NCBI GenBank assembly: GCA_963788855.1
Contig: CAWBIE010000001.1
Coordinates: forward strand, 89,437 to 153,436
Origin: an uncultured Verrucomicrobiae bacterium
Lineage (GTDB): Bacteria > Verrucomicrobiota > Verrucomicrobiia > Chthoniobacterales > UBA10450
Length of the DNA: 64,000 bases
Reading direction: 5' to 3'
Shown here: piece after piece, positions 1-64,000 of the stretch
Layout of the letters: each line of letters starts with the position of its first letter
Numbering within the stretch: the stretch's first letter is position 1
Translations under genes and position numbers: made by a program
Notes under the pieces: model-generated
Seen by the model: the letters and a program-made list of their open reading frames with translations, nothing else
What the model was told of the DNA's origin: nothing
Database searches by the model: none

Positions 1-328
1 CAGGCCCGGAACCGGTAATGCGAAGGCCGCGTAACGTCACGTCATCGGCCGCGATCGTCACGACGTTGCCCTGTCCCGGCGTGCCGCGAATCTCCGGCGC
101 CCCGCTCGCCGACGAGCGTGAGCGGCTTGTTGATGATGATCGGCCCGGCCTCGATGCGACGCCCGGCGGGATTTCCACGCCGGATCGCCGTCGCCAGGCG
201 ACACGGCGCAGCATCGATGCGCGTTCCTGCAGAGCGTGGCGTGTCCGCGGACTCGCTTCAGCGTCGCAGACGTGAAGCCAGCGGCGGGCGCCGGCGAGCA
301 CGCGAGAGCATGCGCTCGCAGCCTCACG
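1..328 (-). pseudogene. nosD: nosD (nitrous-oxide reductase maturation beta-helix protein); N-terminal part only, runs off the window; frameshifted as given
   Basis: Minus-strand translation gives GPIIINKPLTLVGERGAEIRGTPGQGNVVTIAADDVTLRGLRITGSG, a typical NosD N-terminus, but only after joining two frames (shift near 200-215). A candidate GTG at 328 overlaps the stop of the upstream gene. Confidence 0.55.
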
Positions 329-970
329 CGATCAGCCTTCCTTTCGCGAAAACCAGCCCGGCGAGCACGATCAGCACCACCGACACGCAAAGCAGGATAG
401 GCGCCGAGCTGCGGGTAAGCTGTACTCGCGGAAATTCGCGATTTGCTTCACGCCGATCAGGAGCGGTGTGAACGGCTTGATGTGCATCGGGCGCGTGCGG
501 ATCGAGATTGTGCCCGTAGGTGTAGAGGCGATACCAAAACGAGCCGATCGAGAAGACGCCGAAGTAGGAATAGACGGCGAAGAGATCGACCACGTTGCTC
601 ATCTGCGCCGAAGACGACCGAGCGCAGCGATCATCAGGATGATCAAACCGAAGACAAATGGCATCCAGCGCATCTCGAGGAAATCCGCCTGCTCGAATCG
701 GCTTCATGCCGATGTAGTGATTGAGATTGTTGATCTCGTCGAGATGCTGGCCGTTCAACCCGCCGCCGTGGATCTTGTAGCTGTAGATGTAGAGATCGAG
801 CCCGTCGGAATATTGCGGCGCGACGAGGTGCATTTTCCAGAGCGGGAAAAACAGCGACGCCGCAATCGCGGTCGCGGCGGCGAGCAGCAGCAGCCGCGAC
901 CAAAGATTCAGCGGCTTGTGCAGGAAACGGAACTCGCGACGCAGAAGTTCTGGATAATGGTTTCAGCCAT
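324..970 (-). pseudogene. Membrane protein between nosZ and nosD (NosB-like, as in clade-II nos clusters); frameshifted
   Basis: Position between nosZ and nosD. Has TM-like stretches (LLLLLAAATAIAASLFFPLW, SAPILLCVSVVLIVLAGLVF) and the block MHLVAPQYSDGLDLYIYSYKIHGGGLNGQHLDEINNLNHYIGMKPI. Needs at least 3 frame changes. ATG at 968-970 overlaps the nosZ stop. The family name is from memory. Confidence 0.4.
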
Positions 971-2988
971 AATTCCTGGATCGAGCTGCCGCGGCTCGCT
1001 CGTCGAACAAAGGGTTAGTGTCCGCTTTCGGGCTGCGCGGCGGAGTCGCGACGCATCGCCGGCGCCGGCGGCGCAGCGTTGCCGGTCCCGGTAAACCGCG
1101 CCGGGCAAAGGCTTGCCCGGTGTCGCTCACGACGAGGTAGCCCTGCATTTCCTGGTGCAACGCGGAGCAGAAATTGGTGCAGTAAAACGGAAAGACGCCG
1201 GGTTTCTTCAGCTTGATGTGAAACGTCTTGGTCTCGCCCGGATCCATCACCATGTTGATGTTGTGCTCGACCAGGCCGAAGCCGTGAATCATGTCGCGCG
1301 TCTGCTCGACGTTGGTGACGTGCACGGTGAGCGTCGTCGCCGACCTGGGCGTCGATCCGGTCCGGCACGAACCGGCTGCGGATCGCGATCACCTTCGCGA
1401 CCACGCTCGTTGCCGTTGCGCGTCACGCCCGCGTCGCTGCTTATCCCAGACGGCGTTGGGATCCTTGTTATCGTCCTTCGGGTAAACCTCGATCGGCTGC
1501 ACGTCGGTCACCTTCAGAATCTGCGCGAAATGCGGCTCCGGTTCGGTGTAGGCTTCGGCGACCATCTTCATTTTCTCGCCGCTGATGTCGATCAACTGGC
1601 TCGACTCCGGCTGCGACGGTCCGACGTTGACGTGCCGGCCGGCTGAAAGCTTGTTCATCGCGACGCAGCCATTTGCCGTACGGGTTCTCGGTGTCGCTGC
1701 CCGCGACGACGAGGTGGCCGGTGCTGAAATGCGTCGGCATCTTGTCGAGCACGACCTTGTTCAGATCCTTTCTTCTCGTCATCGGTCCACGGCGGGAGCT
1801 TCCATTTCGTGATGTTCGAATCGATGAACAGCGAGGTGTAGGCGAATCCCTTGCCGTCGAACTGGGTGTGCAATGGCCCGAGGCCGACCGGCACTTCGCC
1901 TTCGACGACGGCTTCGTATTTCACGATCGGAATGCCGCGAAAATCGCCGTCGAACGTCTTGTTGTTGATCGCGGCCTGCAGCTTCTCGAAGTTGATGACG
2001 GTGGTGGCGGCTGAAGCTTGCCGCCCGCCACGATCCATTTGCCGCTCGGATCGACATCCATCCCGTGCGGCGATTTGCCGATCGGCACGAAATACAGAAT
2101 CCCGGGAACCTTCGCGGGATCGATGATCGGCACGCCGTCCATCATCTGCGCTTTGCCATCCGCGACCGCTTTCTCGGCGGCGCGCCAGTTCACCACTGCG
2201 GCGAAATCGCGATCTTTCTGCGTCGAGTTCACTTCGAGAAGGTCGTGCGCCATCTCCGTGTTGTAGCTCGTCCAGAACGCCCAGCCGCTGCTCGGACCTT
2301 TGCCGGTCGAGCCGAGATCCCAATCGAAAGGCGGCGTGAGAATCTGCCAGCCGACGTTCATTTCGCCGGTCTGCGGATCGACTTTGATGCCGCTGAGCAT
2401 GCCGTTGAATTCCGTCGCGTAATCCTTCGGGTCAGCGACGCGGCCTTTCGGCAGCGGGACCGAGAAGCGAGTCGCACAGAGAATGTATTCCGTGTTCTCG
2501 GTGATGAACGACGAGCCGTGATTGCCAATCGAATTCGGAATGGGCCCGAGGATCTGGTGCGTTTTGAAATCGCGCAGATCAATCCGGGCGATGCGATTAT
2601 TGGCGTTGTCGTTGACGAACAGCCAGCGCCCGTCGTATTTCGACGCCGTCTGCGACAAGCGCCGGGTGATGCACGTCGCCCCAGGTGAAATCGCCCATCA
2701 TCTTCTTGGATTCCTCATCGAAGCCGTAACCGGTCGCCGGATAAGGCGCGAAGACCGGAATGGTCGAGATGTGACGCAACGACGGAATGCCGGCGACGAA
2801 CACCTGGCCGGAGTGTCCGCCGGAATAGAAGAGGTAGTACTCATCCTTCTCGCCGGGCGCGACGTAACTGGCCAGCGCGTTGGCGGTGCGATCGCCTCGG
2901 ATGGTGCTGCTTTGTTTTCCGCAGCTGACCAAACCCGCGCCGGCCACGATCGGCAAGCGCGATCAAGATATTTGATTGGAATTTTCAT
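963..2988 (-). pseudogene. nosZ: Nitrous-oxide reductase NosZ (clade-II/Sec-type; apparent lipoprotein signal); multiple frameshifts as given
   Basis: Pieces 2597-2956, 1921-2658, 1655-2323, 1389-1658 and 963-1325 together read as NosZ. Beta-propeller segments (YLFYSGGHSGQVFV, DGRWLFVNDNANNRIARIDL, SPHGMDVDPSGKWIVAGGKL) and a C-terminal CuA cupredoxin motif (FYCTNFCSALHQEMQGYLVV) are present. The N-terminus MKIPIKYLDRA/LPIVAGAGLVSCGK carries a lipobox-like LVSC. Confidence 0.85.
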
Positions 2989-3147
2989 AGTTCGATGGCA
3001 TTTGAGATCGACTTGTCGATTTACTTCACTGTCATGAAGCCTTTGGTGCCAAAAAAACGCATCTCGTTTGAATTAAGCGAGATCCGTGTGGAAACAACCC
3101 GGCTGGTCTGACGATTCGCCGACAAATATAAAGATGGCGGCCCGGCG

Positions 3148-3420
3148 TTAGAGTTTGTCTTCGATGATCTGCGCGGCTTCCGCCGAAGGTCGCACCGGGA
3201 AGATCTCAAATTCGATAAGATCTTTCCAATTATCGATCCAACGCGAGACCAGTGATGCATCCTCGGTGCGCATTAATTGCCAGCAGAGTTTGAAGTCGTA
3301 TTCGATCCAGCTCGAAACGTACTCAAGGCCCTCGGGCATCATTCGGCCCTTGGCCCGCAGGCGGCCATAAATCTCGGGCGCGGCGCCTTCCTTGAAACGC
3401 TCGATCACCATGTAAAGCAT
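3148..3420 (-). CDS. DUF3303 family small protein
   Basis: 90-aa ORF from ATG 3418-3420: MLYMVIERFKEGAAPEIYGRLRAKGRMMPEGLEYVSSWIE...FEIFPVRP. It matches my memory of the DUF3303 pattern. The upstream part of the track ORF 3148-3663 is really the kbl C-terminus in the same frame. Confidence 0.6.
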   Translation of the reverse strand: MLYMVIERFKEGAAPEIYGRLRAKGRMMPEGLEYVSSWIEYDFKLCWQLMRTEDASLVSRWIDNWKDLIEFEIFPVRPSAEAAQIIEDKL

Positions 3421-3458
3421 GTTTGCGTCTCTCGTTTTGCGGCTGAGGACAGCCGCCC

Positions 3459-4648
3459 CTACAGTTCTTTCAATTCGTTGTTCGTTTCGGCAAAGGCGTT
3501 GACCGCGAATTCCAGATCTTCGCGCGAATGGGCGGCGGAAACCTGCGTCCGCACGCGGGCCGTGCCGTGCGGCACGACCGGATAGAAGAAACCCGATCAC
3601 GTAAACGCCCTTTTCGAGCATGCGCGCGGCGAATTTTTGCGATTTGGCGGCGTCTCCGATCATGATGGGTACGATGGGATGCGTCCCCGGCTTGATCGTC
3701 AGGCCGCGTTCGGTCAGGGCGGCGCGGAAGTATTTGGTATTCTCCTCGAGCTTGTCGCGCAGTTCGGTGGAGCGCGCTCAGCATCTCAATCGCCTTTATG
3801 GATGCCGCCACGACGGGCGGCGCAATCGTGTTGGAAAAAAGATAGGGCCGCGAGCGTTGTCGCAGCAGATCGACAATCTGTTTGCGTCCGCTGGTGTAAC
3901 CGCCGCTCGCGCCGCCCAGCGCTTTGCCCAGGGTGCCGGTGATGATGTCGATCTTGCCCATGACACCGCAATGCTCCTGGGTGCCGCGCCCGGTCTTTCC
4001 CAGAAATCCGGCGGCATGCGCGTCGTCGATCATGGTGAGCGCGTCATATTTTTCGGCGAGTTCGACGATTCCCTTGAGGTTGGCAATCGTTCCGTCCATC
4101 GAGAAACAGCCGTCCGTCGCGATCAATCGAAATCGCGCGCCGCTGGCTTCGCGCAACTTCGCTTCCAGATCGGCCATGTCGTTGTTTTTGTAACGGAAGC
4201 GTTGCGCTTTGCAGAGGCGGATGCCGTCAATGATGCTGGCGTGGTTCAGTTCGTCGCTGATGACCGCGTCTTTTTCCGTGAGCAGCGTTTCGAAGAGACC
4301 GCCATTGGCGTCGAAGCACGACGGATAAAGAATGGTTTCTTCGGTACCGAGAAATTTAGTCAGAGCGGCTTCCAGTTGTTTGTGAATGTCCTGGGTCCCG
4401 CAGATGAACCGCACGCTCGCCATGCCAAAGCCGTGGGTATCAAGGGCCGCCTTGGCGACCGCGATGAGGGTCGAGTCGTCGGCCAGGCCGAGATAATTGT
4501 TCGCGCACATGTTGAGAACGCGCCGGCCGCCGGCCACGGCAATATGCGCGTCCTGCGGTGACGTAATCACGCGCTCCGTCTTGTAGAGACCCTGCGATTT
4601 AATTTCCTCCAGAGTCTCGGAGAGCTGTTTTTCGAATTCAGCGAGCAT
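3459..4648 (-). pseudogene. kbl: 2-amino-3-ketobutyrate CoA ligase (glycine C-acetyltransferase) Kbl; two frameshifts as given
   Basis: ORF 3470-4648 is collinear with Kbl ([48 protein letters not shown]) up to AIEMLSA. The rest ([61 protein letters not shown] / [42 protein letters not shown]) needs shifts near 3775 and 3590. Confidence 0.9.
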
Positions 4649-4801
4649 AACCGAGCCACAGATTTACACGGATTGGCCCGGATAAACAAAAGCGAATTCA
4701 GAGAGATGGGAAAGACGTAACCGGTCCAGTGATCAACCCGGCCAGGTTTGTTCATCCATGTCGAACCGGCTTTTATCTGCCAAAATGGTGAAAAATACCC
4801 C

Positions 4802-4830
4802 TTGCAATAACTTGTGAATAACTGTTAATA
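4802..4830 (+). promoter_or_regulatory. Putative sigma70-like promoter (TTGCAA-N17-TTAATA) overlapping three phased AATAACT repeats
   Basis: TTGCAA at 4802-4807, a 17-nt spacer, TTAATA at 4825-4830, about 17 nt upstream of the TTG start at 4847. AATAACT occurs at 4806, 4817 and 4827. Sequence pattern only. Confidence 0.35.
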
Positions 4831-4846
4831 ACTCCCGGCGATCTCC

Positions 4847-5572
4847 TTGACCCACGCTGAACTTCGCAGCCTTGCCTTCGCCGTCCTCGCGGCGTTGCTC
4901 GCAATCCTTCTCTCTGCGTGCGAGACCACCAAGACCGCCGCCAGCCGGCCCTTGCCGGCATACGAGGTGCCTCTCCCGAAGAGCGATTTCCAGTCGGTCC
5001 GGACGACGGCTTATACCCATACGGAAGCGGATCATCGAGAATTCACCAATCACAATGCCCTCGGTGGGGAACTGCACGCTGCCAGCGCGCCGATTCATCG
5101 TGCCGAAAATACCCGATCAATTTCCCTGGGGCTCGAGGAGCAGTCCGATTATCGGCAGGTCGCTTATTCAGGAAGCCTATCCCAGCCGTTCTCGATGAAT
5201 GAATCGCGAAAGAAGAGCAAACCTGCGGGCAAGAAAGTCGCGGTTAAACCGAAGGTCCCGAAAATTGGGAGTGCCGCGGCCGACTGGGCGCGCTGGCCGG
5301 CCGGAACCACCTTCCGGCTGTTATCGACCGGTCAAATGTACAAGGTCGACGATTACGGCTGGGCCCTGTGCGGTCGCAACACCATCGATCTTTACATGGC
5401 CACACCGCGCGAGATGAATTCGTGGGGCGCGCGCAAAGAATCGATTCAGATTCTGCATTGGGGCGATCGGCAGGAAAGTCTGCGGCTGCTCGCCCCGCAC
5501 CAGACCGCTCGCCACATCAAGCGGATGATTCTGGAACTGCAAGGCAACGAGCAGGAAGCGGCCGCGCTGTAG
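4847..5572 (+). CDS. 3D-domain (MltA/Rpf-like) lipoprotein
   Basis: Signal peptide with lipobox (LAILLSAC). TAYTHTEADH near the N-terminus. C-terminal GSAAADWARWPAGTTFRLLSTGQMYKVDDYGWALCGRNTIDLYMATPREMNSWG fits the 3D-domain pattern. Confidence 0.6.
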   Translation: MTHAELRSLAFAVLAALLAILLSACETTKTAASRPLPAYEVPLPKSDFQSVRTTAYTHTEADHREFTNHNALGGELHAASAPIHRAENTRSISLGLEEQSDYRQVAYSGSLSQPFSMNESRKKSKPAGKKVAVKPKVPKIGSAAADWARWPAGTTFRLLSTGQMYKVDDYGWALCGRNTIDLYMATPREMNSWGARKESIQILHWGDRQESLRLLAPHQTARHIKRMILELQGNEQEAAAL

Positions 5573-5613
5573 GGAATTCCAGAGCGGCGGCTGTGAGATT
5601 CGCGCCTGACAAC

Positions 5614-5737
5614 TGTCATCCTGAACCGCGCAGACGGTGAAGGACCTCACTTTCAATGACAACGTCACGCAACGGATAATTGTGTGATCGAGGACGCAAG
5701 GAGAGGTCCCTCCTCGTCTGCGCGAGTCGGGATGACA
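5614..5737. repeat. REP/MITE-like imperfect inverted repeat (35-nt arms, ~54-nt spacer) between convergent genes
   Basis: Left arm 5614-5648 (tgtcatcctgaaccgcgcagacggtgaaggacctc). The reverse complement of right arm 5703-5737 is tgtcatcccgactcgcgcagacgaggagggacctc, about 29/35 identical. Lies between the 3D-domain gene stop and the tdh stop. Confidence 0.6.
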
Positions 5738-5811
5738 AGCGCGTGACGCCGCAACACCGAAAGTCGAGTGTGTACGCCTCGGGAATCTGTGCTAATCTGT
5801 GGCGAGATTAA

Positions 5812-6858
5812 TCAGCGTTCGCTCCACTCGAGCACGATTTTGCCGGAGTTGCCGGATTTCATGAGCTCGATCGCTTCCTTGAATTGCTGGTAGGGAAAGT
5901 GGTGGGTGATGACCGGCGAAATGTCGAGACCACTTTGGATCAGAGCCGTCATCTTGTACCAGGTTTCGTACATTTCGCGGCCATAAATTCCCTTGATCGT
6001 GAGTTGATTAAAAACGACGAGATTCCAATCGATGGCAGCGCTGCCGGGCATGATGCCGAGCAGCGCGATTTTTCCGCCGTGAAACATGTTCGGCAGCATG
6101 TCGGCGAAGGCTTTCGGGTTGCCCGACATTTCGAGCGCGACATCGAATCCTTCCTTCATGCCTAGTTTCTGCATGGCATCGGTCAGCTTTTCCGTGCGTA
6201 CGTCGACCCCGAGGACATTCGGCGCCATCTTCCGGGCTAGATCGAGGCGATAAGGATTGACGTCGGTGATGACAACGTTACGCGCGCCAGCCTTTTTGCA
6301 GATTGGCACGGCCATGCACCCAATGGGACCGGCGCCGGTGATGAGAACATCTTCGCCGACCAGATCGAAGGAGAGGGCGGTGTGAACGGCGTTGCCCAGC
6401 GGATCAAAGCAGGAAAGCACATCGAGCGGGATGGATGGATCGGCGTGCCACAGATTTGATTGCGGGATGGAAACAAATTCCGCCCAGGCGCCGGGCCGGT
6501 TGACACCTACGCCCTGAGTGTTCGGGCACAGATGTCTCCGCCCAGCCAGACAGTTCCGGCAGTGTCCGCAGGTAATATGGCCTTCGACCGTGACTAGATC
6601 GCCGGGCGCGAAGCCTTTCACCTGGTCGCCGACCTGATCGATGATACCCACGAATTCGTGACCGATGGTCATCGGCACGGGGATCGTCTTCTGGGCCCAG
6701 GCGTCCCAGTTATATATATGTACGTCCGTGCCGCAGATGGACGTTTTGAGGACGCGGATCAGAACGTCGCTGCCCCGAGCCTCGGGAACAGCAACCTCTT
6801 CGAGCCAAAGCCCCGGCTCGGCCCGGCTCTTGACCACGGCCTTCATCATTTTCTGCAC
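5812..6858 (-). CDS. tdh: L-threonine 3-dehydrogenase
   Basis: Intact 348-aa ORF, near collinear with E. coli Tdh: [93 protein letters not shown]. Confidence 0.93.
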
Positions 6859-6883
6859 GGCCTTGAAATTAGGCGAATCAGGC

Positions 6884-6947
6884 CTGTAGGGGAAGCTGTT
6901 AGCTTCCCGCTTGAAAAAAAATGGGAAGCTGGCAGCTTCCCCTACAG
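6884..6947. repeat. Nested palindrome (two hairpins inside a longer inverted repeat) in the tdh/cdsA divergent intergenic region
   Basis: ctgtag[gggaagc tgtta gcttccc]gcttgaaaaaaaat[gggaagc tggca gcttccc]ctacag. The outer arms are 23/25 complementary, each arm is itself a 7-bp-stem hairpin, and an A8 run sits in the centre. Confidence 0.6.
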
Positions 6948-7024
6948 TGAGACTACGCGCGGACCGCCGAAACGCAGTGGTCCGCTATGGACAAAAGCGC
7001 CTCACGTCTGGATGATGGCAGGCC

Positions 7025-7939
7025 ATGCCCGTGACCCTTGAGCAGACGACGCCACCGCCGGCGACTGCGCGCACCACTTTTCTTTTCCGTTTCTTTAGTA
7101 CGATCGTGCTCTGGTCGATCGCGCTGATCATCGCTTTCTCCGGTTACGAAATCGCGTTTTACGGCTTGATCAGCGCGTTCGGTCTGATCGCTCTCTGGGA
7201 ATTTTACGGCATGCTCGATCACAAAGGTCTGCCGAACTTCAAGATTACCGGCATGATCTGCGGCGCGGTCATGCTGAGCGGGAGTTTTTTTTACTTCCGG
7301 AAGATGGGGCCGGCCGGGTCGTACGATTTCGAGGTAGCGGTTTTACTCTTCTTCCTCTTGACCGTCTTTACCCGCCAAATGTTTGCACGCTTGCGCGATG
7401 ACGAACCGTTGCAAACCATGGCTTACACACTCTTCGGCTTGCTTTACGTGCTCTGGCTTTTCAATTTCATGACCAAGATTGTTTATCTTACTCCCCGTTC
7501 GAGCACGGGCGCCATCACCGGGCAATTTTACTGCCTCTATCTCATCGCCGTCACCAAGTTCAGCGACATGGGGGCGTATCTGGTCGGGAGCGTGATAGGA
7601 CGCCACCAGATGATTCCGCATATCAGTCCGAAAAAAACGTGGGAAGGATTTTGCGGCGCTCTCGCTCTTTCGCTCTTCGCCAGTCTCGGGCTGTTCAAGC
7701 TGATGCCGGGCCATCTCGCCCTTCTCAACTGGACTCATGCCATCGTGCTGGGTTTGCTTCTCGGTTTCGCGGCCGTGGTGGGTGATCTGGCCGAGTCGAT
7801 TATCAAGCGGAGCACCGGAGTGAAAGATTCGGGAAATTTCCTGCCTGGCATCGGAGGGATCCTCGACCTGGTCGACAGCCTGTTGTTTACCGCGCCCTTG
7901 TTGTTCTTCTACCTGCGACTGGTTATTCGCGTGCCGTAG
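7025..7939 (+). CDS. cdsA: Phosphatidate cytidylyltransferase (CDP-diglyceride synthase)
   Basis: Intact 304-aa polytopic ORF with the CTP_transf_1 signature region SDMGAYLVGSVIGRHQMIPHISPKKTWEGF and the C-terminal GDLAESIIKRSTGVKDSGNFLPGIGGILD. Confidence 0.9.
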   Translation: MPVTLEQTTPPPATARTTFLFRFFSTIVLWSIALIIAFSGYEIAFYGLISAFGLIALWEFYGMLDHKGLPNFKITGMICGAVMLSGSFFYFRKMGPAGSYDFEVAVLLFFLLTVFTRQMFARLRDDEPLQTMAYTLFGLLYVLWLFNFMTKIVYLTPRSSTGAITGQFYCLYLIAVTKFSDMGAYLVGSVIGRHQMIPHISPKKTWEGFCGALALSLFASLGLFKLMPGHLALLNWTHAIVLGLLLGFAAVVGDLAESIIKRSTGVKDSGNFLPGIGGILDLVDSLLFTAPLLFFYLRLVIRVP

Positions 7940-8023
7940 GGCAAAACATTCCGGACCGGATTGATGAGATTTTGGAATTAGGATTCACGCCGATCCTGTT
8001 CCATTCTTTAGACCCTGTTTGTT

Positions 8024-9271
8024 ATGAAACGTAAGCGTGTGGTCGTTCTGGGGGCGACGGGGTCGATCGGCGAGAGTGCGCTCAAGGTTGCGCACGACAT
8101 TCCCGAACGCATGGAGATTGTCGGTCTGGCGGCCAACCGCAATGTCGAAAAGCTCGCTGCGGCCGCGAACCAGGTCCGGCCGAAGGCCGTTTGTCTGGTC
8201 GACGAATCGAAGCTCGACGCTCTGGGCAGGGCCCTCGATTACAAGCCACAGATTTTTTCTGGCGCAGCCGGGCTGTGCGAGATAGCGACCCTTAGCGAGG
8301 CCGAGATTGTGTTAATCGCAATCGTCGGGACGGGTGGATTGCGTCCGGCTCTGGCCGCGATTGCAGCGGGCAAGGATCTCGCGGTGGCGAGCAAAGAAAT
8401 TTTAGTCATGGCGGGTGAGATCGTTATGCGCGAAGCGCGCGCGAAAGGCGTGCATGTGCTTCCCGTCGATAGCGAGCACAACGCCATCTTTCAGTGTTTG
8501 GAGGGAAAATTTTCTGTCGGAAAACGCTCAACACCCAACGCTCAACGTCCAACGTCCAAGGCAGAAAATTCGGCGTTGAGCGTTGAGCGTTGGGCGTTCG
8601 ACGTTTCTGATGTGCGACGAATCATTCTCACCGCCTCGGGCGGCCCGTTTCGTAAGACGCCGCGGACGGAGTTCGATGCCATCACGGTCGAACAAGCATT
8701 AAAGCATCCGACCTGGAACATGGGTCCCAAAATTACGATCGACTCGGCTACTCTATTTAATAAGGGCCTGGAGATGATCGAAGCACACTGGTTGTTTGGC
8801 CTGGAGATGCAACGGGTGGAAGTAGTGATCCATCCGCAGAGCATTGTGCATTCGATGGTCGAATTCGTGGATGGCTCGACCGTCGCGCAGCTGAGTTACT
8901 CGGATATGTGCTTCCCTATTCAATATGCGGTGACCTGGCCGGATCGGGTCCCGAATTCACTGCCGCCGCTCGATTTCTCGAAGGTCCAGACACTCGAGTT
9001 CGAGGTTCCGCGTTACGATGACTTTCCCGCCTTGCATCTGGCACGCCGCGCGGGTGAGACCGGCGCCACGTTGCCTGCGGTCATGAACGCCGCCAACGAA
9101 GTGGCAGTGGCCGCATTCCTGGAGAAACGGGTGCGTTTTCCCCAAATCTGGCAAATTGTCGAGGGCGTCATGAATCGCCATACCGGCGTTGCGCATCCCG
9201 ATCTCGATGCAATATTGCGGGCCGATCAATGGGCGCGCCAGGAAGCGGAAAAGCTGGCCGCGGATTTGTAG
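8024..9271 (+). CDS. dxr: 1-deoxy-D-xylulose-5-phosphate reductoisomerase
   Basis: Intact 415-aa ORF: VVVLGATGSIGESAL, DSEHNAIFQCL, ILTASGGPFR, HPTWNMGPKITIDSATLFNKGLEMIEAHWLF. Carries an unusual insert in the variable loop between DSEHNAIFQ and LTASGGPF (see repeat 8522-8606). Confidence 0.93.
   Translation: MKRKRVVVLGATGSIGESALKVAHDIPERMEIVGLAANRNVEKLAAAANQVRPKAVCLVDESKLDALGRALDYKPQIFSGAAGLCEIATLSEAEIVLIAIVGTGGLRPALAAIAAGKDLAVASKEILVMAGEIVMREARAKGVHVLPVDSEHNAIFQCLEGKFSVGKRSTPNAQRPTSKAENSALSVERWAFDVSDVRRIILTASGGPFRKTPRTEFDAITVEQALKHPTWNMGPKITIDSATLFNKGLEMIEAHWLFGLEMQRVEVVIHPQSIVHSMVEFVDGSTVAQLSYSDMCFPIQYAVTWPDRVPNSLPPLDFSKVQTLEFEVPRYDDFPALHLARRAGETGATLPAVMNAANEVAVAAFLEKRVRFPQIWQIVEGVMNRHTGVAHPDLDAILRADQWARQEAEKLAADL
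8522..8606. repeat. Heptamer-built imperfect hairpin element lying in frame inside dxr
   Basis: Left arm is tandem 7-mers ACGCTCA ACACCCA ACGCTCA ACGTCCA ACGTCCA. Right arm (8573-8606) is TGAGCGT TGAGCGT TGGGCGT TCGACGT. The arms are roughly 80 percent complementary. Encodes KRSTPNAQRPTSKAENSALSVERWAFDV. Confidence 0.7.
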
Positions 9272-9372
9272 GGATGCGTTAAGAACGTGGAATCGTTAAA
9301 ATGCCGGGAACCTGAACCATTTGCTGTGCGTAAAACCGATCGCAGGCCAAGAGCCACAGATCACACTTCCTG

Positions 9373-10788
9373 ATGTTTCTCCATATCCTCCGCGTCATCC
9401 TCATCGTTCTCGAGGTCCTGGTTCTTTTTAATCTGCTCATCGTGGTGCATGAGCTCGGGCACTTCCTGGCGGCACGCTGGCGCGGCCTCTACATCGAGAA
9501 GTTTGGCATTTGGTTTGGCAAACCGCTTTGGAAGAAAACCATCAACGGCGTGCAATACTCGCTCGGATCCCTGCCTTTCGGGGGATTTGTGGCGTTGCCG
9601 CAACTGGCTCCCATGGACATTATCGAGGGCAAGGCGGATGTGGATCGCGCCCAGCTGCCGCCGGTTTCGGCGCTGAACAAAATCATCGTGGCGATCGCGG
9701 GGCCCCTCTTCAGTTTATTGCTGGCCTTTGCCTTCGCCTGCCTCGTCTGGGTGTTTGGTCATCCGGTCAGCGAATCGGACATGACCACAACGGTGGGCTA
9801 CGTCGAAAAAGATTCACCCGCCGGGAAAGCGGGCATTCGCGCGGGCGACAAAATTCTGGAGGTCGATGGACAACCGGTCCGGCGCTTTTCCGGGATGAAC
9901 GACAGCGTCGTCTGGAACGTGGTGCGCAGCGAGGGCGAAACCATCCCGTTCAAAGTCGAGCGTGACGGCCAGGTTCTGGACTTCGACGTCGTGCCCTATA
10001 AAGCCGAGACGCGCGGTTGGGCTCGCAAGAGCGTCCGGCGGGTCTTGATCGAACCCGCGGTCACGTCGCTGATCGACAAGGTGCAGCCGGATACGCCCGC
10101 GGCGGCCGCCCACCTCCAGCCCGGGGATGTGATTCTGGGTTACAACGGCACCCGCATTTATCATCCGGTCGCCCTGCACGATTTCATCGAGTCGCACCCG
10201 GATCAGCCGATCAATTTGGAAGTACGGCGCGCGGGCAAGACTTTCGATGCACAGGTCACTCCGAGAATTCTGAACGACGAGAAGAAGCCGCGGATCGGCA
10301 TTCAATGGGATACGAGCGGAATAATGACCATCGCGCATCCGACCCCGCTCGAGCAGATCTATGACAGTGTGACCAGCACGTTGAACACGATTGGCGCAGT
10401 GGCGTCGCCTAAATCGGATGTCAAGCTGCAGCACTTGAGCGGGCCGATTGGGATCGGGCGCATTTATTATTTGCTCTTCGAAAACGACCGTGGCTGGCAA
10501 CTGGCGCTCTGGTTCAGCGTGATCCTGAACGTGAACCTGGCGATCCTGAACATGCTGCCGATCCCCGTACTCGACGGCGGCCACATTGTCCTTGGGATCA
10601 TCGAGTCGGTCCGGCGCCGGCCGCTGAACACGCGTTTCCTCGAGATTGTGCAAGGCACCTGCACGGCCTTGATCATTGGAGTGATTATCTACACAACGTT
10701 CTACGACTTCCAGGATCTGCCCTTCGTCAAAAAGAAGCTCGATCAGTACGAACCACAATCGAAGGAAAAAGACACGGACACACCCTAA
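9373..10788 (+). CDS. rseP: RIP metalloprotease RseP (site-2 protease, PDZ-containing)
   Basis: Intact 471-aa ORF with HELGH (VVHELGHFLAARW), central PDZ-like regions (PAGKAGIRAGDKILEVDG, AAAHLQPGDVILGYNG) and C-terminal NMLPIPVLDGGH. Confidence 0.9.
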   Translation: MFLHILRVILIVLEVLVLFNLLIVVHELGHFLAARWRGLYIEKFGIWFGKPLWKKTINGVQYSLGSLPFGGFVALPQLAPMDIIEGKADVDRAQLPPVSALNKIIVAIAGPLFSLLLAFAFACLVWVFGHPVSESDMTTTVGYVEKDSPAGKAGIRAGDKILEVDGQPVRRFSGMNDSVVWNVVRSEGETIPFKVERDGQVLDFDVVPYKAETRGWARKSVRRVLIEPAVTSLIDKVQPDTPAAAAHLQPGDVILGYNGTRIYHPVALHDFIESHPDQPINLEVRRAGKTFDAQVTPRILNDEKKPRIGIQWDTSGIMTIAHPTPLEQIYDSVTSTLNTIGAVASPKSDVKLQHLSGPIGIGRIYYLLFENDRGWQLALWFSVILNVNLAILNMLPIPVLDGGHIVLGIIESVRRRPLNTRFLEIVQGTCTALIIGVIIYTTFYDFQDLPFVKKKLDQYEPQSKEKDTDTP

Positions 10789-10830
10789 CGTGCGATTGCA
10801 CGCCGGGCGCCGCGCTCTAAATTCGCAGCT

Positions 10831-12771
10831 GTGAGGTACTGCGACTCGCCATTTTCATATCAGCGGCGCGTTTCGCGCGAGGTCATGGTCGGCAAGGTCG
10901 GCGTGGGTGGAACAAGTCCGATCCGCGTTCAATCCATGATCACGTGCGATACCATGGACACGGAAGCGTCCATCGCACAGACGATGGAATTGGCCGCGGT
11001 TGGGTGCGAGATCGTGCGCATCACGGCCCCGACCGTAAAGGACTCGCGGAATCTCGAATTGATTGTCAAAGGTCTGCGCGACCGAGGCTGCGACGTGCCA
11101 ATCGTAGCCGACATCCATTTCAAACCGGATGCGGCCATGGAAGCCGCCAAATGGGTCGAGAAAGTGCGCATCAACCCCGGGAACTACGCCGACTCGAAAA
11201 AATTCGCGATCCGCGAATACAGCGATGAGCAATATGCGGCGGAGTTGGCGCGGATTCGGGAACGCTTTGCGCCGCTGGTCGAACTTTGTCGAAGCCGCGG
11301 CATCGCCATGCGCATCGGCACGAATCACGGGTCGCTCAGCGACCGGATCATGAACCGTTATGGAGATTCTCCACTCGGCATGGTGGAGAGCGCTCTCGAG
11401 TTCGCGCGGATCGCGCGCGACCTCGATTATCACGCCTTCGTTTTCTCGATGAAGTCGAGCAACCCCAAGGTGATGATCGCGGCGTATCGGTTGCTCGTCG
11501 CGCGGCTCGACCAGGAAGGCCCGGATTGGAACTATCCGATTCATCTCGGCGTGACCGAGGCGGGGGAAGGCGAAGACGCGCGCATCAAAAGCGCGATCGG
11601 AATTGGTTCGCTCCTGGCAGACGGCATTGGCGATACCATTCGTGTTTCCCTGACGGAAGACAGCATTCACGAAATTCCGGTGGCGAAGGCCCTAATCGAT
11701 TGCGGATTGCGGATTGCCGATTGCGGAAAGAACAAATCCGAAATCCGAACTCCGGAATCCGGAATTTCCTTTGATCCATTTTCCTATCAACGCCGCGCCA
11801 CGGAGAGGATTTCTGTAGCAACCATCGGCGATCCCGGCCAAACCATTGCTCTGGGTGGAGAGGAGTTAATCCGGGTCGTCGTTAGGCAAGCGAATTTCGA
11901 CAAAATTGCCCACAAGATCGACAAGATGGGTGATTACAAGCCGGAGATCGTCTACGAGAAGGCGCAGATCGTGAAAGTGGATCCGCGCGACGATGTGGCG
12001 ATGGCGCGATTGAATGAAAGTTCGGCGGCGCAGTTCGTGACGGTAAGGGACGACGTGGATTTGCCGGTGATCGCGGCGTTTCGGCTGCTGGCCGCCAGGT
12101 TGGATGCGCGGCATCCGATTCTTTTAAAAGACACGCTGGGCTGGGTGCCGACTCAGAATGACGAAGCACGAATGACGAATGACGAAGGAAGTCCGAATGA
12201 CCGAATGACGAAGGAGGCACCCGGTGATTTCGTTCGGGATTCGAGCTTCGTCATTCCTTCGACATTCGACATTCGTCATTCGTCATTCCTGGAGACGCTA
12301 CTCGTAGCGTCGGCCAACATCGGCTCGCTCCTTTGCGATGGGATCGGGGACGCTGTTCTGGTGCAAGGCGAAGAGGCCCCCGGTCAGGCCCTGCGACTTT
12401 CGTATAATATACTGCAGGCGGCGGGCTCGCGGATTTTCAAGACCGATTACGTGGCCTGTCCGTCCTGCGGGCGCACCTTGTTCAATCTTCAAACCACCAC
12501 CGCGAAAATCAAAGCCGCAACTCTGCATCTCAAAGGCGTCAAGATCGCCATCATGGGCTGCATCGTGAACGGTCCGGGCGAAATGGCGGATGCGGATTTC
12601 GGTTACGTGGGCGGCGCTCCCGGAAAAGTGAATCTCTATGTCGGGAAAACGCCGGTGAAATTCAATATCCCGGAGGCCGAAGCGGTCGATCGTTTGCAGG
12701 ATCTCATTCGCGAGCACGGCAAGTGGATTGAACCGGCGGGGCAACCGGCCACGGCCGACCTTTCGAACTGA
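10831..12771 (+). CDS. ispG: 4-hydroxy-3-methylbut-2-enyl diphosphate synthase IspG, long form with internal insertion domain
   Basis: Intact 646-aa ORF. N-terminal TIM-barrel part (IRVQSMITCDT, VRITAPT, PIVADIHF, RINPGN) and C-terminal 4Fe-4S part (ACPSCGRT, MGCIVNGPGEMADADFGYVG) are separated by ~270 aa, as in long-form (plant/Bacteroidetes-type) IspG. Confidence 0.9.
   Translation: MRYCDSPFSYQRRVSREVMVGKVGVGGTSPIRVQSMITCDTMDTEASIAQTMELAAVGCEIVRITAPTVKDSRNLELIVKGLRDRGCDVPIVADIHFKPDAAMEAAKWVEKVRINPGNYADSKKFAIREYSDEQYAAELARIRERFAPLVELCRSRGIAMRIGTNHGSLSDRIMNRYGDSPLGMVESALEFARIARDLDYHAFVFSMKSSNPKVMIAAYRLLVARLDQEGPDWNYPIHLGVTEAGEGEDARIKSAIGIGSLLADGIGDTIRVSLTEDSIHEIPVAKALIDCGLRIADCGKNKSEIRTPESGISFDPFSYQRRATERISVATIGDPGQTIALGGEELIRVVVRQANFDKIAHKIDKMGDYKPEIVYEKAQIVKVDPRDDVAMARLNESSAAQFVTVRDDVDLPVIAAFRLLAARLDARHPILLKDTLGWVPTQNDEARMTNDEGSPNDRMTKEAPGDFVRDSSFVIPSTFDIRHSSFLETLLVASANIGSLLCDGIGDAVLVQGEEAPGQALRLSYNILQAAGSRIFKTDYVACPSCGRTLFNLQTTTAKIKAATLHLKGVKIAIMGCIVNGPGEMADADFGYVGGAPGKVNLYVGKTPVKFNIPEAEAVDRLQDLIREHGKWIEPAGQPATADLSN
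11694..11767. repeat. Heptamer-built hairpin element (GATTGCG / CCGAAAT family) in frame inside ispG
   Basis: Left arm aatcGATTGCG GATTGCG GATTGCC GATTGCG GA. Right arm TCCGAAA TCCGAAC TCCGGAA TCCGGAA. The arms are partly complementary. Encodes LIDCGLRIADCGKNKSEIRTPESGISF. Confidence 0.6.
12156..12289. repeat. Heptamer-built hairpin element (GAATGAC family) in frame inside ispG
   Basis: Left arm is repeats of GAATGAC(G) (gaatgacgaagcacgaatgacgaatgacgaagg...ccgaatgacgaagg). Right arm cttcgtcattccttcgacattcgacattcgtcattcgtcattcc is its approximate reverse complement. Encodes NDEARMTNDEGSPNDRMTKE...SSFVIPSTFDIRHSSF. Confidence 0.7.
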
Positions 12772-13226
12772 CTGCCCTCGACCGTCCCTGGTCGCGCCTC
12801 TTGTTGGGGCGTGAGCCGGTCAGGCAACACTGCACGGGATAACCGTGCGTCGCGGCGGCTTCTTCATCGTTGTCCTCTTCCGCCGGCCGCGATCAACCTT
12901 GCGCTTTTGTAATGATTCAGCGGGTTGCCGCTACGATTTTTCATAAATACTCCGCAGTGACAGCCTGGTGCCGTTTGAGCCTCATGCGTTGATATTGTAT
13001 GTGTATTACGGATTAATATTTCCCACTACGAAGTGTTCGTTCATCGTTCCGGGATCTCGCTCTGCACGTGGGCGTCTTCTGTTTTCACAGAGGCAGCGCG
13101 CCCAAACGGGTGGGGTTCGGATTGTGAATAACTTTCTTCCAAGAAGACGCAAAATAAGCTTGACCATTTTATGGCGGTTCAGGCAGTCTCGCCACTTACT
13201 CAACCCTATTCTGCATTATAGATTAT

Positions 13227-16200
13227 ATGAAACATACGTTACGGCAGTTTTGTTATGGCTTCTCGTTTTCGAAATTTTCCTTTGCCGCGCCGGTGCTCGT
13301 GGCGCTCGCCCTCGCCTCGCCGCTGGTGCTCCAGACCTCCGCGCAGGACGATGTGGTGACGTCAGCTCCAGCGCCGGATGCGGTTCCGCCCAGCATGCAA
13401 AAGGCTGTAACCGTGATGGTGGAAATGAATGCGGCGCCCGCGGGCGTTGCGTATGCCGCGGCTTTAAAACAGGCGCAGGCCCAAGCCGATGCGACGCGCA
13501 ATTATGCGCTGGCCCATCCTAATGCGAAGACTTCAAAGGCGCTGCTAAAACAGAAGGCCGGCCCGGTTCAAATCAGCTCGAACGCAGCCAGCCAGATTAA
13601 GACTACCGTAAAACAACTCGACCAGACGCAGAAAACAATGCTTCCCGCCTTAACCGGTGCCAACATTGGCGGTACGGTGATCTTTCGCGTGCAGCGGGCC
13701 TACAATGGTATCGCCATGATTGTCAGTCCGACCAAGATCGCTGCGATCGCCGCGCTTCCCGGCGTAAAAGCGGTTCATCCGATGCATCCGAAGTTCCTCA
13801 CAACTGCCTTTTCGGATATCGACTTTTTGAATACTCGCCCGGTTTGGACCACAGGCATCACCGGCACACATGGTGAAGGCGTCAAGGTGGCCGACATCGA
13901 TACCGGCCTCGATTACATTCACACAAACTTCGGCGGATCGGGTTCGGCTGCAGATTACGCTTCCATCAGCGACACGAGTCCCGTGCCGAATGCGGATTTC
14001 CCGACGGCCAAAATCCCCGGCGGCACCGATCTTGCCGGTGATGCGTATGCGGCGACCACCAATCCGTCGGATCCGTCCAACATTCCTCACCCGGACCCCA
14101 ACCCACTCGATTGCAACGGCCACGGGACGGGCACGGCCAGCCTGATTGCCGGCCTCGGCGTTACGAACGGCGGAACGACCTATGTCGGGGCCTACGATGG
14201 GACCAACCCATTGATCTCCTCGCTCAAGATCGCCCCTGGGTTTGCTCCGGGCGCCCTGCTTTATCCGATCCGCGTTTTTGGCTGCAGCGGTTCAACCAAT
14301 CTAGTCACTCAGGCCATCGAATATTGCATGGACCCGAATGGCGACGGCGACTTTTCGGATCACATGGATGTGATCAACATGTCCCTGGGTTCCGATGAAG
14401 GCGATGCGAACGATCCGGATTGTGTGGCTGCTTCAAGCGCCGCCTCGGTCGGTATCATCGTCTGCTCTGCTGCCGGCAACGCGGGAGATTCCTATTACAT
14501 TCACAGCGCCCCGGCGGCCGCGGGCGGCACCCTCAGTTGCGCGGCCAGCTTCAACGATCAGGCTGGATATATTTTCAACGCTAGTTTGACGGCGAACTCT
14601 CCCGCGCCCATCGCCGGCTCAATATATGGTGCCATTTACGGCAGCCCCAGCCCGTCTGTTCCGCCGGCCGGGCTCACTGGCAACATTGTTTACGCGAATC
14701 CGCCGGACGCCTCGGCGCCTCTGACCAATGCCGCCGACATCGCCGGAAACATTTGTATGATTGACCGCGGCGCTGTCAGTTTCGTGTCCAAGGTCCAGGC
14801 GGCCCAGGCGGCCGGCGCGGTGGCTTGTGTCGTCGTGCAAAGCGCTGCGGGCAGCGGGACGCCAAACCCCATCACCATGGCGCTGGATAACTCCACCAGC
14901 ATCCCCGCTGTCATGATCGGGTTAAACGAAGGCAATGCGATCAAAGCGCAGCTCAATCCCTCCCGCACTGGTGTCAACGTGACGATAAATAATGCCAATG
15001 GCGTTACTTCTCCCGGTGGCGTAGCCGCGGCGCCGGACACGATGACTACTTATAGCTCCCGCGGTCCACGGCTCCCGGATAGTGCGATCAAGCCGGATAT
15101 TACGTCGCCAGCAGAAGTCACTGGTGTCGCCCAGAGCGCGGCCGAACAGCCTGTTACGGCTTTCAGCGGCAACGCAGTTGAGAACTTTAACGGCACGTCC
15201 TCTGCCACTCCGCATATTGCAGGTATGATGGCTTTGCTAAAACAGCTCCATCCAACCTGGTCGGTGCAGGAACTAAATGCGCTGGCTTGCAGCACCGCAA
15301 ACCACGATCTCTTCACCACAACGGCGCATACCACGCAATTCGGCGTGGGTCGTGTGGGCGCTGGTCGTAACGATGTGGGGCTCGCGGGCGCGGCCAGTGT
15401 AGTCGCGTATAACGGATCCGACGCGAATCTCATCGGCGTCTCTTTCGGTTCCGTTGAGGCGCCCGCTGGTGGCTCAAGTACGTTGACCAAGAATATTACG
15501 CTGACGAACAAGGGCGCGACGCCAGAAACGTACACGCCGAGCATCCAGAATAATCCGGCGCTTACGGGGGCGACCTTCACCTTGCCCGCCGGTCCCATTT
15601 TGGTTGGTGCGGGCTCGAGCGTGAGCGTTCCGGTCACACTCACGGTGACCAGCAGTGCGCTCAAGCACGCGATCGAGAGCAGCACCACGCCCCATGTGGG
15701 TCAGTGGCTGACTGAAGCTGGCGGTTATGCGGTCTTTACGCCGGGCGACGCTTCGCCGACGCTTCGTGTCACGCTTTATGCCGCGCCGAAGCCAGTGTCT
15801 TCGATGACAGCCGCGATAACGAACTTCGTGCCGACTGCGAGCACAGGGAGCTTTAACATCAATCTGGCGGGGACCCCGGTGAATACCGGCGCGAGTCTCG
15901 GCAGCGGCTTCGATATTCTCAGTCTGGTGAAGGCGTTTGAGTTGCAGTACGCCAGCACGGATGCAGGGGCGCCCGGCGCTTCCACCGATCCTAACGTGAT
16001 TAAGTACGTTGGTGTGACCAGCGATTTCCCGACGCACACGCCCGCAAGTGCGGTGCGAGTTGTTTTCGGCGTCGAAGGCTTCGGTAACGCCGCCACGCCG
16101 GATTTTTCGAGCTCGGACAAGGAAATATTCATCGATACCTTTACAGGCAACGGGCCTGGCGGCGGACCAGATGGAATTCCCGATTTCGCAGTCTTCTTGA

Positions 16201-16946
16201 CGTCTAGCGGCGGGGCCAACCAGTTCGTCCCGGAAGTCGTAAATCTTCACAGCGGCGCTGCGAGTGTGGCTTTCTTGACGAATGGTCTCAGCGCGGCCGT
16301 TGCAGATACGAACATCTTCAACAACAGCGCGATTACCATCCCAGTGCAGGGAACATCCATAGGCCTCTATGGTGTTGGCGGAACTTCGCCCAGCTTGTTC
16401 CAGTATCAGGTTGTGACCTTCGACAGGAGTGGCAACGAAATAGATGAGACCCCAGTTCTCACCTACGACGTGGCGCATCCCGGTTTGGAAGTGGAGAACT
16501 CAGGTGCTGTGGCGGGCGTGTCGAGCGTGTTTAGTTCCACGGCGGCGTTCAGGGAGAACTTCATGTATCAGGATCTCCCGACCAACTTCATCCCGGTTAA
16601 CTATAACGGAACGAACTTCCAGGCCGACGGATCGCTCGGTGTCTTGCTGTTGCACATGCACAATGGCACCGGCCATCATGCGGACGTGGTTGCGTTCCGC
16701 AAACCGACGGTCTCGGGCTTCAGCCCGGCCAGCGCCAAGGTGGGCGCGCTCATCACGATCACCGGCGCCAACTTTGGGGCCGGCACAACCGTGAAGTTCT
16801 ACAACAACCAGCCGGCCGTGGTGAACGTCCTGACTGCCAATACGCTCGTGGCCACGGTGCCACCGGGCGCAATCACGGGTCCGATCCGCGTTGGAAACGC
16901 GGCCGGATCCACGACCGCCCCGGGCAATTTTACGGTCTTGCCATAA
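13227..16946 (+). CDS. Secreted subtilisin-family (S8) serine protease with a PA-like insert and a C-terminal IPT/TIG domain
   Basis: Intact 1239-aa ORF with signal peptide. Catalytic triad contexts VADIDTGLDY (Asp), CNGHGTGTASLIAG (His), NGTSSATPHIAGMMALL (Ser). C-terminus PTVSGFSPASAKVGALITITGANFGAGTTVKFYN...GPIRVGNAAGS is IPT/TIG-like. Confidence 0.88.
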   Translation: MKHTLRQFCYGFSFSKFSFAAPVLVALALASPLVLQTSAQDDVVTSAPAPDAVPPSMQKAVTVMVEMNAAPAGVAYAAALKQAQAQADATRNYALAHPNAKTSKALLKQKAGPVQISSNAASQIKTTVKQLDQTQKTMLPALTGANIGGTVIFRVQRAYNGIAMIVSPTKIAAIAALPGVKAVHPMHPKFLTTAFSDIDFLNTRPVWTTGITGTHGEGVKVADIDTGLDYIHTNFGGSGSAADYASISDTSPVPNADFPTAKIPGGTDLAGDAYAATTNPSDPSNIPHPDPNPLDCNGHGTGTASLIAGLGVTNGGTTYVGAYDGTNPLISSLKIAPGFAPGALLYPIRVFGCSGSTNLVTQAIEYCMDPNGDGDFSDHMDVINMSLGSDEGDANDPDCVAASSAASVGIIVCSAAGNAGDSYYIHSAPAAAGGTLSCAASFNDQAGYIFNASLTANSPAPIAGSIYGAIYGSPSPSVPPAGLTGNIVYANPPDASAPLTNAADIAGNICMIDRGAVSFVSKVQAAQAAGAVACVVVQSAAGSGTPNPITMALDNSTSIPAVMIGLNEGNAIKAQLNPSRTGVNVTINNANGVTSPGGVAAAPDTMTTYSSRGPRLPDSAIKPDITSPAEVTGVAQSAAEQPVTAFSGNAVENFNGTSSATPHIAGMMALLKQLHPTWSVQELNALACSTANHDLFTTTAHTTQFGVGRVGAGRNDVGLAGAASVVAYNGSDANLIGVSFGSVEAPAGGSSTLTKNITLTNKGATPETYTPSIQNNPALTGATFTLPAGPILVGAGSSVSVPVTLTVTSSALKHAIESSTTPHVGQWLTEAGGYAVFTPGDASPTLRVTLYAAPKPVSSMTAAITNFVPTASTGSFNINLAGTPVNTGASLGSGFDILSLVKAFELQYASTDAGAPGASTDPNVIKYVGVTSDFPTHTPASAVRVVFGVEGFGNAATPDFSSSDKEIFIDTFTGNGPGGGPDGIPDFAVFLTSSGGANQFVPEVVNLHSGAASVAFLTNGLSAAVADTNIFNNSAITIPVQGTSIGLYGVGGTSPSLFQYQVVTFDRSGNEIDETPVLTYDVAHPGLEVENSGAVAGVSSVFSSTAAFRENFMYQDLPTNFIPVNYNGTNFQADGSLGVLLLHMHNGTGHHADVVAFRKPTVSGFSPASAKVGALITITGANFGAGTTVKFYNNQPAVVNVLTANTLVATVPPGAITGPIRVGNAAGSTTAPGNFTVLP

Positions 16947-16967
16947 GCTAAGGGATTGATCTATAAT
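16938..16967 (+). promoter_or_regulatory. Putative promoter TTGCCA-N18-TATAAT for the first PEP-CTERM gene
   Basis: TTGCCA at 16938-16943 (overlaps the protease stop codon) and TATAAT at 16962-16967, 23 nt upstream of ATG 16990. The same architecture recurs before the paralogue at 17935-17964. Confidence 0.4.
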
Positions 16968-16989
16968 AATAAGGAATAGCTATAAATAT

Positions 16990-17790
16990 ATGAGACCAAT
17001 AACATCTGCCTCACGTACCGCCGTCCTTCTCGTAGCCGTCCTCTCGCTTACCCTCGGATCGAGAACGGCTCGCGCCGCGACCGAAACGTTCGACTACGGG
17101 TTTACCTTGAATTCGAGTAACAGCATCGGCGATGCGAGTCTTCAAGGAGGTTACTTCGGAATTGGTCCGGTATCGACACCGAACCAGATCCTGCTCACCA
17201 CCATCAGCACGGCTGGCGCGCACGATCCGGGTCCGAACCAGTCAGGCACAAACGCCGTTTCCGTAACAGCGATGGCAGCGTTTCTTGGCATCCCCACGAC
17301 CACCATTCGCGACGGCGTCGTGACCGGCCAGGAAGGCTCTGTTTTGCAACTCAACATCGGGTCCGTGGTGGCTGGTACGATCATCAGCTTCAACTACGAC
17401 TTCCTCACCAATGAAACCGACGGAGGCGCACACACTGACTTCGCCTTCGTCGCACTCGTCGACAGCGTGAATGGCATAAACGGCAATACACCGGTAGTCT
17501 CCGACATATTTGCCCCGCTGTCCGTGACCACGGGCGCCGGCAATCCATTTGCGCTCGAAACGGGGTATCAGACGTACAGTTTCGTGGTTGGCACCACTGG
17601 AACTTATTCGCTGGGTATCGGCGTGACGGATGGAACGACCACGGACACGTCGTCGGCCTTGCTGGTAGACAATGTCAGCGTGCCCGAGGGAGGGACGTCG
17701 GTCGTCCTCCTGGTCATCGCACTGGCCGCAGTCGAAGGCTTGCGCAGATTGCAATCGCTGTCTCGCGCTCCGGCTCGGACCCAATCATAA
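16990..17790 (+). CDS. PEP-CTERM-type sorting-domain protein (variant motif), paralogue 1
   Basis: Signal peptide. Conserved core shared with the next gene (AHDPGPNQSG.NAVSVTA, IRDG.V.GQEGS, AGTIISF.YDFLTN, DFAF, TTGAGNPF.LET, LGIGV.DGTTTDT.SALLVDN). C-terminus VPEGGTSVVLLVIALAAVEGLRR. Confidence 0.7.
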   Translation: MRPITSASRTAVLLVAVLSLTLGSRTARAATETFDYGFTLNSSNSIGDASLQGGYFGIGPVSTPNQILLTTISTAGAHDPGPNQSGTNAVSVTAMAAFLGIPTTTIRDGVVTGQEGSVLQLNIGSVVAGTIISFNYDFLTNETDGGAHTDFAFVALVDSVNGINGNTPVVSDIFAPLSVTTGAGNPFALETGYQTYSFVVGTTGTYSLGIGVTDGTTTDTSSALLVDNVSVPEGGTSVVLLVIALAAVEGLRRLQSLSRAPARTQS

Positions 17791-17934
17791 GGATTCTGTC
17801 TCGATCAGAGGGCAAGAGTCAACCTGGGTGGTGACACGATGGCTTCGACGCAGCGGGCCCGGTGGACGGAAAAGTCACGGGCCCACCGCATTTCAGACGA
17901 ACTGGCGCAGCCAGGCCCTGCTCATCTTAAAGTA

Positions 17935-17964
17935 TTGCCGTGAGCCGAACAAATAGTCTATAAT
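17935..17964 (+). promoter_or_regulatory. Putative promoter TTGCCG-N18-TATAAT for the second PEP-CTERM gene
   Basis: TTGCCG at 17935-17940 and TATAAT at 17959-17964, 15 nt upstream of ATG 17979. Mirrors the element at 16938-16967. Confidence 0.4.
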
Positions 17965-17978
17965 TAACGCGAACTACC

Positions 17979-18752
17979 ATGGCAGCTGTAATTCCATCCT
18001 TCCGCATCTCGGCATGCCTGACGGCCATCTGGTTAGGCTTGCTCGCCGCTGGCGCCACACGCGCGGCTACCGTCGAAGGATTCGAATCGACCACGCTGAA
18101 TGCCGCCAACAGCATCGGTGACGCGAGCATTCAAACCCCCAGTTATTTCACGATTAACCCAACCCAATTAACGCACGAGCTTTTGCTGACCACCATTTTG
18201 GCCCCGGCTCATGATCCAGGCCCGAATCAATCCGGCAACAACGCAGTGTCCGTGACGGCCGTGGCAACCTTTCTCGGTGTGACTACAGCCAGCATCAGGG
18301 ACGGTCTCGTCGCCGGGCAGGAGGGGTCCGCCTTTCAGCTCAGCCTCGGGACTTTGACGGCGGGAACAATCATTTCCTTCGACTACGATTTTCTCACCAA
18401 TGACGCGGCTCCGCCGGACGGTCATAACGACTTCGCTTTTATCACCCTAACGGGCCAGAGCAATGCCGTGGTGGCGGACGAATTAGCTCCAGCTCAATTC
18501 GCGACGACCGGTGCGGGCAATCCGTTTCTCCTTGAGACCCATTATCAAACCTTCACCGTGAGCGTCCCCACGACAGGCGTCTACGCTTTGGGGATTGGCG
18601 TTGTGGATGGAACCACGACCGACACCCCGTCCGCTCTCCTGGTGGATAATATTTCAGTCAATCCCGTGCCCGAGCCTTCCACGCTTGGTCTCACCTTTGC
18701 CGGCGCGACCTTATTGGCCGCGGTTCGCCGCCGCTTCAAGAGAACGTTCTAG
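17979..18752 (+). CDS. PEP-CTERM sorting-domain protein, paralogue 2
   Basis: Signal peptide, same conserved core as 16990-17790, and a canonical C-terminus VPEPSTLGLTFAGATLLAAVRRRFKRTF (PEP motif, TM helix, basic tail). Confidence 0.8.
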   Translation: MAAVIPSFRISACLTAIWLGLLAAGATRAATVEGFESTTLNAANSIGDASIQTPSYFTINPTQLTHELLLTTILAPAHDPGPNQSGNNAVSVTAVATFLGVTTASIRDGLVAGQEGSAFQLSLGTLTAGTIISFDYDFLTNDAAPPDGHNDFAFITLTGQSNAVVADELAPAQFATTGAGNPFLLETHYQTFTVSVPTTGVYALGIGVVDGTTTDTPSALLVDNISVNPVPEPSTLGLTFAGATLLAAVRRRFKRTF

Positions 18753-18776
18753 CATCCGCTTTCCAGCACGTAGCTA

Positions 18777-18811
18777 GCGGGTCAGCAGCAATGCTGGCCC
18801 GCGTTGTTTTT
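18777..18811 (+). terminator. Rho-independent terminator after the PEP-CTERM pair
   Basis: 10-bp stem gcgggtcagc / gctggcccgc (one G-U pair), 6-nt loop agcaat, then gttgttttt. Begins 25 nt after the stop at 18752. Confidence 0.6.
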
Positions 18812-18920
18812 GCGGGCAGAATTTCCCGCGGGCCGCCCGCGCAACTGTAGCCACCACGCTGTGCGCGGTGCAAACCGAGTCGAACATGTAATTGTGTGGT
18901 TCCAAGCGAAGAATTAAATC

Positions 18921-19048
18921 CCTCACCTTGATCCTCTCCCTTTGGTCAAAGGGCGAGGAAACGAGAGAGCACGCGCCCCTTTGGAGTCCACACAGGTCGT
19001 GTTTCCCTTTCCTCTCCTCCGTCGTTCGAGGAGAGGATTAAGGTGAGG
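18921..19048. repeat. REP/MITE-like long imperfect inverted repeat upstream of typA
   Basis: cctcaccttgatcctctccct (18921-18941) versus the reverse complement of gaggagaggattaaggtgagg (19028-19048) is 19/21 identical. The interior is also partly self-complementary. Confidence 0.55.
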
Positions 19049-19245
19049 AGTCGAATTTGAGAGGGCGCCAGAGGCACCAAACAGATAACAGGCCGCCTCC
19101 TGCAAACCGCTCGCCCGCTGGTTGACGCAGGCATGCCTCGGGGGCATATTTCGCGCTCATTCAGATTGCAGGGCAGGCGGTCGCCGCGGCGGCCGTGCCG
19201 CGCCAAGGACGGCGATCCACTGCCCCGCAACTGCAAGGACCTCTC

Positions 19246-21061
19246 ATGGACAAGATCCGTAACATCGCCATCATTGCGCACGTCGACCACGGCAAGACCA
19301 CCCTGGTCGATCAACTGCTGCGCCAATCCGGGACGTTTCGCTCCAATCAGAAAGTGGAAGAGCGCATGATGGATTCGATGGATCTTCGAGCGCGAGAAAG
19401 GCATTACCATTCGCGCCAAGAATGCCTCTTTTCACTGGAACGGTTACCGCGTCAATATCGTGGATACTCCCGGCCACGCGGATTTCGGCGGCGAAGTCGA
19501 GCGCATCATGAAGATGGTGGACGGCGTTCTGCTGGTGGTCGACGCGCACGACGGCCCACAGGCCCAGACGCGCTTTGTTTTGCGGAAAGCGCTCGAGAAC
19601 AAGGTCAAGCCGATTGTCGTAATCAACAAGATCGATCGGGAAAACGCGCGCCCCCACAAGGTGCTCGATATGGTTTTCGATCTTTTCGTGGAACTAAAAG
19701 CCAACGACGAGCAACTCGATTTCCCGATCATTTACGCCAGCGCCAAGAATGGCTTCGCCATGCGCGAACTGCACGACAACAACGAAGACATGACTCCGCT
19801 TTTCGAGGCCATCGTGAAGTATGTCCCGCCGCCGACCGTTTCACCCGAACCGTATTTTCAGATGCTGGTCTCGAACCTTCATTACAGCGATTACCTCGGC
19901 CGCATCGCTCTTGGCCGCATCGTGAGCGGGCGCGTCGCGGTCGGCGATTCCATCGTTTGCATCCATCGCGATGAACGCCGGGAACGCGCCAACGTGACGG
20001 CTCTTTTCACTTATGAGGGACTGGAGCAGGTCGAGATCCAAGCACGCCACCGCCGGCGACGATCGTCGGATTGACCGGCTTTGAGGAAAGTTTACATCGG
20101 GGAAACATTGACTGATCGCGAGGAACGGGCGCCTCTGCAGTTTGTCGACATCGATCCGCCCACCATTCGCATGCGCATCCTGGTGAACGATTCGCCCTTC
20201 GCCGGCCGGGAAGGAAAATTTGTCACCGCGCGGCACGTGCGCGAGCGCCTGGTCCGCGAAACGCGCGGCAATGTTTCGCTGCAAATGAGCGACACGGAAG
20301 CAGCGGGGGCTTTTGAAATTAATGCGCGCGGTGAGATGCAGATTGCCATCCTGGTCGAGCAGATGCGGCGCGAAGGCTATGAGGTCATGGTCTCGCGCCC
20401 CGAGGTCATTTTTCATCGGGACGAAAAGGGCAACTTGCTCGAGCCGCTCGAAAATCTTTACGTCGATCTGCCGAACGACAATCTGGGCGATGTCATGCAA
20501 TCAATCGCCGGCCGTAAAGGCGAAGTCGTGAACATGCACCATCACGCAGCGCGCGTTTCAGTCGAGGCTATCATTCCGACTCGTGGCCTGATCGGATTCG
20601 AAACCGATCTGGTCAATCTGACGCGCGGCGAAGGCGTCATGAGTCATCTTTTTCGGGAATACGCGCCATTCAAGGGCGAGATCGAAGGCCGCAATCGTGG
20701 CGTCATGGTTTCGATGGAGCCGGGGACGAGCACGGCCTACGCTCTCAATAATATCCAGGCCCGCGGCCGCCTTTTTATCGGCCCGCAGGAGGACATTTAT
20801 GCGGGCATGATCGTCGGCGAAAACGCCCGCCCGGAGGATTTGCCGGTCAACCCGTGCAAGGCCAAGCATCTTACCAACATGCGCAGTCAGGGGGACGGTA
20901 AGGGCATCCAGCTGGAGGCGCCACTGCGCCTGAGCCTGGAGCGTGCGATCGAGTACATCGGGCCCGACGAGTTCGTCGAGGCCACCCCGAAATCGCTGCG
21001 TCTGCGCAAGCGCATTCTGGACGCCACCGCGCGAAAAAGGGCCGCTGTCGCCGTGAGCTAG
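19246..21061 (+). pseudogene. typA: Translational GTPase TypA/BipA; frameshifted as given (probably a sequence artefact)
   Basis: [22 protein letters not shown] (G1), then a +1 shift at 19385-19386, [14 protein letters not shown] (G3), NKIDR (G4). A cluster of shifts lies at 20041-20090 around AGD/IVGLTGFEE/VYIGETL. The rest is intact to 21061 (ORFs 19460-20074 and 20081-21061). Confidence 0.9.
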
Positions 21062-21209
21062 GCGGGTTGACAGGGAATGGCTTTTGCTATTGAATAGTTC
21101 CGTTACTTTGCCTCCTCGATAAGTGTCTTTTTCGAGGCTGTCCGGTTCCCGATCCCTCGCGAACCTGGTCTGTCCGGCAAGTTTTTATCATTAGACATTT
21201 CCCCAGCTC

Positions 21210-21966
21210 ATGGCGGGACATAGCAAATGGTCCAAGGTTAAGCGTTTTAAAGGCGCGATCGACGTCAAACGCGGCAGAATTTTCAGCAAGTTGTCCAAGG
21301 AAATCACCATCGCCGCGAAAGACCGGCGGTGGCGATCCCGAGCGGCAATCCTCGCCTGCGCAGTGCCATCCAGGCCGCCCGCGACCAGAGCATGCCGAAT
21401 GACAATGTCGAGCGCGCCATCAAACGCGGGACGGGCGAGGGAAACGAGGCGCGCACTTCGACGAGATTGTTTATGAAGGCTACGCACCGGGCGGAGTCGC
21501 GGTGATTGTCGAAGCCGCCACCGATAACAAGAACCGGACCGCCGCTGAGATGCGCAGCATCTTCACCAAGAACGATGGCAATCTCGGTTCGTCCGGGAGT
21601 GTTTCCTATATGTTTCACAAGAAGGGCCAGATCACCGTCTCACGCGATGCCGTCGAGGAAGACCGCATTTTTGAGCTCGCCCTGGAGGCTGGGGCAGAGG
21701 AGTTGACAACCGAGGAGGATGAGTATGTTATTACCACTTCCCACGATCAGCTATACGCCGTAGCTGAAGCGCTCAAACAAGCGGGCGTAACCACCGATGG
21801 GCAAAAGTTTACGTTCATTCCCGATACGACTGTTCCGGTCGCCGACGAGACCGTTGCGCGGCAGATCTTGCGCCTGTGCGATGCTCTCGAAGACGATGAC
21901 GACGTGCAAAACGTCTATTCAAATCTAGATATTCCCGACGAATTGCTGGCCAGGTTGCCGGCCTGA
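21210..21966 (+). pseudogene. yebC: YebC/PmpR family transcriptional regulator; two frameshifts as given
   Basis: [37 protein letters not shown], then out of frame ([38 protein letters not shown] is readable in another frame), then in frame again from 21502 ([21 protein letters not shown]...). Confidence 0.88.
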
Positions 21967-22030
21967 AAATTTTGACTGCCGCAGGAAATTTCGCGGCGCG
22001 CTGCTCGACAGCGACCGCACCCTTTTAGTT

Positions 22031-23442
22031 ATGGAGCAAGAAAACGAGAACCAGCCACGACCGCTGGAAACAGATAACCAATCAGCGTCCAGCCGAAACG
22101 CCAGCCGGTTCCGCCGACCAGCAACGCCGCCGGCCCCGCCGCCGTTATCCACGCCGGCGTTTTTACGATCGCGGTCCCGGCGGGCGCAACGACAATTTTA
22201 ATTCCTCTCACCAGCAGAACTCTGGGTCGGAATCGTCGCGATTATGCGCCGGGAGACAGTTCCGGCGATGGGCCGGGCGAAGCTGGCGAGGGTCGGGAAC
22301 TGGTTGAGGCCGGCAACGGTGACCAGACCCAGGCTGAACCGGAATTCGGCGAGGGGATCATCGAGATCTCGGGCAAAGGCTTTGGCTTTTTGCGCGACCC
22401 GAAGCGCAACTTCGTCCAGACGCCGCAGGATATTTTCGTCACGCCCGAAATCGTCCGTCGCTTTGGCTTGCGTGACGGCATGTGGATTAACGGCGAGACC
22501 CGCCGCGGCAATCGTGGCCCGCAGTTGACCAAACTGCTGACGATCAACGGCGAAGAACCGACCAAATATCAGGGCCTTCGACCGTTCGAAGAGCTGACCA
22601 CCATCAATCCGAACAAGCGCATCAAACTTGAGACGGTGCCGGATCGCTACACCACGCGCATCATGGATTTGATGACGCCGCTCGGCATGGGCCAGCGCGG
22701 TCTGATCGTCGCGCCGCCGCGCACGGGCAAGACCACGCTGCTCCATCACATCGCCGAGGCGGTCGTCAAAAATCATCCGGAGATGAAGCTCATCATTCTT
22801 CTGGTGGATGAGCGGCCGGAGGAAGTGACCGATTTCAAACGGTCGCATCCCAACGCCGAGATCATCGCCAGCTCAAACGATAGCGATATCAAGAGTCATA
22901 CGCGCATTGCCCAGCTCGCGATCGAGCGCGCGAAACGCCTGGTCGAGGCCGGGCAAGCATGTCTTTATTCTGCTCGATTCGATTACGCGCACGGCGCGCG
23001 CTTTTAACAACGCCATGGGCGGTGGCGGACGCACCATGAGCGGCGGGATCGACGCTCGCGCCATGGAAATTCCGCGGAAGATTTTCGCGGCCGCGCGTAA
23101 CACCGAGGAAGCCGGATCGCTCACCATCGTGGCGACCGCGTTGATCGAAACCGGCAGCCGCATGGACGAGCTCATTTTCCAGGAGTTCAAGGGCACCGGA
23201 AACATGGAAATGGTGCTGGATCGGAAAATCAGCGATCAGCGCATTTACCCGGCGATCGATATTTTCCTGTCCGGCACGCGGCGCGAAGAGTTGCTGCTGC
23301 AAGCCGTGGGAACTGGAGAAGATCAATCTGATTCGCCGCGGCCTGGCCGGTCACAAACCGGAAGAAGCGATCCAGCGTCTTGCTCATGTTCGTGAAGAAA
23401 TTCCCGACCAACATGCAGATGCTGAAGGAAATCCCGGGTTAA
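22031..23442 (+). pseudogene. rho: Transcription termination factor Rho with an R/N/G-rich N-terminal extension; about 5 frameshifts as given
   Basis: Core ORF 22390-23007 has the RNA-binding region and Walker A (APPRTGKTTLL) plus [12 protein letters not shown]. It continues in ORF 22907-23395 ([38 protein letters not shown]). The tail [20 protein letters not shown] is in a third frame (stop 23440-23442). The N-terminus MEQENENQ.../RRRPRRRYPRRRFYDRGPGGRNDNFNSS.../DYAPGDSSGDG... spans three frames. Confidence 0.88.
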
Positions 23443-23501
23443 TCGCTGCGCCGGTCTCCGATCATCTGAAACCTTCCCCCGTCCGCGAAGTTGACTGGGA
23501 G

Positions 23502-23972
23502 GTGCTTCCTCCCGAGGAGCAGACCAAGCGCGCGTCGCTTGAGCCCTCCTTTAAATGGCTGGCGCTGATCATGGACGATCTGCTGCGCTTGCCCGGAACC
23601 AAACTCCGTTTTGGTCTGGATCCAATCATTGGACTGATACCTGGATTAGGCGACCTGGCCTCGGCCATTGTTTCCGGGCTTTCTCTGGTCTATGCGGCCC
23701 AGTTCGGCGTGCCGAAAGTTCTGCTTGCGCGCATGTCTTGCAATATTCTGGTCAACGAGCTGGTCGGAATTATTCCCGGCGTGGGCGATGCGTTTTCCTT
23801 CTGGTTTAAATCGAACGCTCGCAACTACGAGCTTCTCCGCCAGCACTTCGACGCCCCGGTTAAAACTCGAAGGCGCGACTGGCTTTTCGTGGCTTTTGTT
23901 CTCGTTCTCCTGGCGGTCGGTCTTTGCGCCGGACTAGTGGTCAGCTACTTCGTTCTCCGCGCCTTAATTTGA
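23502..23972 (+). CDS. DUF4112 family membrane protein
   Basis: DDLLRLPGTKLRFGLDPIIGLIPGLGDLASAIVSGLSLVYAAQFGVP...GIIPGVGDAFSFWFKSNARNYELL matches my memory of the DUF4112 pattern. The start is uncertain (GTG 23502 or the ATG near 23571). Confidence 0.6.
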   Translation: MLPPEEQTKRASLEPSFKWLALIMDDLLRLPGTKLRFGLDPIIGLIPGLGDLASAIVSGLSLVYAAQFGVPKVLLARMSCNILVNELVGIIPGVGDAFSFWFKSNARNYELLRQHFDAPVKTRRRDWLFVAFVLVLLAVGLCAGLVVSYFVLRALI

Positions 23973-26729
23973 TTTAATCGGTCGGCCCATCTTGATGCGG
24001 CACTCGTAAATGGCGTGAATCGAGGAGCGCGCGGCGTGATATTTTTCGGTAAAGCTTTCGATCCTGTCAAAACCAAGCCGGCGCGCGAAAGCCGATTGCT
24101 TGTTTGAGTCCGACGGCAGCGTGGAAATGCTTTTGTCCTCCTGGCGCCGGAGCGTCGATTCGCAGCGGCGCAGGAAATCATAGGCCTCTTTCAAATTCAG
24201 CGCTTCGGTCTCCGACAACTCAGTTTGCTGGCGCAGGGAGACGACGGCCTGGCCCCAGTTGGGCTGAAAGACGCCTCTCCCCATCTGCAATCCCTGAATG
24301 AGAAACTCCGCTTCGATGATGCCACCGGTCCCGGTCTTGAAGTCGAGGAACTCGGAGCCAGTGCCGCGTTCGCGGCGGATTCGTTCCAGCATTTCGTCAA
24401 TCCTCGCGTAGAGATCGACGTCTTGTCCGCCTGAATGCCATGCTCGCTCGGCCACGGCCATGAATTCTTTTTGCAATGGTCCTGACACCGGACGCGCCCG
24501 CGTCAGGGCCTGCAGTTCCCATGGTTGCGCGCGATTTCGGTAGTAACTCTCGAAGGTTTCCAGCGCGCCCACCAGTGGCCCCTTCTCGCCGTCAGGACGC
24601 AGACGGGCGTCAATTCGCGAGAGGTTTCCTTCCGCGCTGGGCTGGGCCAGCGCCGCCAGAAGTTTCTGGGCGGATTCGCTGGACTGGCCCACAAAGAGAA
24701 CATCGATGTCGGCCCCATAGGTAATTTCGCGCCCTCCAAATTTTCCCATCGCGATGATGGTCAATTCTTCGCCGCCGAGAATCTCGTGGACCGCTACCAA
24801 ACACGCTTCCGCCAGCGAGGATTGTTCCTCAAACAAAGTTGCGAGATCCGATAATCCGAGGACGTCGCGCAGAATAATGCGCAGCAGTTGTGTCTGACGA
24901 TAAGCGCGCACCGCGTCCAGAGAGGTTTCTTTTTTTCCGAGCGCTCTCAATTTTTGAAGATGAGTGGCCGTTTCGACTGCGTGATCCAGCTGTTCGTCCC
25001 GGGTAATGTCTTCCAGGAGCTGGGGTCGCCGCACCAGCAGGTCGGCGGCAAACCGGCTGGCATCGAATGTCTTGATCAGGAGCTCCAACAATTTCGGATT
25101 GGTCACGAGCAATTCGAGGAGCAAACTGCGCAGACCGTAGGCTTCCACGAATCGGACAAAGTGAGTCAGTGTCGCATCGGGATCAGCCGTTTTGCCCAGC
25201 TCCTCGAGCAAGAGCGGCCGGAGCTTGCGAAATACCTGCCTGGTGCGCGGCGAAACATGTGCGCTGGCCGGTCCCTGCAGGATTCTGGCCACGGTTCGCT
25301 CGGCCTGTGCTTCGTTGGCGAAAATTTTGTAGCCGTCCGGTTCCGTCTGTTTGCTCCGCGGTGCGTCGGCGATGACCCGCTGAAACGCGGCTCGCACGGT
25401 GACCATTTCATGTTCGAGGGTCGTGGTGAATTCTTCACCGGAAGTAAATCCAAGACTCCGCGCCAGAAGTCGCACCTGTTCCACCGAATGTGGTACGGTG
25501 TGCGTTTGCTGCTCGGACTCGATTTGCAAACGATGCTCGACCTGGCGAAGAAAGCGGTACGCTCGATCGAGATCGATAATTTCGTTCCGCGGAATGAGTT
25601 CCAGTTCGGCCAGGTCGCGCAGCGCCTTCAGGGTGCTGGGCTGCTGCAGGAAGGCATGCCGGGCTCCATGAATGAACTGAAGCGTTTGCACAACGAATTC
25701 GATCTCCCGTATGCCGCCGCGCCCAAGCTTGACGTTGCGCTCGAGATCCTTCTGGCGAAGAACGTCGCGCTCGATGCGCCGCTTGATATTGGCAATCTCC
25801 TCGAGCAGATCGGGGGTCGGACTCTTCGGATAGATAAACGGCTGATGCTGTCGCGAAAATTCATAGACCAGCTCTGGACTACCGGCTATCCCGCGCGCCT
25901 TGATCAGAGCCAGACGCTCCCAGGTCTCGCCGAAACCGCCATAATAATGCTCCATACTTTCAAGCGATCGGGCGAGCGGTCCGGCTGATCCCTCGGGGCG
26001 AAGCCGGAGATCCACTCGCAAGAACAAGCCTTCCGAATGCGGAGTCGAGAAAGTCTCCAGGATTTTCTCCCCCAGGCGATTGAAAAACTCGTGGTAGGAA
26101 AGCCGCGGCGAAAGCTCGCCCTCCTCATCGTAGAGGAAGATGAGATCAACGTCCGAGCTGTAGTTCAATTCGTGACCGCCGAGTTTGCCGAGGGCGAGGA
26201 TGGCAAATTCAGCATTGGGAGAGCCGAAGCGGCTCCGGAATTCGACATTCCAGTGCTCATAAACGCGGCGGATGCAGATCTCGGCAATCTGCGAGAGTTC
26301 ACTGGTGGTTTCTTCCAGCGGCGCAACATTGGCCACTTCGCGGAGTGCGATGCGCGTCATCTCCCGGGTTTTCCAAAGTCGCAGCGCCCGAAAATTATCG
26401 GCCGCAATGGCCTCGCCTCCCATGGTCCGCAGCGCGTTGGACATGTCCGCGCGATTACGACGCGACAAACAGATCTCCGGACGATTGAGCCAGAGCAAAA
26501 GCTTGGGATCCCGTTGCAACCTCGTCGCGCTGACGGAGGAAGCGGAAAGCAGGTGAAGCAGAGCCGCTTCGCCCAGCGGAAACTTTTCGATCACGTCGCG
26601 CAGAGCACCGGCCTCCTGCGGCCAGATTTGGTTGAGCTGGAAAAGAGCGGTCTCTACCTGCGACGGCTGAAACGACGCAGCCGCCTTTTCTTTAATCCAA
26701 TGCTCAGCACGATTCATCGCGCCGAACAT
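23964..26729 (-). CDS. glnE: Bifunctional glutamine synthetase adenylyltransferase/adenylyl-removing enzyme GlnE
   Basis: Intact 921-aa ORF with two nucleotidyltransferase halves (ILALGKLGGHELNYSSDVDLIFLYD and IIAMGKFGGREITYGADIDVLFV), each followed by a GlnE-type helical domain (RVDLRLRPEGSAGPL / RIDARLRPDGEKGPL). Confidence 0.9.
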   Translation of the reverse strand: MFGAMNRAEHWIKEKAAASFQPSQVETALFQLNQIWPQEAGALRDVIEKFPLGEAALLHLLSASSVSATRLQRDPKLLLWLNRPEICLSRRNRADMSNALRTMGGEAIAADNFRALRLWKTREMTRIALREVANVAPLEETTSELSQIAEICIRRVYEHWNVEFRSRFGSPNAEFAILALGKLGGHELNYSSDVDLIFLYDEEGELSPRLSYHEFFNRLGEKILETFSTPHSEGLFLRVDLRLRPEGSAGPLARSLESMEHYYGGFGETWERLALIKARGIAGSPELVYEFSRQHQPFIYPKSPTPDLLEEIANIKRRIERDVLRQKDLERNVKLGRGGIREIEFVVQTLQFIHGARHAFLQQPSTLKALRDLAELELIPRNEIIDLDRAYRFLRQVEHRLQIESEQQTHTVPHSVEQVRLLARSLGFTSGEEFTTTLEHEMVTVRAAFQRVIADAPRSKQTEPDGYKIFANEAQAERTVARILQGPASAHVSPRTRQVFRKLRPLLLEELGKTADPDATLTHFVRFVEAYGLRSLLLELLVTNPKLLELLIKTFDASRFAADLLVRRPQLLEDITRDEQLDHAVETATHLQKLRALGKKETSLDAVRAYRQTQLLRIILRDVLGLSDLATLFEEQSSLAEACLVAVHEILGGEELTIIAMGKFGGREITYGADIDVLFVGQSSESAQKLLAALAQPSAEGNLSRIDARLRPDGEKGPLVGALETFESYYRNRAQPWELQALTRARPVSGPLQKEFMAVAERAWHSGGQDVDLYARIDEMLERIRRERGTGSEFLDFKTGTGGIIEAEFLIQGLQMGRGVFQPNWGQAVVSLRQQTELSETEALNLKEAYDFLRRCESTLRRQEDKSISTLPSDSNKQSAFARRLGFDRIESFTEKYHAARSSIHAIYECRIKMGRPIKSN

Positions 26730-26773
26730 GCCGCGAATTTAAGGCAAAGACCAATGGTTGATCCGGTCGCGGG

Positions 26774-27607
26774 CTATTCCAGCCGCGCTTTCAACATTTT
26801 CTCGCGCGCTTTGGAAAGATTGCGGCGCTCTCTTCGCGTCAGACTGACCAACCCGGCGCGCGCGATTTTTTCCAGGAGCGGATCGACCTCCTCGGTCATG
26901 AGCTGGCCGATGGTCATTTGCTCATAGCGTTCCGTGACGGTGCGGCGCCGGCGCAAGAAGCGTTGCAGGAACGATGGCCGTCCGAAGCCGAGCAGGTGCG
27001 CATAAAGCCAGCCCGCCGCGCATCCTCCCAGACAAGCGCTGTGCACCACGGTGCCGGTTCGATCGATGCAGACCAGGATGATGGCCAGGATCACTGCGCC
27101 GGAGGCGAGATGTTTTGCTTTTAATCGCAGGGGAATAAAAAACATCATGCCGGTGAGCTCGAGTTCCGGCAGGATCGTGGCGTAGGCGACGACCACTGCA
27201 GCTGTGCCGCCGGACGCCGCCAGTAACACCGTGTCTGCCGGCATCAGAAAAAGGTGTCCAAGTTCGCCGCCAATCGCGCCGGCCAAATAAAGATAAACGA
27301 AATGTCGTTGACCCAGAATCGACTCAAGGTCGCGGCCCAGCAGATACAAAATCAACATGTTCCCGAGCAAATGCCACGGGCCATCATGCAACATCGTGGC
27401 CGTGACAAATTGCCAGGAATAGGCCTCGTGCACGCCGCGGCCGCTCAGGCCCAGATTGTCTTGCACAAATCCCGGCTGATAAGCGTCCAGGAACAATTGC
27501 GCGACGAAGACAGCGAGGTTGGCGCCGATCAGCGCCAGGAGAGCGACCCGCCGCCGCTCCGTCCAAGATTGCGTGTAGGACGAATGCTTTCGACCAGACA
27601 AACGCAT
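26774..27607 (-). CDS. Rhomboid family intramembrane serine protease
   Basis: Polytopic ORF with WQFVTATMLHDGPWHLLGNMLILYLLG, the catalytic-serine context AASGGTAAVV and a downstream AHLLGFG histidine region. It also has a soluble C-terminal tail. Confidence 0.75.
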   Translation of the reverse strand: MRLSGRKHSSYTQSWTERRRVALLALIGANLAVFVAQLFLDAYQPGFVQDNLGLSGRGVHEAYSWQFVTATMLHDGPWHLLGNMLILYLLGRDLESILGQRHFVYLYLAGAIGGELGHLFLMPADTVLLAASGGTAAVVVAYATILPELELTGMMFFIPLRLKAKHLASGAVILAIILVCIDRTGTVVHSACLGGCAAGWLYAHLLGFGRPSFLQRFLRRRRTVTERYEQMTIGQLMTEEVDPLLEKIARAGLVSLTRRERRNLSKAREKMLKARLE

Positions 27608-27695
27608 CTCCCAAGACTATCGCAACAGCCTCGAATTGTCGATTGTGAAATGCGTCTTTCCGGGCGAAAAACGACCGCAAATCGCTGTGGGTGAG

Positions 27696-28571
27696 TTAGT
27701 TAGATGCAGTGGCAGGCGTGAGCACGCGCAGCGTTCGCTCATGCATCTGAAACTCTACCGGACAACTCCCGATCAGTTCCCCGTCCAACTCCACCGGCAC
27801 ATCCTGTTGGCTCGTGACCCGCAATCTCTGAGTTTGAAAGTATTCCACTTCCGGCAGGCGAATCTCCGAACTGAAAAAGACATCTTGCAGATACTTTATG
27901 ATCTCGAGATAACCGAGCTGCTTGAAAATCACCACGTCCAGCAGCCCGTCGTCGATCACCGCCTGTTTGAAAAATGGAAAGGGTCCGCCATAGCGCCGGC
28001 CGTTCCCGATCAGGACGAATGATCCTTCTTCCACCGAAGTGTCTTTCGACTCGATCGATAAACGGGGGGGACGGCGAGCCGCCACCTGGGCGGCGGAAAT
28101 AAGATAACTGAGCGGGCCGAAGTTACGCTTCAAACTGGCACTCGTTTCTTTGACAACCTGAGCATCAAGTCCAACGCCCGCCAATTGGACGAAATGTTTT
28201 CCATTCGCGCTGGGCAAATCGATCAGACGAGTGTGGTCGCTTTGAATAATATCCCAGCACGATTCCAGATTGTTGGCCGGGAGGCCGAGCTCCATCGCAA
28301 AAACATTGACCGTGCCGATCGGCAGGAGGCCCAGAGCCGCGTTGCTTCCGGCGAGGCCGTTCACGACCTCATTGATCGTGCCGTCGCCGCCGGCAGCCAC
28401 AATTTTTTCGAAGCCTTCCTGGACCGCGTGCCGCGCCATGGCCTCTGCCTCCCCCCGTTCCGTCGTCGTGCAGACCGTGCATCCGTGAGCCAGCGATTCA
28501 ACGCGGGCTCGCGCGCGATTCCCTCGTTCGCCGCGGGCGGCCGGATTTAGAATGATGACCGTATTATTCAA
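27696..28571 (-). CDS. Diacylglycerol/lipid kinase family protein (YegS/BmrU-like)
   Basis: Intact 291-aa ORF with ILNPAARGERG, the GGDGTINEVVNGL nucleotide-binding motif and LGLLPIGTVNVFA. Confidence 0.85.
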   Translation of the reverse strand: MNNTVIILNPAARGERGNRARARVESLAHGCTVCTTTERGEAEAMARHAVQEGFEKIVAAGGDGTINEVVNGLAGSNAALGLLPIGTVNVFAMELGLPANNLESCWDIIQSDHTRLIDLPSANGKHFVQLAGVGLDAQVVKETSASLKRNFGPLSYLISAAQVAARRPPRLSIESKDTSVEEGSFVLIGNGRRYGGPFPFFKQAVIDDGLLDVVIFKQLGYLEIIKYLQDVFFSSEIRLPEVEYFQTQRLRVTSQQDVPVELDGELIGSCPVEFQMHERTLRVLTPATASN

Positions 28572-28635
28572 AAGAGTGGCTATCAGAAATGGGCTTTGAT
28601 CTTTTCTTCAAACTTGGCCTGCGTAACGTCTGGAC

Positions 28636-30196
28636 GTGAAAAGATTCATTCGCATCGCCGCGGTTGCGGCCGGAGCAGTCGTGGCCCTCGCTGCGATTGT
28701 CCTGATCGCCCTGAATCTGTATGTGCAATCGCAGGGGACACAAGCAAGGATTCAGCAGGAACTTAGCCATGGTCTCGGCACGACTCTGCAAATCCGGGCA
28801 CTTAGTGTAACGCCGTGGGGCGGATTGACCTTGAACGGAATCACCATTCCGCAAGCCGCGCCCGGTAGTTCCAGCGATTTTCTGACGGCCAAGAGCTTTC
28901 ACCTGCACGTCAGTTTTCTTTCTCTCTTCTCACGGAAGCTGGTCATCAAAAAGATCTCCCTGCTCGAGCCGACTGTGGTCTGGCCGCAGAACGCAGACGG
29001 CAAGTGGAGATTGCCCGGCTCGCAAAAAGAAAAGCCGCATTCATTGGAACCAGCCGAAGCTACAGGCAGCTCTCCGCCGGTCGACGCGGGCGTCCCGGCT
29101 CCGGCCGAATCCGAGACGGCAACACCGGAGCCGACCGCAGCACGGGAGGCACCGGTTGCGGCGAAATCACCCAAACCGAAAATCGGACTGGCGGCCGATG
29201 TTCAACACGTGGGCGTGACAGGCGCTAACTTTCGCTTTCTGGATCGCGCCGCAAATATGATCGCCAGTTTTGAGGACGTTACCTTTCACGCCAATGTTCA
29301 GAATGACGTGGAGTTACGCGGCGTTGCCAAGATAGCAAAGCTGTCGCTGCGGGATCGTTTTTTCCTCGAGCATCTCCAATCACCCCTCCGTTACGATTCA
29401 AATGATCTCGAGCTTTCGAAAATCTCGGCCCACGCGGCGGGTGGAAACTTCAACGGTGAATTCACCATTCATCCCGGATCGCAGGACTCGCCCTTCGCCG
29501 CCAAAGTGAAGTTTGGCGACGTCCAGGCCGATCAACTGATTGTCGAAGCCGGCGGCCCCAGCGGAGTAGTTCAGGGCAAGCTGGAAGGAAGTTTCGAAGC
29601 AACCGGAAAAGCGTCGGATGCGAATGCCCTGTCCGGGACCGGAGAAATCGTTCTGCACGACGGAGAGGTGAAACAATACAGCCTGCTGGTTGCTCTCGGA
29701 CAGGTCCTGCAAATCGAAGAACTGACGCAGCTTCATCTGGAGCAGGCCCAGGCCAAATACCACATCAGTCCTGGGCTGGTTACGATCGATGAGCTCGTCC
29801 TCCGCTCGCCGAATATCCGGTTGTCGGCGACCGGCACGATCACTTTTAACGGCAAGCTGCAGCTCGATTCGCAGCTCGCCATCAACGACAAGGTTCGTGG
29901 CCAGCTTTTTAAGGCCGATTCGTCAGAATTTTCAGCCCACCAGCGAGGCCGGGTTATTCGGCCATCGATTTCCAGGTCGGAGGTTCCCTGGATCGGCCCA
30001 AGTCGAACCTGGTCGACCGTTTGGTTGGTCGCGACTTGAAGGATCTGGTCAACGGATCTGTTTGGCGGAAAAAAGACCGGATCGCCCGAAGAAGAAAAAA
30101 CAGGCGGACGCCGGGCCAGCCACGACCGAAGAGGCGCCGGCGGCTCCTGACGCCCCGGCCGTTCCTAGTGCAACCGCGACACCGCCCGCGCCATGA
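28636..30196 (+). pseudogene. AsmA-like outer-membrane biogenesis protein; C-terminal part frameshifted as given
   Basis: N-terminal TM anchor, then a long beta-rich region typical of AsmA/TamB-like proteins. After ~29910 the sensible reading (PIRQNFQPTSEAG / YSAIDFQVGGSLDRPKSNLVDRLVGRDLKDLVNG / ...KKKKQADAGPATTEEAP...) hops between frames. The end at 30196 is chosen because it gives an ATGA overlap with rsmD. Family assignment is moderate. Confidence 0.55.
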
Positions 30197-30786
30197 GAGT
30201 GATCGCGGGTTCCGCCGGCGGAATCCAGCTCGAGGTTCCGAAGAGTAAAGTGCGGCCGACCATGGATCGGGTGAAGGCCGCGATCTTTTCGAGTCTGGGC
30301 GACGAGATCGCGGACGCCCGCGTGCTCGATCTCTTCGCCGGCAGCGGCGCGCTCGGGATTGAAGCGCTCAGCCGCGGCGCGGCCTCCGCTCTCTTTGTCG
30401 ATCAGGATCGAAAGTCGACCCTGGCGATCGAGAAGAATCTGGCTAAAACAAAACTCGAAGGACGCGTGCGCCAGCAGGATGTCTTTGCTTTTTTGCGGCG
30501 CGCGGACTCGGTCTTCCATATCATCTTCGCCGATCCTCCTTACGAACAAACGGAGTCCGGAGAACGCTTCACCGACAAACTGTTGACCGATGAATTCCTA
30601 CCCCGACTCTTGGAGCCGGGAGGAATCTTTGTCTTGGAAAAGCGACCATCCGAACAACTTCCCGCGACGAAATTCTGGAATGTCATTCGCGCAAAGACGT
30701 ATGGTGCGACCGAGGTCCTCTTTCTCTCCGCGATCCGGGATTTGCAGTCCGCAATCCGCAATCCGAAATCCGAAATGCCTTCGTGA
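30193..30786 (+). CDS. rsmD: 16S rRNA (guanine966-N2)-methyltransferase RsmD
   Basis: MRVIAGSAGGIQLEVPKSKVRPTMDRVKAAIFSSLG, VLDLFAGSGALGIEALSRGA, IIFADPPY. The C-terminal tail is encoded by a heptamer array (see 30749-30776). Confidence 0.88.
   Translation: MRVIAGSAGGIQLEVPKSKVRPTMDRVKAAIFSSLGDEIADARVLDLFAGSGALGIEALSRGAASALFVDQDRKSTLAIEKNLAKTKLEGRVRQQDVFAFLRRADSVFHIIFADPPYEQTESGERFTDKLLTDEFLPRLLEPGGIFVLEKRPSEQLPATKFWNVIRAKTYGATEVLFLSAIRDLQSAIRNPKSEMPS
30749..30776 (+). repeat. Tandem heptamer array CCGCAAT x2 + CCGAAAT x2 forming the 3' end of rsmD
   Basis: ccgcaat ccgcaat ccgaaat ccgaaat encodes SAIRNPKSEM. Same unit family as the ispG element at 11694-11767. Confidence 0.7.
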
Positions 30787-32072
30787 TTCGTTTCATCTAC
30801 AATTTGCTCTGGCCGTTTGGTCTCCTGGTCTTCCTGCCGGGTTACCTGGTGAAGATGTTCCGGCGCGGAGGCTACCGGGAAAAATTTGGCCAACGCCTCG
30901 GATTCTACGACTCCGCCGTTCGGGCCCGTCTGGCGAAGCAAAGATCGACCTGGGTTCACGCCGTTAGCGTGGGAGAAGTCTCGATCGCGCTGAAACTCGC
31001 TCGCGAAATGCGAGCGCTCGAATCCGGCCTCGAGTGTGTCTTAACGACGACGACGACGACCGGATTTTCTTTCGCCCGGCAGAATGCGCCCGCCTGGATG
31101 GAAGTGATGTACATGCCACTCGACTTCTGGCCCATCATGCATCGCGCTTTCTCCGTGATTCGGCCATCCCGGATCGTTCTCGTGGAAGCAGAGGTGTGGC
31201 CGAACCTTGTTGCGCAGGCGCACGCCCGCCGGATTCCGCTCGCGCTGGTCAATGCGCGTCTTTCGCCACGGTCCGAGAAGCGATTTCTTCGGTTTCGACG
31301 ATTCATCGGTCCGATTTTCCGCCAGCTTGATCTGATTTGCGTGCCTGAGCTGGAAGATGTGGAGCGATGGTGCGCGCTCGGAGTCGAGCGCCGGAAAGTT
31401 CATCATACCGGCAGCATCAAGTACGATCCGGCCGGCCTTGAGGATGAGCAGAAGACCCCGGGAATCGGAGTGTTCCACTTGAACGCGCTCAATCCGGACA
31501 ATCTCGTGCTCTTCGGCGGCAGCACGCATCGCGGTGAAGAAGAGATCCTCGCCCAGGTTTTTCTGAAATTGCGCGCGAGATTTCCCTCTCTGGCTTTGTT
31601 CATCGCGCCGCGTCATGTCGAACGTGCGCGAGAGATTCGCCGCCAACTGGAAGCGAACTCTCTGGGTGTTCGATTTGTGAGCGAAGCGGCTGATCATCCC
31701 GATGCCAAGCCAGACTGTGTGTTACTGGACAAGACGGGCGAACTACAGCGCTGCTACGGAGTTGCCACGGTTGTTTTTGTCGGCAAGAGCCTGACCTCGC
31801 ATGGCGGACAAAATCCGGTTGAGCCGATTGCAGCGGGGAAGCCGGTTATCTTCGGTCCACACATGGAAAATTTCGCGTCGCTCGCGCGGGCGCTTGTCCT
31901 GAAAAAAGGGGCAATTCAAATCAGCGACGTCGGCGAGCTGGAACGAGTGGCGGCAAGGCTCCTGGAAGATCGGGCAGCGCGACATCAGCTCATCGCAAAT
32001 GCCAGACAGGTGTTAATGGAACACCGGGGCGCCACGGCGCGAACGGCGCGCCTTGTCGTCGATCTGCCTTGA
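30783..32072 (+). CDS. waaA: 3-deoxy-D-manno-octulosonic acid (Kdo) transferase
   Basis: Intact 429-aa ORF (GTG start, GTGA overlap with rsmD): STWVHAVSVGEVSIALKLAREM, VLTTTTTTGF, GGSTHRGEEE, FVGKSLTSHGGQNPVEPIAAGKPVIFGPHMENF. Confidence 0.88.
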   Translation: MIRFIYNLLWPFGLLVFLPGYLVKMFRRGGYREKFGQRLGFYDSAVRARLAKQRSTWVHAVSVGEVSIALKLAREMRALESGLECVLTTTTTTGFSFARQNAPAWMEVMYMPLDFWPIMHRAFSVIRPSRIVLVEAEVWPNLVAQAHARRIPLALVNARLSPRSEKRFLRFRRFIGPIFRQLDLICVPELEDVERWCALGVERRKVHHTGSIKYDPAGLEDEQKTPGIGVFHLNALNPDNLVLFGGSTHRGEEEILAQVFLKLRARFPSLALFIAPRHVERAREIRRQLEANSLGVRFVSEAADHPDAKPDCVLLDKTGELQRCYGVATVVFVGKSLTSHGGQNPVEPIAAGKPVIFGPHMENFASLARALVLKKGAIQISDVGELERVAARLLEDRAARHQLIANARQVLMEHRGATARTARLVVDLP

Positions 32073-32111
32073 ACGCTTCAACGCTTCAGCGATTTAACGC
32101 TTCAACGATCC
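32072..32111 (+). repeat. Tandem octamer array (AACGCTTC-like x5) between waaA and tRNA-Glu
   Basis: aacgcttc aacgcttc agcgattt aacgcttc aacgatcc, starting within the waaA stop codon. Confidence 0.65.
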
Positions 32112-32164
32112 TACCAATTTGCCTTGCGCGGAGGTGCCGTCATTCCGATATTGCCCGCTCTCCT

Positions 32165-32237
32165 GACCCTATCGTCCAGTGGCCTAGGACACCGCCCTTT
32201 CACGGCGGTAACACGGGTTCGAATCCCGTTAGGGTCG
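32165..32237 (+). tRNA. tRNA-Glu: tRNA-Glu (anticodon UUC)
   Basis: Folded by hand. Acceptor GACCCTA/TAGGGTC, D stem GTCC/GGAC, anticodon stem CCGCC/GGCGG with loop CTTTCAC, T arm ACGGG-TTCGAAT-CCCGT, discriminator G. CCA is not encoded. Confidence 0.9.
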
Positions 32238-32339
32238 CGCCACTCCTTTTCGGAAGTGCCTCGAAACGTCAGCTTTCGTCTCGACGCTCTGCGACCGAAT
32301 TGAAAGTATCTCTTCAGACCTGCTTCTGGGTGAATCCGT

Positions 32340-34728
32340 ATGTCTGCCGAGGCTAAGAAGGAAATTCAGCTCGAGATCGCCCACGTGCTGTTCATCGACA
32401 TCGTTGGTTATTCGAAGCTGTCGGTTAACCAACAGCACGCAGCGGTTGAGGAACTCAACCAGATTGTTCGCGCTTCCGAGCAATTCCAAAGAGCTGAAGC
32501 GGCCAATCGGATCTTAAAAATCCCCACGGGCGATGGCATGGCGCTGGTGTTCTATCGGAGCCCCGAGGAACCGGCGCAGTGTGCCTTTGAGATCAGCCGC
32601 GCGCTCAAGGAACATCCCCGTCTGCAACTTCGGATGGGAATCCACAGCGGACCAGTCAGCGGGATTGTAGATGTAAACGAACGCGCGAACCTCACGGGCA
32701 CCGGAATCAACCTGGCGCAACGGGTGATGGATTGCGGCGACGCCGGACACATTCTTCTCTCCAAACACGTCGCCGACGATTTGGGAGAATACGAACAGTG
32801 GCGACCGCTCTTGCACGATCTCGGCGAATGCGAGAGTGAAACACGGGATGCGCGTGTCTCGGTCGTGAATCTTTACGCGGATGAGGTTGGCAATCCGCAA
32901 CTGCCGGAAAAGTTTCAAGCCCTGAAGAAACACAGATCACGAATGCGCTGGGTGGCGACGACGGCAGCGTTACTGACGCTCGCGGCAATCGTCGCTGGCG
33001 TCGCAATGTTTTCCCGTTATCGCGTGCGATCCGACGCTGGCTGCGCCGGAAAAAAGCATCGCGGTGCTTCCGTTCGAAAACCGGAGCCGCGACCCAGACA
33101 ACGCCTACTTTGCCGACGGCATCCAGGATGAGATTCTGACGCGCTTATCCAAGATCGCCGATCTGAAGAGTGATCTCGCGCACATCGACGCAGCATTACA
33201 AGAGCGCGCCGGAAAACTTGCCCGAGATCGCCAGGCAACTTGGCGTTGCCTACATCCTGGAAGGAAGCGTGCAGAAGAGCGGCGACACTGTGCGGGTGAA
33301 CGTGCAGCTGATCAAAGCGGCCAATGATTCCCATCTTTGGGCCGATACCTTTGATCGCAAACTGACCGACATCTTTTCGGTCGAGAGTGAGGTGGCCAAA
33401 GCCATCGCCGACCAGTTGCGAGCGCACCTCACCGGTCGAGGAAGAGCAAGTCATCGCCGCCAAACCGACAGACAATCCTGAGGCTTACGATGCCTACCTG
33501 CGTGGCCTGGCTTATACACTGAAAACGGCAAACACACCCGCCAACGCCCTTGGCGCACAGAAATATCTCAGAGAAGCGGTGCGGTTGGACCCGAAGTTCG
33601 CCCTTAGTTGGGCGCTGCTGTCATACGTGGATGCGCGCGGCTACACTCACACTGAGTCTTCAACCAACGGTCGCCCTCCGTGAAGAGGCACGGCAGGCAG
33701 CCGAAACCGCGCTCACTCTTCAGCCCAATCTCGGCGAGGCCGCTGCTGGCCAAGGGATATTACCACTACGCCTGTCTAAAGGATTACGACACGGCGGTGC
33801 GTTACTTTGAGCAAGCACGTCAGTTCCTGCCGAATAGCAGCCGGATTCCTGAATCGCTGGCCTATGTCGCGCGGAGGCGAGGCCAGTGGGACCGGAGCGA
33901 GTCGTATTTCAACGAAGCCGAGCGGCTCGACCCGCGCAACGTTAACCTGCTCACCCAGCACGCGCATTTCCTATATCGAGCTTCGTCGTTTCCCCGAAGC
34001 GCTGCGAAAGTTTGATCAGGTTCTCGATATTATGCCGGACGACGTGGATACCCTCGTGGTAAAGGCGGCTATCGCACAAGCCGAGGGCGATCTGCCGCGG
34101 GCGTCGGCGCTCCTCGCTCCGCTCCACCCGACTGCCGACGACTTCCGGGCGCTTGGAAACACAAGTTTACCAAGCGATCCTGGAGCGCCGCCCTGCACAA
34201 ATCATCCCTCGGCTAAAGGAAATACTTGGCCAAGCCTGATCCAGCGTTGGGTTACTATCAATGGCGAACTGCGCTTTTGGTTAGGCTGGGCGCAGGAAGT
34301 CGCCGGCGATCATGCCGCCGCCCAGGAAAGTTGGCGACAGGCGCGCAGCGAACTGGAACCTTTCCTCAAAGAACAGCCGGAAAATTTTGGCCTCATTGGA
34401 GATCTCGCGCTGACCAATATGGGCCTCGGTGACAAAGCCGCCGCATTCAGCTCTGGCGGAGCGGGCCATGGCCGTGAATCCGATCGAGAAAGACGCGGTG
34501 GATGGTCCCATTCCGATCGAGATCCTCGCCCGGGTGGCGGCGCGCATGGGGGAGCCCGACCGCGCCATCGCCGCTTTACAGAAACTGCTCTCGATACCGT
34601 ACGATGGCGCACTGGCTGCGAACGTGCCGCTCACTCCTGCGCTGCTCCGGCTCGATCCGATGTTCGATCCGCTTCGGAATGATCCGCGCTTCCAGAAACT
34701 CGTCGGCTCGGAAGCACCGAAACGGTAG
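32340..34728 (+). pseudogene. Class III adenylate/guanylate cyclase domain, TM, TolB-like and TPR protein; many frameshifts
   Basis: N-terminus HVLFIDIVGYSKL...KIPTGDGMALVF...RMGIHSGPV...NLTGTGINLAQRV is a cyclase homology domain. After a TM helix the reading (SIAVLPFENRSRDPDNAYFADGIQDEILTRLSKI, VISRTSTQHYK, YILEGSVQKSGDTVRVNVQLI, TPR-like repeats, ...DPRFQKLVGSEAPKR*) requires about 8 frame changes across ORFs 32340, 33064, 33170, 33387, 33550, 33680, 33807 and 34429. Confidence 0.75.
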
Positions 34729-34780
34729 GGAGAATTTCTCGGACAATTTCGGACACAGAAACTGCGTGATTCTGCGCGAA
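34717..34780 (+). repeat. Copy A of a ~64-nt direct repeat (partner at 36820-36882)
   Basis: ccgaaacggtagggagaatttctcggacaatttcggacacagaaactgcgtgattctgcgcgaa. About 80 percent identical to copy B, including a perfect 16-mer cggacaatttcggaca(c). Includes the last codons and stop of the upstream ORF (APKR*). Confidence 0.65.
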
Positions 34781-35216
34781 AACAGCCAAGCGGCAATTTT
34801 GCGAAGACAGCGCATTTTGCGCGACGCTCAGAACGTTTGAGACGCTCGACTTCTCTCCTTTCTCAAAGGAACGGGCGTCGAGGAGACTAAAGTTAAGAGT
34901 CACCTGCTCGGCGATTGAACCACAGGCGCGACCTGTTCAACCCCGATATTGTGCAAGAATGGGCGCAAATCCGCCTTGCGGCTCATCTCGGTGAGCGAAA
35001 CCTCGCTTTAATCTACCCGCCGGCAGCTAAATGCGTAGCCACATAGTAGGGCGCGGCCTGGATTTCTGGCGGCGGAGTTGATCTTTCGAAAAGTGATGCG
35101 CGATCACTTGCTCTGAATTTCGCGACCTTGAATTAGACGATTGAGTTCAGCTCAATAGAGAGGTTCTGCCAATACGCCTCGCAAGGTTATTGCAAATTGA
35201 TAATCACGCCTACGGG

Positions 35217-36197
35217 TCAGTGTGAATCCGCGTTCAGCCACTCGCTCCAAAGCTGCGGCCGACCGCCAGGATTGGCACGAGCATATCTATAAAAGGCGCG
35301 GACAAAGGCGATGCGGTCATCAGTATATGGCGCCTTCCAGCTGCCGGACTCGGCGGGGCGCAGCACATCATAATTATATCCGAGCAGTTTCTGCCGTCCC
35401 ACAATGTCCTCTAGCGAGACCCGGCTCGCATTTCGCAGCATATCGTAGAGTACCATGAAGGTAGTCGTCCGACCGCGGCCGGCCTCACAATGAAAGTGCG
35501 CCCAGCCATTCTCTGGCAGCGCGCGCACGGCCTGGATGAATCGGTCTACTTCGTCGTCGAGTGGGCGTGCATGATCGGTAACCGTGAGTCGCACATAAGC
35601 GACATTGTTGTACCCAACAATGTCGCGCTCCGTACTCGCGTGTTCGACGACAACGTGTTCGGGCGCGTTAGATGTGAGGCCAGATTTTTTGACGCCATCT
35701 CCGGCAACCACGATTTCGCTGCCGGGGGTGAGCGACTTTACGCGCGCGGTCTCGTCCACTTCGATGGCCGAGTGAGTGCGACCCACATTCGCCCAATCGT
35801 TCGTAGCAAACCAGCTAATCGGCAGCCCGTTGACAAAGATGTGTGTTTCCTGCCGCAGATCAAAAACAGTGACAGGGCCGCGCGTGCGCTCCAATAGGAG
35901 CTTAAGCCCGCCGGCGCTAAATTCTCCTCCGCCAGAAGCGTGCAGATCGACCAAGCCGGTGTTGGCGGGAATTTTTCCGTTGTCCTCCTTAAGTGGGTCA
36001 TCGCTCGTTCGAAAGTTGCGCGGCAGACTGTTGTCCAGCTTGTGACTAACGTCCCAAATCAGCACCGGCGAGTCCGCGTCGGGAGGTGGAGCCGGCGGCG
36101 TCTTCTGCACGAGCTCAGCCGAGAAACCCGCCGCCGGAGCAAGAACGAAGGTCAACAGGACAAACCAAGCGCCAGAACGAGGAAAGACAAGATTCAT
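35217..36197 (-). CDS. Protein-tyrosine-phosphatase-like (cysteine) phytase, secreted
   Basis: Signal peptide and the P-loop FHCEAGRGRTTTFMVLYDM (HCxxGxGRT, as in Selenomonas/Mitsuokella PTP-like phytases). Intact 326-aa ORF. Confidence 0.75.
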   Translation of the reverse strand: MNLVFPRSGAWFVLLTFVLAPAAGFSAELVQKTPPAPPPDADSPVLIWDVSHKLDNSLPRNFRTSDDPLKEDNGKIPANTGLVDLHASGGGEFSAGGLKLLLERTRGPVTVFDLRQETHIFVNGLPISWFATNDWANVGRTHSAIEVDETARVKSLTPGSEIVVAGDGVKKSGLTSNAPEHVVVEHASTERDIVGYNNVAYVRLTVTDHARPLDDEVDRFIQAVRALPENGWAHFHCEAGRGRTTTFMVLYDMLRNASRVSLEDIVGRQKLLGYNYDVLRPAESGSWKAPYTDDRIAFVRAFYRYARANPGGRPQLWSEWLNADSH

Positions 36198-36424
36198 TAA
36201 GGTCGCACGCTAAGTTGAATAAGGACTCCCATTGTGACCGTCGACAGCTTCCAGCGACTGTTCGATCTTGTCATTAACTCAACAACATCAAGAAACTCAT
36301 TGTGGAAATCAGACCGAAACCGCAGATCAAAAGCGGCTCCATCATAAGCCTCAGACAGCGAGTTATGCTCGACACGTCATCGGAATTATCGACATATTTA
36401 TATGTAAGGCCAAGCGTCAACCCC

Positions 36425-36817
36425 ATGTCCAAGGTGAGAGACAATCCGTGGTGGTTCCGGCACGTTCTGCCACTGGCCGCTGCGATTGCTGTTTTGGGTG
36501 GAGCAGCGGCGGTCCCCTGGTATTATTACGTTTCCCAAACGGGAGAAGCTTTCGCCACGGGGCAGGAGATTACTGTCCGTGGTGAAATCCTGGATATGGC
36601 TTGCTACATCGCTCACAACCTGAGCGGCCCGGGCCATGCAGATTGCGCGAGGACGTGTATTAGAAAGGGATTACCGGTCGGCATCAAAACCGAGGATGGA
36701 AAAGTTTACCTTCTCGTTGGCGAGAGCGTTTCCTTACATGGCCGTCTTTTTGCGCGTCGGTGCGCTTTCGTGCGCATGGGTCAAAATTCGACATGCGCAG
36801 CTAAGCCGCCTCGTTAG
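36425..36817 (+). CDS. Hypothetical small exported/membrane-anchored protein; C-terminus possibly frameshifted
   Basis: ATG 36425: MSKVRDNPWWFRHVLPLAAAIAVLGGAAAV, then GEILDMACYIAHNLSGPGHADCARTCIRKGLPVGIKTEDGKVYLLVGE. No function recognised. The tail looks unnatural, and an alternative frame ends APKQ* inside repeat copy B. Confidence 0.3.
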   Translation: MSKVRDNPWWFRHVLPLAAAIAVLGGAAAVPWYYYVSQTGEAFATGQEITVRGEILDMACYIAHNLSGPGHADCARTCIRKGLPVGIKTEDGKVYLLVGESVSLHGRLFARRCAFVRMGQNSTCAAKPPR

Positions 36818-36819
36818 CG

Positions 36820-36882
36820 CCGAAACAGTAGAGCGAATTTTCCGGACAATTTCGGACACCAAAACTGCGCAATCTTCGCGAA
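36820..36882 (+). repeat. Copy B of the ~64-nt direct repeat (partner at 34717-34780)
   Basis: ccgaaacagtagagcgaattttccggacaatttcggacaccaaaactgcgcaatcttcgcgaa. Aligned by eye to copy A. Confidence 0.65.
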
Positions 36883-36907
36883 TCTGCCCGGGCGAGGCAA
36901 CCAACGG

Positions 36908-38257
36908 TTAATCGTCGTCCTCTGGTTCCTTTGTGCGGGCGTTCTTTGCGCCCGGGGCATTCTCGGGGGCGAGGGCACGATGATCGATGAGGACGGCGTT
37001 TAGGTTTCTCCTGGCGGCGAGCACATCGGGGTCGGTGGTGTCGTTGGCGACGGGTATTTCTTCAAATGGCGCGTTCTTGAGATCGAAGAGCTCTCCGGTC
37101 CGGGTGAGTTTGTAGCGGGCATCGCGGGCGTATGATTTTCCGTTTAACTCCATGTAAATCCAGTCGCGTGGCGTTCCGGTTTCGCCTTTGATTTGCGGAA
37201 CGATGCTGTGGCTGTCGATCGTTAGGCCGTCGGGAAGCCTGGCACCGGCGAGCTCGCTGAACGTGCCGAAGAAGTCGCTGAAGTCGGTCAGATCGTGGCA
37301 GATTTTCCCGGCGGGCGTGGTCCCGGGCCAGTTGACGATAAGAGGCACGCGGCTGCCGCCTTCGAGCATTTCGCCTTTCGCGCCGCAGATGGGTTTGTCG
37401 TCGACTTTCGAAATATTCTTGGCGAAAAGCGCGGTGCCATTGTCCCCGGTGAAGATGACAAGCGTCTTTTCGCGGAGGTGCAGACGGTCGAGCTTGGCCA
37501 TGAGCTTGCCGACGAGCTTGTCCATGTATTCGATGTTGTCGGCGTAACGCTGATCCTTGGACTCGCCTTTTTTGCTGTTGGGCGTGCGAACGATCGGGGT
37601 GTGGATATGAACCATCGGGTAATACAGAAAGAAAGGCTCATCCTTGTGCTTCTCGAGGAAGTTCACGATGAAGGCGTGCATGAGCTCGGGAACGTATTGG
37701 CCCTTCCGCAATCTGATGGATCTGCCGTTCACCTGATATCTCGCAAGTTGCGCGCGCCAGTAGCGGCCGTTGCCGTGAAAGGTGAACCACTGGTCGAAGC
37801 CCCATTCGCCCGGTCCATAGGGCATCTGACCCCATTTGCCGACGGAGGCGGTCACGTAGCCGGCTTTTTTCAGCACCGTCGGAATCATGATCTCTTTCCG
37901 GTCGGCGATGGCCGATTCACTGTTGTTACCGATGAGGCCGGTGCGGAACGGATAACGGCCGGTCAGAAACTGACAGCGCGACGGGCCGCACAGAGGCGTC
38001 GCATAACAATATTCGAAACGCGTGCCACCAGTGGCGAGCGAATCGATGTTCGGCGTATTAAAGTGCCCGCCCGTGCAATGCACATCTCCGAGACCGACAT
38101 CGTCGGCGAGGATGAAAATGATATTCGGTTTTGGAGCGGCCGGCTTTTCTTCGGCGTTGGCGAAGCGGCTCCCGCAGGAGAGGAGGGCGAACGCGGACAG
38201 GGCGGCAACCCGCAGGAGTTTCTGTTTCATATAATACTTAAGACTGAAAGCTGGCAC
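36908..38257 (-). CDS. Arylsulfatase-family sulfatase (formylglycine-dependent), secreted
   Basis: Intact 449-aa ORF: NIIFILADDVGLGD, the Cys-type FGly motif PLCGPSRCQFLTGRYP, GKWG, FTGDNG. The true start is possibly MKQKLL at 38230. Confidence 0.88.
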   Translation of the reverse strand: MPAFSLKYYMKQKLLRVAALSAFALLSCGSRFANAEEKPAAPKPNIIFILADDVGLGDVHCTGGHFNTPNIDSLATGGTRFEYCYATPLCGPSRCQFLTGRYPFRTGLIGNNSESAIADRKEIMIPTVLKKAGYVTASVGKWGQMPYGPGEWGFDQWFTFHGNGRYWRAQLARYQVNGRSIRLRKGQYVPELMHAFIVNFLEKHKDEPFFLYYPMVHIHTPIVRTPNSKKGESKDQRYADNIEYMDKLVGKLMAKLDRLHLREKTLVIFTGDNGTALFAKNISKVDDKPICGAKGEMLEGGSRVPLIVNWPGTTPAGKICHDLTDFSDFFGTFSELAGARLPDGLTIDSHSIVPQIKGETGTPRDWIYMELNGKSYARDARYKLTRTGELFDLKNAPFEEIPVANDTTDPDVLAARRNLNAVLIDHRALAPENAPGAKNARTKEPEDDD

Positions 38258-38304
38258 AATTCAGCCGAGGGGGTAGAAGATGTGGGAGCTTTTTTGACGA
38301 TGCC

Positions 38305-38928
38305 ATGAACATTTCCACTCGTCTTTATCTTGTCGTCGCTGCCATCAGCGGCCTGGCGTCCGCCGGTGCAGCCGAATTGACAATCACGCAGAACATCATC
38401 CCCCCAGGGAGTTGCGGACGTCCTTTGCATCGGTCGATGCGCCCGACATTTATCACTATTCATTCGACCGACAACACGTCCCGTGGCGCCGATGCATTGC
38501 ATAACGCGCTCGCCATGAGGAACGGGCTCCGAGGCCATCACAATCGCACTGGATTTCTCACCTGGCATTTCACGGTGGACGATCATTCGATTTACCAAAG
38601 CCTGCCGACCAACGAAACGGGAGAGCATGCTGATTACGAAGGCCAGGGAAACAGATCGTCCATCGGGATCGAAATGTGTGTGAACCGGGGCAACAACCTT
38701 GCCAGCACCATCGACCGCACCGCGCAACTCACAGCCAGACTGATGCGTCAATATGACATTCCTCTCGATCATGTTGTCCCGCACATGCACTGGCGCATGA
38801 TCCGTTATAGTGACCGCCGCGATTTGGGGTTCAAACGATGCCCAAGAATTCTGCTGGATGGCGGCCGTCTTGGTCCAAAATGGAGTGCATTCATGGCCAA
38901 AGTCTCATTTTATGCACGACGAAATTGA
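38305..38928 (+). CDS. N-acetylmuramoyl-L-alanine amidase (Amidase_2/PGRP fold), secreted
   Basis: Signal peptide, FITIHSTDNTSRGADA, WHFTVDDHSIYQSLP, GEHADYEGQGNRSSIGIEMC, VVPHMHW...KRCP. Confidence 0.75.
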   Translation: MNISTRLYLVVAAISGLASAGAAELTITQNIIPPGSCGRPLHRSMRPTFITIHSTDNTSRGADALHNALAMRNGLRGHHNRTGFLTWHFTVDDHSIYQSLPTNETGEHADYEGQGNRSSIGIEMCVNRGNNLASTIDRTAQLTARLMRQYDIPLDHVVPHMHWRMIRYSDRRDLGFKRCPRILLDGGRLGPKWSAFMAKVSFYARRN

Positions 38929-38976
38929 GCGACTAACTGTCAAAAAAGTGAGAGCGTACGAGTCGAAGGGCCTCAT

Positions 38977-39888
38977 TCAGAATCCGCCGCCCCAGCGGTA
39001 TTGCCATGCAATGCCAACGGCATCGAAGTCGTGTTTCCGATCTCCGTTGAAGCCGGTGACGCCGTAGAACTTCACGGAATGATTGCGCGTCACGGGGAGC
39101 GCAAAGGTCGCGCCAAAACGCGGGCCCTCCTGCTGATCGTTATTTTTCACGCCATTGACCGTGGTGCGTCCGCCGACAAAATACCCGGCATTTACCGCCA
39201 GCCAGCAACTGGGCACAAAGGTGTAGCTGAGGTTTGTCTGGACGGAGTAGATCGGTGCCTGGGCGCGTGTTTGTCCGCCGAAAAAGTCGCCGTTGTTGGT
39301 GTAGAGAGTGACGGCGGGCGCGACCTCGGCCGTCCATCGTCCGAACGCTTTCGAGCAACCGATCTCGGGCTTCAGTGACCAGCGATTGCTGCCGATGTTT
39401 ACGAGTTTTGTGTCGTCGTATTGTCCGAGCGGGACGAAAACGCGCAGACTCGCGCCGAGGATTAAATCCTGGTGGTATTTCTTGAACTCAGCGGCCGTCA
39501 ACGCGGGCGCGCCGATGAAGTTGATCGAGAATCGAAACGCCGGGTCGCCGAAGCCGGTCACGAACCTTTCGTGCGGGATGCCAAAGACGAGGCCTTTGGC
39601 AAACAGCGAGCCGTATGGCACGATCACGTCGACCTTTGCCGATTTGCCGAGCACGTTGAGTGTTCTGGCGAAAGCTAAGACGCCGATGTTCGCGTCGTTG
39701 GTCACGTTCTCCAGTGGCAACGCGGGGTCGGTTAGCACACTGCCTGTGGCATAGCCGTAACCTGCGATGAGGAAATTGAGACCGGTCGGCGAGTTGCTGT
39801 AGGCGCGTGGTTCAAGGTCCTGGGCACGAAGGGCGGAGCAGAGCACGATTGCCGCGAGAATGACTGCGACGACGGTGACGTGGCGCAT
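38977..39888 (-). CDS. Outer-membrane beta-barrel transporter (MetA-pathway phenol-degradation-like family)
   Basis: Signal peptide, then QDLEPRAYSNSPTGLNFLIAGYGYATGSV, alternating beta-strand pattern, C-terminal aromatic residue (GGGF). The family call is from memory of PF13557-type proteins. Confidence 0.6.
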   Translation of the reverse strand: MRHVTVVAVILAAIVLCSALRAQDLEPRAYSNSPTGLNFLIAGYGYATGSVLTDPALPLENVTNDANIGVLAFARTLNVLGKSAKVDVIVPYGSLFAKGLVFGIPHERFVTGFGDPAFRFSINFIGAPALTAAEFKKYHQDLILGASLRVFVPLGQYDDTKLVNIGSNRWSLKPEIGCSKAFGRWTAEVAPAVTLYTNNGDFFGGQTRAQAPIYSVQTNLSYTFVPSCWLAVNAGYFVGGRTTVNGVKNNDQQEGPRFGATFALPVTRNHSVKFYGVTGFNGDRKHDFDAVGIAWQYRWGGGF

Positions 39889-40142
39889 GGCGCTCTCTTA
39901 GTATCATGAACGCTACCGACCGGGCGAATCAGAATCCGTGTGGTCCTGAGCGCGCGCCAGAGAGTCGAAGGGCACCTGATTTCGGTCCTCGGAATCGTAG
40001 CCTTGCTCGCCGCGATGTTTCGGCGGTAGCCTGCGCGGACGGGCCGCGCTCAATTTCGGGCTCTCTCTTATATATATGGATACGCAGCCCTCGTGTGAAC
40101 TTACGGCAGGATTGCACCATGAGCCAAACTGCTGCATCGGTC

Positions 40143-40165
40143 TCGAATCCCGTTAAGGTCGCGCC
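40143..40165 (+). repeat. Direct copy of the 3' end of tRNA-Glu (att-like site or tRNA remnant)
   Basis: tcgaatcccgttaaggtcgcgcc versus tRNA-Glu 32219-32241 tcgaatcccgttagggtcgcgcc is 22/23 identical, same orientation. It includes 4 nt beyond the mature tRNA end. Upstream 40097-40142 folds only poorly as a tRNA. Confidence 0.6.
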
Positions 40166-40219
40166 GGTGGTAACGCAAAGAATTGTCAGGAGTTCGGCGA
40201 TCCGCTTCGATATTCGATT

Positions 40220-42046
40220 GTGCTCCGTTCGTTCCTAGCGAGACCCAATGCCAGAACCTGGATTGGGGCGATGGTTATCGTGGGCGCGGCGGGGTTTTTA
40301 TATTTTCTAACGGCGGCTCGCGACATCGTCGTGGGGGATACGCCGGAAATGATCTTGGTAGCGGCCACCCTGGGCGTAGCACATGCGCCGGGCTATCCGC
40401 TCTTCGCCATGGTCGGCCACCTCTTTAGTTTAATACCGCTCGGTTCGATCCCGTTTCGGCTGAATCTTCTCTCGGCTACGTGCGACGCTTTCGCGGTTGG
40501 TCTTGTTTACTTCACTGCAGTCCGTCTCACCCGCTCCCGGCTGGCCGCCGCCGTGGCGGCTTTGGTCCTCGCGACAAACCCCCTTTTCTGGTCGTGGTCG
40601 CTGGTGAGCGAGGTGTTTCCCTTAAATAATCTGCTCGCCGCTCTGCTGATTTATCTTCTTATCATCTGGCGCGACCAACCAGAGTGTTCCGGTTTTTTAG
40701 TAGCGATTTTTTTTGTGGCCGGACTGGCCCTCACGAACCATCAAACCATTATACTGCTGGCTCCGGCCTTTTGCCTTGTCCTGTGGCAACGGCGCGCATT
40801 TCTGCGGACACGAGTTGGGTTTCTGGCAATTTGTGCGGGCGCCTTCCTGATCGGCCTCTTGCCGTATGCTTATGTGCCGTGGGCGTCGGCGCATCATCCC
40901 CCGTACAACTGGGGTAACGTCTCTTCATTTGGCGATCTTATCGGGCTCATAAGGCGACGGGCTTATGGCACCGGTCATCTCGTTAGCGTGGCGGAATACA
41001 TGGGCGGTTCTGGACTGGCGAGAATTGTTGCTCTAATCAGGTCTTTCGGGCCAATGACAGGCACGTTGGCGTTGCTAGGCGCGGTCGGGGCTTATCGGCG
41101 CCAGCGATGGTATTTCTGGTTCAGTCTGATCGCCTTCCTTTGTGTCGGTCCCTTTTTTGTCTGGATCACCAATCTCAATCTCGCCACCGCCCCGTCGGCG
41201 TTGTTCGTGTTGCAGCGTTTTTTTCTGCTGTCACAAGTCGTCCTCGCGCCTTTGTTGGCTTTCGGCGTTTTGCTAATCGCCCAAGTTATCGCGCGATACC
41301 TGCCGACACTGACCGTTTGGCCTTTGCGCCTGGCTGCGGCCGGATGCCTCCTGGCAGTCGCTTTCCTCGTCCTGAGCAATTACCGACGCCTTGATCAAAG
41401 CCGGAATTTTATCGCACGTCACTTCGGCGAGGACGTATTCGCCACGATTGAGCCCGGTTCCATCCTTCTCATCACGGGTGATGCCGTTGTTTTTCCGCTG
41501 CTCTATCTCCAGAACGTCGACGGCGTCGGACAAGGGACGACCCTGATCGTGCTGCCCTTTCTGTCGTTCGACTGGTATGTGCGTCAACTGAAAGAGCGGC
41601 ATCCGGAATTGATCATTCCATTCGATCGTTATGACGGCCGAACCGATAATTTGAGAAAGCTGGTCGACGCGAACAGCCGCCGAACCATCTACATTGCGGG
41701 GACGATTGGAAACAACGATAACAGTCTCGACGACGGTTACTGGCCGTATCAACACGGCCTTCTCACCATCGTCGAGCCGAAAGCAAAACGACTGGCGCTA
41801 CGAGACATGGTTTATGAGAACGAATCCCTGCTGAATCGCTGGCACCCTCCCGCCTACCAGGCGATTCGAGCCAACACGTTTGAGACCGACCTCCTTACCA
41901 TGTATACGTGGCCGGCTTTTCGCATCGGTTCCGACTGCGAGCGCGTCGGCTTGAACCAAGAGGCGCGAGTCTGGTATGAGCGCGCCCTCGGCGTTAATCC
42001 GCAATTTGTCCTGGCTCGCGACGCCCTGGCGCGATTGCAACCTTGA
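40220..42046 (+). CDS. DUF2723 (TMEM260-like) polytopic membrane glycosyltransferase with a C-terminal TPR-like tail
   Basis: Intact 608-aa ORF. VVGDTPEMILVAATLGVAHAPGYPLFAMVGHLF is the DUF2723 signature region. More than 10 predicted TM helices. C-terminus ARVWYERALGVNPQFVLARDALARL. Confidence 0.7.
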   Translation: MLRSFLARPNARTWIGAMVIVGAAGFLYFLTAARDIVVGDTPEMILVAATLGVAHAPGYPLFAMVGHLFSLIPLGSIPFRLNLLSATCDAFAVGLVYFTAVRLTRSRLAAAVAALVLATNPLFWSWSLVSEVFPLNNLLAALLIYLLIIWRDQPECSGFLVAIFFVAGLALTNHQTIILLAPAFCLVLWQRRAFLRTRVGFLAICAGAFLIGLLPYAYVPWASAHHPPYNWGNVSSFGDLIGLIRRRAYGTGHLVSVAEYMGGSGLARIVALIRSFGPMTGTLALLGAVGAYRRQRWYFWFSLIAFLCVGPFFVWITNLNLATAPSALFVLQRFFLLSQVVLAPLLAFGVLLIAQVIARYLPTLTVWPLRLAAAGCLLAVAFLVLSNYRRLDQSRNFIARHFGEDVFATIEPGSILLITGDAVVFPLLYLQNVDGVGQGTTLIVLPFLSFDWYVRQLKERHPELIIPFDRYDGRTDNLRKLVDANSRRTIYIAGTIGNNDNSLDDGYWPYQHGLLTIVEPKAKRLALRDMVYENESLLNRWHPPAYQAIRANTFETDLLTMYTWPAFRIGSDCERVGLNQEARVWYERALGVNPQFVLARDALARLQP

Positions 42047-42056
42047 TTCACGCCAC

Positions 42057-43856
42057 ATGAGCAGCAACGTCGCGCCGAGTACGCCGAAACGAGCCGGCGG
42101 AAAATTCTGGCGTGATATTGCTGCGGCCGTTCTGCTCGTTGCCGTCATCACAGCCGCGTGGTGTAACGCCAACTCGATGTGGAACCGCGCCGCGTGGAAG
42201 CTTCCTTCCGCCTACATCGGTCCCTACCAGGGTCCGTTGAGTTCGAAAACGGATGTGCTCCTGCATTTGGCTTTTATTCGCGCCGCGCGGGATGGCCATT
42301 TTGTGCCTCTCCGTTCGAAGATCGTGCCGGAATTGGGCGCCCCTAACGACGGAAATTGGAATGATTGGCCAATTACCGAGGAGATACCTATCTATGCCAT
42401 GGGATTACTGGCGCGCGCGTTTGGGATCTTCGCTGCGCTCAATCTCGCGCTGCTCAGCTGCCATTTGCTGGCCGGCCTGGCATTTTACTTTGTCAGTCGC
42501 CACCGCGCTGTCAGCATTATCTGGTCGTTTACGGCTGCGCTGGCCTTTGGTCTGGCTTCTTACATTTTTTCGCAATCACCCGATCACGTGCTCGTAGCGT
42601 TGTGCTGGCACGTGCCGCTATTTCTGGTGGTCTGGGGCTGGGTGGCATCCGAACCAGGGATAGAACTCGGCTCGAGGCGCTTTTGGTTCGGGGTCGTGGT
42701 GGGACTGCTGGCGGGTCTGCAGATGCCTTATTACTCCGGAATATTTTGCCAACTGGTCCTGCTCGGCGGGGTCGCCATGTTCGTCCGCACGCACAACAAC
42801 TGGCGGCGTTTGCTTGCGCCGATCTGCTTCGTCGCAGCGACGGCCTTCGCTTTCGCTCTCATGAACGTCGACACCTGGATGTATCGCCTGAAATTCGGGT
42901 CGAATCCGGGTGCGCTCGTCCGGGAGTATCAATGGCTCGAAGTTTATGGACTAAAACTTGTCGATCTCATCGTGCCGCCGCTGAACCATCGCTGGGAAAT
43001 GTTTCGCAGTTTTGCGCAATGGCGGGCGCACACCCAGATTTTGCACGACGAAGGCTCGTATTTCGGAATCATCGGGATTGCCGCGCTCCTGCTCCTGGCC
43101 GGCGTCGCTTTACGGGCGCTTTGCCAGCGCGGCTCATCGCGCATCCCAAAGGAAGCCTGGCAGGTTCTCTGGGTCTTTGTTTTTTTCACGACGGGCGGCC
43201 TGAACGCGATCGCCGGTCTGCTCGGCTTTACATTCTTCCGCGCCGGGTGCCGTTTCAGTATCGTTATTCTGGCGATCTCGCTTCTTTTCGCCGCCGAATT
43301 TCTGACCCGGCGAGTCCGGGGTCACATCTGGCCAGCCGCAGTGGCGGGTGCGCTTTGCTGTTTCGTCATTCTTCTCGATCAAGTTCCAGCGCCAGCTTCG
43401 GCGCAAGAGCGGGCGGTGATCGCGCAACAGGTTTCCTCCGATCAAAAATTTGTCACCGACATCGAATCCACGCTTGCAAAAGAAGCGCCCCTGTTTCCGC
43501 TTCCCGCAAAGGAAGCTCTGGTTTTCCAACTTCCGGTGATGGATTTTCCGGAGGCGCCTCTGCGCGATGTGAGCGCCTACGACCATTTGCGGCCTTACTT
43601 ATACAGCCATCATTTGCGCTTTTCTTTTGGCTCAATGAAAGGTCGCTCCCGCGAACAATGGCAGCACGATTTGACCAGTTTATCGCTCCCGGACGTGATC
43701 ACCGAGCTGAAGAAGCGCGGTTTCAGCGGTCTCTACGTAAATCGGAATGCCTATCCCGACAAGGCACGCGGCATCGAAGAGAGCCTGCGATCGCTCGGAA
43801 ACGACAAGAGGATCGATAGCGCTGAGGGCGATCTCTTCTTCGTTCCGTTCGATTAG
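42057..43856 (+). CDS. Hypothetical polytopic membrane protein with a C-terminal soluble domain (function unknown)
   Basis: ATG 42057 (MSSNVAPSTPKRAGGKFW...), 11 nt after the previous stop. Many TM segments, then a ~150-aa soluble tail. Co-oriented and tightly spaced with the DUF2723 gene. No family recognised with confidence. Confidence 0.5.
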   Translation: MSSNVAPSTPKRAGGKFWRDIAAAVLLVAVITAAWCNANSMWNRAAWKLPSAYIGPYQGPLSSKTDVLLHLAFIRAARDGHFVPLRSKIVPELGAPNDGNWNDWPITEEIPIYAMGLLARAFGIFAALNLALLSCHLLAGLAFYFVSRHRAVSIIWSFTAALAFGLASYIFSQSPDHVLVALCWHVPLFLVVWGWVASEPGIELGSRRFWFGVVVGLLAGLQMPYYSGIFCQLVLLGGVAMFVRTHNNWRRLLAPICFVAATAFAFALMNVDTWMYRLKFGSNPGALVREYQWLEVYGLKLVDLIVPPLNHRWEMFRSFAQWRAHTQILHDEGSYFGIIGIAALLLLAGVALRALCQRGSSRIPKEAWQVLWVFVFFTTGGLNAIAGLLGFTFFRAGCRFSIVILAISLLFAAEFLTRRVRGHIWPAAVAGALCCFVILLDQVPAPASAQERAVIAQQVSSDQKFVTDIESTLAKEAPLFPLPAKEALVFQLPVMDFPEAPLRDVSAYDHLRPYLYSHHLRFSFGSMKGRSREQWQHDLTSLSLPDVITELKKRGFSGLYVNRNAYPDKARGIEESLRSLGNDKRIDSAEGDLFFVPFD

Positions 43857-43966
43857 AGATGGAGGTAATCACAGCAGTGCTGAATCTGACGACGCACTTC
43901 GGCAAGATGTCTGCAAGATTTTGGTGGCGTATCAGCTGCGTGCCGTGAGAGTTTGAGCCGATTCCT

Positions 43967-46042
43967 ATGATCCCTAAACCATTCAACATTCTTCGTGCGA
44001 TTCCGTTTTTGATCTGCCTGTCGACGCTCGCGGCCGACAATGCGGGTAAGCCGCAATACGGGACCTGGGGTTTCGACTCGGCGGGCGCGGACATGGCAAC
44101 CAAACCGGGCGACAATTTTTTCCGTTACGCCAACGGAACCTGGATCGACAAAACCCAAATTCCGCCGGACAAACCGGGTTATTCGCTTCGGCTGGCCATG
44201 AGCGACCTGACCGAGCAACGCCTGCATGAAATGCTGGAAGCCGCTGCCACCAGTGGCGAAACACCGCCGGTGACGCTGCAGGGAAAAGTGGGGGCATTCT
44301 ATCAGGCCTTCATGGATGAAGCGCGGGTCGAAAAATTGGGAGCCAATCCCATTGCGCCCCAGCTGGCAGAGGTCAAGGCGGCCAAGTCCCGGGATGAACT
44401 GGCCCTTTTGATGGGCCGGACTGCGACCGATGTCGAGTCATCGCTCTTCAACTACAGCATCGATGTGGATTTGAAAGATCCTAGCCGGTATGCGTTCTAT
44501 GTGACGCAGGGGGGGCTTGGTCTACCCGATCGCGATTACTATCTGAAGCCGGATTTTGCGGCACCCAAGGCGGCGTATCAAAAATATATCGCGACGATAC
44601 TGCACCTGGTGAAGTGGCCGGAGCCGGACGCGCGGGCCAAAGACGTAGTCGATTTCGAGACGCGGGTGGCGGAAGCGAGCTGGACCAAGGCGCAGCAGCG
44701 CGACCCGATCGCAACTTATAACCCAATGACGGCGGCTGAGCTTGAGAAACTGGCCCCGGGCTTTGCCTGGCAGGGATTCCTGGAAAGCGCAAAGATGGCC
44801 AAGGTTCCGCGGGTGATCGTCGGGGAGAGGAGCGCGTTTCCGAAGCTCACATCCGTTTACGCGAAGGCGCCGCTGGAGACAATTCGAGCGTGGCACGCAT
44901 TTCACATCGCCGATAATGCCGCGCCTTATCTTTCGAAGGCCTTCACCGAAGCGTACTTCGAAATGCACAACAAGACCCTGTCGGGTCAGCGCGAACAGCA
45001 GGTCCGTTGGAAGCGCGCGATTACCGCGGTAGGGGGCGGCGATTTTGGAGTGGGCGACCGATTCGGCACGTTCGGTACGATGGGCTTTGCGGTGGGCGAG
45101 CTTTACACCGCGAAGTATTTCCCGCCGGAAGCGAAGGCCAAGATCGAAGCTCTTGTGGCGAATGTGAAAGATGCTTTCCACGCGCGCCTGGAGAAACTCG
45201 ACTGGATGGGCGACGCCACTAAAGCCGAAGCGCTTAAGAAGCTAGACACTTATACGATCAAGGTCGGTTACCCCGATCACCCACGCGATTATTCGAAGCT
45301 GGAGATTCGGCGTGACGATCTGGTTGGGGACGTGCTCCGGGCTGCGGCGGCTGATTGGACTTTCTACACGGGCCGCTTTTTCGGGCCGGTGGATCGCGGC
45401 GATTGGGGGATGACGCCGCAAACGAACGATGCCTACAACGGTTCTCTCCGGGACATTGTTTTCCCGGCTGGAATTCTGCAGCCGCCCGTCTTCGATCCCA
45501 ACGCGGATCCCGCCATCAATTACGGAGCGGCGGGCGCGATCATTGGACACGAACTCACCCACGGCTTCGACGACCAGGGGCGCAAGATTGATGCTTCAGG
45601 TGCGTTGCGCGATTGGTGGACGGCAAAGGACGCGAGCACGTTCCAGGCGCGCGCCGCGATGCTGGGGAAACAATTTTCAGAGTATGAGCCGATTCCCGGA
45701 GCGCACGTTAACGGCGAACTGACGATGGGTGAGAACATTGCCGATCTGGGTGGGGTGACCCTGGCGCTGGCCGCTTATCGCGCGTCGTTGCATGGGCAGC
45801 CGGCTCCGGTAATTGACGGCCTAACAGGCGATCAGCGCGTATTTCTCGGCTGGGCTCAGGCCTGGCGCGGCAAGGTGTCGGACGATTTTGTGCGCAAACA
45901 GGTCGTGAGCGACCCGCATTCCCCGCGCCAGTTCCGTGTCATCGGACCGACCCGCAACGTGGACGAGTGGTATGATGCCTACCACGTTCAACCTGACGAC
46001 AAGATGTATGTCGCGCCCGAGAACCGCGTGCACATCTGGTAA
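43967..46042 (+). CDS. M13 family zinc metallopeptidase (PepO/endothelin-converting-enzyme-like)
   Basis: Intact 691-aa ORF with signal/anchor, NAYYN-like NDAYNGSL, zinc motif GAIIGHELTHGFDDQG and the downstream GENIADLGG glutamate motif. Confidence 0.88.
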   Translation: MIPKPFNILRAIPFLICLSTLAADNAGKPQYGTWGFDSAGADMATKPGDNFFRYANGTWIDKTQIPPDKPGYSLRLAMSDLTEQRLHEMLEAAATSGETPPVTLQGKVGAFYQAFMDEARVEKLGANPIAPQLAEVKAAKSRDELALLMGRTATDVESSLFNYSIDVDLKDPSRYAFYVTQGGLGLPDRDYYLKPDFAAPKAAYQKYIATILHLVKWPEPDARAKDVVDFETRVAEASWTKAQQRDPIATYNPMTAAELEKLAPGFAWQGFLESAKMAKVPRVIVGERSAFPKLTSVYAKAPLETIRAWHAFHIADNAAPYLSKAFTEAYFEMHNKTLSGQREQQVRWKRAITAVGGGDFGVGDRFGTFGTMGFAVGELYTAKYFPPEAKAKIEALVANVKDAFHARLEKLDWMGDATKAEALKKLDTYTIKVGYPDHPRDYSKLEIRRDDLVGDVLRAAAADWTFYTGRFFGPVDRGDWGMTPQTNDAYNGSLRDIVFPAGILQPPVFDPNADPAINYGAAGAIIGHELTHGFDDQGRKIDASGALRDWWTAKDASTFQARAAMLGKQFSEYEPIPGAHVNGELTMGENIADLGGVTLALAAYRASLHGQPAPVIDGLTGDQRVFLGWAQAWRGKVSDDFVRKQVVSDPHSPRQFRVIGPTRNVDEWYDAYHVQPDDKMYVAPENRVHIW

Positions 46043-46060
46043 AGTCCGGTCGGGTGCTAA

Positions 46061-47188
46061 TTAGACAACCTGGAGAGATCCTTGCAGCACTGGCCGCCCG
46101 GGTTTCGACGAAGTTACTGGTGCACGTAGCGGGGGTACTTCGCACCAGCCCGCATCGTTGAAGGTAATCGACCGGCGACTAAGTTTGAGGAAGATGGACG
46201 AATCTGGAGAGAATAGGCCGCGCGTAGGAATATTGATCTCCATCCCTGTCAGGCAGCTGCCTTCCAAGGCTGCGATCGACAGGCCAGTCCCTGTGACGCC
46301 GTCGGCCATCTCCGCCTGTGCACTTTTCGCGGAAAGGCGAATAACTGCGGAACGCAGGCCGCCCCGGTACGAATAGCCAATCGTGAGAAGACTCAGATCA
46401 CGATCGACGATTTTTTTTCGCTGCGGGAGATAGATTATTAGCCGCTGCGGCTCACGGGACACAATTTGAATACCCGGTTCGGATATGGCTGCCGGCGGGC
46501 CGTCAAAAGCCAGGAATTGCTCCGGTCGCTCGGCGTAACGCAGAAAGCGATTGCGCGATAGCCTCAATTGGGTGCGGTGACACTGAATTGCTCTCACCTT
46601 TGTCGCGACTTCCCGCGGAGTCCCGGCGAGTGGCTCCGCGTCTGCAAAAAATCCGGCGTTTTTGCCGTGTACCGCGAATTGCCACGTTCTGTCCGGAGCG
46701 GTTTCCGGTGCGATTCGCCTCAAAATGACAAGCAGCATGACGGCTAGCGCATTGTGGTCCGGATGGGCGTCTGCTGTGGATGGGAAGAGGATATCGGTCG
46801 GGGCGAAATCTTCGATTAGACTCTGCAACATTGGCAGCGTGGAAGCATGCCCGCGCATAAGCAGATTAGTTAGGCCTTGATCTGGCAGTCCCAAAAAGCG
46901 CACATCTTCCAGCCGCAGACCGAGAGCAAGCAGCGCAGCTTGCGCCTCCAGTTGTCGCAATTTTCCCCAGCGAGCGCGCTCCGTCTGACCGATCCGCCAT
47001 TTTCGCTCGATTACCCGCTGCGGCCACGGGTTATTTTCACCGTCGGTTGCATACATGACGCGGACTGACGCTCCGGCCGCCACTGCTCGCTGAATTGGGA
47101 TGCTGCAGGCAAGAGACTCGTCGTCAGGGTGCGGTGCGAAAACCATCAGCCTGGACCCTTTGGTGAATGAAATTCGGGATGCTGTCAC
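46061..47188 (-). CDS. PIG-L/LmbE family de-N-acetylase with an extra C-terminal domain
   Basis: MVFAPHPDDESLACS, YATDGENN and TADAHPDHNALAVM are the PIG-L family metal-binding motifs. About 150 additional C-terminal residues of unknown function. Confidence 0.75.
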   Translation of the reverse strand: MTASRISFTKGSRLMVFAPHPDDESLACSIPIQRAVAAGASVRVMYATDGENNPWPQRVIERKWRIGQTERARWGKLRQLEAQAALLALGLRLEDVRFLGLPDQGLTNLLMRGHASTLPMLQSLIEDFAPTDILFPSTADAHPDHNALAVMLLVILRRIAPETAPDRTWQFAVHGKNAGFFADAEPLAGTPREVATKVRAIQCHRTQLRLSRNRFLRYAERPEQFLAFDGPPAAISEPGIQIVSREPQRLIIYLPQRKKIVDRDLSLLTIGYSYRGGLRSAVIRLSAKSAQAEMADGVTGTGLSIAALEGSCLTGMEINIPTRGLFSPDSSIFLKLSRRSITFNDAGWCEVPPLRAPVTSSKPGRPVLQGSLQVV

Positions 47189-47578
47189 GCCGTTACAAGA
47201 GCACTAAATGAGGAGAACAAGCGACCTTATTTTTACATAGGATTGCCCCCATTTATCCATGATAGACTGTGGACGCCGCCAATCAACCTCAGTTCGGTGA
47301 GACCGGAGCTCTCCGGTAACAAGATAGGGGTTGCGCTTAATGAGCGGGTTCGAATTTGGTAAGAAAGCAAGCCGCATCGTCCGATCGCGCGCCGATCCCG
47401 GCTTTGTTCGTTTAATCAACTTCCCAGCAGGCGAGTCCGTCGAGTGTCGATTGAATGCGCAGGCCGTGAAATTGTTCTTCGACAAGACGAAGATCGTCTG
47501 TAGTGGAGATCCCGACGAGCGGCGGAGCCGGTGGGCTTTGCTGTATTTGATCGAGCGTAAGATTCACCAAGTGAGACC

Positions 47579-47914
47579 TTAGGTCGCCGTAGAAGAGATA
47601 AAACTCCTCTGGCAGCATATGGGCCAAATCCGGAGAGCGAGTTCAGCATTCTTAAGCCGCGGAAGTGTCAACGCACTAAGCCAATACTGTAATGGTGGCT
47701 TGATCCCGGTGAGTTGAAAATTGTCGTGCACGGACCATGGACTCAACAAGAGCATTTCGCGCGAACGCTCTGCCGTGAGGAATTCAGCGTCCCCGCCTAG
47801 GAGGGTGCGATGACTTTCAAAGCCGAGCCAGCCAAAGATACAAATCGTCATCAGAGTGGCCGCTGCAATCGACCTCACAGGCGAAGGAGCGTTATCTCTC
47901 ATGGTTGACGTCAT
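47579..47914 (-). pseudogene. N-terminal fragment of an ArnT/PMT-like (GT-C) glycosyltransferase; truncated
   Basis: TM1, then GGDAEFLTAERSREMLLL...TGIKPPLQYWLSALTL...ELALRIWP is the typical first loop of GT39/GT83 enzymes. Only ~110 aa are present, and just ~390 nt of unassignable sequence remain before the next gene. Confidence 0.45.
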
Positions 47915-49702
47915 TTAATCTTTCTCGACTGCGTCTTTCGCCAGTGGCGAGAAAGGCGAAAAACCCTTTTCAGGAGCAACTGACCAAATCACAGCAAGGC
48001 GGTCGGTATCCGTGAGACTCCGGATTTCGTGGTGCCCGGCCGGGAGGTAGCGGGGACCGTCAAATGGCGTCCCATCGAGAAAAGCCACGAGGTTCCCGCG
48101 CTCGGGGAGAAGTTCGTAATTCGCAGGAATCACAATATCGAACTCATATTTTTTCGGAAATTCCTGATCGGACGTGCTGAGCATCTTTCCCAGGACCCGA
48201 ATGCGGAACGCAACCGGGAGGTAATTCTGCTCGATAAAACTGCGCGCCCGTGACGGCATTCGAAGGACTGTTGCGACTGGTGCCCGCGTCGCAATCAGGT
48301 GCTCAGGAATTTCGTCCTTAATCAGGCCGAGTTCGAGACGGCGCAGGGTCACTCCCTCCAACACATAGTAAAACGGTCTGCGCCGAAAAATCGTCTCACC
48401 TTTGGCGTCCATCACGAAATCGCTCTTTGACGTCAGAATCTGGACGTTTGCAATCATTGTGATGGTGTCACGCAAGGCACGGGGGCGCAGTGGATAGAAA
48501 AGGAGCAGCGCGACAATTTCCCCGCCAGCGACGAGTGGGAGCGCGATCGATCGGAAACGATAATCCTGGCAACAATTGACAGATTCCAACAGTGTCCAAG
48601 TCGCAGAGACAACAAGTAGAAACACCAGTGGAACAATTGGGAGAACGTCGTGCGGTTCGACGAGTGGCCAAAGAACACCGAGTAACATGCAGAACGCAAT
48701 GGAAGTTAGCGCGATCAAGGCGATCCGATCTCGCTTGGTCGCTTCAATCGCGTTGCGCCAGCTCAAATAGCCACCAACACATGCCAGAGCTGTTAAAGGA
48801 ACCAGCAATAGCACTCGTTTCGCCAGGTCCGGCCGAAACAAGCCCGGCACAACGTTGTGCTGGATTACACAGTAGTAGAGACTCGGCAGCGCCTCTTTGC
48901 GGGCAAAGAAAGCGACGACAAGTGCGGGGATGAGGAGGGCACCAAAAAGAGCCGCGGTCGCAAGGGTCATGAGGCGTTTCCAATCGAGGCCCGTTTTGCC
49001 AATGGCTTTCGAAGCAAGAATGACAATCAACGCAACGCTCAGCGATATTACCAGGGCACTCGTCTTCATTGAAGTAGCGAAGCTCGCCCCGAGGGCTAAT
49101 CCGGTGAGAAAAGCGTTCCTCAATTCAAGGGGCCGTTTGACCAGGGCCAGGACCGACAACAGCCAGAGCAGCGCCCAAAGGTCATCCGTGCGAAACTCTG
49201 TGGACTTGACAAAAAATATTGGGTAGGCGCCGGTGAGAACGGCAGTCCAGATTCCAATGCGCCGCGAGAAAAGAATCGTTCCGCACCTATAGATACACCA
49301 CAGGCACAGAAAATAGAGGGGGACCATCGCCAGGCGCATCGCAATGACGATGTCGGCCCGTTCACCCAGCGCCCGAAAAAGGGGGACACAAAGAACTTGA
49401 AAAAGCGGCGAATGATTGTCGAAAAAGTCGCGATATGGAATGAAGCCATTCGCCCAGCCCCAGACTACGTGAAGGTGTTGAGTTTCATCGGAGTCGATAC
49501 GGAGAGTGAATACGCAAACAAGTTTCAACGCTGCGAGAAGCGTGAGAAAAAAGATCGCGATGGCTCCCTCAAATCTCGCAAAGAATCCCAGGATTCGCTG
49601 CGGGACTAAATTGGCGGAATTGTCCATTGCCTGATCCACATTTTCATCGCTTTCCACGGTGCTTGTTTTCGGACGCTGGATGGGAACTCCGCGGGATTCC
49701 AA
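47915..49702 (-). CDS. Polytopic membrane glycosyltransferase-like protein (GT-C fold suspected)
   Basis: Intact 595-aa ORF. First loop RIDSDETQHLHVVWGWANGFIPYRDFFDNHSPLF with an acidic DxDE-like motif, about 10 TM helices, C-terminal soluble domain. Family assignment is tentative. Confidence 0.45.
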   Translation of the reverse strand: MESRGVPIQRPKTSTVESDENVDQAMDNSANLVPQRILGFFARFEGAIAIFFLTLLAALKLVCVFTLRIDSDETQHLHVVWGWANGFIPYRDFFDNHSPLFQVLCVPLFRALGERADIVIAMRLAMVPLYFLCLWCIYRCGTILFSRRIGIWTAVLTGAYPIFFVKSTEFRTDDLWALLWLLSVLALVKRPLELRNAFLTGLALGASFATSMKTSALVISLSVALIVILASKAIGKTGLDWKRLMTLATAALFGALLIPALVVAFFARKEALPSLYYCVIQHNVVPGLFRPDLAKRVLLLVPLTALACVGGYLSWRNAIEATKRDRIALIALTSIAFCMLLGVLWPLVEPHDVLPIVPLVFLLVVSATWTLLESVNCCQDYRFRSIALPLVAGGEIVALLLFYPLRPRALRDTITMIANVQILTSKSDFVMDAKGETIFRRRPFYYVLEGVTLRRLELGLIKDEIPEHLIATRAPVATVLRMPSRARSFIEQNYLPVAFRIRVLGKMLSTSDQEFPKKYEFDIVIPANYELLPERGNLVAFLDGTPFDGPRYLPAGHHEIRSLTDTDRLAVIWSVAPEKGFSPFSPLAKDAVEKD

Positions 49703-49795
49703 CCATTTTTAGCGTTCATGTCCTTAAAAAAACTGGGTTTGTGGGCTTTCCTGTAGTATAGATAACTGCCGTTTCCGCTAAGCTTTTGAAGCCCG

Positions 49796-51442
49796 ATGCA
49801 CGCCGCTTTTTATCAGTCTGAACTTGATCAGCCGCACCCGAACCGTGCGCGCGCTATCATAAGTGCGCATCCGGAGGTTCGGCAGTTAATGGTGAGAAAC
49901 CCATACACTGCGCTCATCGCTCTGTCGGTCGTGGTTCTGCAAACATCAATCGCGTATCTGATGGGCAGATTAGGATTCAGTTATTGGTGGCTCAGTATGT
50001 TGGTCGCCTACTGCGTGGGCGCCTTCGCCAATCACTGCAATTACGTCATTATCCACGACGCGACCCATAACCTGATTCTTCGCAGCAAGAGCTGGAACAA
50101 AATAGTGGGAATCATGGCCGATCTTCCCAACCTCACGGCCGGTGCGATGGGCTTTCGTGTTTACCATCTCAAGCACCATTCGCATCAGGGGAATTACGAA
50201 TGGGACGCTGATTTGGCCAACCATTGGGAGGCACGGCTCGTCGGCAATAAATGGTATCGCAAAGCGATCTGGCTGATGCTCTTCCCGTTCTTCCAGCTAA
50301 CGCGCCCGCCGCGTCTGAAGGCGATCACGATGTGGGATCGATGGTTTCTGATCAATCTCGTCTGGGCGGCGGCTTACGATGTGGCGGTGGTTTATTTTTG
50401 CGGATGGGCCGGGCTGCTTTACCTGGTTTTTTCGTTTTTCTTTTCCATCGGCCTTCATCCGGTAGGTGCCCGCTGGATCCAGGAGCATTACACCAACGAT
50501 CCGGAGCAGGAGACCTACAGCTACTACGGGCCGATCAACTTCCTGGCCCTGAACATGGGTTATCATAACGAGCACCACGATCTGCCTTCGATTCCATGGA
50601 ATAATCTGCCGAAACTGCGGGCAATGGCGCCGGAATTTTACGATAATCTGAAGTATCACTCATCCTGGAGCCGGCTCCTTTTCCAGTTCATTTTCGATCC
50701 GCGTTACACGTTGTTCTCGCGAATCGAGCGCGCCAAAGAGAGAAAGGACGGCTCGTCTTATGTCGCGACCGGAAGAGTAGACCGGACAGGGCCGGTCGCT
50801 TTGCCGCCGAAGCGACCAGCCTTTAGCCCCATGGAACAACTCTACGTCTCGAACAAAAACGAAACGGTCCGCATGTTTGAGAGCGACTTCATGGAATTCT
50901 GCTCCCACGTGCATCCGGCCACACCCGTGATCTTGTACATGCCGGTCGTTGGCTACATGCTTTACGCCTCTTTTGCGCACAAGAAATTGTCGATCCTGGC
51001 GGTGGCGGGGTTATTTGTGATCGGGGTGCTGATCTGGACGCTTCTCGAGTACATCATACACCGCCACGTTTTTCATTATGAACCAAAGAGCCGGTGGGGA
51101 AAAAAACTGCACTTTATTGTCCACGGCGTGCACCATGATTATCCGAATGATGCCACCCGGCTGGTCATGCCACCTAGTGTGAGCATTCCGCTGGCGATTG
51201 TATTCTGGGTGCTTTTTGCCGCGACACTGGGCCGGTTCGCGCCGGCCGTCTCCGCCGGATTTGGATTTGGCTACGTCTGTTACGACAGTATTCATTACGC
51301 GACGCACCACTTTGCTATGAAGCGAGGGGTTGGGCTCTGGCTGAAACAGTATCATCTTCGCCATCATTATAAGGACGATGAGGCGGGTTATGGGGTCAGC
51401 TCCCCTCTCTGGGATTACATTTTCCGGACCACCCGCAAGTAG
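49796..51442 (+). CDS. Fusion protein: sphingolipid Delta4-desaturase (DEGS1/DES1-like) N-terminal domain + fatty acid 2-hydroxylase (FA2H/Scs7-like) C-terminal domain
   Basis: Residues 1-~320 align by eye with human DEGS1, with His boxes [15 protein letters not shown] and [34 protein letters not shown] (human: [30 protein letters not shown]). Residues ~345-548 align with the FA2H catalytic domain: [63 protein letters not shown]. A single uninterrupted 548-aa ORF. Confidence 0.85.
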   Translation: [548 protein letters not shown]

Positions 51443-51686
51443 GGCCTGATCTGGCAAAATCCGAACGAACTCGGGCAAGACTGGCCCCACTAAAATCTTG
51501 TGGGGCGTCGTAGAATCGCTACAGTAGTTGCCCCGACATGGGACTCTATCGCGCGCGGCCCTGGAAGCCCCGGCGGGAGAGCCTACCCATAAGGTAATTA
51601 CCAATTCCTCGAAATATTATGAGCAGCCATGTGCTTGTGAACGAACAACATCTTATTGCCGGGGGCGGCATCACGGGCGCGTGGCG

Positions 51687-52940
51687 ATGAACCAGGATCC
51701 CTTCAAACTTAGCCTCGGTAACTTTCTCGCCGCCGGCGAAAGTTCCAACCCTCTTCAAGCCCCGGCCAGCTTCACAAATTGGGTTCGCGAAAGCGCGTGG
51801 GCCCGCGAGTTCTACGAGCCGGAGTTACTCGGTACGGCGGACGCGCGCACAACCGTCACCTACGACGGCAAACCCTGCTCCGTCATCAACCTCTGTTCCT
51901 ACAATTATCTTGGCCTGGCCAATCACCCGGAAGTGCTGGCCGCGGCCCAGGAGGCCCTGAAGACGCACGGTCTGGGGGCGTGCGGCGCACCCATTCTTTC
52001 CGGCATGACCGATCTGCATCGGGAGCTGGAGCGGCGCGTTGCCGAATTTCTTGGCCGCGAGGATGCCATGCTTTTCAATAGCGGATTCGGCGGCGCGCTC
52101 GGTACGATTTCCGGAATGCTGCGCAAGTCCGATGTGGCGATTCTCGATAACCGCTCGCACCTCAGCTTGCGCGATGGCGCCGTCCTGTCGCGCTGTCGCA
52201 CGGAGAAGTTTGAGCATAACGATCCCGCTTCACTCGACACCGCGCTGCGCCGGCAGCAAGGCCGGCGTCAGCTTGTCATCATGGAGGGCATCTATTCCAT
52301 GGACGGCGACTTCGGTAATCTGGAAGAGCTGATCGAGGTGGCCGAGTCTCACGGCGCCAGGACCTTTATCGATGAAGCGCATTCGATGCTGGCCTGCGGT
52401 GAAAATGGTCGCGGCGCTGCCGAGAAATTCGGCGTAGAAGATCGGATTCCGCTCGTCTACGGCACGTTTTCCAAAGCCTTTGCTGCGCTCGGTGGATTTG
52501 TGGCGGGCCCGAAGGAAACGCTCGAATACCTGCGCTTTTACGCGCATCCGTATGTTTATTCCTGCGCGCTGCCACCGGTGGTGATTGCTGGAATTATCAA
52601 AGCGCTCGAGATCGGCATTCGGGAGCCGGAATTGCGAACGCAACTTTGGGAAAACGCCGAATACTTCCACACCCAACTGCGGGGTCTTGGTATCGATACG
52701 GGTGCTTCGACGACCTACGTCATGCCGATCGTCATTGGAGAGCGCGAGCGCATGTACCGGCTGTGCCACGAATTGCGCCGGCGCGGTTTGTGGGTTGCCC
52801 CGGTCGATTATCCGGCCGTGCCCTTGAGTCGCGTCTGCTTCCGCGCCTGTGTCACGGCCAAGCATACGCGGGCGGATCTCGACGAAGCGCTGAACATTCT
52901 CGAAGACACACTCGTCCCGGCGATGCTGCAAAGCGCCTGA
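51687..52940 (+). CDS. Alpha-oxoamine synthase family PLP enzyme, candidate serine palmitoyltransferase
   Basis: ATG 51687. NLCSYNYLGLANHPEV, FNSGFGGALG, DNRSHLSLRDG, EGIYSMDGD, FIDEAHSMLACGENGRG and the PLP-lysine context YGTFSKAFAALGGFVAG. The SPT assignment rests on genomic context (adjacent DEGS/FA2H homologue) plus the presence of a separate kbl in this window. Confidence 0.7.
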   Translation: MNQDPFKLSLGNFLAAGESSNPLQAPASFTNWVRESAWAREFYEPELLGTADARTTVTYDGKPCSVINLCSYNYLGLANHPEVLAAAQEALKTHGLGACGAPILSGMTDLHRELERRVAEFLGREDAMLFNSGFGGALGTISGMLRKSDVAILDNRSHLSLRDGAVLSRCRTEKFEHNDPASLDTALRRQQGRRQLVIMEGIYSMDGDFGNLEELIEVAESHGARTFIDEAHSMLACGENGRGAAEKFGVEDRIPLVYGTFSKAFAALGGFVAGPKETLEYLRFYAHPYVYSCALPPVVIAGIIKALEIGIREPELRTQLWENAEYFHTQLRGLGIDTGASTTYVMPIVIGERERMYRLCHELRRRGLWVAPVDYPAVPLSRVCFRACVTAKHTRADLDEALNILEDTLVPAMLQSA

Positions 52941-52961
52941 GACGGGTTCGATTGCGATTTA

Positions 52962-53888
52962 ATGCCCGAACCCATCGAGCCGACGCTTTCGCCTCTGGAA
53001 GCGACTTACAAGACGCGCGACGTCGAAGGCATCCTCGATCTCTATTTTTATCGGAAGCTCGCTTTTAAACTGGCGACCCTTTTCGCGAGACTAAAGATTA
53101 CGCCGACGGCGGTGACAGTTTTCGGCGGGTTCCTCGGAATCCTGGCCGGGCATCTTTATTTCTATTCCGATCTCTTCACAAACATCGTGGGAATGGTCCT
53201 CCATGTTTGCGCAAATACGCTCGATAATGTCGACGGTCAGCTGGCCCGTTTGCTCAATCAAAAAAGCAGGTCTGGCCGGGTAATCGACAGTCTGTTCGAT
53301 CATTTGATATTTCTGAGCATTTACGTGCATCTCACCCTGCGCTGCCTGGTCGCGGGAGCCTCGCCCGCGGTCTGTCTGCTCGCCCTGGCCGCCGGTCTCA
53401 GCCATGCGCTGCAGGGCGCGGCCGCGGACTATTATCGCAACGGCTATTTGTACTTTGTGAAGGGCCAGGCGGGCGCGGACTGGGATTCCTCCGATTCCCT
53501 TCGAGCCGAGTATCGGCAACTGAGCTGGTGGGCGGAACCGTGGAACAAATTCCTGCTCGCGTCCTATCTCAACTTTACCTGGCAACAGGAATGGCTCTCG
53601 CCGGCGTTGAAACGTTTGCGCGATCTCACCGTGCGCACTTTCCCGGGCGAGATACCAGGGTCGTTGCGGCAGCATTATCGGGAGACAGCCCAGCCGATGC
53701 TCCGATGGTGGGGATTACTCATGACCAACACGCGCATGCTGTTTCTCTTCTTCTTTTTGATCATCGATCGGCCGGCCTGGTTTTTTTGGCTGGAGCTAAG
53801 CGTGTTCAATCTCCTGCTCGGCCATCTGATTCTGCGGCAGGAAAAAATGTCGCTTCTTCTGTGCAAAGACGTGACCGAGGCGGCCTGA
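52962..53888 (+). CDS. CDP-alcohol phosphatidyltransferase family membrane enzyme
   Basis: Perfect family signature D(x)2DG(x)2AR(x)8G(x)3D(x)3D in LDNVDGQLARLLNQKSRSGRVIDSLFDHL. Multiple TM helices. Confidence 0.8.
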   Translation: MPEPIEPTLSPLEATYKTRDVEGILDLYFYRKLAFKLATLFARLKITPTAVTVFGGFLGILAGHLYFYSDLFTNIVGMVLHVCANTLDNVDGQLARLLNQKSRSGRVIDSLFDHLIFLSIYVHLTLRCLVAGASPAVCLLALAAGLSHALQGAAADYYRNGYLYFVKGQAGADWDSSDSLRAEYRQLSWWAEPWNKFLLASYLNFTWQQEWLSPALKRLRDLTVRTFPGEIPGSLRQHYRETAQPMLRWWGLLMTNTRMLFLFFFLIIDRPAWFFWLELSVFNLLLGHLILRQEKMSLLLCKDVTEAA

Positions 53889-53913
53889 GGTCATATAAGT
53901 TTGCTCCAATCTC

Positions 53914-55047
53914 GTGTCGCAAATTGAAATCTCAGAAGTCAGGTCGCGTCGGGACCGCGATGCTTTCATTAAATTTCCGTGGCGCATTTACAAGGATGAT
54001 CCCGCCTGGGTTCCCCCTTTAATCATCGAGCGCAAAGCCTTTCTCGATCGAAAGCGGCATCCGTTTTACGAGCACGGCGATGCGGCTTTGTTTCTGGCGC
54101 GACAGAATGGCGAAATCGTCGGCCGAATCATGGCGAGCGACGATCCGAATTACAACGCGCTTCATCAGTCGAACGTTGGCTGTTTTGGACTATTCGAGTG
54201 CATCGATAACCTCGAGGTGGCGGCCGCGCTCCTGCAGGCGGCCATGGATTGGGTAGGAAAGAAAGGACGCGAGGAAATCATGGGGCCGATCGATTATTCG
54301 ACCAACTATGTTTGTGCGTTGCTCATCGACGGGTTTCAATATCCGCCGACCCTTCTGACATCGCACAACCCGCCCTATTACGCGAAATTGCTCGAAGGCT
54401 GTGGCCTGGCCAAAGTGAAAGACTGGTACGCGTGGTGGTTTTCCGAATATACGGAACCGGCCGAGCGACTTCGAAAAATTGCGATGGCCCGCGCGAGCAA
54501 ACAGGGCGTCTCGATTCGACCGATCAATTTGAAGGATGTCGAGGGCGAGAGTCAGCGAATCCGGGCGATTTACAATCAGGCCTGGGAGAAGAACTGGGGG
54601 TTCGTGCCGTTCACAGAATCTGAAATTCTACATATGGCCAAGGAGATGAAGCCGCTGATTGTTCCGCAGGGAACTTTGCTGGCGGAGATAGCAGGCGAGC
54701 CAGTCGCGTTTGTCATCGCCGTTCCCGACATTCATGTTGCTTTTCGACGAATCAACGGGCGATTGACGTGGTTCGGACTTCCGATTGGCTTACTCAAGCT
54801 TCTCTATTATCGAACGAAGATTCGCACCGGGCGGTTGGTCGCGCTCGGAGTGGTGGAGAAGTATCGCCGCGCTGCCATCGCTGAGATGCTCGTGCTGCAT
54901 CTGATGGACGCGGCGTTCAAGCGCGGATTCACCGGCGAACTCAGTATGACTCTTGAAGACAATGTCATGATCAATAGTTTCATTGAATCGATGGGCGCGG
55001 CCAGATACAAGACTTACCGCATTTACCGGAAAGTTATCAAGGAGTGA
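53914..55047 (+). CDS. GNAT-like (double acyl-CoA N-acyltransferase fold) protein, candidate N-acyltransferase
   Basis: Intact 377-aa ORF (GTG start). N-terminal FIKFPWRIYKDDPAWVPPL...GRIMASDDPNYN...GCFGLFE and C-terminal NQAWEKNWGFVPFTESE...GEPVAFVIAVPD...GVVEKYRRAAIAEML resemble proteins usually annotated as N-acetyltransferases. Recognised from memory only. Confidence 0.45.
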   Translation: MSQIEISEVRSRRDRDAFIKFPWRIYKDDPAWVPPLIIERKAFLDRKRHPFYEHGDAALFLARQNGEIVGRIMASDDPNYNALHQSNVGCFGLFECIDNLEVAAALLQAAMDWVGKKGREEIMGPIDYSTNYVCALLIDGFQYPPTLLTSHNPPYYAKLLEGCGLAKVKDWYAWWFSEYTEPAERLRKIAMARASKQGVSIRPINLKDVEGESQRIRAIYNQAWEKNWGFVPFTESEILHMAKEMKPLIVPQGTLLAEIAGEPVAFVIAVPDIHVAFRRINGRLTWFGLPIGLLKLLYYRTKIRTGRLVALGVVEKYRRAAIAEMLVLHLMDAAFKRGFTGELSMTLEDNVMINSFIESMGAARYKTYRIYRKVIKE

Positions 55048-55070
55048 CGGCTTCCTCAGCGGTCCGGGTT

Positions 55071-56402
55071 TCATTCGGCCCCGACAGCTTTTGGGGTCGC
55101 TCGTTGGATTTGCGATCCCTTGCGCAGCTGGCAAAACACCCAAATCGCACGGGGCAAATGCAAGGCCGCCGTGGCCAGGACTAACCAAGGCATGATGATG
55201 AAAGCTTGGGCTGTCGCCCCGAAGAGAAATCCAATCGTTAGCATCCAGACCATGACATTGCGCCGTCCGCCAATGAGATGCACGAGTCGTTCGAATGTCC
55301 CCAGTTCCTCGATCGATCTGCCGGTCGCGAAACGAACGCCGGATTTCAGGATTCCATCGACCCCTTGGGCCAAAAGGAGCAAGGTGAGGTAACGAAAAGC
55401 GCCGGGTACTTGCCCGGAGTTATGCAAATAATAGGCAAGAGCAATCCACCATGAGATTTCGAAAAATGCATCGAACCAATGCTCCAGTTTTCCGTGCTTG
55501 GTTGTCTCGACTTTGACGCGCGCCTGTTTTCCATCGAGACCGTCGAGAACGCCGACGATTAAGGCGAGGGTGAGGCCCCAACCGAGCCGGCCAGTAGCCA
55601 AAAGAATCGTCGCGCTCCAAGCGACGACGTTGGTAAGAATCGTCAACTGGTTAGGTGTGATCGAAGTTTCGCAGAGGTGGGAAACAAGAAATGTCTCGAT
55701 CGGGCCATGAATGATCGCGGGAAGGTCGAGCGTGCCCTTTTGAGCTGAATCGAGAAGGACCCATTTGGCCAGCTTCGCGCGCTCTGGCGTTGGGGCCGGG
55801 AACCAATAGGCTCTTAGCTTTCGGTTGAGCGGCGCATAATACAGAGGTTCGGTGGCCACATCCGCCGCCGCCAGCGTTTGGTCCTCCAAACCTGTGCGCA
55901 AGACATCTGGCAGGGATCCCGTGCGAGAGCGGGCCCAGTCGCGTCGCAGGAACGCCGGTCCGCAAAGCTTGCCGCGTTTTGTTGGAGGTGCAGAAGCAAC
56001 CAGCGAGGAACGTCGAGCCGGCACAGCGGAATCCACCAGCGCGGCCGGCTCGTCGTACGAAAGAAACATCCGCAAGAGCCGCTGATCTAACACTGAATTA
56101 GCGGGAAGAATGAGCAGAAGTTCAACGCTGTCTGGCCAGAGATCGGCAATGTGTTCCATCGTCACAGGGCCGACCGGTCGCACGCAGATTGTCAAATCGA
56201 GTTCGGCGCGCGCCCATGATGGTCTGGCCAACTCTTGCGCGATCCGTTCGGGAGTGCTTGACAAAACAATCGCCCGTTTGAATCCGCATCGCTGGAGTGT
56301 GCGTAATAAGCGTTCAAGTATCGAGATTCCGCACAATTTGATTAACGCGCTCGGACTGTCCGCCAGAACCACGCATTGCTCAGTCATTGTTTCTGGTCGC
56401 AA
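55071..56402 (-). CDS. Fusion of a degenerate nucleotidyltransferase-like domain with a CDP-alcohol phosphotransferase membrane domain (IPCT/DIPPS-like architecture)
   Basis: N-terminus VVLADSPSALIKLCGISILERLLRTLQRCGFKRAIVL has the layout of an NTP-transferase fold but lacks the GxGxR loop. The C-terminal TM region carries LDGLDGKQARVKVETTKHGKLEHWFDAFFE, a variant of the CDP-OH-P transferase motif. Confidence 0.65.
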   Translation of the reverse strand: MRPETMTEQCVVLADSPSALIKLCGISILERLLRTLQRCGFKRAIVLSSTPERIAQELARPSWARAELDLTICVRPVGPVTMEHIADLWPDSVELLLILPANSVLDQRLLRMFLSYDEPAALVDSAVPARRSSLVASAPPTKRGKLCGPAFLRRDWARSRTGSLPDVLRTGLEDQTLAAADVATEPLYYAPLNRKLRAYWFPAPTPERAKLAKWVLLDSAQKGTLDLPAIIHGPIETFLVSHLCETSITPNQLTILTNVVAWSATILLATGRLGWGLTLALIVGVLDGLDGKQARVKVETTKHGKLEHWFDAFFEISWWIALAYYLHNSGQVPGAFRYLTLLLLAQGVDGILKSGVRFATGRSIEELGTFERLVHLIGGRRNVMVWMLTIGFLFGATAQAFIIMPWLVLATAALHLPRAIWVFCQLRKGSQIQRATPKAVGAE

Positions 56403-57111
56403 TCAATTTCCGGGCATGTTCCAGCGTCTCGGCCGAATCGACATCCTGCCACCATGCGTTGCCGATATCGATCGCCCGAACTTTTCCATCAGCGGCCATC
56501 AATCGGACACCATCGGCCAGACTGCAATCTCCATCGCGTTTCGCTTTCTCCAGACATGCGAAAATCTCCGGCGAACAAACAAACAAGCCGGTATCGATTG
56601 CGTCGTAGTCTTCGAGGTTTTTGCCGATCGCAACGAGCCGGTCTTTGCGCGTCTGGACTTTCATTGCGTCATCTAAATCGAAAATGCAATCAAGTTTTCG
56701 GTCGACCGCGAGAGTCAGTTCATTGGCGTTGGAGCTTCTCAGGAGAAGATCGACAATCGAGTCTTCAAAAATATGGTCGCCCATTGTCAGGATAAATGGT
56801 GCATTCACGCTAGGGGCCGCTGCCAGCACAGAAATGCCATTTTGTTTCTGCCACTCCGGGTTTTCGATCCAAAATAAATTCATGCCAGTAGGAATCAGTG
56901 GCATTATTCCCGCCCGCAGCGAATCGCTCTCGAATCCAATGACAGCGTGAATCGTTTCGATGCCTGCCTTGGCGAGGGTGTCCAAAGTGTAAGAAATGAG
57001 AGGCCGCCCGCTCAGAGAGATGAGCGGTTTGGGCGAATTCTCGCCACTGCGCCGCAGCCGCGAGCCCGATCCGGCCATAAGAATGACCGCGTTAGAGATC
57101 GGCTTCTTCAT
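56380..57111 (-). CDS. Nucleotidyltransferase (sugar/alcohol-phosphate cytidylyltransferase-like)
   Basis: AVILMAGSGSRLRRSGENSPKPLISLSGRPLISYTLDTL is the canonical NTP-transferase N-terminus. 243 aa. The 23-nt overlap with the downstream fusion gene suggests coupling. Confidence 0.75.
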   Translation of the reverse strand: MKKPISNAVILMAGSGSRLRRSGENSPKPLISLSGRPLISYTLDTLAKAGIETIHAVIGFESDSLRAGIMPLIPTGMNLFWIENPEWQKQNGISVLAAAPSVNAPFILTMGDHIFEDSIVDLLLRSSNANELTLAVDRKLDCIFDLDDAMKVQTRKDRLVAIGKNLEDYDAIDTGLFVCSPEIFACLEKAKRDGDCSLADGVRLMAADGKVRAIDIGNAWWQDVDSAETLEHARKLIATRNND

Positions 57112-57485
57112 ATTCCGTAATATCTCTTCAAGTTCGAGAGACGGGCAGTTGTGGCAGAACTGCGCGTGGTGAGCGGTTGCGCGATTGCGTCTGATCCCGG
57201 AGCTGCCCCGGTGACCCGCTTTTTCGTCGGATTATGGCATCGTGAGTTAAAGATTGTCTACGACGCTGCACTAGTCAGTTTCCCGGATGGCTGTGGCTTC
57301 ATGGCCATTGACGTTACCCGTGTGTCACTCTCGGCAGTTTCGTTCCAAATCTCCGGATCTGACACGCGTTTCAGGCTGTGCCGTTGAACGCGGGGGAATC
57401 ATAGCCTTTAAGGTCGTGGCCCGCTTGAGAGTCGTCTGAAAGGAATTCTGCTGGCAAGTTCCCGCGGAATGAATCTCTTCATGTC

Positions 57486-58525
57486 GTGAAGTCGCGGATC
57501 GTTCGGGAGATTGAAAACATTCGGGTCGGCAGAACCAACATCGACCGTCGGCAATTGGTGATAAGCCGGATCATGACGATATTGGTCGGAACTTTAACGG
57601 CGATCGGTCAGTTTGCCTACTCGTCGTTATGGGGACGACGGCAAGCACGATTCATTCGGCAGCTTTTGTCCCACGCTCCCTCGACCCCGAAAGGCCGCGT
57701 GATTGCTTCGTTTTCAACCTTGCCGGATCGAATCAATAATCTCGAGCCAACACTTCGTTCTCTCCTTGAGCAAACACGGCCGCCGGATGAAATCGTCCTG
57801 GCCGTCCCCCAGTTTTCGATCCGTCAACAAAAAAGAGTACGTCGTCCCTAACTATCTCGAGCAAATTCCGCGTCTCCGCATTTTGCGCTGCTCAAACGGA
57901 CTGGGGACCGGCGACGAAATTCATTCCAGTTATTCAAGAGGAGCTGGCCGCCGGTCGCGGTGACACGTTGATTATGGTCCTGGATGACGACCGAGTCTAC
58001 CCGCGGGATGCACTCGAAACGTATCTGCACTACCACGCACGATTGCCGGAGGCCGCGCTTTGTTTTCGCGGTGCACTGATGCCCGACAATTTCGTTTGGT
58101 TTTTACCCAAACTGTTTCCTGCCAACCAAATTCGCGAGCCGAGACGTGTGGCCGTGATCACGGGTACCGCAAGTTATCTTATCCAACCGCGCTTCTTCGA
58201 CTCTGCGCTCTGGGATTACTCCACTTCGCCAGCGAGCGCGTTTTACGTCGACGACATCTGGATTAGCGGTTGCCTGGATCGGCGTGGCATCGAAAAATAT
58301 GTCGTGCCCGCATCCGCCATGATGCGAACCGTCCGAAAGCAATGGGGCACGATGACCCTGTACGATGTGCCAAAGGGCTCCGTGCGGAGCAATACCGAGG
58401 CGATCAAGTTTTTTCGCGATACATGGAATATTTTCTCGTGGCCGTTTGGTCTTGATTATCGACTGCGCGCTCTTCTTCTAGTGTGGCCGGGAACATGGCG
58501 CGCGCGACGAAATAAGCTTTTATAG
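57486..58525 (+). pseudogene. GT-A fold glycosyltransferase (DxD type); two frameshifts as given
   Basis: VIASFSTLPDRINNLEPTLRSLLEQTRPPDEIVLAVP / KEYVVPNYLEQIPRLRILRCSN / DWGPATKFIPVIQEE...LIMVLDDDRVYP...YVDDIWISGC is read across ORFs 57486, 57703 and 57968, with shifts near 57830 (A6 run) and 57898. Confidence 0.6.
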
Positions 58526-59323
58526 TCCGTAGTATTGCTTAAGGCCCCAGATGCGCACTCGCTGCGGGAGTAACCGGAAGATAACGGGCGCGAATTTGGA
58601 TTGGAATCTATCGCCGACTGTCAGGCGCGGCGAGGGATTGACCTGATCGATTAACGCGCAGACGCGTTGGGCAACGAGGTCAGGCCTTGGTGCCCCCTTC
58701 ATGTTGCGTTCGACTGCAGCCCAAACTCTCGCCACCTTAGCGTCATATCGCGGATCTTTTGACGAGCCTTTGCTAATGGCGTCATTAAAGGAGGTGTTAA
58801 TATCCGCCGGTTGCAGGTCGACAATGCGCACGCCTGTATTAGGCAACTCGAGCTGGATCGACATGGTGAAGACCGCCATGGCTGCCTTTGCCGAGTTGTA
58901 GGCTGCCATGAAGGGTACCGGCAAGCGCGAAGCCAGCGAGGTGACGTTGATGATGAGACCCTGTTCTCGCGATCGCATCGCGTGTAGCGCCAGGCGCATT
59001 AAGTGCAGCTGTCCGAATACCAGGACTTGGAATTGATTTTCGATTTCTTCGTCGGAGAGATTTTCCGCTGGTCCAAAATGGCCGCTGCCACCGTTGTTAA
59101 TCAAGACATCGAAGTGGTCAGCTTCTGCGAGCGCGGCGTTGAACGCGTGGTCGATCAAAGCGGCATCGCCGAGATCAAGTCGCACCGGGTGTAGTCGATC
59201 CAACTTTGCCATTCGGCTCGGATCGCGCGATGTTCCCCAGACTTCATCCCCACGGCCGGTTAGCGATCTTGCGATGGCAAGGCCAATGCCGGAACTCGCG
59301 CCAGTGAGAAAAATTCGCTTCAT
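58520..59323 (-). CDS. Short-chain dehydrogenase/reductase (SDR)
   Basis: IFLTGASSGIGLAIA (TGxxxGxG), LINNGG, and the catalytic YNSAKAA (YxxxK). 4-nt overlap with the upstream GT-C-like gene. Confidence 0.85.
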   Translation of the reverse strand: MKRIFLTGASSGIGLAIARSLTGRGDEVWGTSRDPSRMAKLDRLHPVRLDLGDAALIDHAFNAALAEADHFDVLINNGGSGHFGPAENLSDEEIENQFQVLVFGQLHLMRLALHAMRSREQGLIINVTSLASRLPVPFMAAYNSAKAAMAVFTMSIQLELPNTGVRIVDLQPADINTSFNDAISKGSSKDPRYDAKVARVWAAVERNMKGAPRPDLVAQRVCALIDQVNPSPRLTVGDRFQSKFAPVIFRLLPQRVRIWGLKQYYGL

Positions 59324-60819
59324 GAGGTCTGTCCACGATCAATCAAGAACAATCGTAAGAAGTGGTGCTTCACATAGATGACGGGCGAACGGCTGAAGTC
59401 CGCCAAGGGCAAGCGGCGCCAGCCCTCGGGCAAGCGGAAATTTTCATCGTCCGTATAGACCGCGGCGGCGCCTTTTGTCATCTCCCGCAATATATCAGGC
59501 GGCGGGATATGAAGAATGGTGATGAACTCCGGAGCATACCACTCAGCGTGACGCCCAGTGTGGGGGAAGAGGAGTGCGACGTGGCTCCGGGCCGAGCTCG
59601 GATAAAGTCTTTCGAGATACCGAACCAATCGGATAGGAGGCGCCTCCTCGCGATGATTAGTGATTGCTAGGGGGATCGTTATGAAAAGGAGCAAGGCTGG
59701 CAGGGCCAGCGTGCTCCAATCCCAGGGTGCCGGCAGGCGCAAGAACCCGCGCAGCAATGCGATCAGAATAAGAGGAAAAATAATGAGGTAATATCGCTCG
59801 GCGCCATCGAGACAGATGAAAATGGTCGCGAAGTGCAGCAATGCCCAAGGCGCGTGAAAGCTCCAGAAGAGCCGGTCTTCGGCTTCCCGAGGCCGAGATA
59901 AGTAAGCGGCCAATCCGAAAATCACCATCACTGTCCCGACTGCGAGAGCAATCGGCGATTGAAGAAAACCGAAGCCGAGAGCAAACCAAAAAAGAGTATG
60001 TTCACCGAGGCGCATGGCGAGATAATGCAGGCTCCAATCGCCCGCGCCGATGTAAACGTGCGGTTTATCCAACCGCCATTGCCATTGTCCATAAAGGAGT
60101 TTTGGATAGACCAGCCATGCTGGAGCCGACGGTCTGAGGCGCGCTTGCAGATACCACATCGGCACAAGCCAGAGCAGGCATGCCGCGAGCAACGTGCTGA
60201 GGCTAGAGAGCCACGCCTTCCAGGGCGATGACCTTTGCCTCAACGCCGTGACAAGAATGACAGCGACAACGAGAATCAGTTGCGGGCGCGTTCCGGCAGC
60301 CGCGGCGCCAAGCAGAGATGCGGCCAGCAAAGCCCGCCGGCGTCCACTCCGCAAAAAGCAAAGCGCCGCGAAAATTTCGGCGCTGAGAAATCCGGTGGCG
60401 AGACTATCGCTGAGGACTTTTGTGGCCGTCATCCACACGGCGGGTGTGATGGTAAGACAGACGGCTATCCAGCAGGCGAGTCGCTCATTGAATTGCAACC
60501 GGATAATAAGAAACCACATGGCGACAAAAAGCGCGCCGCCGAGGCTGGAAACGAGGTGGAGAGAATCCTCCGGGCTGGCGCCAAATTCGTGGCCGATCCA
60601 ACCGAAAAAGATAAACAATGGATATCCGGGGGGGTGCGGTTGGTGTTCCCAAATATTGAAATTGCGAACCCCCATCGCGAACTGCACCGAATCGTATTCA
60701 TCGAGTCCCGGAGAACGTGAGATAAAATAGAGGGAGAAAGCGATGACAAAAATCAGCGCGGTCTTCAGCGAGGCGCGCGAATCAAGCCAATCCGGCGCGG
60801 TCATTTTCACTTTCAGCAT
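59320..60819 (-). CDS. DUF2723-like/GT-C polytopic membrane glycosyltransferase
   Basis: Intact 499-aa ORF. First loop SPGLDEYDSVQFAMGVRNFNIWEHQPHPPGYPLFIFFGWIG resembles the HPPGYPL signature also seen in 40220-42046. About 11 TM helices. Confidence 0.55.
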   Translation of the reverse strand: MLKVKMTAPDWLDSRASLKTALIFVIAFSLYFISRSPGLDEYDSVQFAMGVRNFNIWEHQPHPPGYPLFIFFGWIGHEFGASPEDSLHLVSSLGGALFVAMWFLIIRLQFNERLACWIAVCLTITPAVWMTATKVLSDSLATGFLSAEIFAALCFLRSGRRRALLAASLLGAAAAGTRPQLILVVAVILVTALRQRSSPWKAWLSSLSTLLAACLLWLVPMWYLQARLRPSAPAWLVYPKLLYGQWQWRLDKPHVYIGAGDWSLHYLAMRLGEHTLFWFALGFGFLQSPIALAVGTVMVIFGLAAYLSRPREAEDRLFWSFHAPWALLHFATIFICLDGAERYYLIIFPLILIALLRGFLRLPAPWDWSTLALPALLLFITIPLAITNHREEAPPIRLVRYLERLYPSSARSHVALLFPHTGRHAEWYAPEFITILHIPPPDILREMTKGAAAVYTDDENFRLPEGWRRLPLADFSRSPVIYVKHHFLRLFLIDRGQTS

Positions 60820-60957
60820 GAGTTTGATTTTCCGGTGGCTAATAGTGCTACGACGGAGACACGATCATTACTCAATTGGCATGGTTCCACAAAGCCTGAC
60901 TTTGACCATAAGCCTCGCATCGTGCAGTTCCGCTGGAATGCGCTATAATCGGCTTCC

Positions 60958-62343
60958 TTGATTTCGATTTTACGTCGCTGGCTCAGTCTAACCTTAAGCC
61001 GTAGTGCGCCGCAAGATCTCGGTGAGCGCCGGGCACGTGGTATTTTTCAAGGGACCGCCTTTGGAATCGTGGCGCGTGTCCTGAACGTTCTGGTAACGAT
61101 CGTCTCGGTTCCCCTGACTATTGGCTACCTGGGAGCCGAGCGCTACGGCGCGTGGATCACTATCGTCGGTCTGCTCGCCTTTCTCGGTTTCACGGACTTC
61201 GGTCTGGCCCAGAGCCTCACGAACGCTTTGGCCAGGGCGGATGCGGAAGACGCACGCCATGTCGGTCAACGTTACGTCTCATCAGCCTTCTTCGTACTTT
61301 CGTTGATCGCGTTGTTTGTTCTTGCTCTGGGCACGACTCTTTCGCCGCGCATTGCCAATCTTTTGTTTCCGCAAGTTCAGTCGCCGGCTGCGCGCGCCGA
61401 GATTGTCATCGCTATCGGGGCTGCGCTCGCCATTTTCGCGCTGAACATTCCTTTCCTCATTACCGAGCGGGTATTGGCTGCTCACCAAGAAACTGCTTTT
61501 GGCTATCTTTGGCAGATTGCGGGAAGCGTGGCCAATCTGGTCGCACTGCTCACCGTCATCTGGCTTCGGGGCGGACTTTTCTGGTTGGTGCTAAGCTGCT
61601 TCGGCTTACGCCTGATTACCGGCCTAACGAGTGCGATTTGGTTGTTTACCATTCGGAAGCCTTGGTTGCGGCCAAAATTTTCCGGCATCGATTTGACCGC
61701 TGCCAAGAGCCTTCTTTCTGACGGTTGGAAGTTCTTCGTGATTAACATCGGGTGGATGGTCAACTCGCAAACGGACAACATGGTTATCGCACATTATCTG
61801 GGCCCAGCTCAGGTCACTCCCTATGCGGTTACGTTTGGCTTGTTTATGGCGGCGACCCTGTTGCAGACGGTCGCGTACCCTTCGCTCTGGCCCGCTTACA
61901 CGGATGCTTTCGCGCGACGCGATTACAGTTGGATTAGGCAGACCATGCGTTCAAATTTCATGTTCAGCCTTTTTACGACTTCTTTGGTTGTGAGTGTGCT
62001 GACAATTTTCGGATCTCAGATCATTCGACTGTGGGCCGGCAATCTCGCGGTGCCCCCGTTTTCGGTCATTATCTGGATGGCGATCTGGCGGCTCATGCTA
62101 TCGACGCTTTTGGTCGGCAGTTGTCTGCTCAACGCTACCGGTCATCTCAAAGGCATGACAATCTACGGCACGATGACCGCGGTCTTGAACCTTATCTTTT
62201 CAATTCTGCTTGTCAGGACCTACGGCATCGCCGGGGTCATCGCCGGAACCGTTATCGCCTTTGCCATCGCCAACTACATTCCAACATTTTTGGAAGTACG
62301 AAGTGTGTTGCGAAAAATTTCCTCGGCGCCAGCAACAGCATAA
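60958..62343 (+). CDS. Wzx-like oligosaccharide/lipid-linked glycan flippase (MOP superfamily)
   Basis: Intact 461-aa ORF with ~12-14 TM helices and the usual polysaccharide-flippase layout (N-terminal basic stretch, GYLGAERYGAW, repeated 6-TM halves). Confidence 0.65.
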   Translation: MISILRRWLSLTLSRSAPQDLGERRARGIFQGTAFGIVARVLNVLVTIVSVPLTIGYLGAERYGAWITIVGLLAFLGFTDFGLAQSLTNALARADAEDARHVGQRYVSSAFFVLSLIALFVLALGTTLSPRIANLLFPQVQSPAARAEIVIAIGAALAIFALNIPFLITERVLAAHQETAFGYLWQIAGSVANLVALLTVIWLRGGLFWLVLSCFGLRLITGLTSAIWLFTIRKPWLRPKFSGIDLTAAKSLLSDGWKFFVINIGWMVNSQTDNMVIAHYLGPAQVTPYAVTFGLFMAATLLQTVAYPSLWPAYTDAFARRDYSWIRQTMRSNFMFSLFTTSLVVSVLTIFGSQIIRLWAGNLAVPPFSVIIWMAIWRLMLSTLLVGSCLLNATGHLKGMTIYGTMTAVLNLIFSILLVRTYGIAGVIAGTVIAFAIANYIPTFLEVRSVLRKISSAPATA

Positions 62344-62377
62344 GTGTTATTCCATCGAAATGTGGCACGGGGGTTGA

Positions 62378-63544
62378 CTATTTCACCGATTGCGATGCCG
62401 GCAACCACGTTGCGATCTCGCGATAAATGGAAACTGTCTCGATAGCCATTCTTTTCCAATCGAACATGGCGGCGCGCTGAATTCCCCGTGCCGAAAGCGA
62501 TTGCCGGAGATCGGCGTCGGCTACGACGCGACGCATGGCTTGGGCTATTCCATTCTCGTCCTGTGGTGCAAACGAGAGGGCGGCGTCTCCCACGACCTCG
62601 GGCAAAGATGTGACATTAGAGCAGATGACAGGGCAACCGCAGGCCATGGCTTCGAGCACGGGAAGGCCAAAGCCTTCGTACAGTGATGGGAAAACAAGCG
62701 CCTCGGCTCGATTATAGAGCGCAATAAGTTCCTCGGTCCTGACTTCGGCCCGGACATTTATTCGCTCCTCAAGTTGCGAGTGTCGAAGAGCCTGTCGAAG
62801 CTCTCGCGGAAGTGTCCGGGCCCGCTCGATGACGAGCAGATGAATGCCATCCGACACTCGGAAGGCCTTTGCGAAGGCGGACACGGCGCCAACGTGATTC
62901 TTGTTCTGGGAACCGCCGCCCAGGACGAGGAAGAAACGTTGGCCTGGAGGAACAACTGACGAACTGACTCGTTCGGCACAAGCTTTCTCCATCGGGCGGA
63001 ACGCCGGCGATTTGCCGAGGAGTGTCACACGGAGTCGCGAGGCGCAGGAAGAGTCCAGCCGGAGGATGTCATCCGCGCTATAATGGCTGACCGCAACTAT
63101 CCGGTCAGCCCGACGGATGGCGTCGCGGATGGCGAGCGACCAGTACTTCTTAATCATGCTTCGCACCAGCGGGTGGGGAAAAACGAGTTCGGGACAGACG
63201 ATGTACATAACATCGTGCATGGTGATGACACTCTTCGCATCGAGCCCTTTGGGGAGGATCCGGTATGGAGCGTGAAAGAGGTCGTGGCGGTCGAGCCGCG
63301 CCTTGAGCCAGCGCCCCAGGCGGAAATAAGACCAGGGGCTATTCGGTTCCCCACCGAGGATCCACTCCGTGACGTTGGGCGCACACGAAAGTGGCACCGA
63401 CTTGGCGGAATGCCGGATAAGGATAATGGGCACGTCGGGCAAAAGCGATGGCAGGTGTTCGATGAGCGCCTCGGTGTACGAAACCACGCCGCCCGGCGCA
63501 CCGCGCAGGTAGCGCGCGTCTAAAATGACACGACCCCGATTCAT
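62378..63544 (-). CDS. GT4 family (GT-B fold) glycosyltransferase
   Basis: C-terminal EX7E region ALVFPSLYEGFGLPVLEAMACGCPVICSNVTSLPEVVGDAA. Intact 388-aa ORF. Confidence 0.85.
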   Translation of the reverse strand: MNRGRVILDARYLRGAPGGVVSYTEALIEHLPSLLPDVPIILIRHSAKSVPLSCAPNVTEWILGGEPNSPWSYFRLGRWLKARLDRHDLFHAPYRILPKGLDAKSVITMHDVMYIVCPELVFPHPLVRSMIKKYWSLAIRDAIRRADRIVAVSHYSADDILRLDSSCASRLRVTLLGKSPAFRPMEKACAERVSSSVVPPGQRFFLVLGGGSQNKNHVGAVSAFAKAFRVSDGIHLLVIERARTLPRELRQALRHSQLEERINVRAEVRTEELIALYNRAEALVFPSLYEGFGLPVLEAMACGCPVICSNVTSLPEVVGDAALSFAPQDENGIAQAMRRVVADADLRQSLSARGIQRAAMFDWKRMAIETVSIYREIATWLPASQSVK

Positions 63545-63574
63545 CGTGACGATCGCGCCGGGCGGCGCTCGATT

Positions 63575-63589
63575 AAAAAAAACCCCCCC
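63575..63589. repeat. Homopolymer junction A8C7 in the divergent promoter region between two glycosyltransferase genes
   Basis: gatt AAAAAAAA CCCCCCC tcg, 31 nt upstream of the GT4 start (63544) and ~92 nt upstream of ATG 63681. Confidence 0.9.
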
Positions 63590-63680
63590 TCGATATTCCG
63601 CTCCGAAAAAATATGATAGGTTGTATTTGGGAACATGCCCTTCTGAAAAGTTCCCGGTCGGTCTTCCGACGTTGGTTCAA

Positions 63681-64000
63681 ATGATTTATCTTGAAGTAAC
63701 AACTTCGTCCAAATCCGTAAGAAACACAGGAATTCAGCGGATCACGCGAAAGATTTTTCAAGAGTTGGCCGCACGCGTTTCGGTTATACCGGTCTCGTGG
63801 AATAAAATCAACCGGCGCTTTCAACTTCTCTCTCCCACGGAGCTGGCCACGCTCGAGACGCCATTTCGCGTTCAATCGCGTCCCACAACCCATCCCGAGC
63901 TCAAGGGAGAGAGTCTACTGGCCGACGCTTATCGCCTGGTTTTTGGCAAAACGTTACGTCTCGAAGACGAGATGAGACCGGGTGACGTTTTTTTGATGCC
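63681..64000 (+). CDS. Glycosyltransferase (GT-B type, N-terminal part); runs off the window
   Basis: Open frame from ATG 63681 to the window end: MIYLEVTTSSKSVRNTGIQRITRKIFQELAARVSVIPVSWN... The TGIQR(V/I)TR start is typical of GT4-like mannosyl/glucosyltransferases. Not in the ORF track because it is open-ended. Confidence 0.5.
   Translation, partial: MIYLEVTTSSKSVRNTGIQRITRKIFQELAARVSVIPVSWNKINRRFQLLSPTELATLETPFRVQSRPTTHPELKGESLLADAYRLVFGKTLRLEDEMRPGDVFLM

What the first reader, a model, noticed from the sequence alone, without database searches (positions are those of the whole stretch)
49796..59323. Candidate eukaryote-style phosphosphingolipid pathway
About 9.5 kb holds these genes: a DEGS1-like desaturase fused to an FA2H-like hydroxylase (49796-51442); an alpha-oxoamine synthase (51687-52940); a canonical CDP-alcohol phosphotransferase (52962-53888); a 377-aa GNAT-like protein (53914-55047); a pseudo-NTP-transferase/CDP-alcohol phosphotransferase fusion (55071-56402); a cytidylyltransferase (56380-57111); a GT-A glycosyltransferase; and an SDR (58520-59323). 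In eukaryotes, DEGS1 acts on dihydroceramide and FA2H makes the 2-hydroxy acyl chains of ceramides. Their homologues next to an AOS argue that the AOS is a serine palmitoyltransferase. The window already has a genuine kbl at 3459-4648, so this is not the threonine-pathway copy. The predicted product is a desaturated, 2-hydroxylated ceramide carrying a CDP-alcohol-derived phospho-headgroup. As far as I recall, the gene set differs from the Caulobacter-type bacterial ceramide pathway: I see no ACP, acyl-ACP synthetase or NDUFA9-like reductase. The only reductase candidate is a classical SDR, the fold of the eukaryotic 3-ketosphinganine reductase.
Basis: partly seen in the sequence, partly recalled or inferred. 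Interest (0 to 1): 0.86.

Follow-up and report, generated by a model that had tools for sequence, protein, structure and literature searches.

The report
Verrucomicrobial phospho-sphingolipid gene cluster
An uncultured soil bacterium (Chthoniobacterales, relatives of the very abundant Udaeobacter) carries a conserved gene cluster predicted to make desaturated, hydroxylated phospho-ceramides, built on the bacterial ceramide synthase but with eukaryote-like tailoring enzymes and an archaeal-style head-group module.

Summary

The 377-aa "GNAT-like" protein belongs to the bacterial ceramide synthase (bCerS) family. So this is a bacterial-type Spt+bCerS pathway, not a eukaryote-style one.

What differs from the Caulobacter, Myxococcus and Streptomyces clusters:
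- No CerR or ACP was detected in the window; a classical SDR (KdsR-like) is conserved instead.
- A DEGS-type desaturase and an Scs7/FA2H-type hydroxylase are present.
- The head-group module is an IPCT-like cytidylyltransferase plus two CDP-alcohol phosphotransferases. One has an IPCT/DIPPS (AF2299-like) two-domain fold with a degenerate N-domain.

The core is syntenic in about 25 Chthoniobacterales/Udaeobacter MAGs.

Corrections:
- The desaturase–hydroxylase "fusion" comes from a 1-nt deletion unique to this contig; relatives have two genes.
- kbl, bipA and the GT-A gene are also frameshifted, so assembly error is the likely cause.
- The AOS has no SPT-specific sequence signal and its deep phylogeny is unresolved. 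Its SPT assignment rests on context.
- Inositol as the head group is inferred; no MIPS gene is in the window.

Verdict: a new variant of a known kind, of moderate interest.

The parts
49796..50826 (+). Sphingolipid delta4-desaturase (DEGS-type) gene. In this contig its stop codon is bypassed by a 1-nt deletion, so the ORF runs on to 51442.
   Evidence: Pfam Lipid_DES 32.1 bits (cut-off 23) and FA_desaturase 94.9 bits. His boxes HDATHN, HLKHH and HNEHH are seen in the sequence. Orthologues are separate 342-343 aa proteins. Junction comparison.
50831..51442 (+). Fatty-acyl 2-hydroxylase (Scs7/FA2H-type catalytic domain, without a cytochrome b5 domain).
   Evidence: Pfam FA_hydroxylase 67.5 bits. 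PDB Scs7p 4ZR1, 117 bits, E 9.5e-33. It is a separate 203-205 aa gene in relatives. Homologues lie near Spt-bCerS-CerR in some Myxococcota-like MAGs.
51687..52940 (+). Alpha-oxoamine synthase; a serine palmitoyltransferase-like candidate, assigned by context.
   Evidence: Aminotran_1_2 181.6 bits. Best PDB hit is Sphingobacterium SPT at 256.6 bits, against E. coli Kbl at 243.7. NCBIfam models do not discriminate. The Verrucomicrobial clade is 100% monophyletic and not with Kbl or BioF, but its deep placement is unresolved. It sits in the same syntenic cluster as bCerS, one CDP1 gene apart, in about 24 loci.
52962..53888 (+). CDP-alcohol phosphotransferase 1 (canonical motif), encoded between the AOS and bCerS.
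   Evidence: Pfam CDP-OH_P_transf 44.3 bits. Motif D88NVDGQLARx8Gx3Dx3D. Conserved at 43-76% identity in nearly all cluster variants. NCBIfam nearest models are AIPS, DIPPS and PIPS.
53914..55047 (+). Bacterial ceramide synthase (bCerS-family GNAT N-acyltransferase).
   Evidence: Acetyltransf_1. 37%, 41% and 38% identity over 97-99% of its length to the bCerS-position proteins of Roseomonas, Streptomyces and Rubrobacter. The family is linked to an AOS (and to CerR outside Verrucomicrobiota) across phyla.
55071..56402 (-). CDP-alcohol phosphotransferase 2: a degenerate nucleotidyltransferase N-domain plus a DIPPS/AF2299-like membrane domain. The source annotation starts at 56387 (438 aa).
   Evidence: Pfam. 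PDB 4MND and 4O6M by sequence. AF2 model pLDDT 78.8; Foldseek gives 4MND E 1.6e-12 and AF2299 TMt 0.77, with the N-domain matching RmlA, MurU and GMPPB. Conserved variant motif DGLDGKQARx8GxxEHxxD. Natural NTP-CDP2 fusions in relatives.
56380..57111 (-). Cytidylyltransferase, IPCT-like (predicted CDP-inositol or other CDP-alcohol synthase). It overlaps the start of CDP2.
   Evidence: NTP_transf_3. NCBIfam IPCT/DIPPS N-half 130.8 bits, against 77.8 or less for other families. PDB IPCTs 4JD0, 2XME and 4MND score 80-83 bits; the next hit scores 41.8. No similarity to the CpgD-position NTP of Roseomonas.
57486..58525 (+). GT-A-like glycosyltransferase, disrupted here by two frameshifts (about 57830-57838 and about 57893-57900).
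   Evidence: Three reading frames match the intact 296-aa L002 orthologue. The orthologue is present in at least 10 related clusters.
58520..59323 (-). Classical SDR; candidate 3-ketosphinganine (or oxo-ceramide) reductase replacing CerR.
   Evidence: adh_short 137.6 bits. NCBIfam KdsR NF049977 158.6 bits, E 1.9e-46, full length but below the 400 cut-off. GxxxGxG and YxxxK motifs are in the sequence. Conserved at 58-75% identity in about 20 loci. CerR is absent.
59320..60819 (-). GT-C (PMT_2/ArnT-like) membrane glycosyltransferase; accessory, likely head-group glycosylation.
   Evidence: Pfam PMT_2 36.2 bits. Orthologues at 57-64% identity sit next to the cluster in several loci.
60958..62343 (+). 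Polytopic membrane protein with 10 or more hydrophobic segments and no Pfam hit; a possible flippase. Assignment tentative.
   Evidence: No Pfam hit. Hydropathy. Relatives carry a Polysacc_synt/MatE-type gene next to the SDR instead.
46061..49702 (-). Upstream divergent genes: PIG-L family deacetylase (46061-47188), two small ORFs, and a second PMT_2 GT-C (47915-49702). Possible accessory head-group modification; weakly conserved.
   Evidence: Pfam PIG-L 80.4 bits and PMT_2 29.8 bits. Homologues lie upstream of the cluster only in L004, at 35-36% identity.

Best explanation
This is the sphingolipid biosynthesis cluster of an uncultured Chthoniobacterales (Verrucomicrobiota) soil bacterium. It is built on the bacterial Spt+bCerS core.

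Proposed route (all steps inferred, none assayed):
1. The AOS condenses serine with a long-chain acyl thioester to give 3-ketosphinganine.
2. The SDR (in place of CerR) and bCerS reduce and N-acylate it to dihydroceramide. The order of these two steps is unknown.
3. The DEGS-type di-iron enzyme desaturates (or hydroxylates) C4 of the long-chain base. The Scs7/FA2H-type enzyme 2-hydroxylates the amide-linked acyl chain.
4. The IPCT-like cytidylyltransferase makes a CDP-alcohol, most likely CDP-inositol.
5. The two CDP-alcohol phosphotransferases move the phospho-alcohol onto the ceramide 1-OH, and possibly add a second unit onto the first head group. This would be analogous to DIPP synthase or to Caulobacter CPG->CPG2.
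6. GT-A and GT-C glycosyltransferases and a flippase/exporter decorate and export the lipid.

Shown here: gene content, domain families, the CDP2 fold, synteny, and membership of the GNAT in the bCerS family. Inferred: every substrate and the head-group identity.
For: bCerS family membership and its linkage to an AOS across phyla.

Cluster order DES-FAH-AOS-CDP1-bCerS-CDP2/alt-NTP-SDR is conserved in about 25 MAG loci.

DEGS-specific Lipid_DES domain above the Pfam cut-off. Scs7p match at E 1e-32.

CDP1 is encoded between the AOS and bCerS with intergenic gaps of about 20-25 nt.

The NTP is closest to solved IPCTs, at 80-83 bits against 42 for the next family, and to the IPCT half of NF041135 at 130.8 bits.

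CDP2 has the IPCT-DIPPS/AF2299 fold. It is naturally fused to the NTP in relatives: P0319, 16 member sequences from three sources.

There is a precedent for a cytidylyltransferase plus CDP-alcohol transferase head-group logic in bacterial sphingolipids: CpgD/CC_1159 in Caulobacter (PMC13228409, PMC11324152). A CDP-inositol route has also been proposed in Bacteroidetes (PMC9246714).

A phospho-head group needs the serine-derived 1-OH, which argues for serine as the AOS substrate (inference).
Against: The AOS shows no SPT-specific signal. NCBIfam bioF/gly_Cac_T_rel score about 331-333 against SPT models at 311-313, all below cut-offs. The 'Kbl+BioF versus the rest' split has only 18% NJ bootstrap support.

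The SDR sits in the head-group operon (with NTP and the flippase), not with Spt/bCerS. It is only the second-best NCBIfam match to KdsR, at 158.6 bits against a cut-off of 400.

No myo-inositol-1-phosphate synthase is in the window or in L001/L002.

NCBIfam AIPS/PIPS/DIPPS hits of similar size also occur for the Roseomonas CDP-OH transferase at the position of Caulobacter CC_1159. If that enzyme uses CDP-glycerate, as proposed for CC_1159, those hits are not diagnostic of inositol.

CDP2 has Glu in place of the third motif Asp.

No lipid data exist for any organism carrying this cluster, and all carriers found are MAGs.
Confidence: 0.7

Rival explanations
1. One reading: a eukaryote-style pathway (SPT -> KDSR-type SDR -> ceramide synthase -> DEGS/FA2H) that is independent of the Caulobacter-type bacterial pathway, perhaps acquired from eukaryotes.
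For: DEGS and Scs7/FA2H homologues are present. A classical SDR stands in place of CerR, and no ACP was detected.
Against: The acyltransferase in the operon is a bCerS-family protein, not a Lag1/TLC CerS. No TLC or AUR1/PAP2 domain was found in any scanned ORF. Head-group transfer from a CDP-alcohol is not the eukaryotic IPC or sphingomyelin route. The FA2H-type hydroxylase lacks the cytochrome b5 domain.
Confidence: 0.07
2. The cluster makes a phospho-ceramide, but the head group is not inositol. The NTP would activate another phospho-alcohol (glycerol-P, phosphoglycerate, ethanolamine-P or a sugar phosphate).
For: Identity to IPCTs is only about 30%. No MIPS gene is nearby. Caulobacter uses CDP-glycerate with the same enzyme logic (PMC13228409). 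The Roseomonas CDP-OH transferase at the CC_1159 position gives comparable AIPS/PIPS/DIPPS hits.
Against: The NTP scores twice as high against IPCTs as against any other nucleotidyltransferase with a solved structure, and against NF041135 compared with other NCBIfam models. It shows no similarity to the CpgD-position NTP of Roseomonas. CDP2 and CDP2alt are closest to DIPPS.
Confidence: 0.3
3. The AOS is not an SPT. The cluster would make a different N-acylated amino-lipid, for example one derived from cysteate, glycine or alanine (sulfonolipid-like or 1-deoxy bases).
For: No SPT-specific profile signal, and unresolved phylogeny. Cysteate acyltransferase is also a significant PDB hit, at 205 bits.
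Against: The DEGS and FA2H families act on ceramides. bCerS linkage points the same way. Two phosphotransferases in the same operons need a free hydroxyl acceptor, which 1-deoxy or sulfonate bases lack. SPT is the top PDB hit.
Confidence: 0.1
4. Two unrelated functions lie side by side: ceramide synthesis on the + strand, and on the - strand a di-inositol-phosphate-like solute, phosphatidylinositol or capsule pathway.
For: The NTP, CDP2 and SDR genes are on the opposite strand, next to glycosyltransferase and flippase genes. IPCT/DIPPS is known for solute synthesis.
Against: CDP1 is inside the Spt-bCerS operon, so a CDP-alcohol donor is needed there. The two halves stay together in about 20 genomes even though the flanking genes vary.
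Confidence: 0.1

Closest known systems
Bacterial ceramide pathway Spt-bCerS-CerR (Caulobacter crescentus; also Myxococcota and Streptomyces) with CpgA-D head-group genes
   Same: It has an Spt-like AOS in the same syntenic cluster as a bCerS-family GNAT (one CDP1 gene apart). It also has a cytidylyltransferase plus CDP-alcohol phosphotransferase for a phospho-head group. CDP2 is 28% identical over 59% of the Roseomonas CDP-OH transferase. Glycosyltransferase and export genes are nearby.
   Different: No CerR, AcpR or ceramide kinase homologue was detected by tblastn; AasR was not searched for with a query. An SDR is present instead. The NTP is IPCT-like, not CpgD-like. DEGS and FA2H homologues are added. 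The AOS is a separate, divergent lineage (35-40% identity to SPTs).
Bacteroides sphingolipid/inositol-lipid pathway (Spt, KdsR BT_0972, PI-DHC via BT_1522/1523; proposed alternative NTP + CDP-alcohol transferase cluster)
   Same: A classical SDR of the KdsR type is the candidate reductase (PMC9278070). The proposed CDP-inositol route uses an NTP transferase and a CDP-alcohol phosphotransferase (PMC9246714).
   Different: There is no AUR1-like or HAD-type IPC synthase and no MIPS in the cluster. Here the genes are clustered with Spt and bCerS, whereas in Bacteroidota they are dispersed. The SDR is below the KdsR equivalog cut-off.
Eukaryotic ceramide tailoring enzymes DEGS1/Des1 and FA2H/Scs7p
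   Same: Same families and His-box motifs. Lipid_DES N-domain is present. Scs7p catalytic domain matches at E 1e-32. About 36% identity to a human DEGS1 sequence recalled from memory and not verified.
   Different: No cytochrome b5 domain on the hydroxylase. The electron donor is unknown. The genes sit in an operon with bacterial-type enzymes.
Archaeal/thermophile IPCT-DIPPS (A. fulgidus AF0263, PDB 4MND) and AF2299
   Same: The NTP is closest to IPCT. CDP2 has the same two-domain fold (Foldseek E 1.6e-12; AF2299 TMt 0.77). Natural NTP-CDP2 fusions in relatives recreate the bifunctional layout.
   Different: The N-domain of CDP2 lacks the GxGxR nucleotide loop. The third motif Asp is Glu. The predicted acceptor is a lipid (ceramide or its head group), not soluble inositol-1-phosphate. 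Sequence identity is about 16-30%.

Membership tests
bCerS (bacterial ceramide synthase) | Full-length homology to the GNAT protein encoded in experimentally defined or typical Spt-bCerS-CerR clusters | tested here: met
   37%, 41% and 38% identity over 97-99% of length to the Roseomonas (Caulobacter-type cluster), Streptomyces and Rubrobacter proteins. The Caulobacter sequence itself was not available.
bCerS (bacterial ceramide synthase) | Genomic linkage to an Spt-like AOS | tested here: met
   The AOS lies within about 1.5 kb in most of the 80 loci from many phyla, and in the window.
bCerS (bacterial ceramide synthase) | N-acylation of 3-ketosphinganine or sphinganine | not testable with these tools
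   Needs an enzyme assay or complementation of a bcerS mutant.
Serine palmitoyltransferase | AOS fold with a PLP-binding lysine | tested here: met
   Aminotran_1_2 181.6 bits. The TFSK motif aligns to the SPT lysine.
Serine palmitoyltransferase | Passes a curated SPT equivalog model | tested here: not met
   NF047600 313.5 against a cut-off of 640; NF047599 311.1 against 500; NF047603 253.8 against 670. BioF and Kbl models score as high or higher.
Serine palmitoyltransferase | Clusters phylogenetically with characterised SPTs rather than with Kbl or BioF | tested here: inconclusive
   NJ tree: groups with Kbl in 6% of bootstraps and with Kbl+BioF in 3%. The split separating Kbl+BioF from all SPT-context sequences has only 18% support.
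CerR (NDUFA9-like ceramide reductase) | A homologue present in the cluster | tested here: not met
   tblastn with Streptomyces and Rubrobacter CerR finds nothing in the window. In Verrucomicrobial loci it finds only 25-30% identical epimerases 6-10 kb away. CerR is present next to bCerS in Myxococcota and other loci.
KdsR (3-ketodihydrosphingosine reductase, BT_0972 type) | Passes NCBIfam NF049977; SDR catalytic motifs present | tested here: inconclusive
   158.6 bits (E 1.9e-46, full length) against a cut-off of 400. It is the second-best hit, after the generic PRK06179. GxxxGxG and YxxxK are present.
DEGS (sphingolipid delta4-desaturase/C4-hydroxylase) | Lipid_DES N-terminal domain plus FA_desaturase with three His boxes | tested here: met
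   PF08557 32.1 bits against 23; PF00487 94.9 against 29.7. The motifs are in the sequence. Lipid_DES is also on record for the orthologues.
FA2H/Scs7p | FA_hydroxylase catalytic domain homologous to Scs7p | tested here: met
   PF04116 67.5 bits. 4ZR1 117 bits, E 9.5e-33.
FA2H/Scs7p | N-terminal cytochrome b5 domain | tested here: not met
   The 203-aa gene has the catalytic domain only. No Cyt-b5 Pfam hit.
IPCT (CTP:inositol-1-phosphate cytidylyltransferase) | Closest relatives are characterised IPCTs; passes the curated model | tested here: inconclusive
   The best PDB hits are IPCTs (80-83 bits, next 41.8). NF041135 scores 130.8 bits over its IPCT half, against a whole-protein cut-off of 580 for the bifunctional model. 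Substrate not testable here.
CDP-alcohol phosphotransferase, DIPPS/AF2299 type (CDP2) | Two-domain fold (cytosolic nucleotidyltransferase-like domain plus 6-TM CDP-AP domain) | tested here: met
   Foldseek: 4MND E 1.6e-12 over 459 columns; AF2299 TMt 0.77; the N-domain matches RmlA, MurU and GMPPB at E about 1e-6.
CDP-alcohol phosphotransferase, DIPPS/AF2299 type (CDP2) | Signature Dx2DGx2ARx8Gx3Dx3D | tested here: not met
   The third Asp is Glu, with one residue fewer before it (D287..D290G..AR..G304..E307..D311). The variant is conserved in all orthologues. CDP1 has the canonical signature.
Eukaryotic sphingolipid pathway | Lag1/TLC ceramide synthase and PAP2-type (AUR1/SMS) head-group transferase | tested here: not met
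   No such Pfam domains were found in any ORF scanned across the window.

The most novel reading that the evidence does not exclude
Udaeobacter-type soil Verrucomicrobiota make inositol-phosphoceramides by a route not known in any organism: direct transfer of inositol phosphate from CDP-inositol to ceramide by a CDP-alcohol phosphotransferase. A DIPPS-like second enzyme would then add a further phospho-inositol. Together with the glycosyltransferases, this would give lipids convergent on fungal/plant (G)IPC and M(IP)2C, carrying delta4-unsaturated bases and 2-hydroxy acyl chains made by bacterial DEGS and FA2H homologues.
Probability: 0.3. Interest if true: 0.75.

Novelty: new variant of a known kind. 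Interest (0 to 1): 0.55.

Why it matters
Udaeobacter and its relatives are among the most abundant soil bacteria, and none of the carriers found here is cultured.

If the prediction holds:
- A large fraction of 'fungal/plant-like' soil sphingolipids (unsaturated, 2-hydroxylated, possibly inositol-phosphoryl) could be bacterial. That would affect lipid biomarker interpretation.
- The bacterial ceramide pathway would be shown to be modular, with CerR replaceable by an SDR.
- It would supply bacterial DEGS and FA2H homologues, useful for asking where the eukaryotic tailoring enzymes came from.
- It would give a testable candidate for a CDP-alcohol-dependent phosphoceramide synthase.

The cluster is compact enough for heterologous expression.

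Tried and rejected
- Retrieving the Caulobacter bCerS paper and sequences (Stankeviciute 2022) failed; the paper is not held. I used Streptomyces, Rubrobacter and Roseomonas cluster proteins from PLSDB instead.
- The look-up of encoding contigs for window proteins found no record, so the source record name is unknown.
- A 25-sequence GNAT alignment was too divergent for the genome scan. An 8-sequence one worked.
- BLASTP of the CDP2 N-domain against the NTP found nothing. hhalign gave only a weak colinear match, E 0.006 and probability 6%. Structure prediction settled the question.
- Bootstrapping with Biopython's calculator timed out. I redid it with Kimura distances.
- DES has no homologue in PLSDB plasmids and no solved structure. 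The SDR has no PDB hit at E 1e-25 or better.
- The promoter/terminator scan was no better than shuffles.
- Literature searches found no description of sphingolipids or this cluster in Udaeobacter/Chthoniobacterales, no bacterial DEGS, and no CDP-inositol:ceramide transferase.
- Rejected: the NTP as a CpgD orthologue (no similarity).
- Rejected: the fusion as a conserved feature.
- Rejected: the AOS as the Kbl copy (kbl is at 3470-4648).

Full report
**Observation.**
Three of them (55071-56402, 56380-57111, 58520-59323) are on the minus strand.

Pfam supports every domain call:
- 49796-51442: Lipid_DES + FA_desaturase + FA_hydroxylase.
- 51687-52940: Aminotran_1_2.
- 52962-53888: CDP-OH_P_transf, with a canonical Dx2DGx2ARx8Gx3Dx3D motif.
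- 53914-55047: GNAT.
- 55071-56402: CDP-OH_P_transf in the C-terminal half.
- 56380-57111: NTP_transf_3.
- 58520-59323: adh_short.

The window's other AOS (3470-4648) is a genuine kbl. It is 66% identical to E. coli Kbl, and its N-terminal 301 aa alone score 517 bits against a cut-off of 460.

**Two corrections to the observation.**
First, the desaturase-hydroxylase 'fusion' is specific to this contig. In the 90%-identity cluster of this protein, and in loci L001 and L002, the desaturase (342-343 aa) and the hydroxylase (203-205 aa) are separate genes 3-4 nt apart. The window lacks one base about 20 nt upstream of the ancestral TAG (50824-50826). Translation therefore slips into the hydroxylase frame. 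The hydroxylase's ATG at 50831 is intact.

Second, the GT-A gene (57486-58525) is split over three frames relative to the intact 296-aa orthologue.

kbl (two frameshifts) and the conserved GTPase gene bipA/typA (at least three) are broken as well. Close relatives come from Flye-style 'contig_' long-read MAGs. I therefore regard these as probable assembly indels, not biology. Read mapping would decide.

**Source.**
Homologues at 65-86% identity are soil MAGs labelled Verrucomicrobiota, Chthoniobacterales, Spartobacteria or Candidatus Udaeobacter. No cultured organism was found among the close relatives.

**What the GNAT is.**
The 377-aa protein belongs to a large family of about 375-aa proteins: 1377 representatives at E<1e-30 in the 50%-identity library.

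In a scan of one genome per species, its relatives outside Verrucomicrobiota share 41-53% identity with it. They occur in Myxococcus, Corallococcus, Archangium, Pyxidicoccus, Pirellulales, Zixibacteria, Calditrichota, Gemmatimonadota, Cytophagia and others. In these loci the gene lies about 1.5 kb downstream of an AOS, and is usually followed by an NAD-dependent epimerase-family gene.

On annotated replicons the same arrangement appears as AOS-GNAT-epimerase operons in Streptomyces and Rubrobacter. It also appears inside a Caulobacter-type cluster in Roseomonas mucosa, which holds ACP-Spt, a DAG-kinase-family gene, a CDP-alcohol transferase, LptF/G paralogues and an NTP transferase. That cluster matches the Caulobacter gene set described in PMC11324152 and PMC13228409.

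The window protein is 41%, 38% and 37% identical to these three over 97-99% of its length. The Roseomonas Spt passes the curated SPT model at 612.7 bits against 500, and scores 400 bits to S. wittichii SPT. The GNAT is therefore a bCerS-family enzyme, and the pathway core is bacterial, not eukaryotic.

**What differs from the known bacterial pathway.**
CerR and ACP homologues are absent from the window and from the Verrucomicrobial loci (tblastn at 1e-5). CerR is present next to bCerS in most non-Verrucomicrobial loci. No acyl-ACP synthetase domain turned up in the Pfam scans, but I ran no AasR query.

A classical SDR is conserved instead, at 58-75% identity in about 20 loci. Its second-best NCBIfam hit is the Bacteroides-type 3-ketodihydrosphingosine reductase KdsR: 158.6 bits, E 1.9e-46, full length, but below the 400 cut-off (compare PMC9278070). 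It lies in the head-group operon, so its role is inferred.

The desaturase carries the DEGS-specific Lipid_DES domain above the Pfam cut-off. The hydroxylase matches the yeast Scs7p catalytic domain at E 1e-32 and lacks cytochrome b5. DES was found only in the Verrucomicrobial loci. FAH homologues also occur beside Spt-bCerS-CerR in a few Myxococcota-like MAGs.

**The AOS.**
Its best PDB hit is Sphingobacterium SPT (256.6 bits), but E. coli Kbl is close behind (243.7). NCBIfam SPT, BioF and Kbl models all score 311-333 bits and all fall below their cut-offs. By contrast, the bCerS-linked AOS of Archangium clearly prefers the SPT model (510 against 395).

I built an NJ tree with bCerS-linked AOSs, two crystallised SPTs, Kbl and BioF. 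The Verrucomicrobial AOSs form a clade with 100% support. That clade joins Kbl in 6% of bootstraps and Kbl+BioF in 3%. The deep split has only 18% support.

The SPT assignment rests on three things: its conserved place in the cluster with bCerS (separated only by CDP1), the ceramide-specific tailoring enzymes, and the need of the phosphotransferases for a 1-OH acceptor.

**Head-group module.**
The NTP is closest to inositol-1-phosphate cytidylyltransferases. PDB entries 4JD0, 2XME and 4MND score 80-83 bits, and the next family scores 41.8. The IPCT half of NF041135 scores 130.8 bits. The NTP shows no similarity to the NTP that occupies the CpgD position in Roseomonas.

The AlphaFold model of CDP2 (pLDDT 78.8) matches IPCT-DIPPS 4MND over both domains (E 1.6e-12) and AF2299 (TMt 0.77). 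Its N-domain matches sugar nucleotidyltransferases. The nucleotide-binding GxGxR loop is missing, and the third motif Asp is a conserved Glu.

In some relatives the NTP and CDP2 are fused into one 675-678 aa protein. One such cluster holds 16 member sequences from three sources. This is a Rosetta-stone link between the two.

Most related clusters carry a different, plus-strand, DIPPS-like transferase in place of CDP2, only 28% identical to it. The second transferase is thus the variable part, while CDP1 is constant.

Inositol is the best guess for the head group, but the evidence is limited. No MIPS gene is nearby. The Roseomonas CDP-OH transferase at the position of Caulobacter CC_1159, for which CDP-glycerate use has been proposed, gives similar AIPS/PIPS/DIPPS hits.

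**Surroundings.**
Around the core lie GT-A, GT-C (PMT_2) and GT4 glycosyltransferases, a PIG-L deacetylase and a polytopic membrane protein. Relatives add a Polysacc_synt/MatE flippase, MacB-type ABC and OEP exporter genes, and sometimes a radical SAM gene. This is consistent with a glycosylated, exported outer-membrane lipid.

**Comparison and novelty.**
Bacterial sphingolipid synthesis via Spt-bCerS-CerR is known. Spt-like genes have been noted in Verrucomicrobiota MAGs (PMC11334938). A cytidylyltransferase/CDP-alcohol head-group logic is known from Caulobacter (PMC13228409, PMC11324152), and a CDP-inositol route has been proposed in Bacteroidetes (PMC9246714).

I found no description of this particular combination in the searchable literature. 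The combination is bCerS without CerR, a KdsR-like SDR, DEGS plus FA2H homologues, and an IPCT/DIPPS-type module. It is a new variant of a known kind. It is interesting mainly because of the abundance of the host lineage and because it can be tested directly.

Noticed in passing
window 3470-4648 (kbl), 19195-21061 (bipA/typA), 57486-58525 (GT-A), about 50805: Several conserved genes are split across reading frames: kbl in 3 frames, bipA with at least 3 shifts, GT-A with 2 shifts. This points to an indel-rich (probably long-read) assembly. Any single-ORF 'fusion' or 'pseudogene' in this contig needs read-level confirmation.
   Followed up: partly
P0319 (675 aa), P0311 (678 aa); window 56380-56402 overlap: In some relatives the IPCT-like NTP and CDP2 are one polypeptide (NTP - degenerate NTP domain - CDP-alcohol transferase). 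In the window the two genes overlap by 8-23 nt.
   Followed up: yes
L001:11173-12327, L002:11146-12351 and most Verrucomicrobial loci: Most related clusters replace the minus-strand CDP2 with a different plus-strand DIPPS-like CDP-alcohol transferase (28% identical to CDP2; NF041135 73.9 bits). This suggests head-group diversification between lineages.
   Followed up: partly
L002:12414-13364, L005, L014: A radical SAM gene lies between the second CDP-alcohol transferase and the NTP in some clusters. Its weak best hit is the tetraether lipid synthase Tes (70 bits). It is absent from the window.
   Followed up: no
window 46061-47188 and 47915-49702; 40220-42046: A PIG-L family deacetylase (the family that includes GlcNAc-PI and GlcNAc-inositol deacetylases) and three GT-C (PMT_2/TMEM260-like) glycosyltransferases flank the cluster. 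If the head group is inositol, this would fit a GlcN-inositol motif. The arrangement is conserved only in L004.
   Followed up: partly
window 27696-28571 (-), 28636-30039, 30783-32072: A DAGK_cat/YegS-type lipid kinase lies next to an AsmA-like gene and the Kdo transferase gene. It belongs to the same kinase superfamily as the Caulobacter ceramide kinase, but it is 22 kb from the cluster and shows no tblastn similarity to the Roseomonas DAG-kinase-family gene.
   Followed up: partly
L063 (CAVXUM010000003.1, labelled Candidatus Eremiobacteraeota): It carries DES-FAH-AOS-CDP1-bCerS at 60-84% identity to the window. Either the contig is mis-binned or the cluster was transferred recently.
   Followed up: no
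H2 (Pseudomonas veronii plasmid, 'yghO'): The bCerS-family protein is annotated YghO in gammaproteobacterial records and 'dATP pyrophosphohydrolase' in Roseomonas. These names hide ceramide-synthase homologues in public annotation.
   Followed up: no
L087 (Bacteroides ovatus conjugative plasmid) and about 12 similar plasmids: Small conjugative Bacteroides/Phocaeicola plasmids carry a lone AOS next to a TetR regulator. In the NJ tree it falls near the Verrucomicrobial AOS clade. Function unknown.
   Followed up: no
L007, L009, L011, L018, L023: Cluster variants exist. Some lack DES/FAH although upstream sequence is available (L009, L011, L018, L023). L007 has no NTP or SDR within 10 kb downstream. 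The tailoring and head-group modules are therefore separable.
   Followed up: partly
window 7025-12771: cdsA, dxr, rseP and ispG (gcpE) form a contiguous block of phospholipid and MEP-pathway genes. This is ordinary and unrelated to the finding.
   Followed up: no

What the first reader, a model, noticed from the sequence alone, without database searches (positions are those of the whole stretch)
52962..57111. Headgroup module: two CDP-alcohol phosphotransferases and a cytidylyltransferase, one fused to a degenerate NTP-transferase domain
Gene 56380-57111 has an intact GSGSRL-type nucleotidyltransferase N-terminus. It overlaps by 23 nt a gene whose N-terminal half looks like the same fold without the GxGxR loop (LADSPSALIK). 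The C-terminal half of that gene is a CDP-alcohol phosphotransferase with a variant motif (DGLDGKQAR...GKLEHWFDAFFE). This is the domain order of archaeal/thermophile IPCT/DIPPS (CTP:inositol-1-phosphate cytidylyltransferase fused to a CDP-inositol transferase). Here the catalytic transferase appears to have moved to a separate gene, leaving a pseudo-enzyme domain. A second, fully canonical CDP-alcohol phosphotransferase lies at 52962-53888. CDP-alcohol phosphotransferase-family enzymes are known to build phosphoceramides (for example insect ceramide phosphoethanolamine synthase). A ceramide phospho-X synthase, with X being inositol, glycerol, ethanolamine or another alcohol, is therefore plausible. 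No inositol-phosphate synthase is present in the window, so the alcohol is undetermined.
Basis: partly seen in the sequence, partly recalled or inferred. Interest (0 to 1): 0.7.

Follow-up and report, generated by a model that had tools for sequence, protein, structure and literature searches.

The report
CDP-inositol-type sphingolipid headgroup gene module
A soil Verrucomicrobia (Chthoniobacterales) sphingolipid gene cluster carries an active cytidylyltransferase and two membrane phosphotransferases, one with a dead copy of the cytidylyltransferase fold. Together they most likely attach phospho-inositol to ceramide; this is a new variant of known enzyme pairs, not a new kind of system.

Summary
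Gene 56380-57111(-) is an intact cytidylyltransferase whose best matches are CTP:inositol-1-phosphate cytidylyltransferases. Gene 55071-56387(-) overlaps it by 8 nt, not 23, because the conserved start is the ATG at 56387. Its C-terminal half is a CDP-alcohol phosphotransferase with a variant motif, DxxDGxxAR-x8-G-x2-E-x3-D, found in 84 of 85 relatives. Its N-terminal 200 aa has the nucleotidyltransferase fold but lacks the Gly-rich loop and the catalytic Lys. Gene 52962-53888(+) has the canonical motif.

The closest structures are A. fulgidus IPCT/DIPPS and, above all, AF2299, so this architecture is already known. The family is essentially confined to Chthoniobacterales. There the cytidylyltransferase, the SDR, the GNAT, the second transferase and the SPT-like gene are almost always adjacent. 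Some relatives fuse all three domains into one protein.

No inositol-phosphate synthase lies in the window, but one lies within 10 kb in 10 of 80 related loci. The Caulobacter pair CpgD/CpgA is a direct precedent for this pairing in sphingolipid headgroup synthesis.

The best reading is a Kennedy-type CDP-inositol route to inositol-phosphoceramide glycolipids. Which transferase acts on ceramide is unresolved. I rate it a new variant of a known kind, of moderate interest.

The parts
56380..57111 (-). NTP: active COG1213/IPCT-like cytidylyltransferase (243 aa)
   Evidence: Pfam NTP_transf_3 and NTP_transferase. NCBIfam IPCT/DIPPS positions 2-218, E 7e-38. PDB hits: T. maritima IMPCT 4jd0 at 2e-22 and A. 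fulgidus IPCT 2xme at 7e-22, with 29% and 33% identity. JGI names cluster members 1L-myo-inositol 1-phosphate cytidylyltransferase.
57055..57072 (-). GSGSRL Gly-rich catalytic loop of the NTP gene
   Evidence: Translation. Arg aligns with R16 of IMPCT.
55071..56387 (-). CAPT2: 438-aa AF2299/DIPPS-type CDP-alcohol phosphotransferase with an N-terminal dead cytidylyltransferase-like domain. The longest ORF runs up to 56402.
   Evidence: P0001 is 100% identical and starts at the ATG at 56387. AF2 model pLDDT 84.3. Foldseek: 4mnd at E 1e-13 and AF2299 at TMt 0.79-0.80.
55788..56387 (-). CAPT2 N-domain (aa 1-200): nucleotidyltransferase fold without the GxGxR loop and catalytic Lys
   Evidence: Foldseek hits to MurU, GMPPA/B and RmlA. 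hhalign against the NTP profile gives E 0.004 and pairs PSAL with PKPL. A profile search of PDB gives GlmU only, at E 0.16, and shows the loop deleted. Only 177 relatives among 1.84e9 representatives, mostly proteins of this architecture or short fragments. Mean pairwise identity 62%.
55470..55544 (-). CAPT2 variant signature DGLDGKQAR-x8-G-KL-E-HWF-D. It is one residue shorter than canonical, and the third Asp is replaced by Glu.
   Evidence: Translation. Alignment to AF2299. Invariant in alignment A2. Present in 84 of 85 family members.
52962..53888 (+). CAPT1: 308-aa CDP-alcohol phosphotransferase with the canonical motif and a helical insert of about 90 aa (aa 156-245)
   Evidence: Pfam 44.3 bits. 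Best NCBIfam hits are AIPS, DIPPS and PIPS. Profile against PDB: RsPIPS 2e-10, AF2299 4e-9. AF2 pLDDT 85. Foldseek is weak, TM about 0.5.
53223..53300 (+). CAPT1 canonical signature DNVDGQLAR-x8-G-RVI-D-SLF-D
   Evidence: Translation.
57231..57260 (-). Promoter-like site upstream of the NTP-CAPT2 bicistron
   Evidence: Consensus scan: 10 of 12 matches with TG. This is a consensus match only.
51528..52940 (+). Context: SPT-like PLP acyltransferase, first gene of the SPT-CAPT1-GNAT operon (21 and 25 nt spacers)
   Evidence: Aminotran_1_2. Scores about 310-330 bits to SPT, BioF and Kbl models, all below their cut-offs. Synteny 32/34.
53914..55047 (+). Context: GNAT acyltransferase, candidate ceramide synthase
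   Evidence: Acetyltransf_1. Synteny 48/53. Functional assignment is inferred from context.
49796..51442 (+). Context: sphingolipid delta4-desaturase (Lipid_DES + FA_desaturase) fused to FA_hydroxylase
   Evidence: Pfam. These are separate genes in L081, L084 and L085.
58520..59323 (-). Context: SDR. Its best specific (equivalog) hit is the 3-ketodihydrosphingosine reductase KdsR, below cut-off.
   Evidence: NF049977 at 158.6 bits against a cut-off of 400. Synteny 43/43.
46061..47188 (-). Context: PIG-L/LmbE-family de-N-acetylase
   Evidence: PF02585, E 2e-22. It pairs with PMT_2 next to the CAPT2 paralog in Udaeobacter loci.
47915..49702 (-). Context: GT-C (PMT_2) glycosyltransferase
   Evidence: Pfam.
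59320..63544 (.). Context: second PMT_2 GT-C (59320-60819 -), Wzx-like flippase (60958-62343 +) and GT4 glycosyltransferase (62378-63544 -)

Best explanation
The region is the headgroup module of a sphingolipid biosynthesis cluster in a Chthoniobacterales (Verrucomicrobiota) genome.

The 243-aa enzyme activates an alcohol phosphate with CTP. The alcohol is most likely L-myo-inositol-1-phosphate, giving CDP-inositol. Its gene is translationally coupled to CAPT2 through an 8-nt overlap, and the two are fused in some relatives. CAPT2 is a six-TM CDP-alcohol phosphotransferase of the AF2299/DIPPS type, and it uses that CDP-alcohol as its donor.

The N-terminal domain of CAPT2 keeps the cytidylyltransferase fold but cannot catalyse the reaction, because the Gly-rich loop and the Lys are gone. 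It probably serves as a structural or docking module on the cytosolic face, as in AF2299.

CAPT1 has the canonical motif plus an aromatic-rich helical insert. It is co-transcribed with the SPT-like and GNAT genes and performs a second phospho-alcohol transfer.

My working model is as follows. CAPT1 puts phospho-inositol on the 1-OH of ceramide, a Kennedy-type inositol-phosphoceramide synthase. CAPT2 is DIPPS-like, and the natural DIPPS acceptor is an inositol phosphate. It would add a further phospho-alcohol to the inositol-phosphate headgroup. The neighbouring GT4, GT2, GT-C, PIG-L and flippase genes then elaborate a glycan.

Shown: gene reality, folds, motifs, degeneracy, synteny, fusions, and MIPS linkage in relatives.

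Inferred: the identity of the alcohol, the acceptors, the division of labour between the two transferases, and the role of the dead domain.
For: The cytidylyltransferase is active and IPCT-like:
- Best family hit is the IPCT half of IPCT/DIPPS, E 7e-38.
- Best PDB hits are the two solved IPCTs, at 29% and 33% identity.
- Catalytic R, K and D are conserved.
- TMGDH is identical to A. fulgidus IPCT. It has Met where CpgD uses Asn110 to bind glycerate.

CAPT2 is of the DIPPS/AF2299 type:
- NCBIfam matches DIPPS positions 200-402.
- PDB sequence hits are 4mnd and 4o6m.
- Foldseek gives 4mnd at E 1e-13 and AF2299 at TMt 0.79-0.80.

Functional coupling of NTP and CAPT2:
- Their genes overlap by 8 nt.
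- NTP is adjacent in 44/44 main-type loci with enough flank.
- The triple-domain fusion P0019 was assembled identically in three independent samples.

Sphingolipid context:
- The cluster carries the SPT-like gene, the Lipid_DES desaturase/hydroxylase, the GNAT and a KdsR-like SDR.
- Conserved synteny: GNAT 48/53, CAPT1 45/49, SPT 32/34 (annotated contexts).

Inositol:
- A MIPS gene (PF01658 E 5e-37; TIGR03450 425 bits) lies within 10 kb in 10 of 80 related loci, in several different arrangements.
- By my own estimate, assuming a genome of about 4 Mb, chance would place a single-copy gene within 10 kb in about 0.5% of loci.

Precedent:
- Caulobacter CpgD is an IPCT-like cytidylyltransferase that makes CDP-glycerate.
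- CpgA, a PgsA-domain transferase, extends a ceramide headgroup.
- Heaver et al. proposed a CDP-inositol route to inositol sphingolipids in Bacteroides/Prevotella.
Against: - No MIPS is in the 64-kb window or within 10 kb in the closest relatives, L001-L005. Whether the source genome has one could not be established.
- IPCT-like sequence does not fix the substrate. CpgD has the same top structural hit, 4JD0, yet uses phosphoglycerate.
- All named-family scores are far below the equivalog cut-offs: 130.8 and 53.8 against 580.
- Both solved relatives of CAPT2, AF2299 and DIPPS, handle soluble substrates. No feature shown here proves that either transferase accepts ceramide.
- The fold search for CAPT1 was uninformative about the acceptor. 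CEPT1 and CHPT1 hit only at E 0.2-0.5.
- CAPT2's catalytic motif deviates from the eight 'absolutely conserved' residues, so its activity is assumed rather than shown.
Confidence: 0.55

Rival explanations
1. CpgD/CpgA-type module with a different alcohol. The cytidylyltransferase would make CDP-glycerate, CDP-glycerol or another CDP-alcohol. The transferases would then build an anionic phospho-X ceramide headgroup as in Caulobacter CPG2, without inositol.
For: - CpgD is a COG1213 enzyme whose top structural hit is also IMPCT 4JD0, with R16, K26 and D112 conserved.
- Its partner CpgA carries a PgsA (CDP-OH_P_transf) domain and sits in a sphingolipid cluster.
- No MIPS is in the window or in its closest relatives.
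- The cluster neighbours KdtA and AsmA, which are outer-membrane genes. This fits an LPS-like anionic lipid.
Against: - MIPS is adjacent in 10 of 80 relatives.
- The enzyme is closer to true IPCTs (29-33% identity) than the 24% reported for CpgD against IMPCT.
- The glycerate-contacting Asn110 of CpgD is Met here, as in A. fulgidus IPCT.
- No CpgC-like gene or cluster-linked ceramide kinase was found. The YegS-like kinase at 27696-28571 is not syntenic in most loci.
Confidence: 0.2
2. The enzymes serve glycerolipid or solute metabolism and are only neighbours of the sphingolipid genes. CAPT1 would be a PIP-synthase-like enzyme (CDP-DAG + inositol phosphate giving PIP, then PI). NTP + CAPT2 would make soluble di-myo-inositol phosphate as in thermophiles.
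For: - CAPT1's best solved relative is RsPIPS at 2e-10.
- CAPT2 and NTP match the two halves of IPCT/DIPPS.
- AF2299 and DIPPS process soluble substrates.
- A CdsA-type CTP_transf_1 gene is present elsewhere in the window.
Against: - Gene linkage with SPT, GNAT and SDR is near-universal and tight across about 60 loci. The operon spacers are 21-25 nt.
- Scores lie far below the PIPS, AIPS and DIPPS cut-offs.
- No inositol-phosphate or PIP phosphatase is in the cluster.
- DIP is a thermophile osmolyte, whereas these are mesophilic soil bacteria. This last point is from background knowledge.
Confidence: 0.12
3. The CAPT2 N-domain is not a dead relic. It would be a functional ligand-binding or regulatory module, for example binding CTP or CDP-alcohol, or heterodimerising with the free cytidylyltransferase to channel product, as inactive GMPPA regulates GMPPB. 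This is compatible with the best explanation and concerns only the role of the domain.
For: - The domain is conserved at 62% mean pairwise identity, with invariant polar residues W58, R60, D101, R103, D119, S120, D176 and R189.
- Many relatives keep the 'GD' of the Mg-binding motif.
- Foldseek hits include the GMPPA/GMPPB complex and eIF2B.
- Fusions place the active and dead domains in tandem.
Against: - No direct evidence of binding exists.
- The AF2299 domain is used as an inert crystallisation chaperone, and its fusion did not alter PIPS activity.
- The window's own protein has Asn in place of that Asp (PANS).
Confidence: 0.35

Closest known systems
Archaeoglobus fulgidus AF2299 (PDB 4O6M/4O6N/4Q7C), a CDP-alcohol phosphotransferase with an N-terminal cytidylyltransferase-like domain
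   Same: - Same two-domain architecture: a cytosolic cytidylyltransferase-like domain followed by a six-TM transferase.
- Best fold agreement, TMt 0.79-0.80.
- A weak sequence match even in the N-domain: KLCGISILERLLRTLQRCGF against KLLGLTLRERIEKTLQRAGF.
   Different: - About 16% identity.
- The N-domain here is about 200 aa.
- The signature has G-x2-E instead of G-x3-D.
- The organism is bacterial, mesophilic and a soil dweller.
- The gene is embedded in a sphingolipid cluster and coupled to a separate active cytidylyltransferase.
- AF2299's own physiological role is not established. PMC4634129 associates it with CDP-glycerol and soluble substrates.
Bifunctional IPCT/DIPPS of hyperthermophiles (A. 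fulgidus AF0263, PDB 4MND; NCBIfam NF041135)
   Same: - Same domain order.
- The 243-aa enzyme matches the IPCT half (positions 2-218, E 7e-38). CAPT2 matches the DIPPS half (positions 200-402, E 1.5e-14).
- It is the top Foldseek hit, E 1e-13.
   Different: - Here the active IPCT-like enzyme is a separate polypeptide, or a third domain in fused relatives.
- The domain attached to the transferase lacks the catalytic loop and Lys.
- Scores are far below the equivalog cut-off of 580.
- The context is lipid synthesis, not an osmolyte.
Caulobacter crescentus CpgD (CTP:phosphoglycerate cytidylyltransferase) + CpgA (PgsA-domain transferase) of ceramide diphosphoglycerate synthesis
   Same: - An IPCT-like COG1213 cytidylyltransferase is paired with a CDP-alcohol-phosphotransferase-family enzyme inside a bacterial sphingolipid cluster.
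- The transferase extends a ceramide headgroup.
   Different: - CpgD makes CDP-glycerate, and its glycerate-binding Asn110 is Met here.
- Neither source read here describes an added cytidylyltransferase-like domain on CpgA.
- The first phosphate in Caulobacter comes from a ceramide kinase, CpgB.
- Here there are two transferases, and MIPS is linked in relatives.
- Sequences of CpgA and CpgD could not be retrieved for direct comparison.
Putative alternative inositol-lipid cluster of Bacteroides vulgatus/Prevotella (NTP transferase + CDP-alcohol phosphatidyltransferase + HAD hydrolase next to MIPS; Heaver et al. 2022, PMC9246714)
   Same: - The proposed logic is the same: an NTP transferase makes CDP-inositol, and a CDP-alcohol phosphotransferase uses it to make inositol lipids leading to inositol phosphoceramide.
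- MIPS linkage is present.
   Different: - That pathway is unconfirmed. It routes through PI-DAG and a HAD hydrolase, and no HAD is in this cluster.
- Here the genes sit directly in the SPT operon.
- There are two transferases here, one with a dead domain.
- The phylum is different.
Mycobacterial/Bacteroides phosphatidylinositol-phosphate synthases (RsPIPS 5D92, PgsA1 6H53, BT_1523)
   Same: - CAPT1's best solved sequence relative is RsPIPS at 2e-10.
- It belongs to the same inositol-phosphate clade of the family.
   Different: - CAPT1 scores 40.6 bits against the PIPS cut-off of 170.
- It has a helical insert of about 90 aa.
- No PIP phosphatase is nearby.

Membership tests
CDP-alcohol phosphotransferase (Pfam PF01066) | Score above the Pfam gathering threshold | tested here: met
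   CAPT1 scores 44.3 bits and CAPT2 29.5 bits, against a cut-off of 22.
CDP-alcohol phosphotransferase (Pfam PF01066) | Signature D-x2-D-G-x2-A-R-x8-G-x3-D-x3-D with eight invariant residues | tested here: met
   CAPT1 reads DNVDGQLAR-LLNQKSRS-G-RVI-D-SLF-D.
CDP-alcohol phosphotransferase (Pfam PF01066), applied to CAPT2 | Same signature with canonical spacing and all four Asp | tested here: not met
   CAPT2 reads DGLDGKQAR-x8-G-KL-E-HWF-D. The third acid is Glu and lies one residue closer to Gly. This is a family-wide variant, present in 84 of 85 members. It is a divergent member rather than a non-member.
Bifunctional IPCT/DIPPS (NCBIfam NF041135) | Equivalog score of at least 580 bits | tested here: not met
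   NTP scores 130.8 bits and CAPT2 53.8 bits.
Bifunctional IPCT/DIPPS (NCBIfam NF041135) | N-terminal domain with an active cytidylyltransferase site (GxGxR loop, catalytic Lys) | tested here: not met
   The loop is deleted and the Lys is replaced in the CAPT2 N-domain. GxGxR is absent in 84 of 85 relatives.
Bifunctional IPCT/DIPPS (NCBIfam NF041135) | Fold and domain order: nucleotidyltransferase domain followed by a 6-TM transferase | tested here: met
   Foldseek hit to 4mnd at E 1e-13, with 455 aligned columns.
AF2299-type (cytidylyltransferase-like domain + CDP-alcohol phosphotransferase) | Overall structural match to both domains | tested here: met
   TMt 0.79-0.80 and rmsd 3.8-3.9 A against 4o6m, 4o6n and 4q7c.
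CTP:inositol-1-phosphate cytidylyltransferase (IPCT) | Catalytic Arg (Gly-rich loop), Lys and Asp (GD motif) conserved | tested here: met
   GSGSRL, SPKPL and TMGDH align with IMPCT and AfIPCT. The residues are named in PMC12275187.
CTP:inositol-1-phosphate cytidylyltransferase (IPCT) | Genomic linkage to myo-inositol-1-phosphate synthase | tested here: inconclusive
   Absent from the window. Present within 10 kb in 10 of 80 related loci. Presence elsewhere in the source genome is unresolved.
CTP:inositol-1-phosphate cytidylyltransferase (IPCT) | Enzymatic activity with CTP + L-myo-inositol-1-phosphate | not testable with these tools
   Requires a biochemical assay.
CpgD-type CTP:phosphoglycerate cytidylyltransferase | Glycerate-contacting Asn110 preceding the Gly111-Asp112 motif | tested here: not met
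   The window enzyme has Met-Gly-Asp (TMGDH), as in AfIPCT. The CpgD residues come from PMC13228409. The correspondence was inferred through the shared IMPCT numbering, not from a direct alignment with CpgD.
Bacteroides vulgatus-type alternative inositol-lipid cluster | NTP transferase + CDP-alcohol transferase + HAD hydrolase next to MIPS | tested here: not met
   The NTP gene and the transferases are present. No HAD or PAP2 domain appears in any cluster gene from 46-63.5 kb. No MIPS is in the window.
Bacterial sphingolipid biosynthesis cluster | SPT-like PLP enzyme with an acyltransferase, a reductase and sphingolipid-specific modifying enzymes | tested here: met
   The cluster has the SPT/BioF/Kbl-family enzyme, a GNAT, an SDR with a KdsR-like hit, and the Lipid_DES domain at 32.1 bits against a cut-off of 23. 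SPT equivalog cut-offs are not reached (310-313 bits against 500-670), so the SPT assignment rests on context.

The most novel reading that the evidence does not exclude
Chthoniobacterales, including the very abundant soil genus Ca. Udaeobacter, would make a bacterial counterpart of eukaryotic GIPC/GPI-type lipids.

The proposed lipid is a ceramide carrying phospho-inositol installed directly from CDP-inositol. Inositol would then be linked through its L-1/D-3 position, unlike eukaryotic IPC. CAPT2 would extend it with a second phospho-alcohol, as in M(IP)2C or di-inositol phosphate. A glycan would then be built by GT4, PIG-L de-N-acetylase, PIG-V/PMT-like GT-C enzymes and a flippase, and the lipid exported to the outer membrane.

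In most relatives a viperin/BlsE-like radical SAM enzyme next to CAPT2 would further modify the cytidine-linked headgroup precursor.
Probability: 0.2. Interest if true: 0.8.

Novelty: new variant of a known kind. Interest (0 to 1): 0.5.

Why it matters
Bacterial sphingolipid headgroup synthesis is only partly understood. A Kennedy-type CDP-inositol route to inositol lipids has been proposed for Bacteroides and Prevotella but never demonstrated.

This cluster gives a clean, strongly conserved genetic case. It contains an active IPCT-like enzyme that is translationally coupled, and sometimes fused, to a CDP-alcohol phosphotransferase, and both sit inside an SPT operon. The lineage is Chthoniobacterales/Ca. 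Udaeobacter, which I understand to be among the most abundant soil bacteria. The paper searches here turned up no sphingolipid or inositol lipid reported for it.

The cluster also provides two testable enzymology points. One is a family-wide Asp-to-Glu, one-residue-shorter variant of a signature described as absolutely conserved. The other is a conserved pseudo-cytidylyltransferase domain whose role can be probed against its active paralog encoded next door.

If confirmed, it would extend inositol-phosphoceramide-type lipids to Verrucomicrobia and supply candidate genes for interpreting soil lipidomes.

Tried and rejected
- **N-domain sequence searches.** phmmer against 1.84e9 representatives returned only 177 hits, mostly proteins of this architecture or short fragments. 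A profile against PDB returned nothing significant; the best real hit was GlmU at E 0.16. Only fold comparison and profile-profile alignment show the relationship.
- **MIPS in the source genome.** I tried to decide this by matching contig lengths in a MIPS homolog list. No hit came from a 734,503-bp contig, but only 120 of 8000 hits are listed, so the result is inconclusive.
- **CAPT1 fold search.** It could not tell a lipid acceptor from a soluble one. AF2299 and PIPS matched at TM about 0.5, and CEPT1/CHPT1 at E 0.2-0.5.
- **YegS-like lipid kinase and PTP-like phytase.** I considered the kinase (27696-28571) as a CpgB-like ceramide kinase and the phytase (35217-36197) as an inositol-phosphate source. 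Neither is syntenic with the cluster in most relatives, so neither was included.
- **Exact look-up of P0001.** It found no contig.
- **Papers not held.** The primary structural papers on AF2299 (PMC4098843) and AfIPCT (PMC3133074) are not held. Inositol-binding residues of IPCT could therefore not be checked.
- **Ordinary PgsA/PssA reading rejected.** pgsA scores 30.6 bits against a cut-off of 109, and pssA 23.2 against 107.
- **Fusions as assembly artefacts rejected.** The identical 675-aa fusion protein was assembled in three independent samples.

Full report
**What is in the sequence.** The window (GC about 57%) carries a compact set of genes between roughly 46 and 63.5 kb.

| Coordinates | Strand | Product |
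|---|---|---|
| 46061-47188 | - | PIG-L-family deacetylase |
| 47915-49702 | - | PMT_2 GT-C glycosyltransferase |
| 49796-51442 | + | Lipid_DES/FA_desaturase fused to FA_hydroxylase |
| 51528-52940 | + | SPT/BioF/Kbl-family PLP enzyme |
| 52962-53888 | + | CAPT1 |
| 53914-55047 | + | GNAT |
| 55071-56402 | - | CAPT2 |
| 56380-57111 | - | NTP |
| 57486-58438 | + | GT2, frameshifted |
| 58520-59323 | - | SDR; best specific (equivalog) hit is the ketodihydrosphingosine reductase KdsR |
| 59320-60819 | - | second PMT_2 enzyme |
| 60958-62343 | + | Wzx-like flippase |
| 62378-63544 | - | GT4 |

SPT, CAPT1 and GNAT are separated by only 21 and 25 nt.

- NTP has GSGSRL and the catalytic Arg, Lys and Asp of inositol-1-phosphate cytidylyltransferases.
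- CAPT1 carries the textbook signature, 26 residues from the first to the last Asp.
- CAPT2 carries DGLDGKQARVKVETTKHGKLEHWFD, which is 25 residues. HMMER aligns E302 and D306 with the third and fourth Asp of AF2299 and needs a one-residue gap after the conserved Gly.
- The CAPT2 signature is therefore D-x2-D-G-x2-A-R-x8-G-x2-E-x3-D. It is invariant in a 32-sequence alignment and present in 84 of 85 family members recovered from genomes.
- All homologs start at the ATG at 56387, and P0001 is 100% identical over 438 aa. The overlap with NTP is thus the 8-nt ATGACTGA, not 23 nt.

**The N-terminal domain of CAPT2.**
- An AlphaFold2 model built on 32 homologs is confident: mean pLDDT 84.3, pTM 0.77, and N-domain blocks of 87-97.
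- Against the PDB, the whole protein matches IPCT-DIPPS (4mnd, E 1e-13) and AF2299 (TMt 0.79-0.80). The N-domain alone matches many nucleotidyltransferases, including MurU at TMt 0.70, GMPPA/B, RmlA and UGPase.
- At sequence level the relationship is barely visible. phmmer against 1.84 billion representatives found 177 proteins, mostly of this same architecture or short fragments. A profile against the PDB found nothing significant.
- Profile-profile alignment with the neighbouring NTP family gave E 0.004 over 164 collinear columns.
- These alignments show what is missing. Where active enzymes read ILAAGxGxRMxxDxPKxL, this domain reads ILA-DSPSAL. The whole Gly-rich loop is excised and the catalytic Lys is replaced. 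The 'GD' Asp is Asn in the window protein but Asp in many relatives.
- The domain is nevertheless conserved, at 62% mean pairwise identity against 72% for the transferase half, and it has invariant polar residues. It is a maintained pseudo-enzyme, not decaying sequence.

**Where the family occurs and what travels with it.** A pattern scan of one genome per species found 143 relatives, and the best 80 loci were kept. These 80 are nearly all Verrucomicrobiota/Chthoniobacterales/Ca. Udaeobacter MAGs. The closest, L001, is 82% identical.

For the 62 main-type loci (at least 47% identity), the neighbours among loci with enough flank are as follows.

| Neighbour | Loci with the gene |
|---|---|
| NTP | 44/44 |
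| SDR | 43/43 |
| GNAT | 48/53 |
| CAPT1 | 45/49 |
| SPT | 32/34 |

- Pfam-annotated contigs show the same picture. They also carry GT4, GT2, PMT and PIG-V-like glycosyltransferases, and have KdtA, AsmA and MacB-type ABC genes nearby.
- Two homologs (P0011, P0019) fuse the active cytidylyltransferase, the dead domain and the transferase into one chain of about 675 aa. P0019 was assembled identically in three independent samples.
- The fusion, the universal adjacency and the 8-nt overlap together argue that NTP supplies the donor substrate of CAPT2.

**Which alcohol.**
- NTP's best family match is the IPCT half of IPCT/DIPPS (E 7e-38; the next best hit is at 7e-22).
- Its best solved relatives are the two IPCTs, at 29% and 33% identity.
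- IMG annotates its cluster as inositol-1-phosphate cytidylyltransferase.
- This alone is not decisive. Caulobacter CpgD has the same top structural hit but makes CDP-glycerate.

Two further observations favour inositol.
- First, a bona fide MIPS gene (PF01658 E 5e-37; TIGR03450 425 bits) lies within 10 kb of the CAPT2 homolog in 10 of 80 loci, in several arrangements. In L015 and L058 it lies in the same stretch as the SDR-NTP genes. In L036, L056, L061, L063 and L070 it is separated from the homolog only by a TolC/HlyD/MacB transporter operon.
- Second, the residue before the Gly-Asp motif is Asn110 in CpgD, where it binds glycerate. Here it is Met, as in A. fulgidus IPCT.

Against this, neither the window nor its closest relatives have MIPS nearby, and I could not establish whether the source genome has one.

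**What the two transferases do.**
- Both fall in the inositol-phosphate clade of the family (AIPS, PIPS, DIPPS, AF2299) rather than with PgsA or PssA.
- CAPT2 resembles enzymes that act on soluble substrates.
- CAPT1 has the canonical site plus an aromatic-rich helical insert of about 90 aa. It sits inside the SPT-GNAT operon.
- I therefore favour CAPT1 as the ceramide-directed enzyme. CAPT2 would extend an inositol-phosphate-type headgroup.
- This division of labour is inference. The fold search for CAPT1 did not discriminate between acceptors.

**Comparison with what is known.**
- The architecture 'cytidylyltransferase-like domain + six-TM CDP-alcohol phosphotransferase' is that of AF2299 and IPCT/DIPPS.
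- The pairing 'IPCT-like cytidylyltransferase + CDP-alcohol-phosphotransferase-family enzyme in a bacterial sphingolipid headgroup pathway' is that of Caulobacter CpgD/CpgA.
- The CDP-inositol logic was proposed, unconfirmed, for Bacteroides vulgatus and Prevotella.

What is new here:
- the combination of these elements;
- the family-wide signature variant;
- the separately encoded, and sometimes triple-fused, active enzyme next to the dead domain;
- the two transferases in one cluster;
- the lineage. The paper searches found only Spt-like genes counted in Verrucomicrobiota MAGs and no headgroup work.

**Verdict.** The best explanation, at about 0.55, is a Kennedy-type CDP-inositol headgroup module for an inositol-phosphoceramide-based glycolipid. 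The main rival is a CpgD/CpgA-like module using another alcohol. It is a new variant of a known kind, of moderate interest.

Noticed in passing
L010 8915-9925 (-), and equivalent positions in about 55 of 80 related loci; absent from the window: A radical SAM gene (336 aa, CNLSCGYC) sits divergently between NTP and CAPT2 in most relatives. A paralog at about 29% identity often lies just downstream of CAPT2. Its best solved relatives are viperin (E 3e-13, full length) and the cytosylglucuronate decarboxylase BlsE. From background knowledge both act on cytidine nucleotides or nucleosides, which hints at modification of the CDP-linked headgroup precursor.
   Followed up: partly
L057-L079 (e.g. L063 2495-12775, L061, L070): A paralogous subfamily of CAPT2 (41-45% identity) has the same dead N-domain and the same G-x2-E-H-x2-D variant. 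It lies in a different conserved cluster: MIPS, then TolC/TolC/HlyD/MacB-type ABC transporter, then the paralog, then a radical SAM paralog, then PIG-L, then PMT_2. In the window the PIG-L/PMT_2 pair is instead joined to the SPT cluster.
   Followed up: partly
window 35217-36197 (-): A PTP-like phytase (PF14566, E 5e-28). It is XopH-like at 234 bits, below the cut-off of 500. It lies about 10 kb upstream of the cluster and could release inositol phosphates from phytate. It is not syntenic with the cluster in relatives.
   Followed up: partly
window 57486-58438 (+) and 19195-21061 (+): The GT2 glycosyltransferase gene between NTP and the SDR is read in three different frames relative to its intact ortholog in L082. 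The housekeeping BipA/TypA gene is also split into two ORFs. Both suggest indel sequencing errors in the assembly rather than true pseudogenes.
   Followed up: partly
window 49796-51442 (+): The sphingolipid delta4-desaturase (Lipid_DES + FA_desaturase) and the FA_hydroxylase form one 548-aa ORF here. They are separate adjacent genes in L081, L084 and L085. This is either a real fusion or another assembly artefact.
   Followed up: no
L083 8773-10800, L084 2775-4802, L085 1325-3352 (protein P0019); also P0011: These are triple-domain fusions of about 675 aa: active cytidylyltransferase, dead cytidylyltransferase-like domain and CDP-alcohol phosphotransferase. The identical protein was assembled in three independent metagenomes, in the same sphingolipid cluster context.
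   Followed up: yes
L081 3462-4796 (-), L083 1832-3046 (-): A GT-C enzyme hitting PF04188 (Mannosyl_trans2, which from background knowledge is the PIG-V GPI mannosyltransferase family) is part of the cluster in relatives. It sits alongside PMT/PMT_2, GT4 and GT2 enzymes. Together with PIG-L this recalls GPI or GIPC glycan assembly.
   Followed up: no
window 27696-28571 (-): A YegS/BmrU-family lipid kinase (DAGK_cat + YegS_C; TIGR00147 at 169.5 bits, above its cut-off). From background knowledge this is the same broad family as the Caulobacter ceramide kinase CpgB. It is 4 kb from SPT in L082 but 23 kb away here, and it is not conserved near the cluster elsewhere.
   Followed up: partly
window 47579-47914 (-): A 111-aa ORF starts immediately after the PMT_2 gene. 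Its sequence (…LLLSPWSVHDNFQLTGIKPPLQYWLSALTL…) looks like the N-terminal part of another GT-C glycosyltransferase. It may be a truncated gene or another frameshift.
   Followed up: no
window 30783-32072 (+), 28636-30039 (+); L082 14971-18442: The Kdo transferase (KdtA) and an AsmA-family gene directly flank the sphingolipid cluster in L082. L001, L004 and L081 also have KdtA nearby. In the window, about 19 kb is inserted between KdtA and SPT, carrying a cyclase, a TPR protein, the phytase, peptidases, PIG-L, PMT_2 and the desaturase. The KdtA and AsmA assignments in the window are by ORF length and synteny; the Pfam survey does not say which ORF produced each hit.
   Followed up: no
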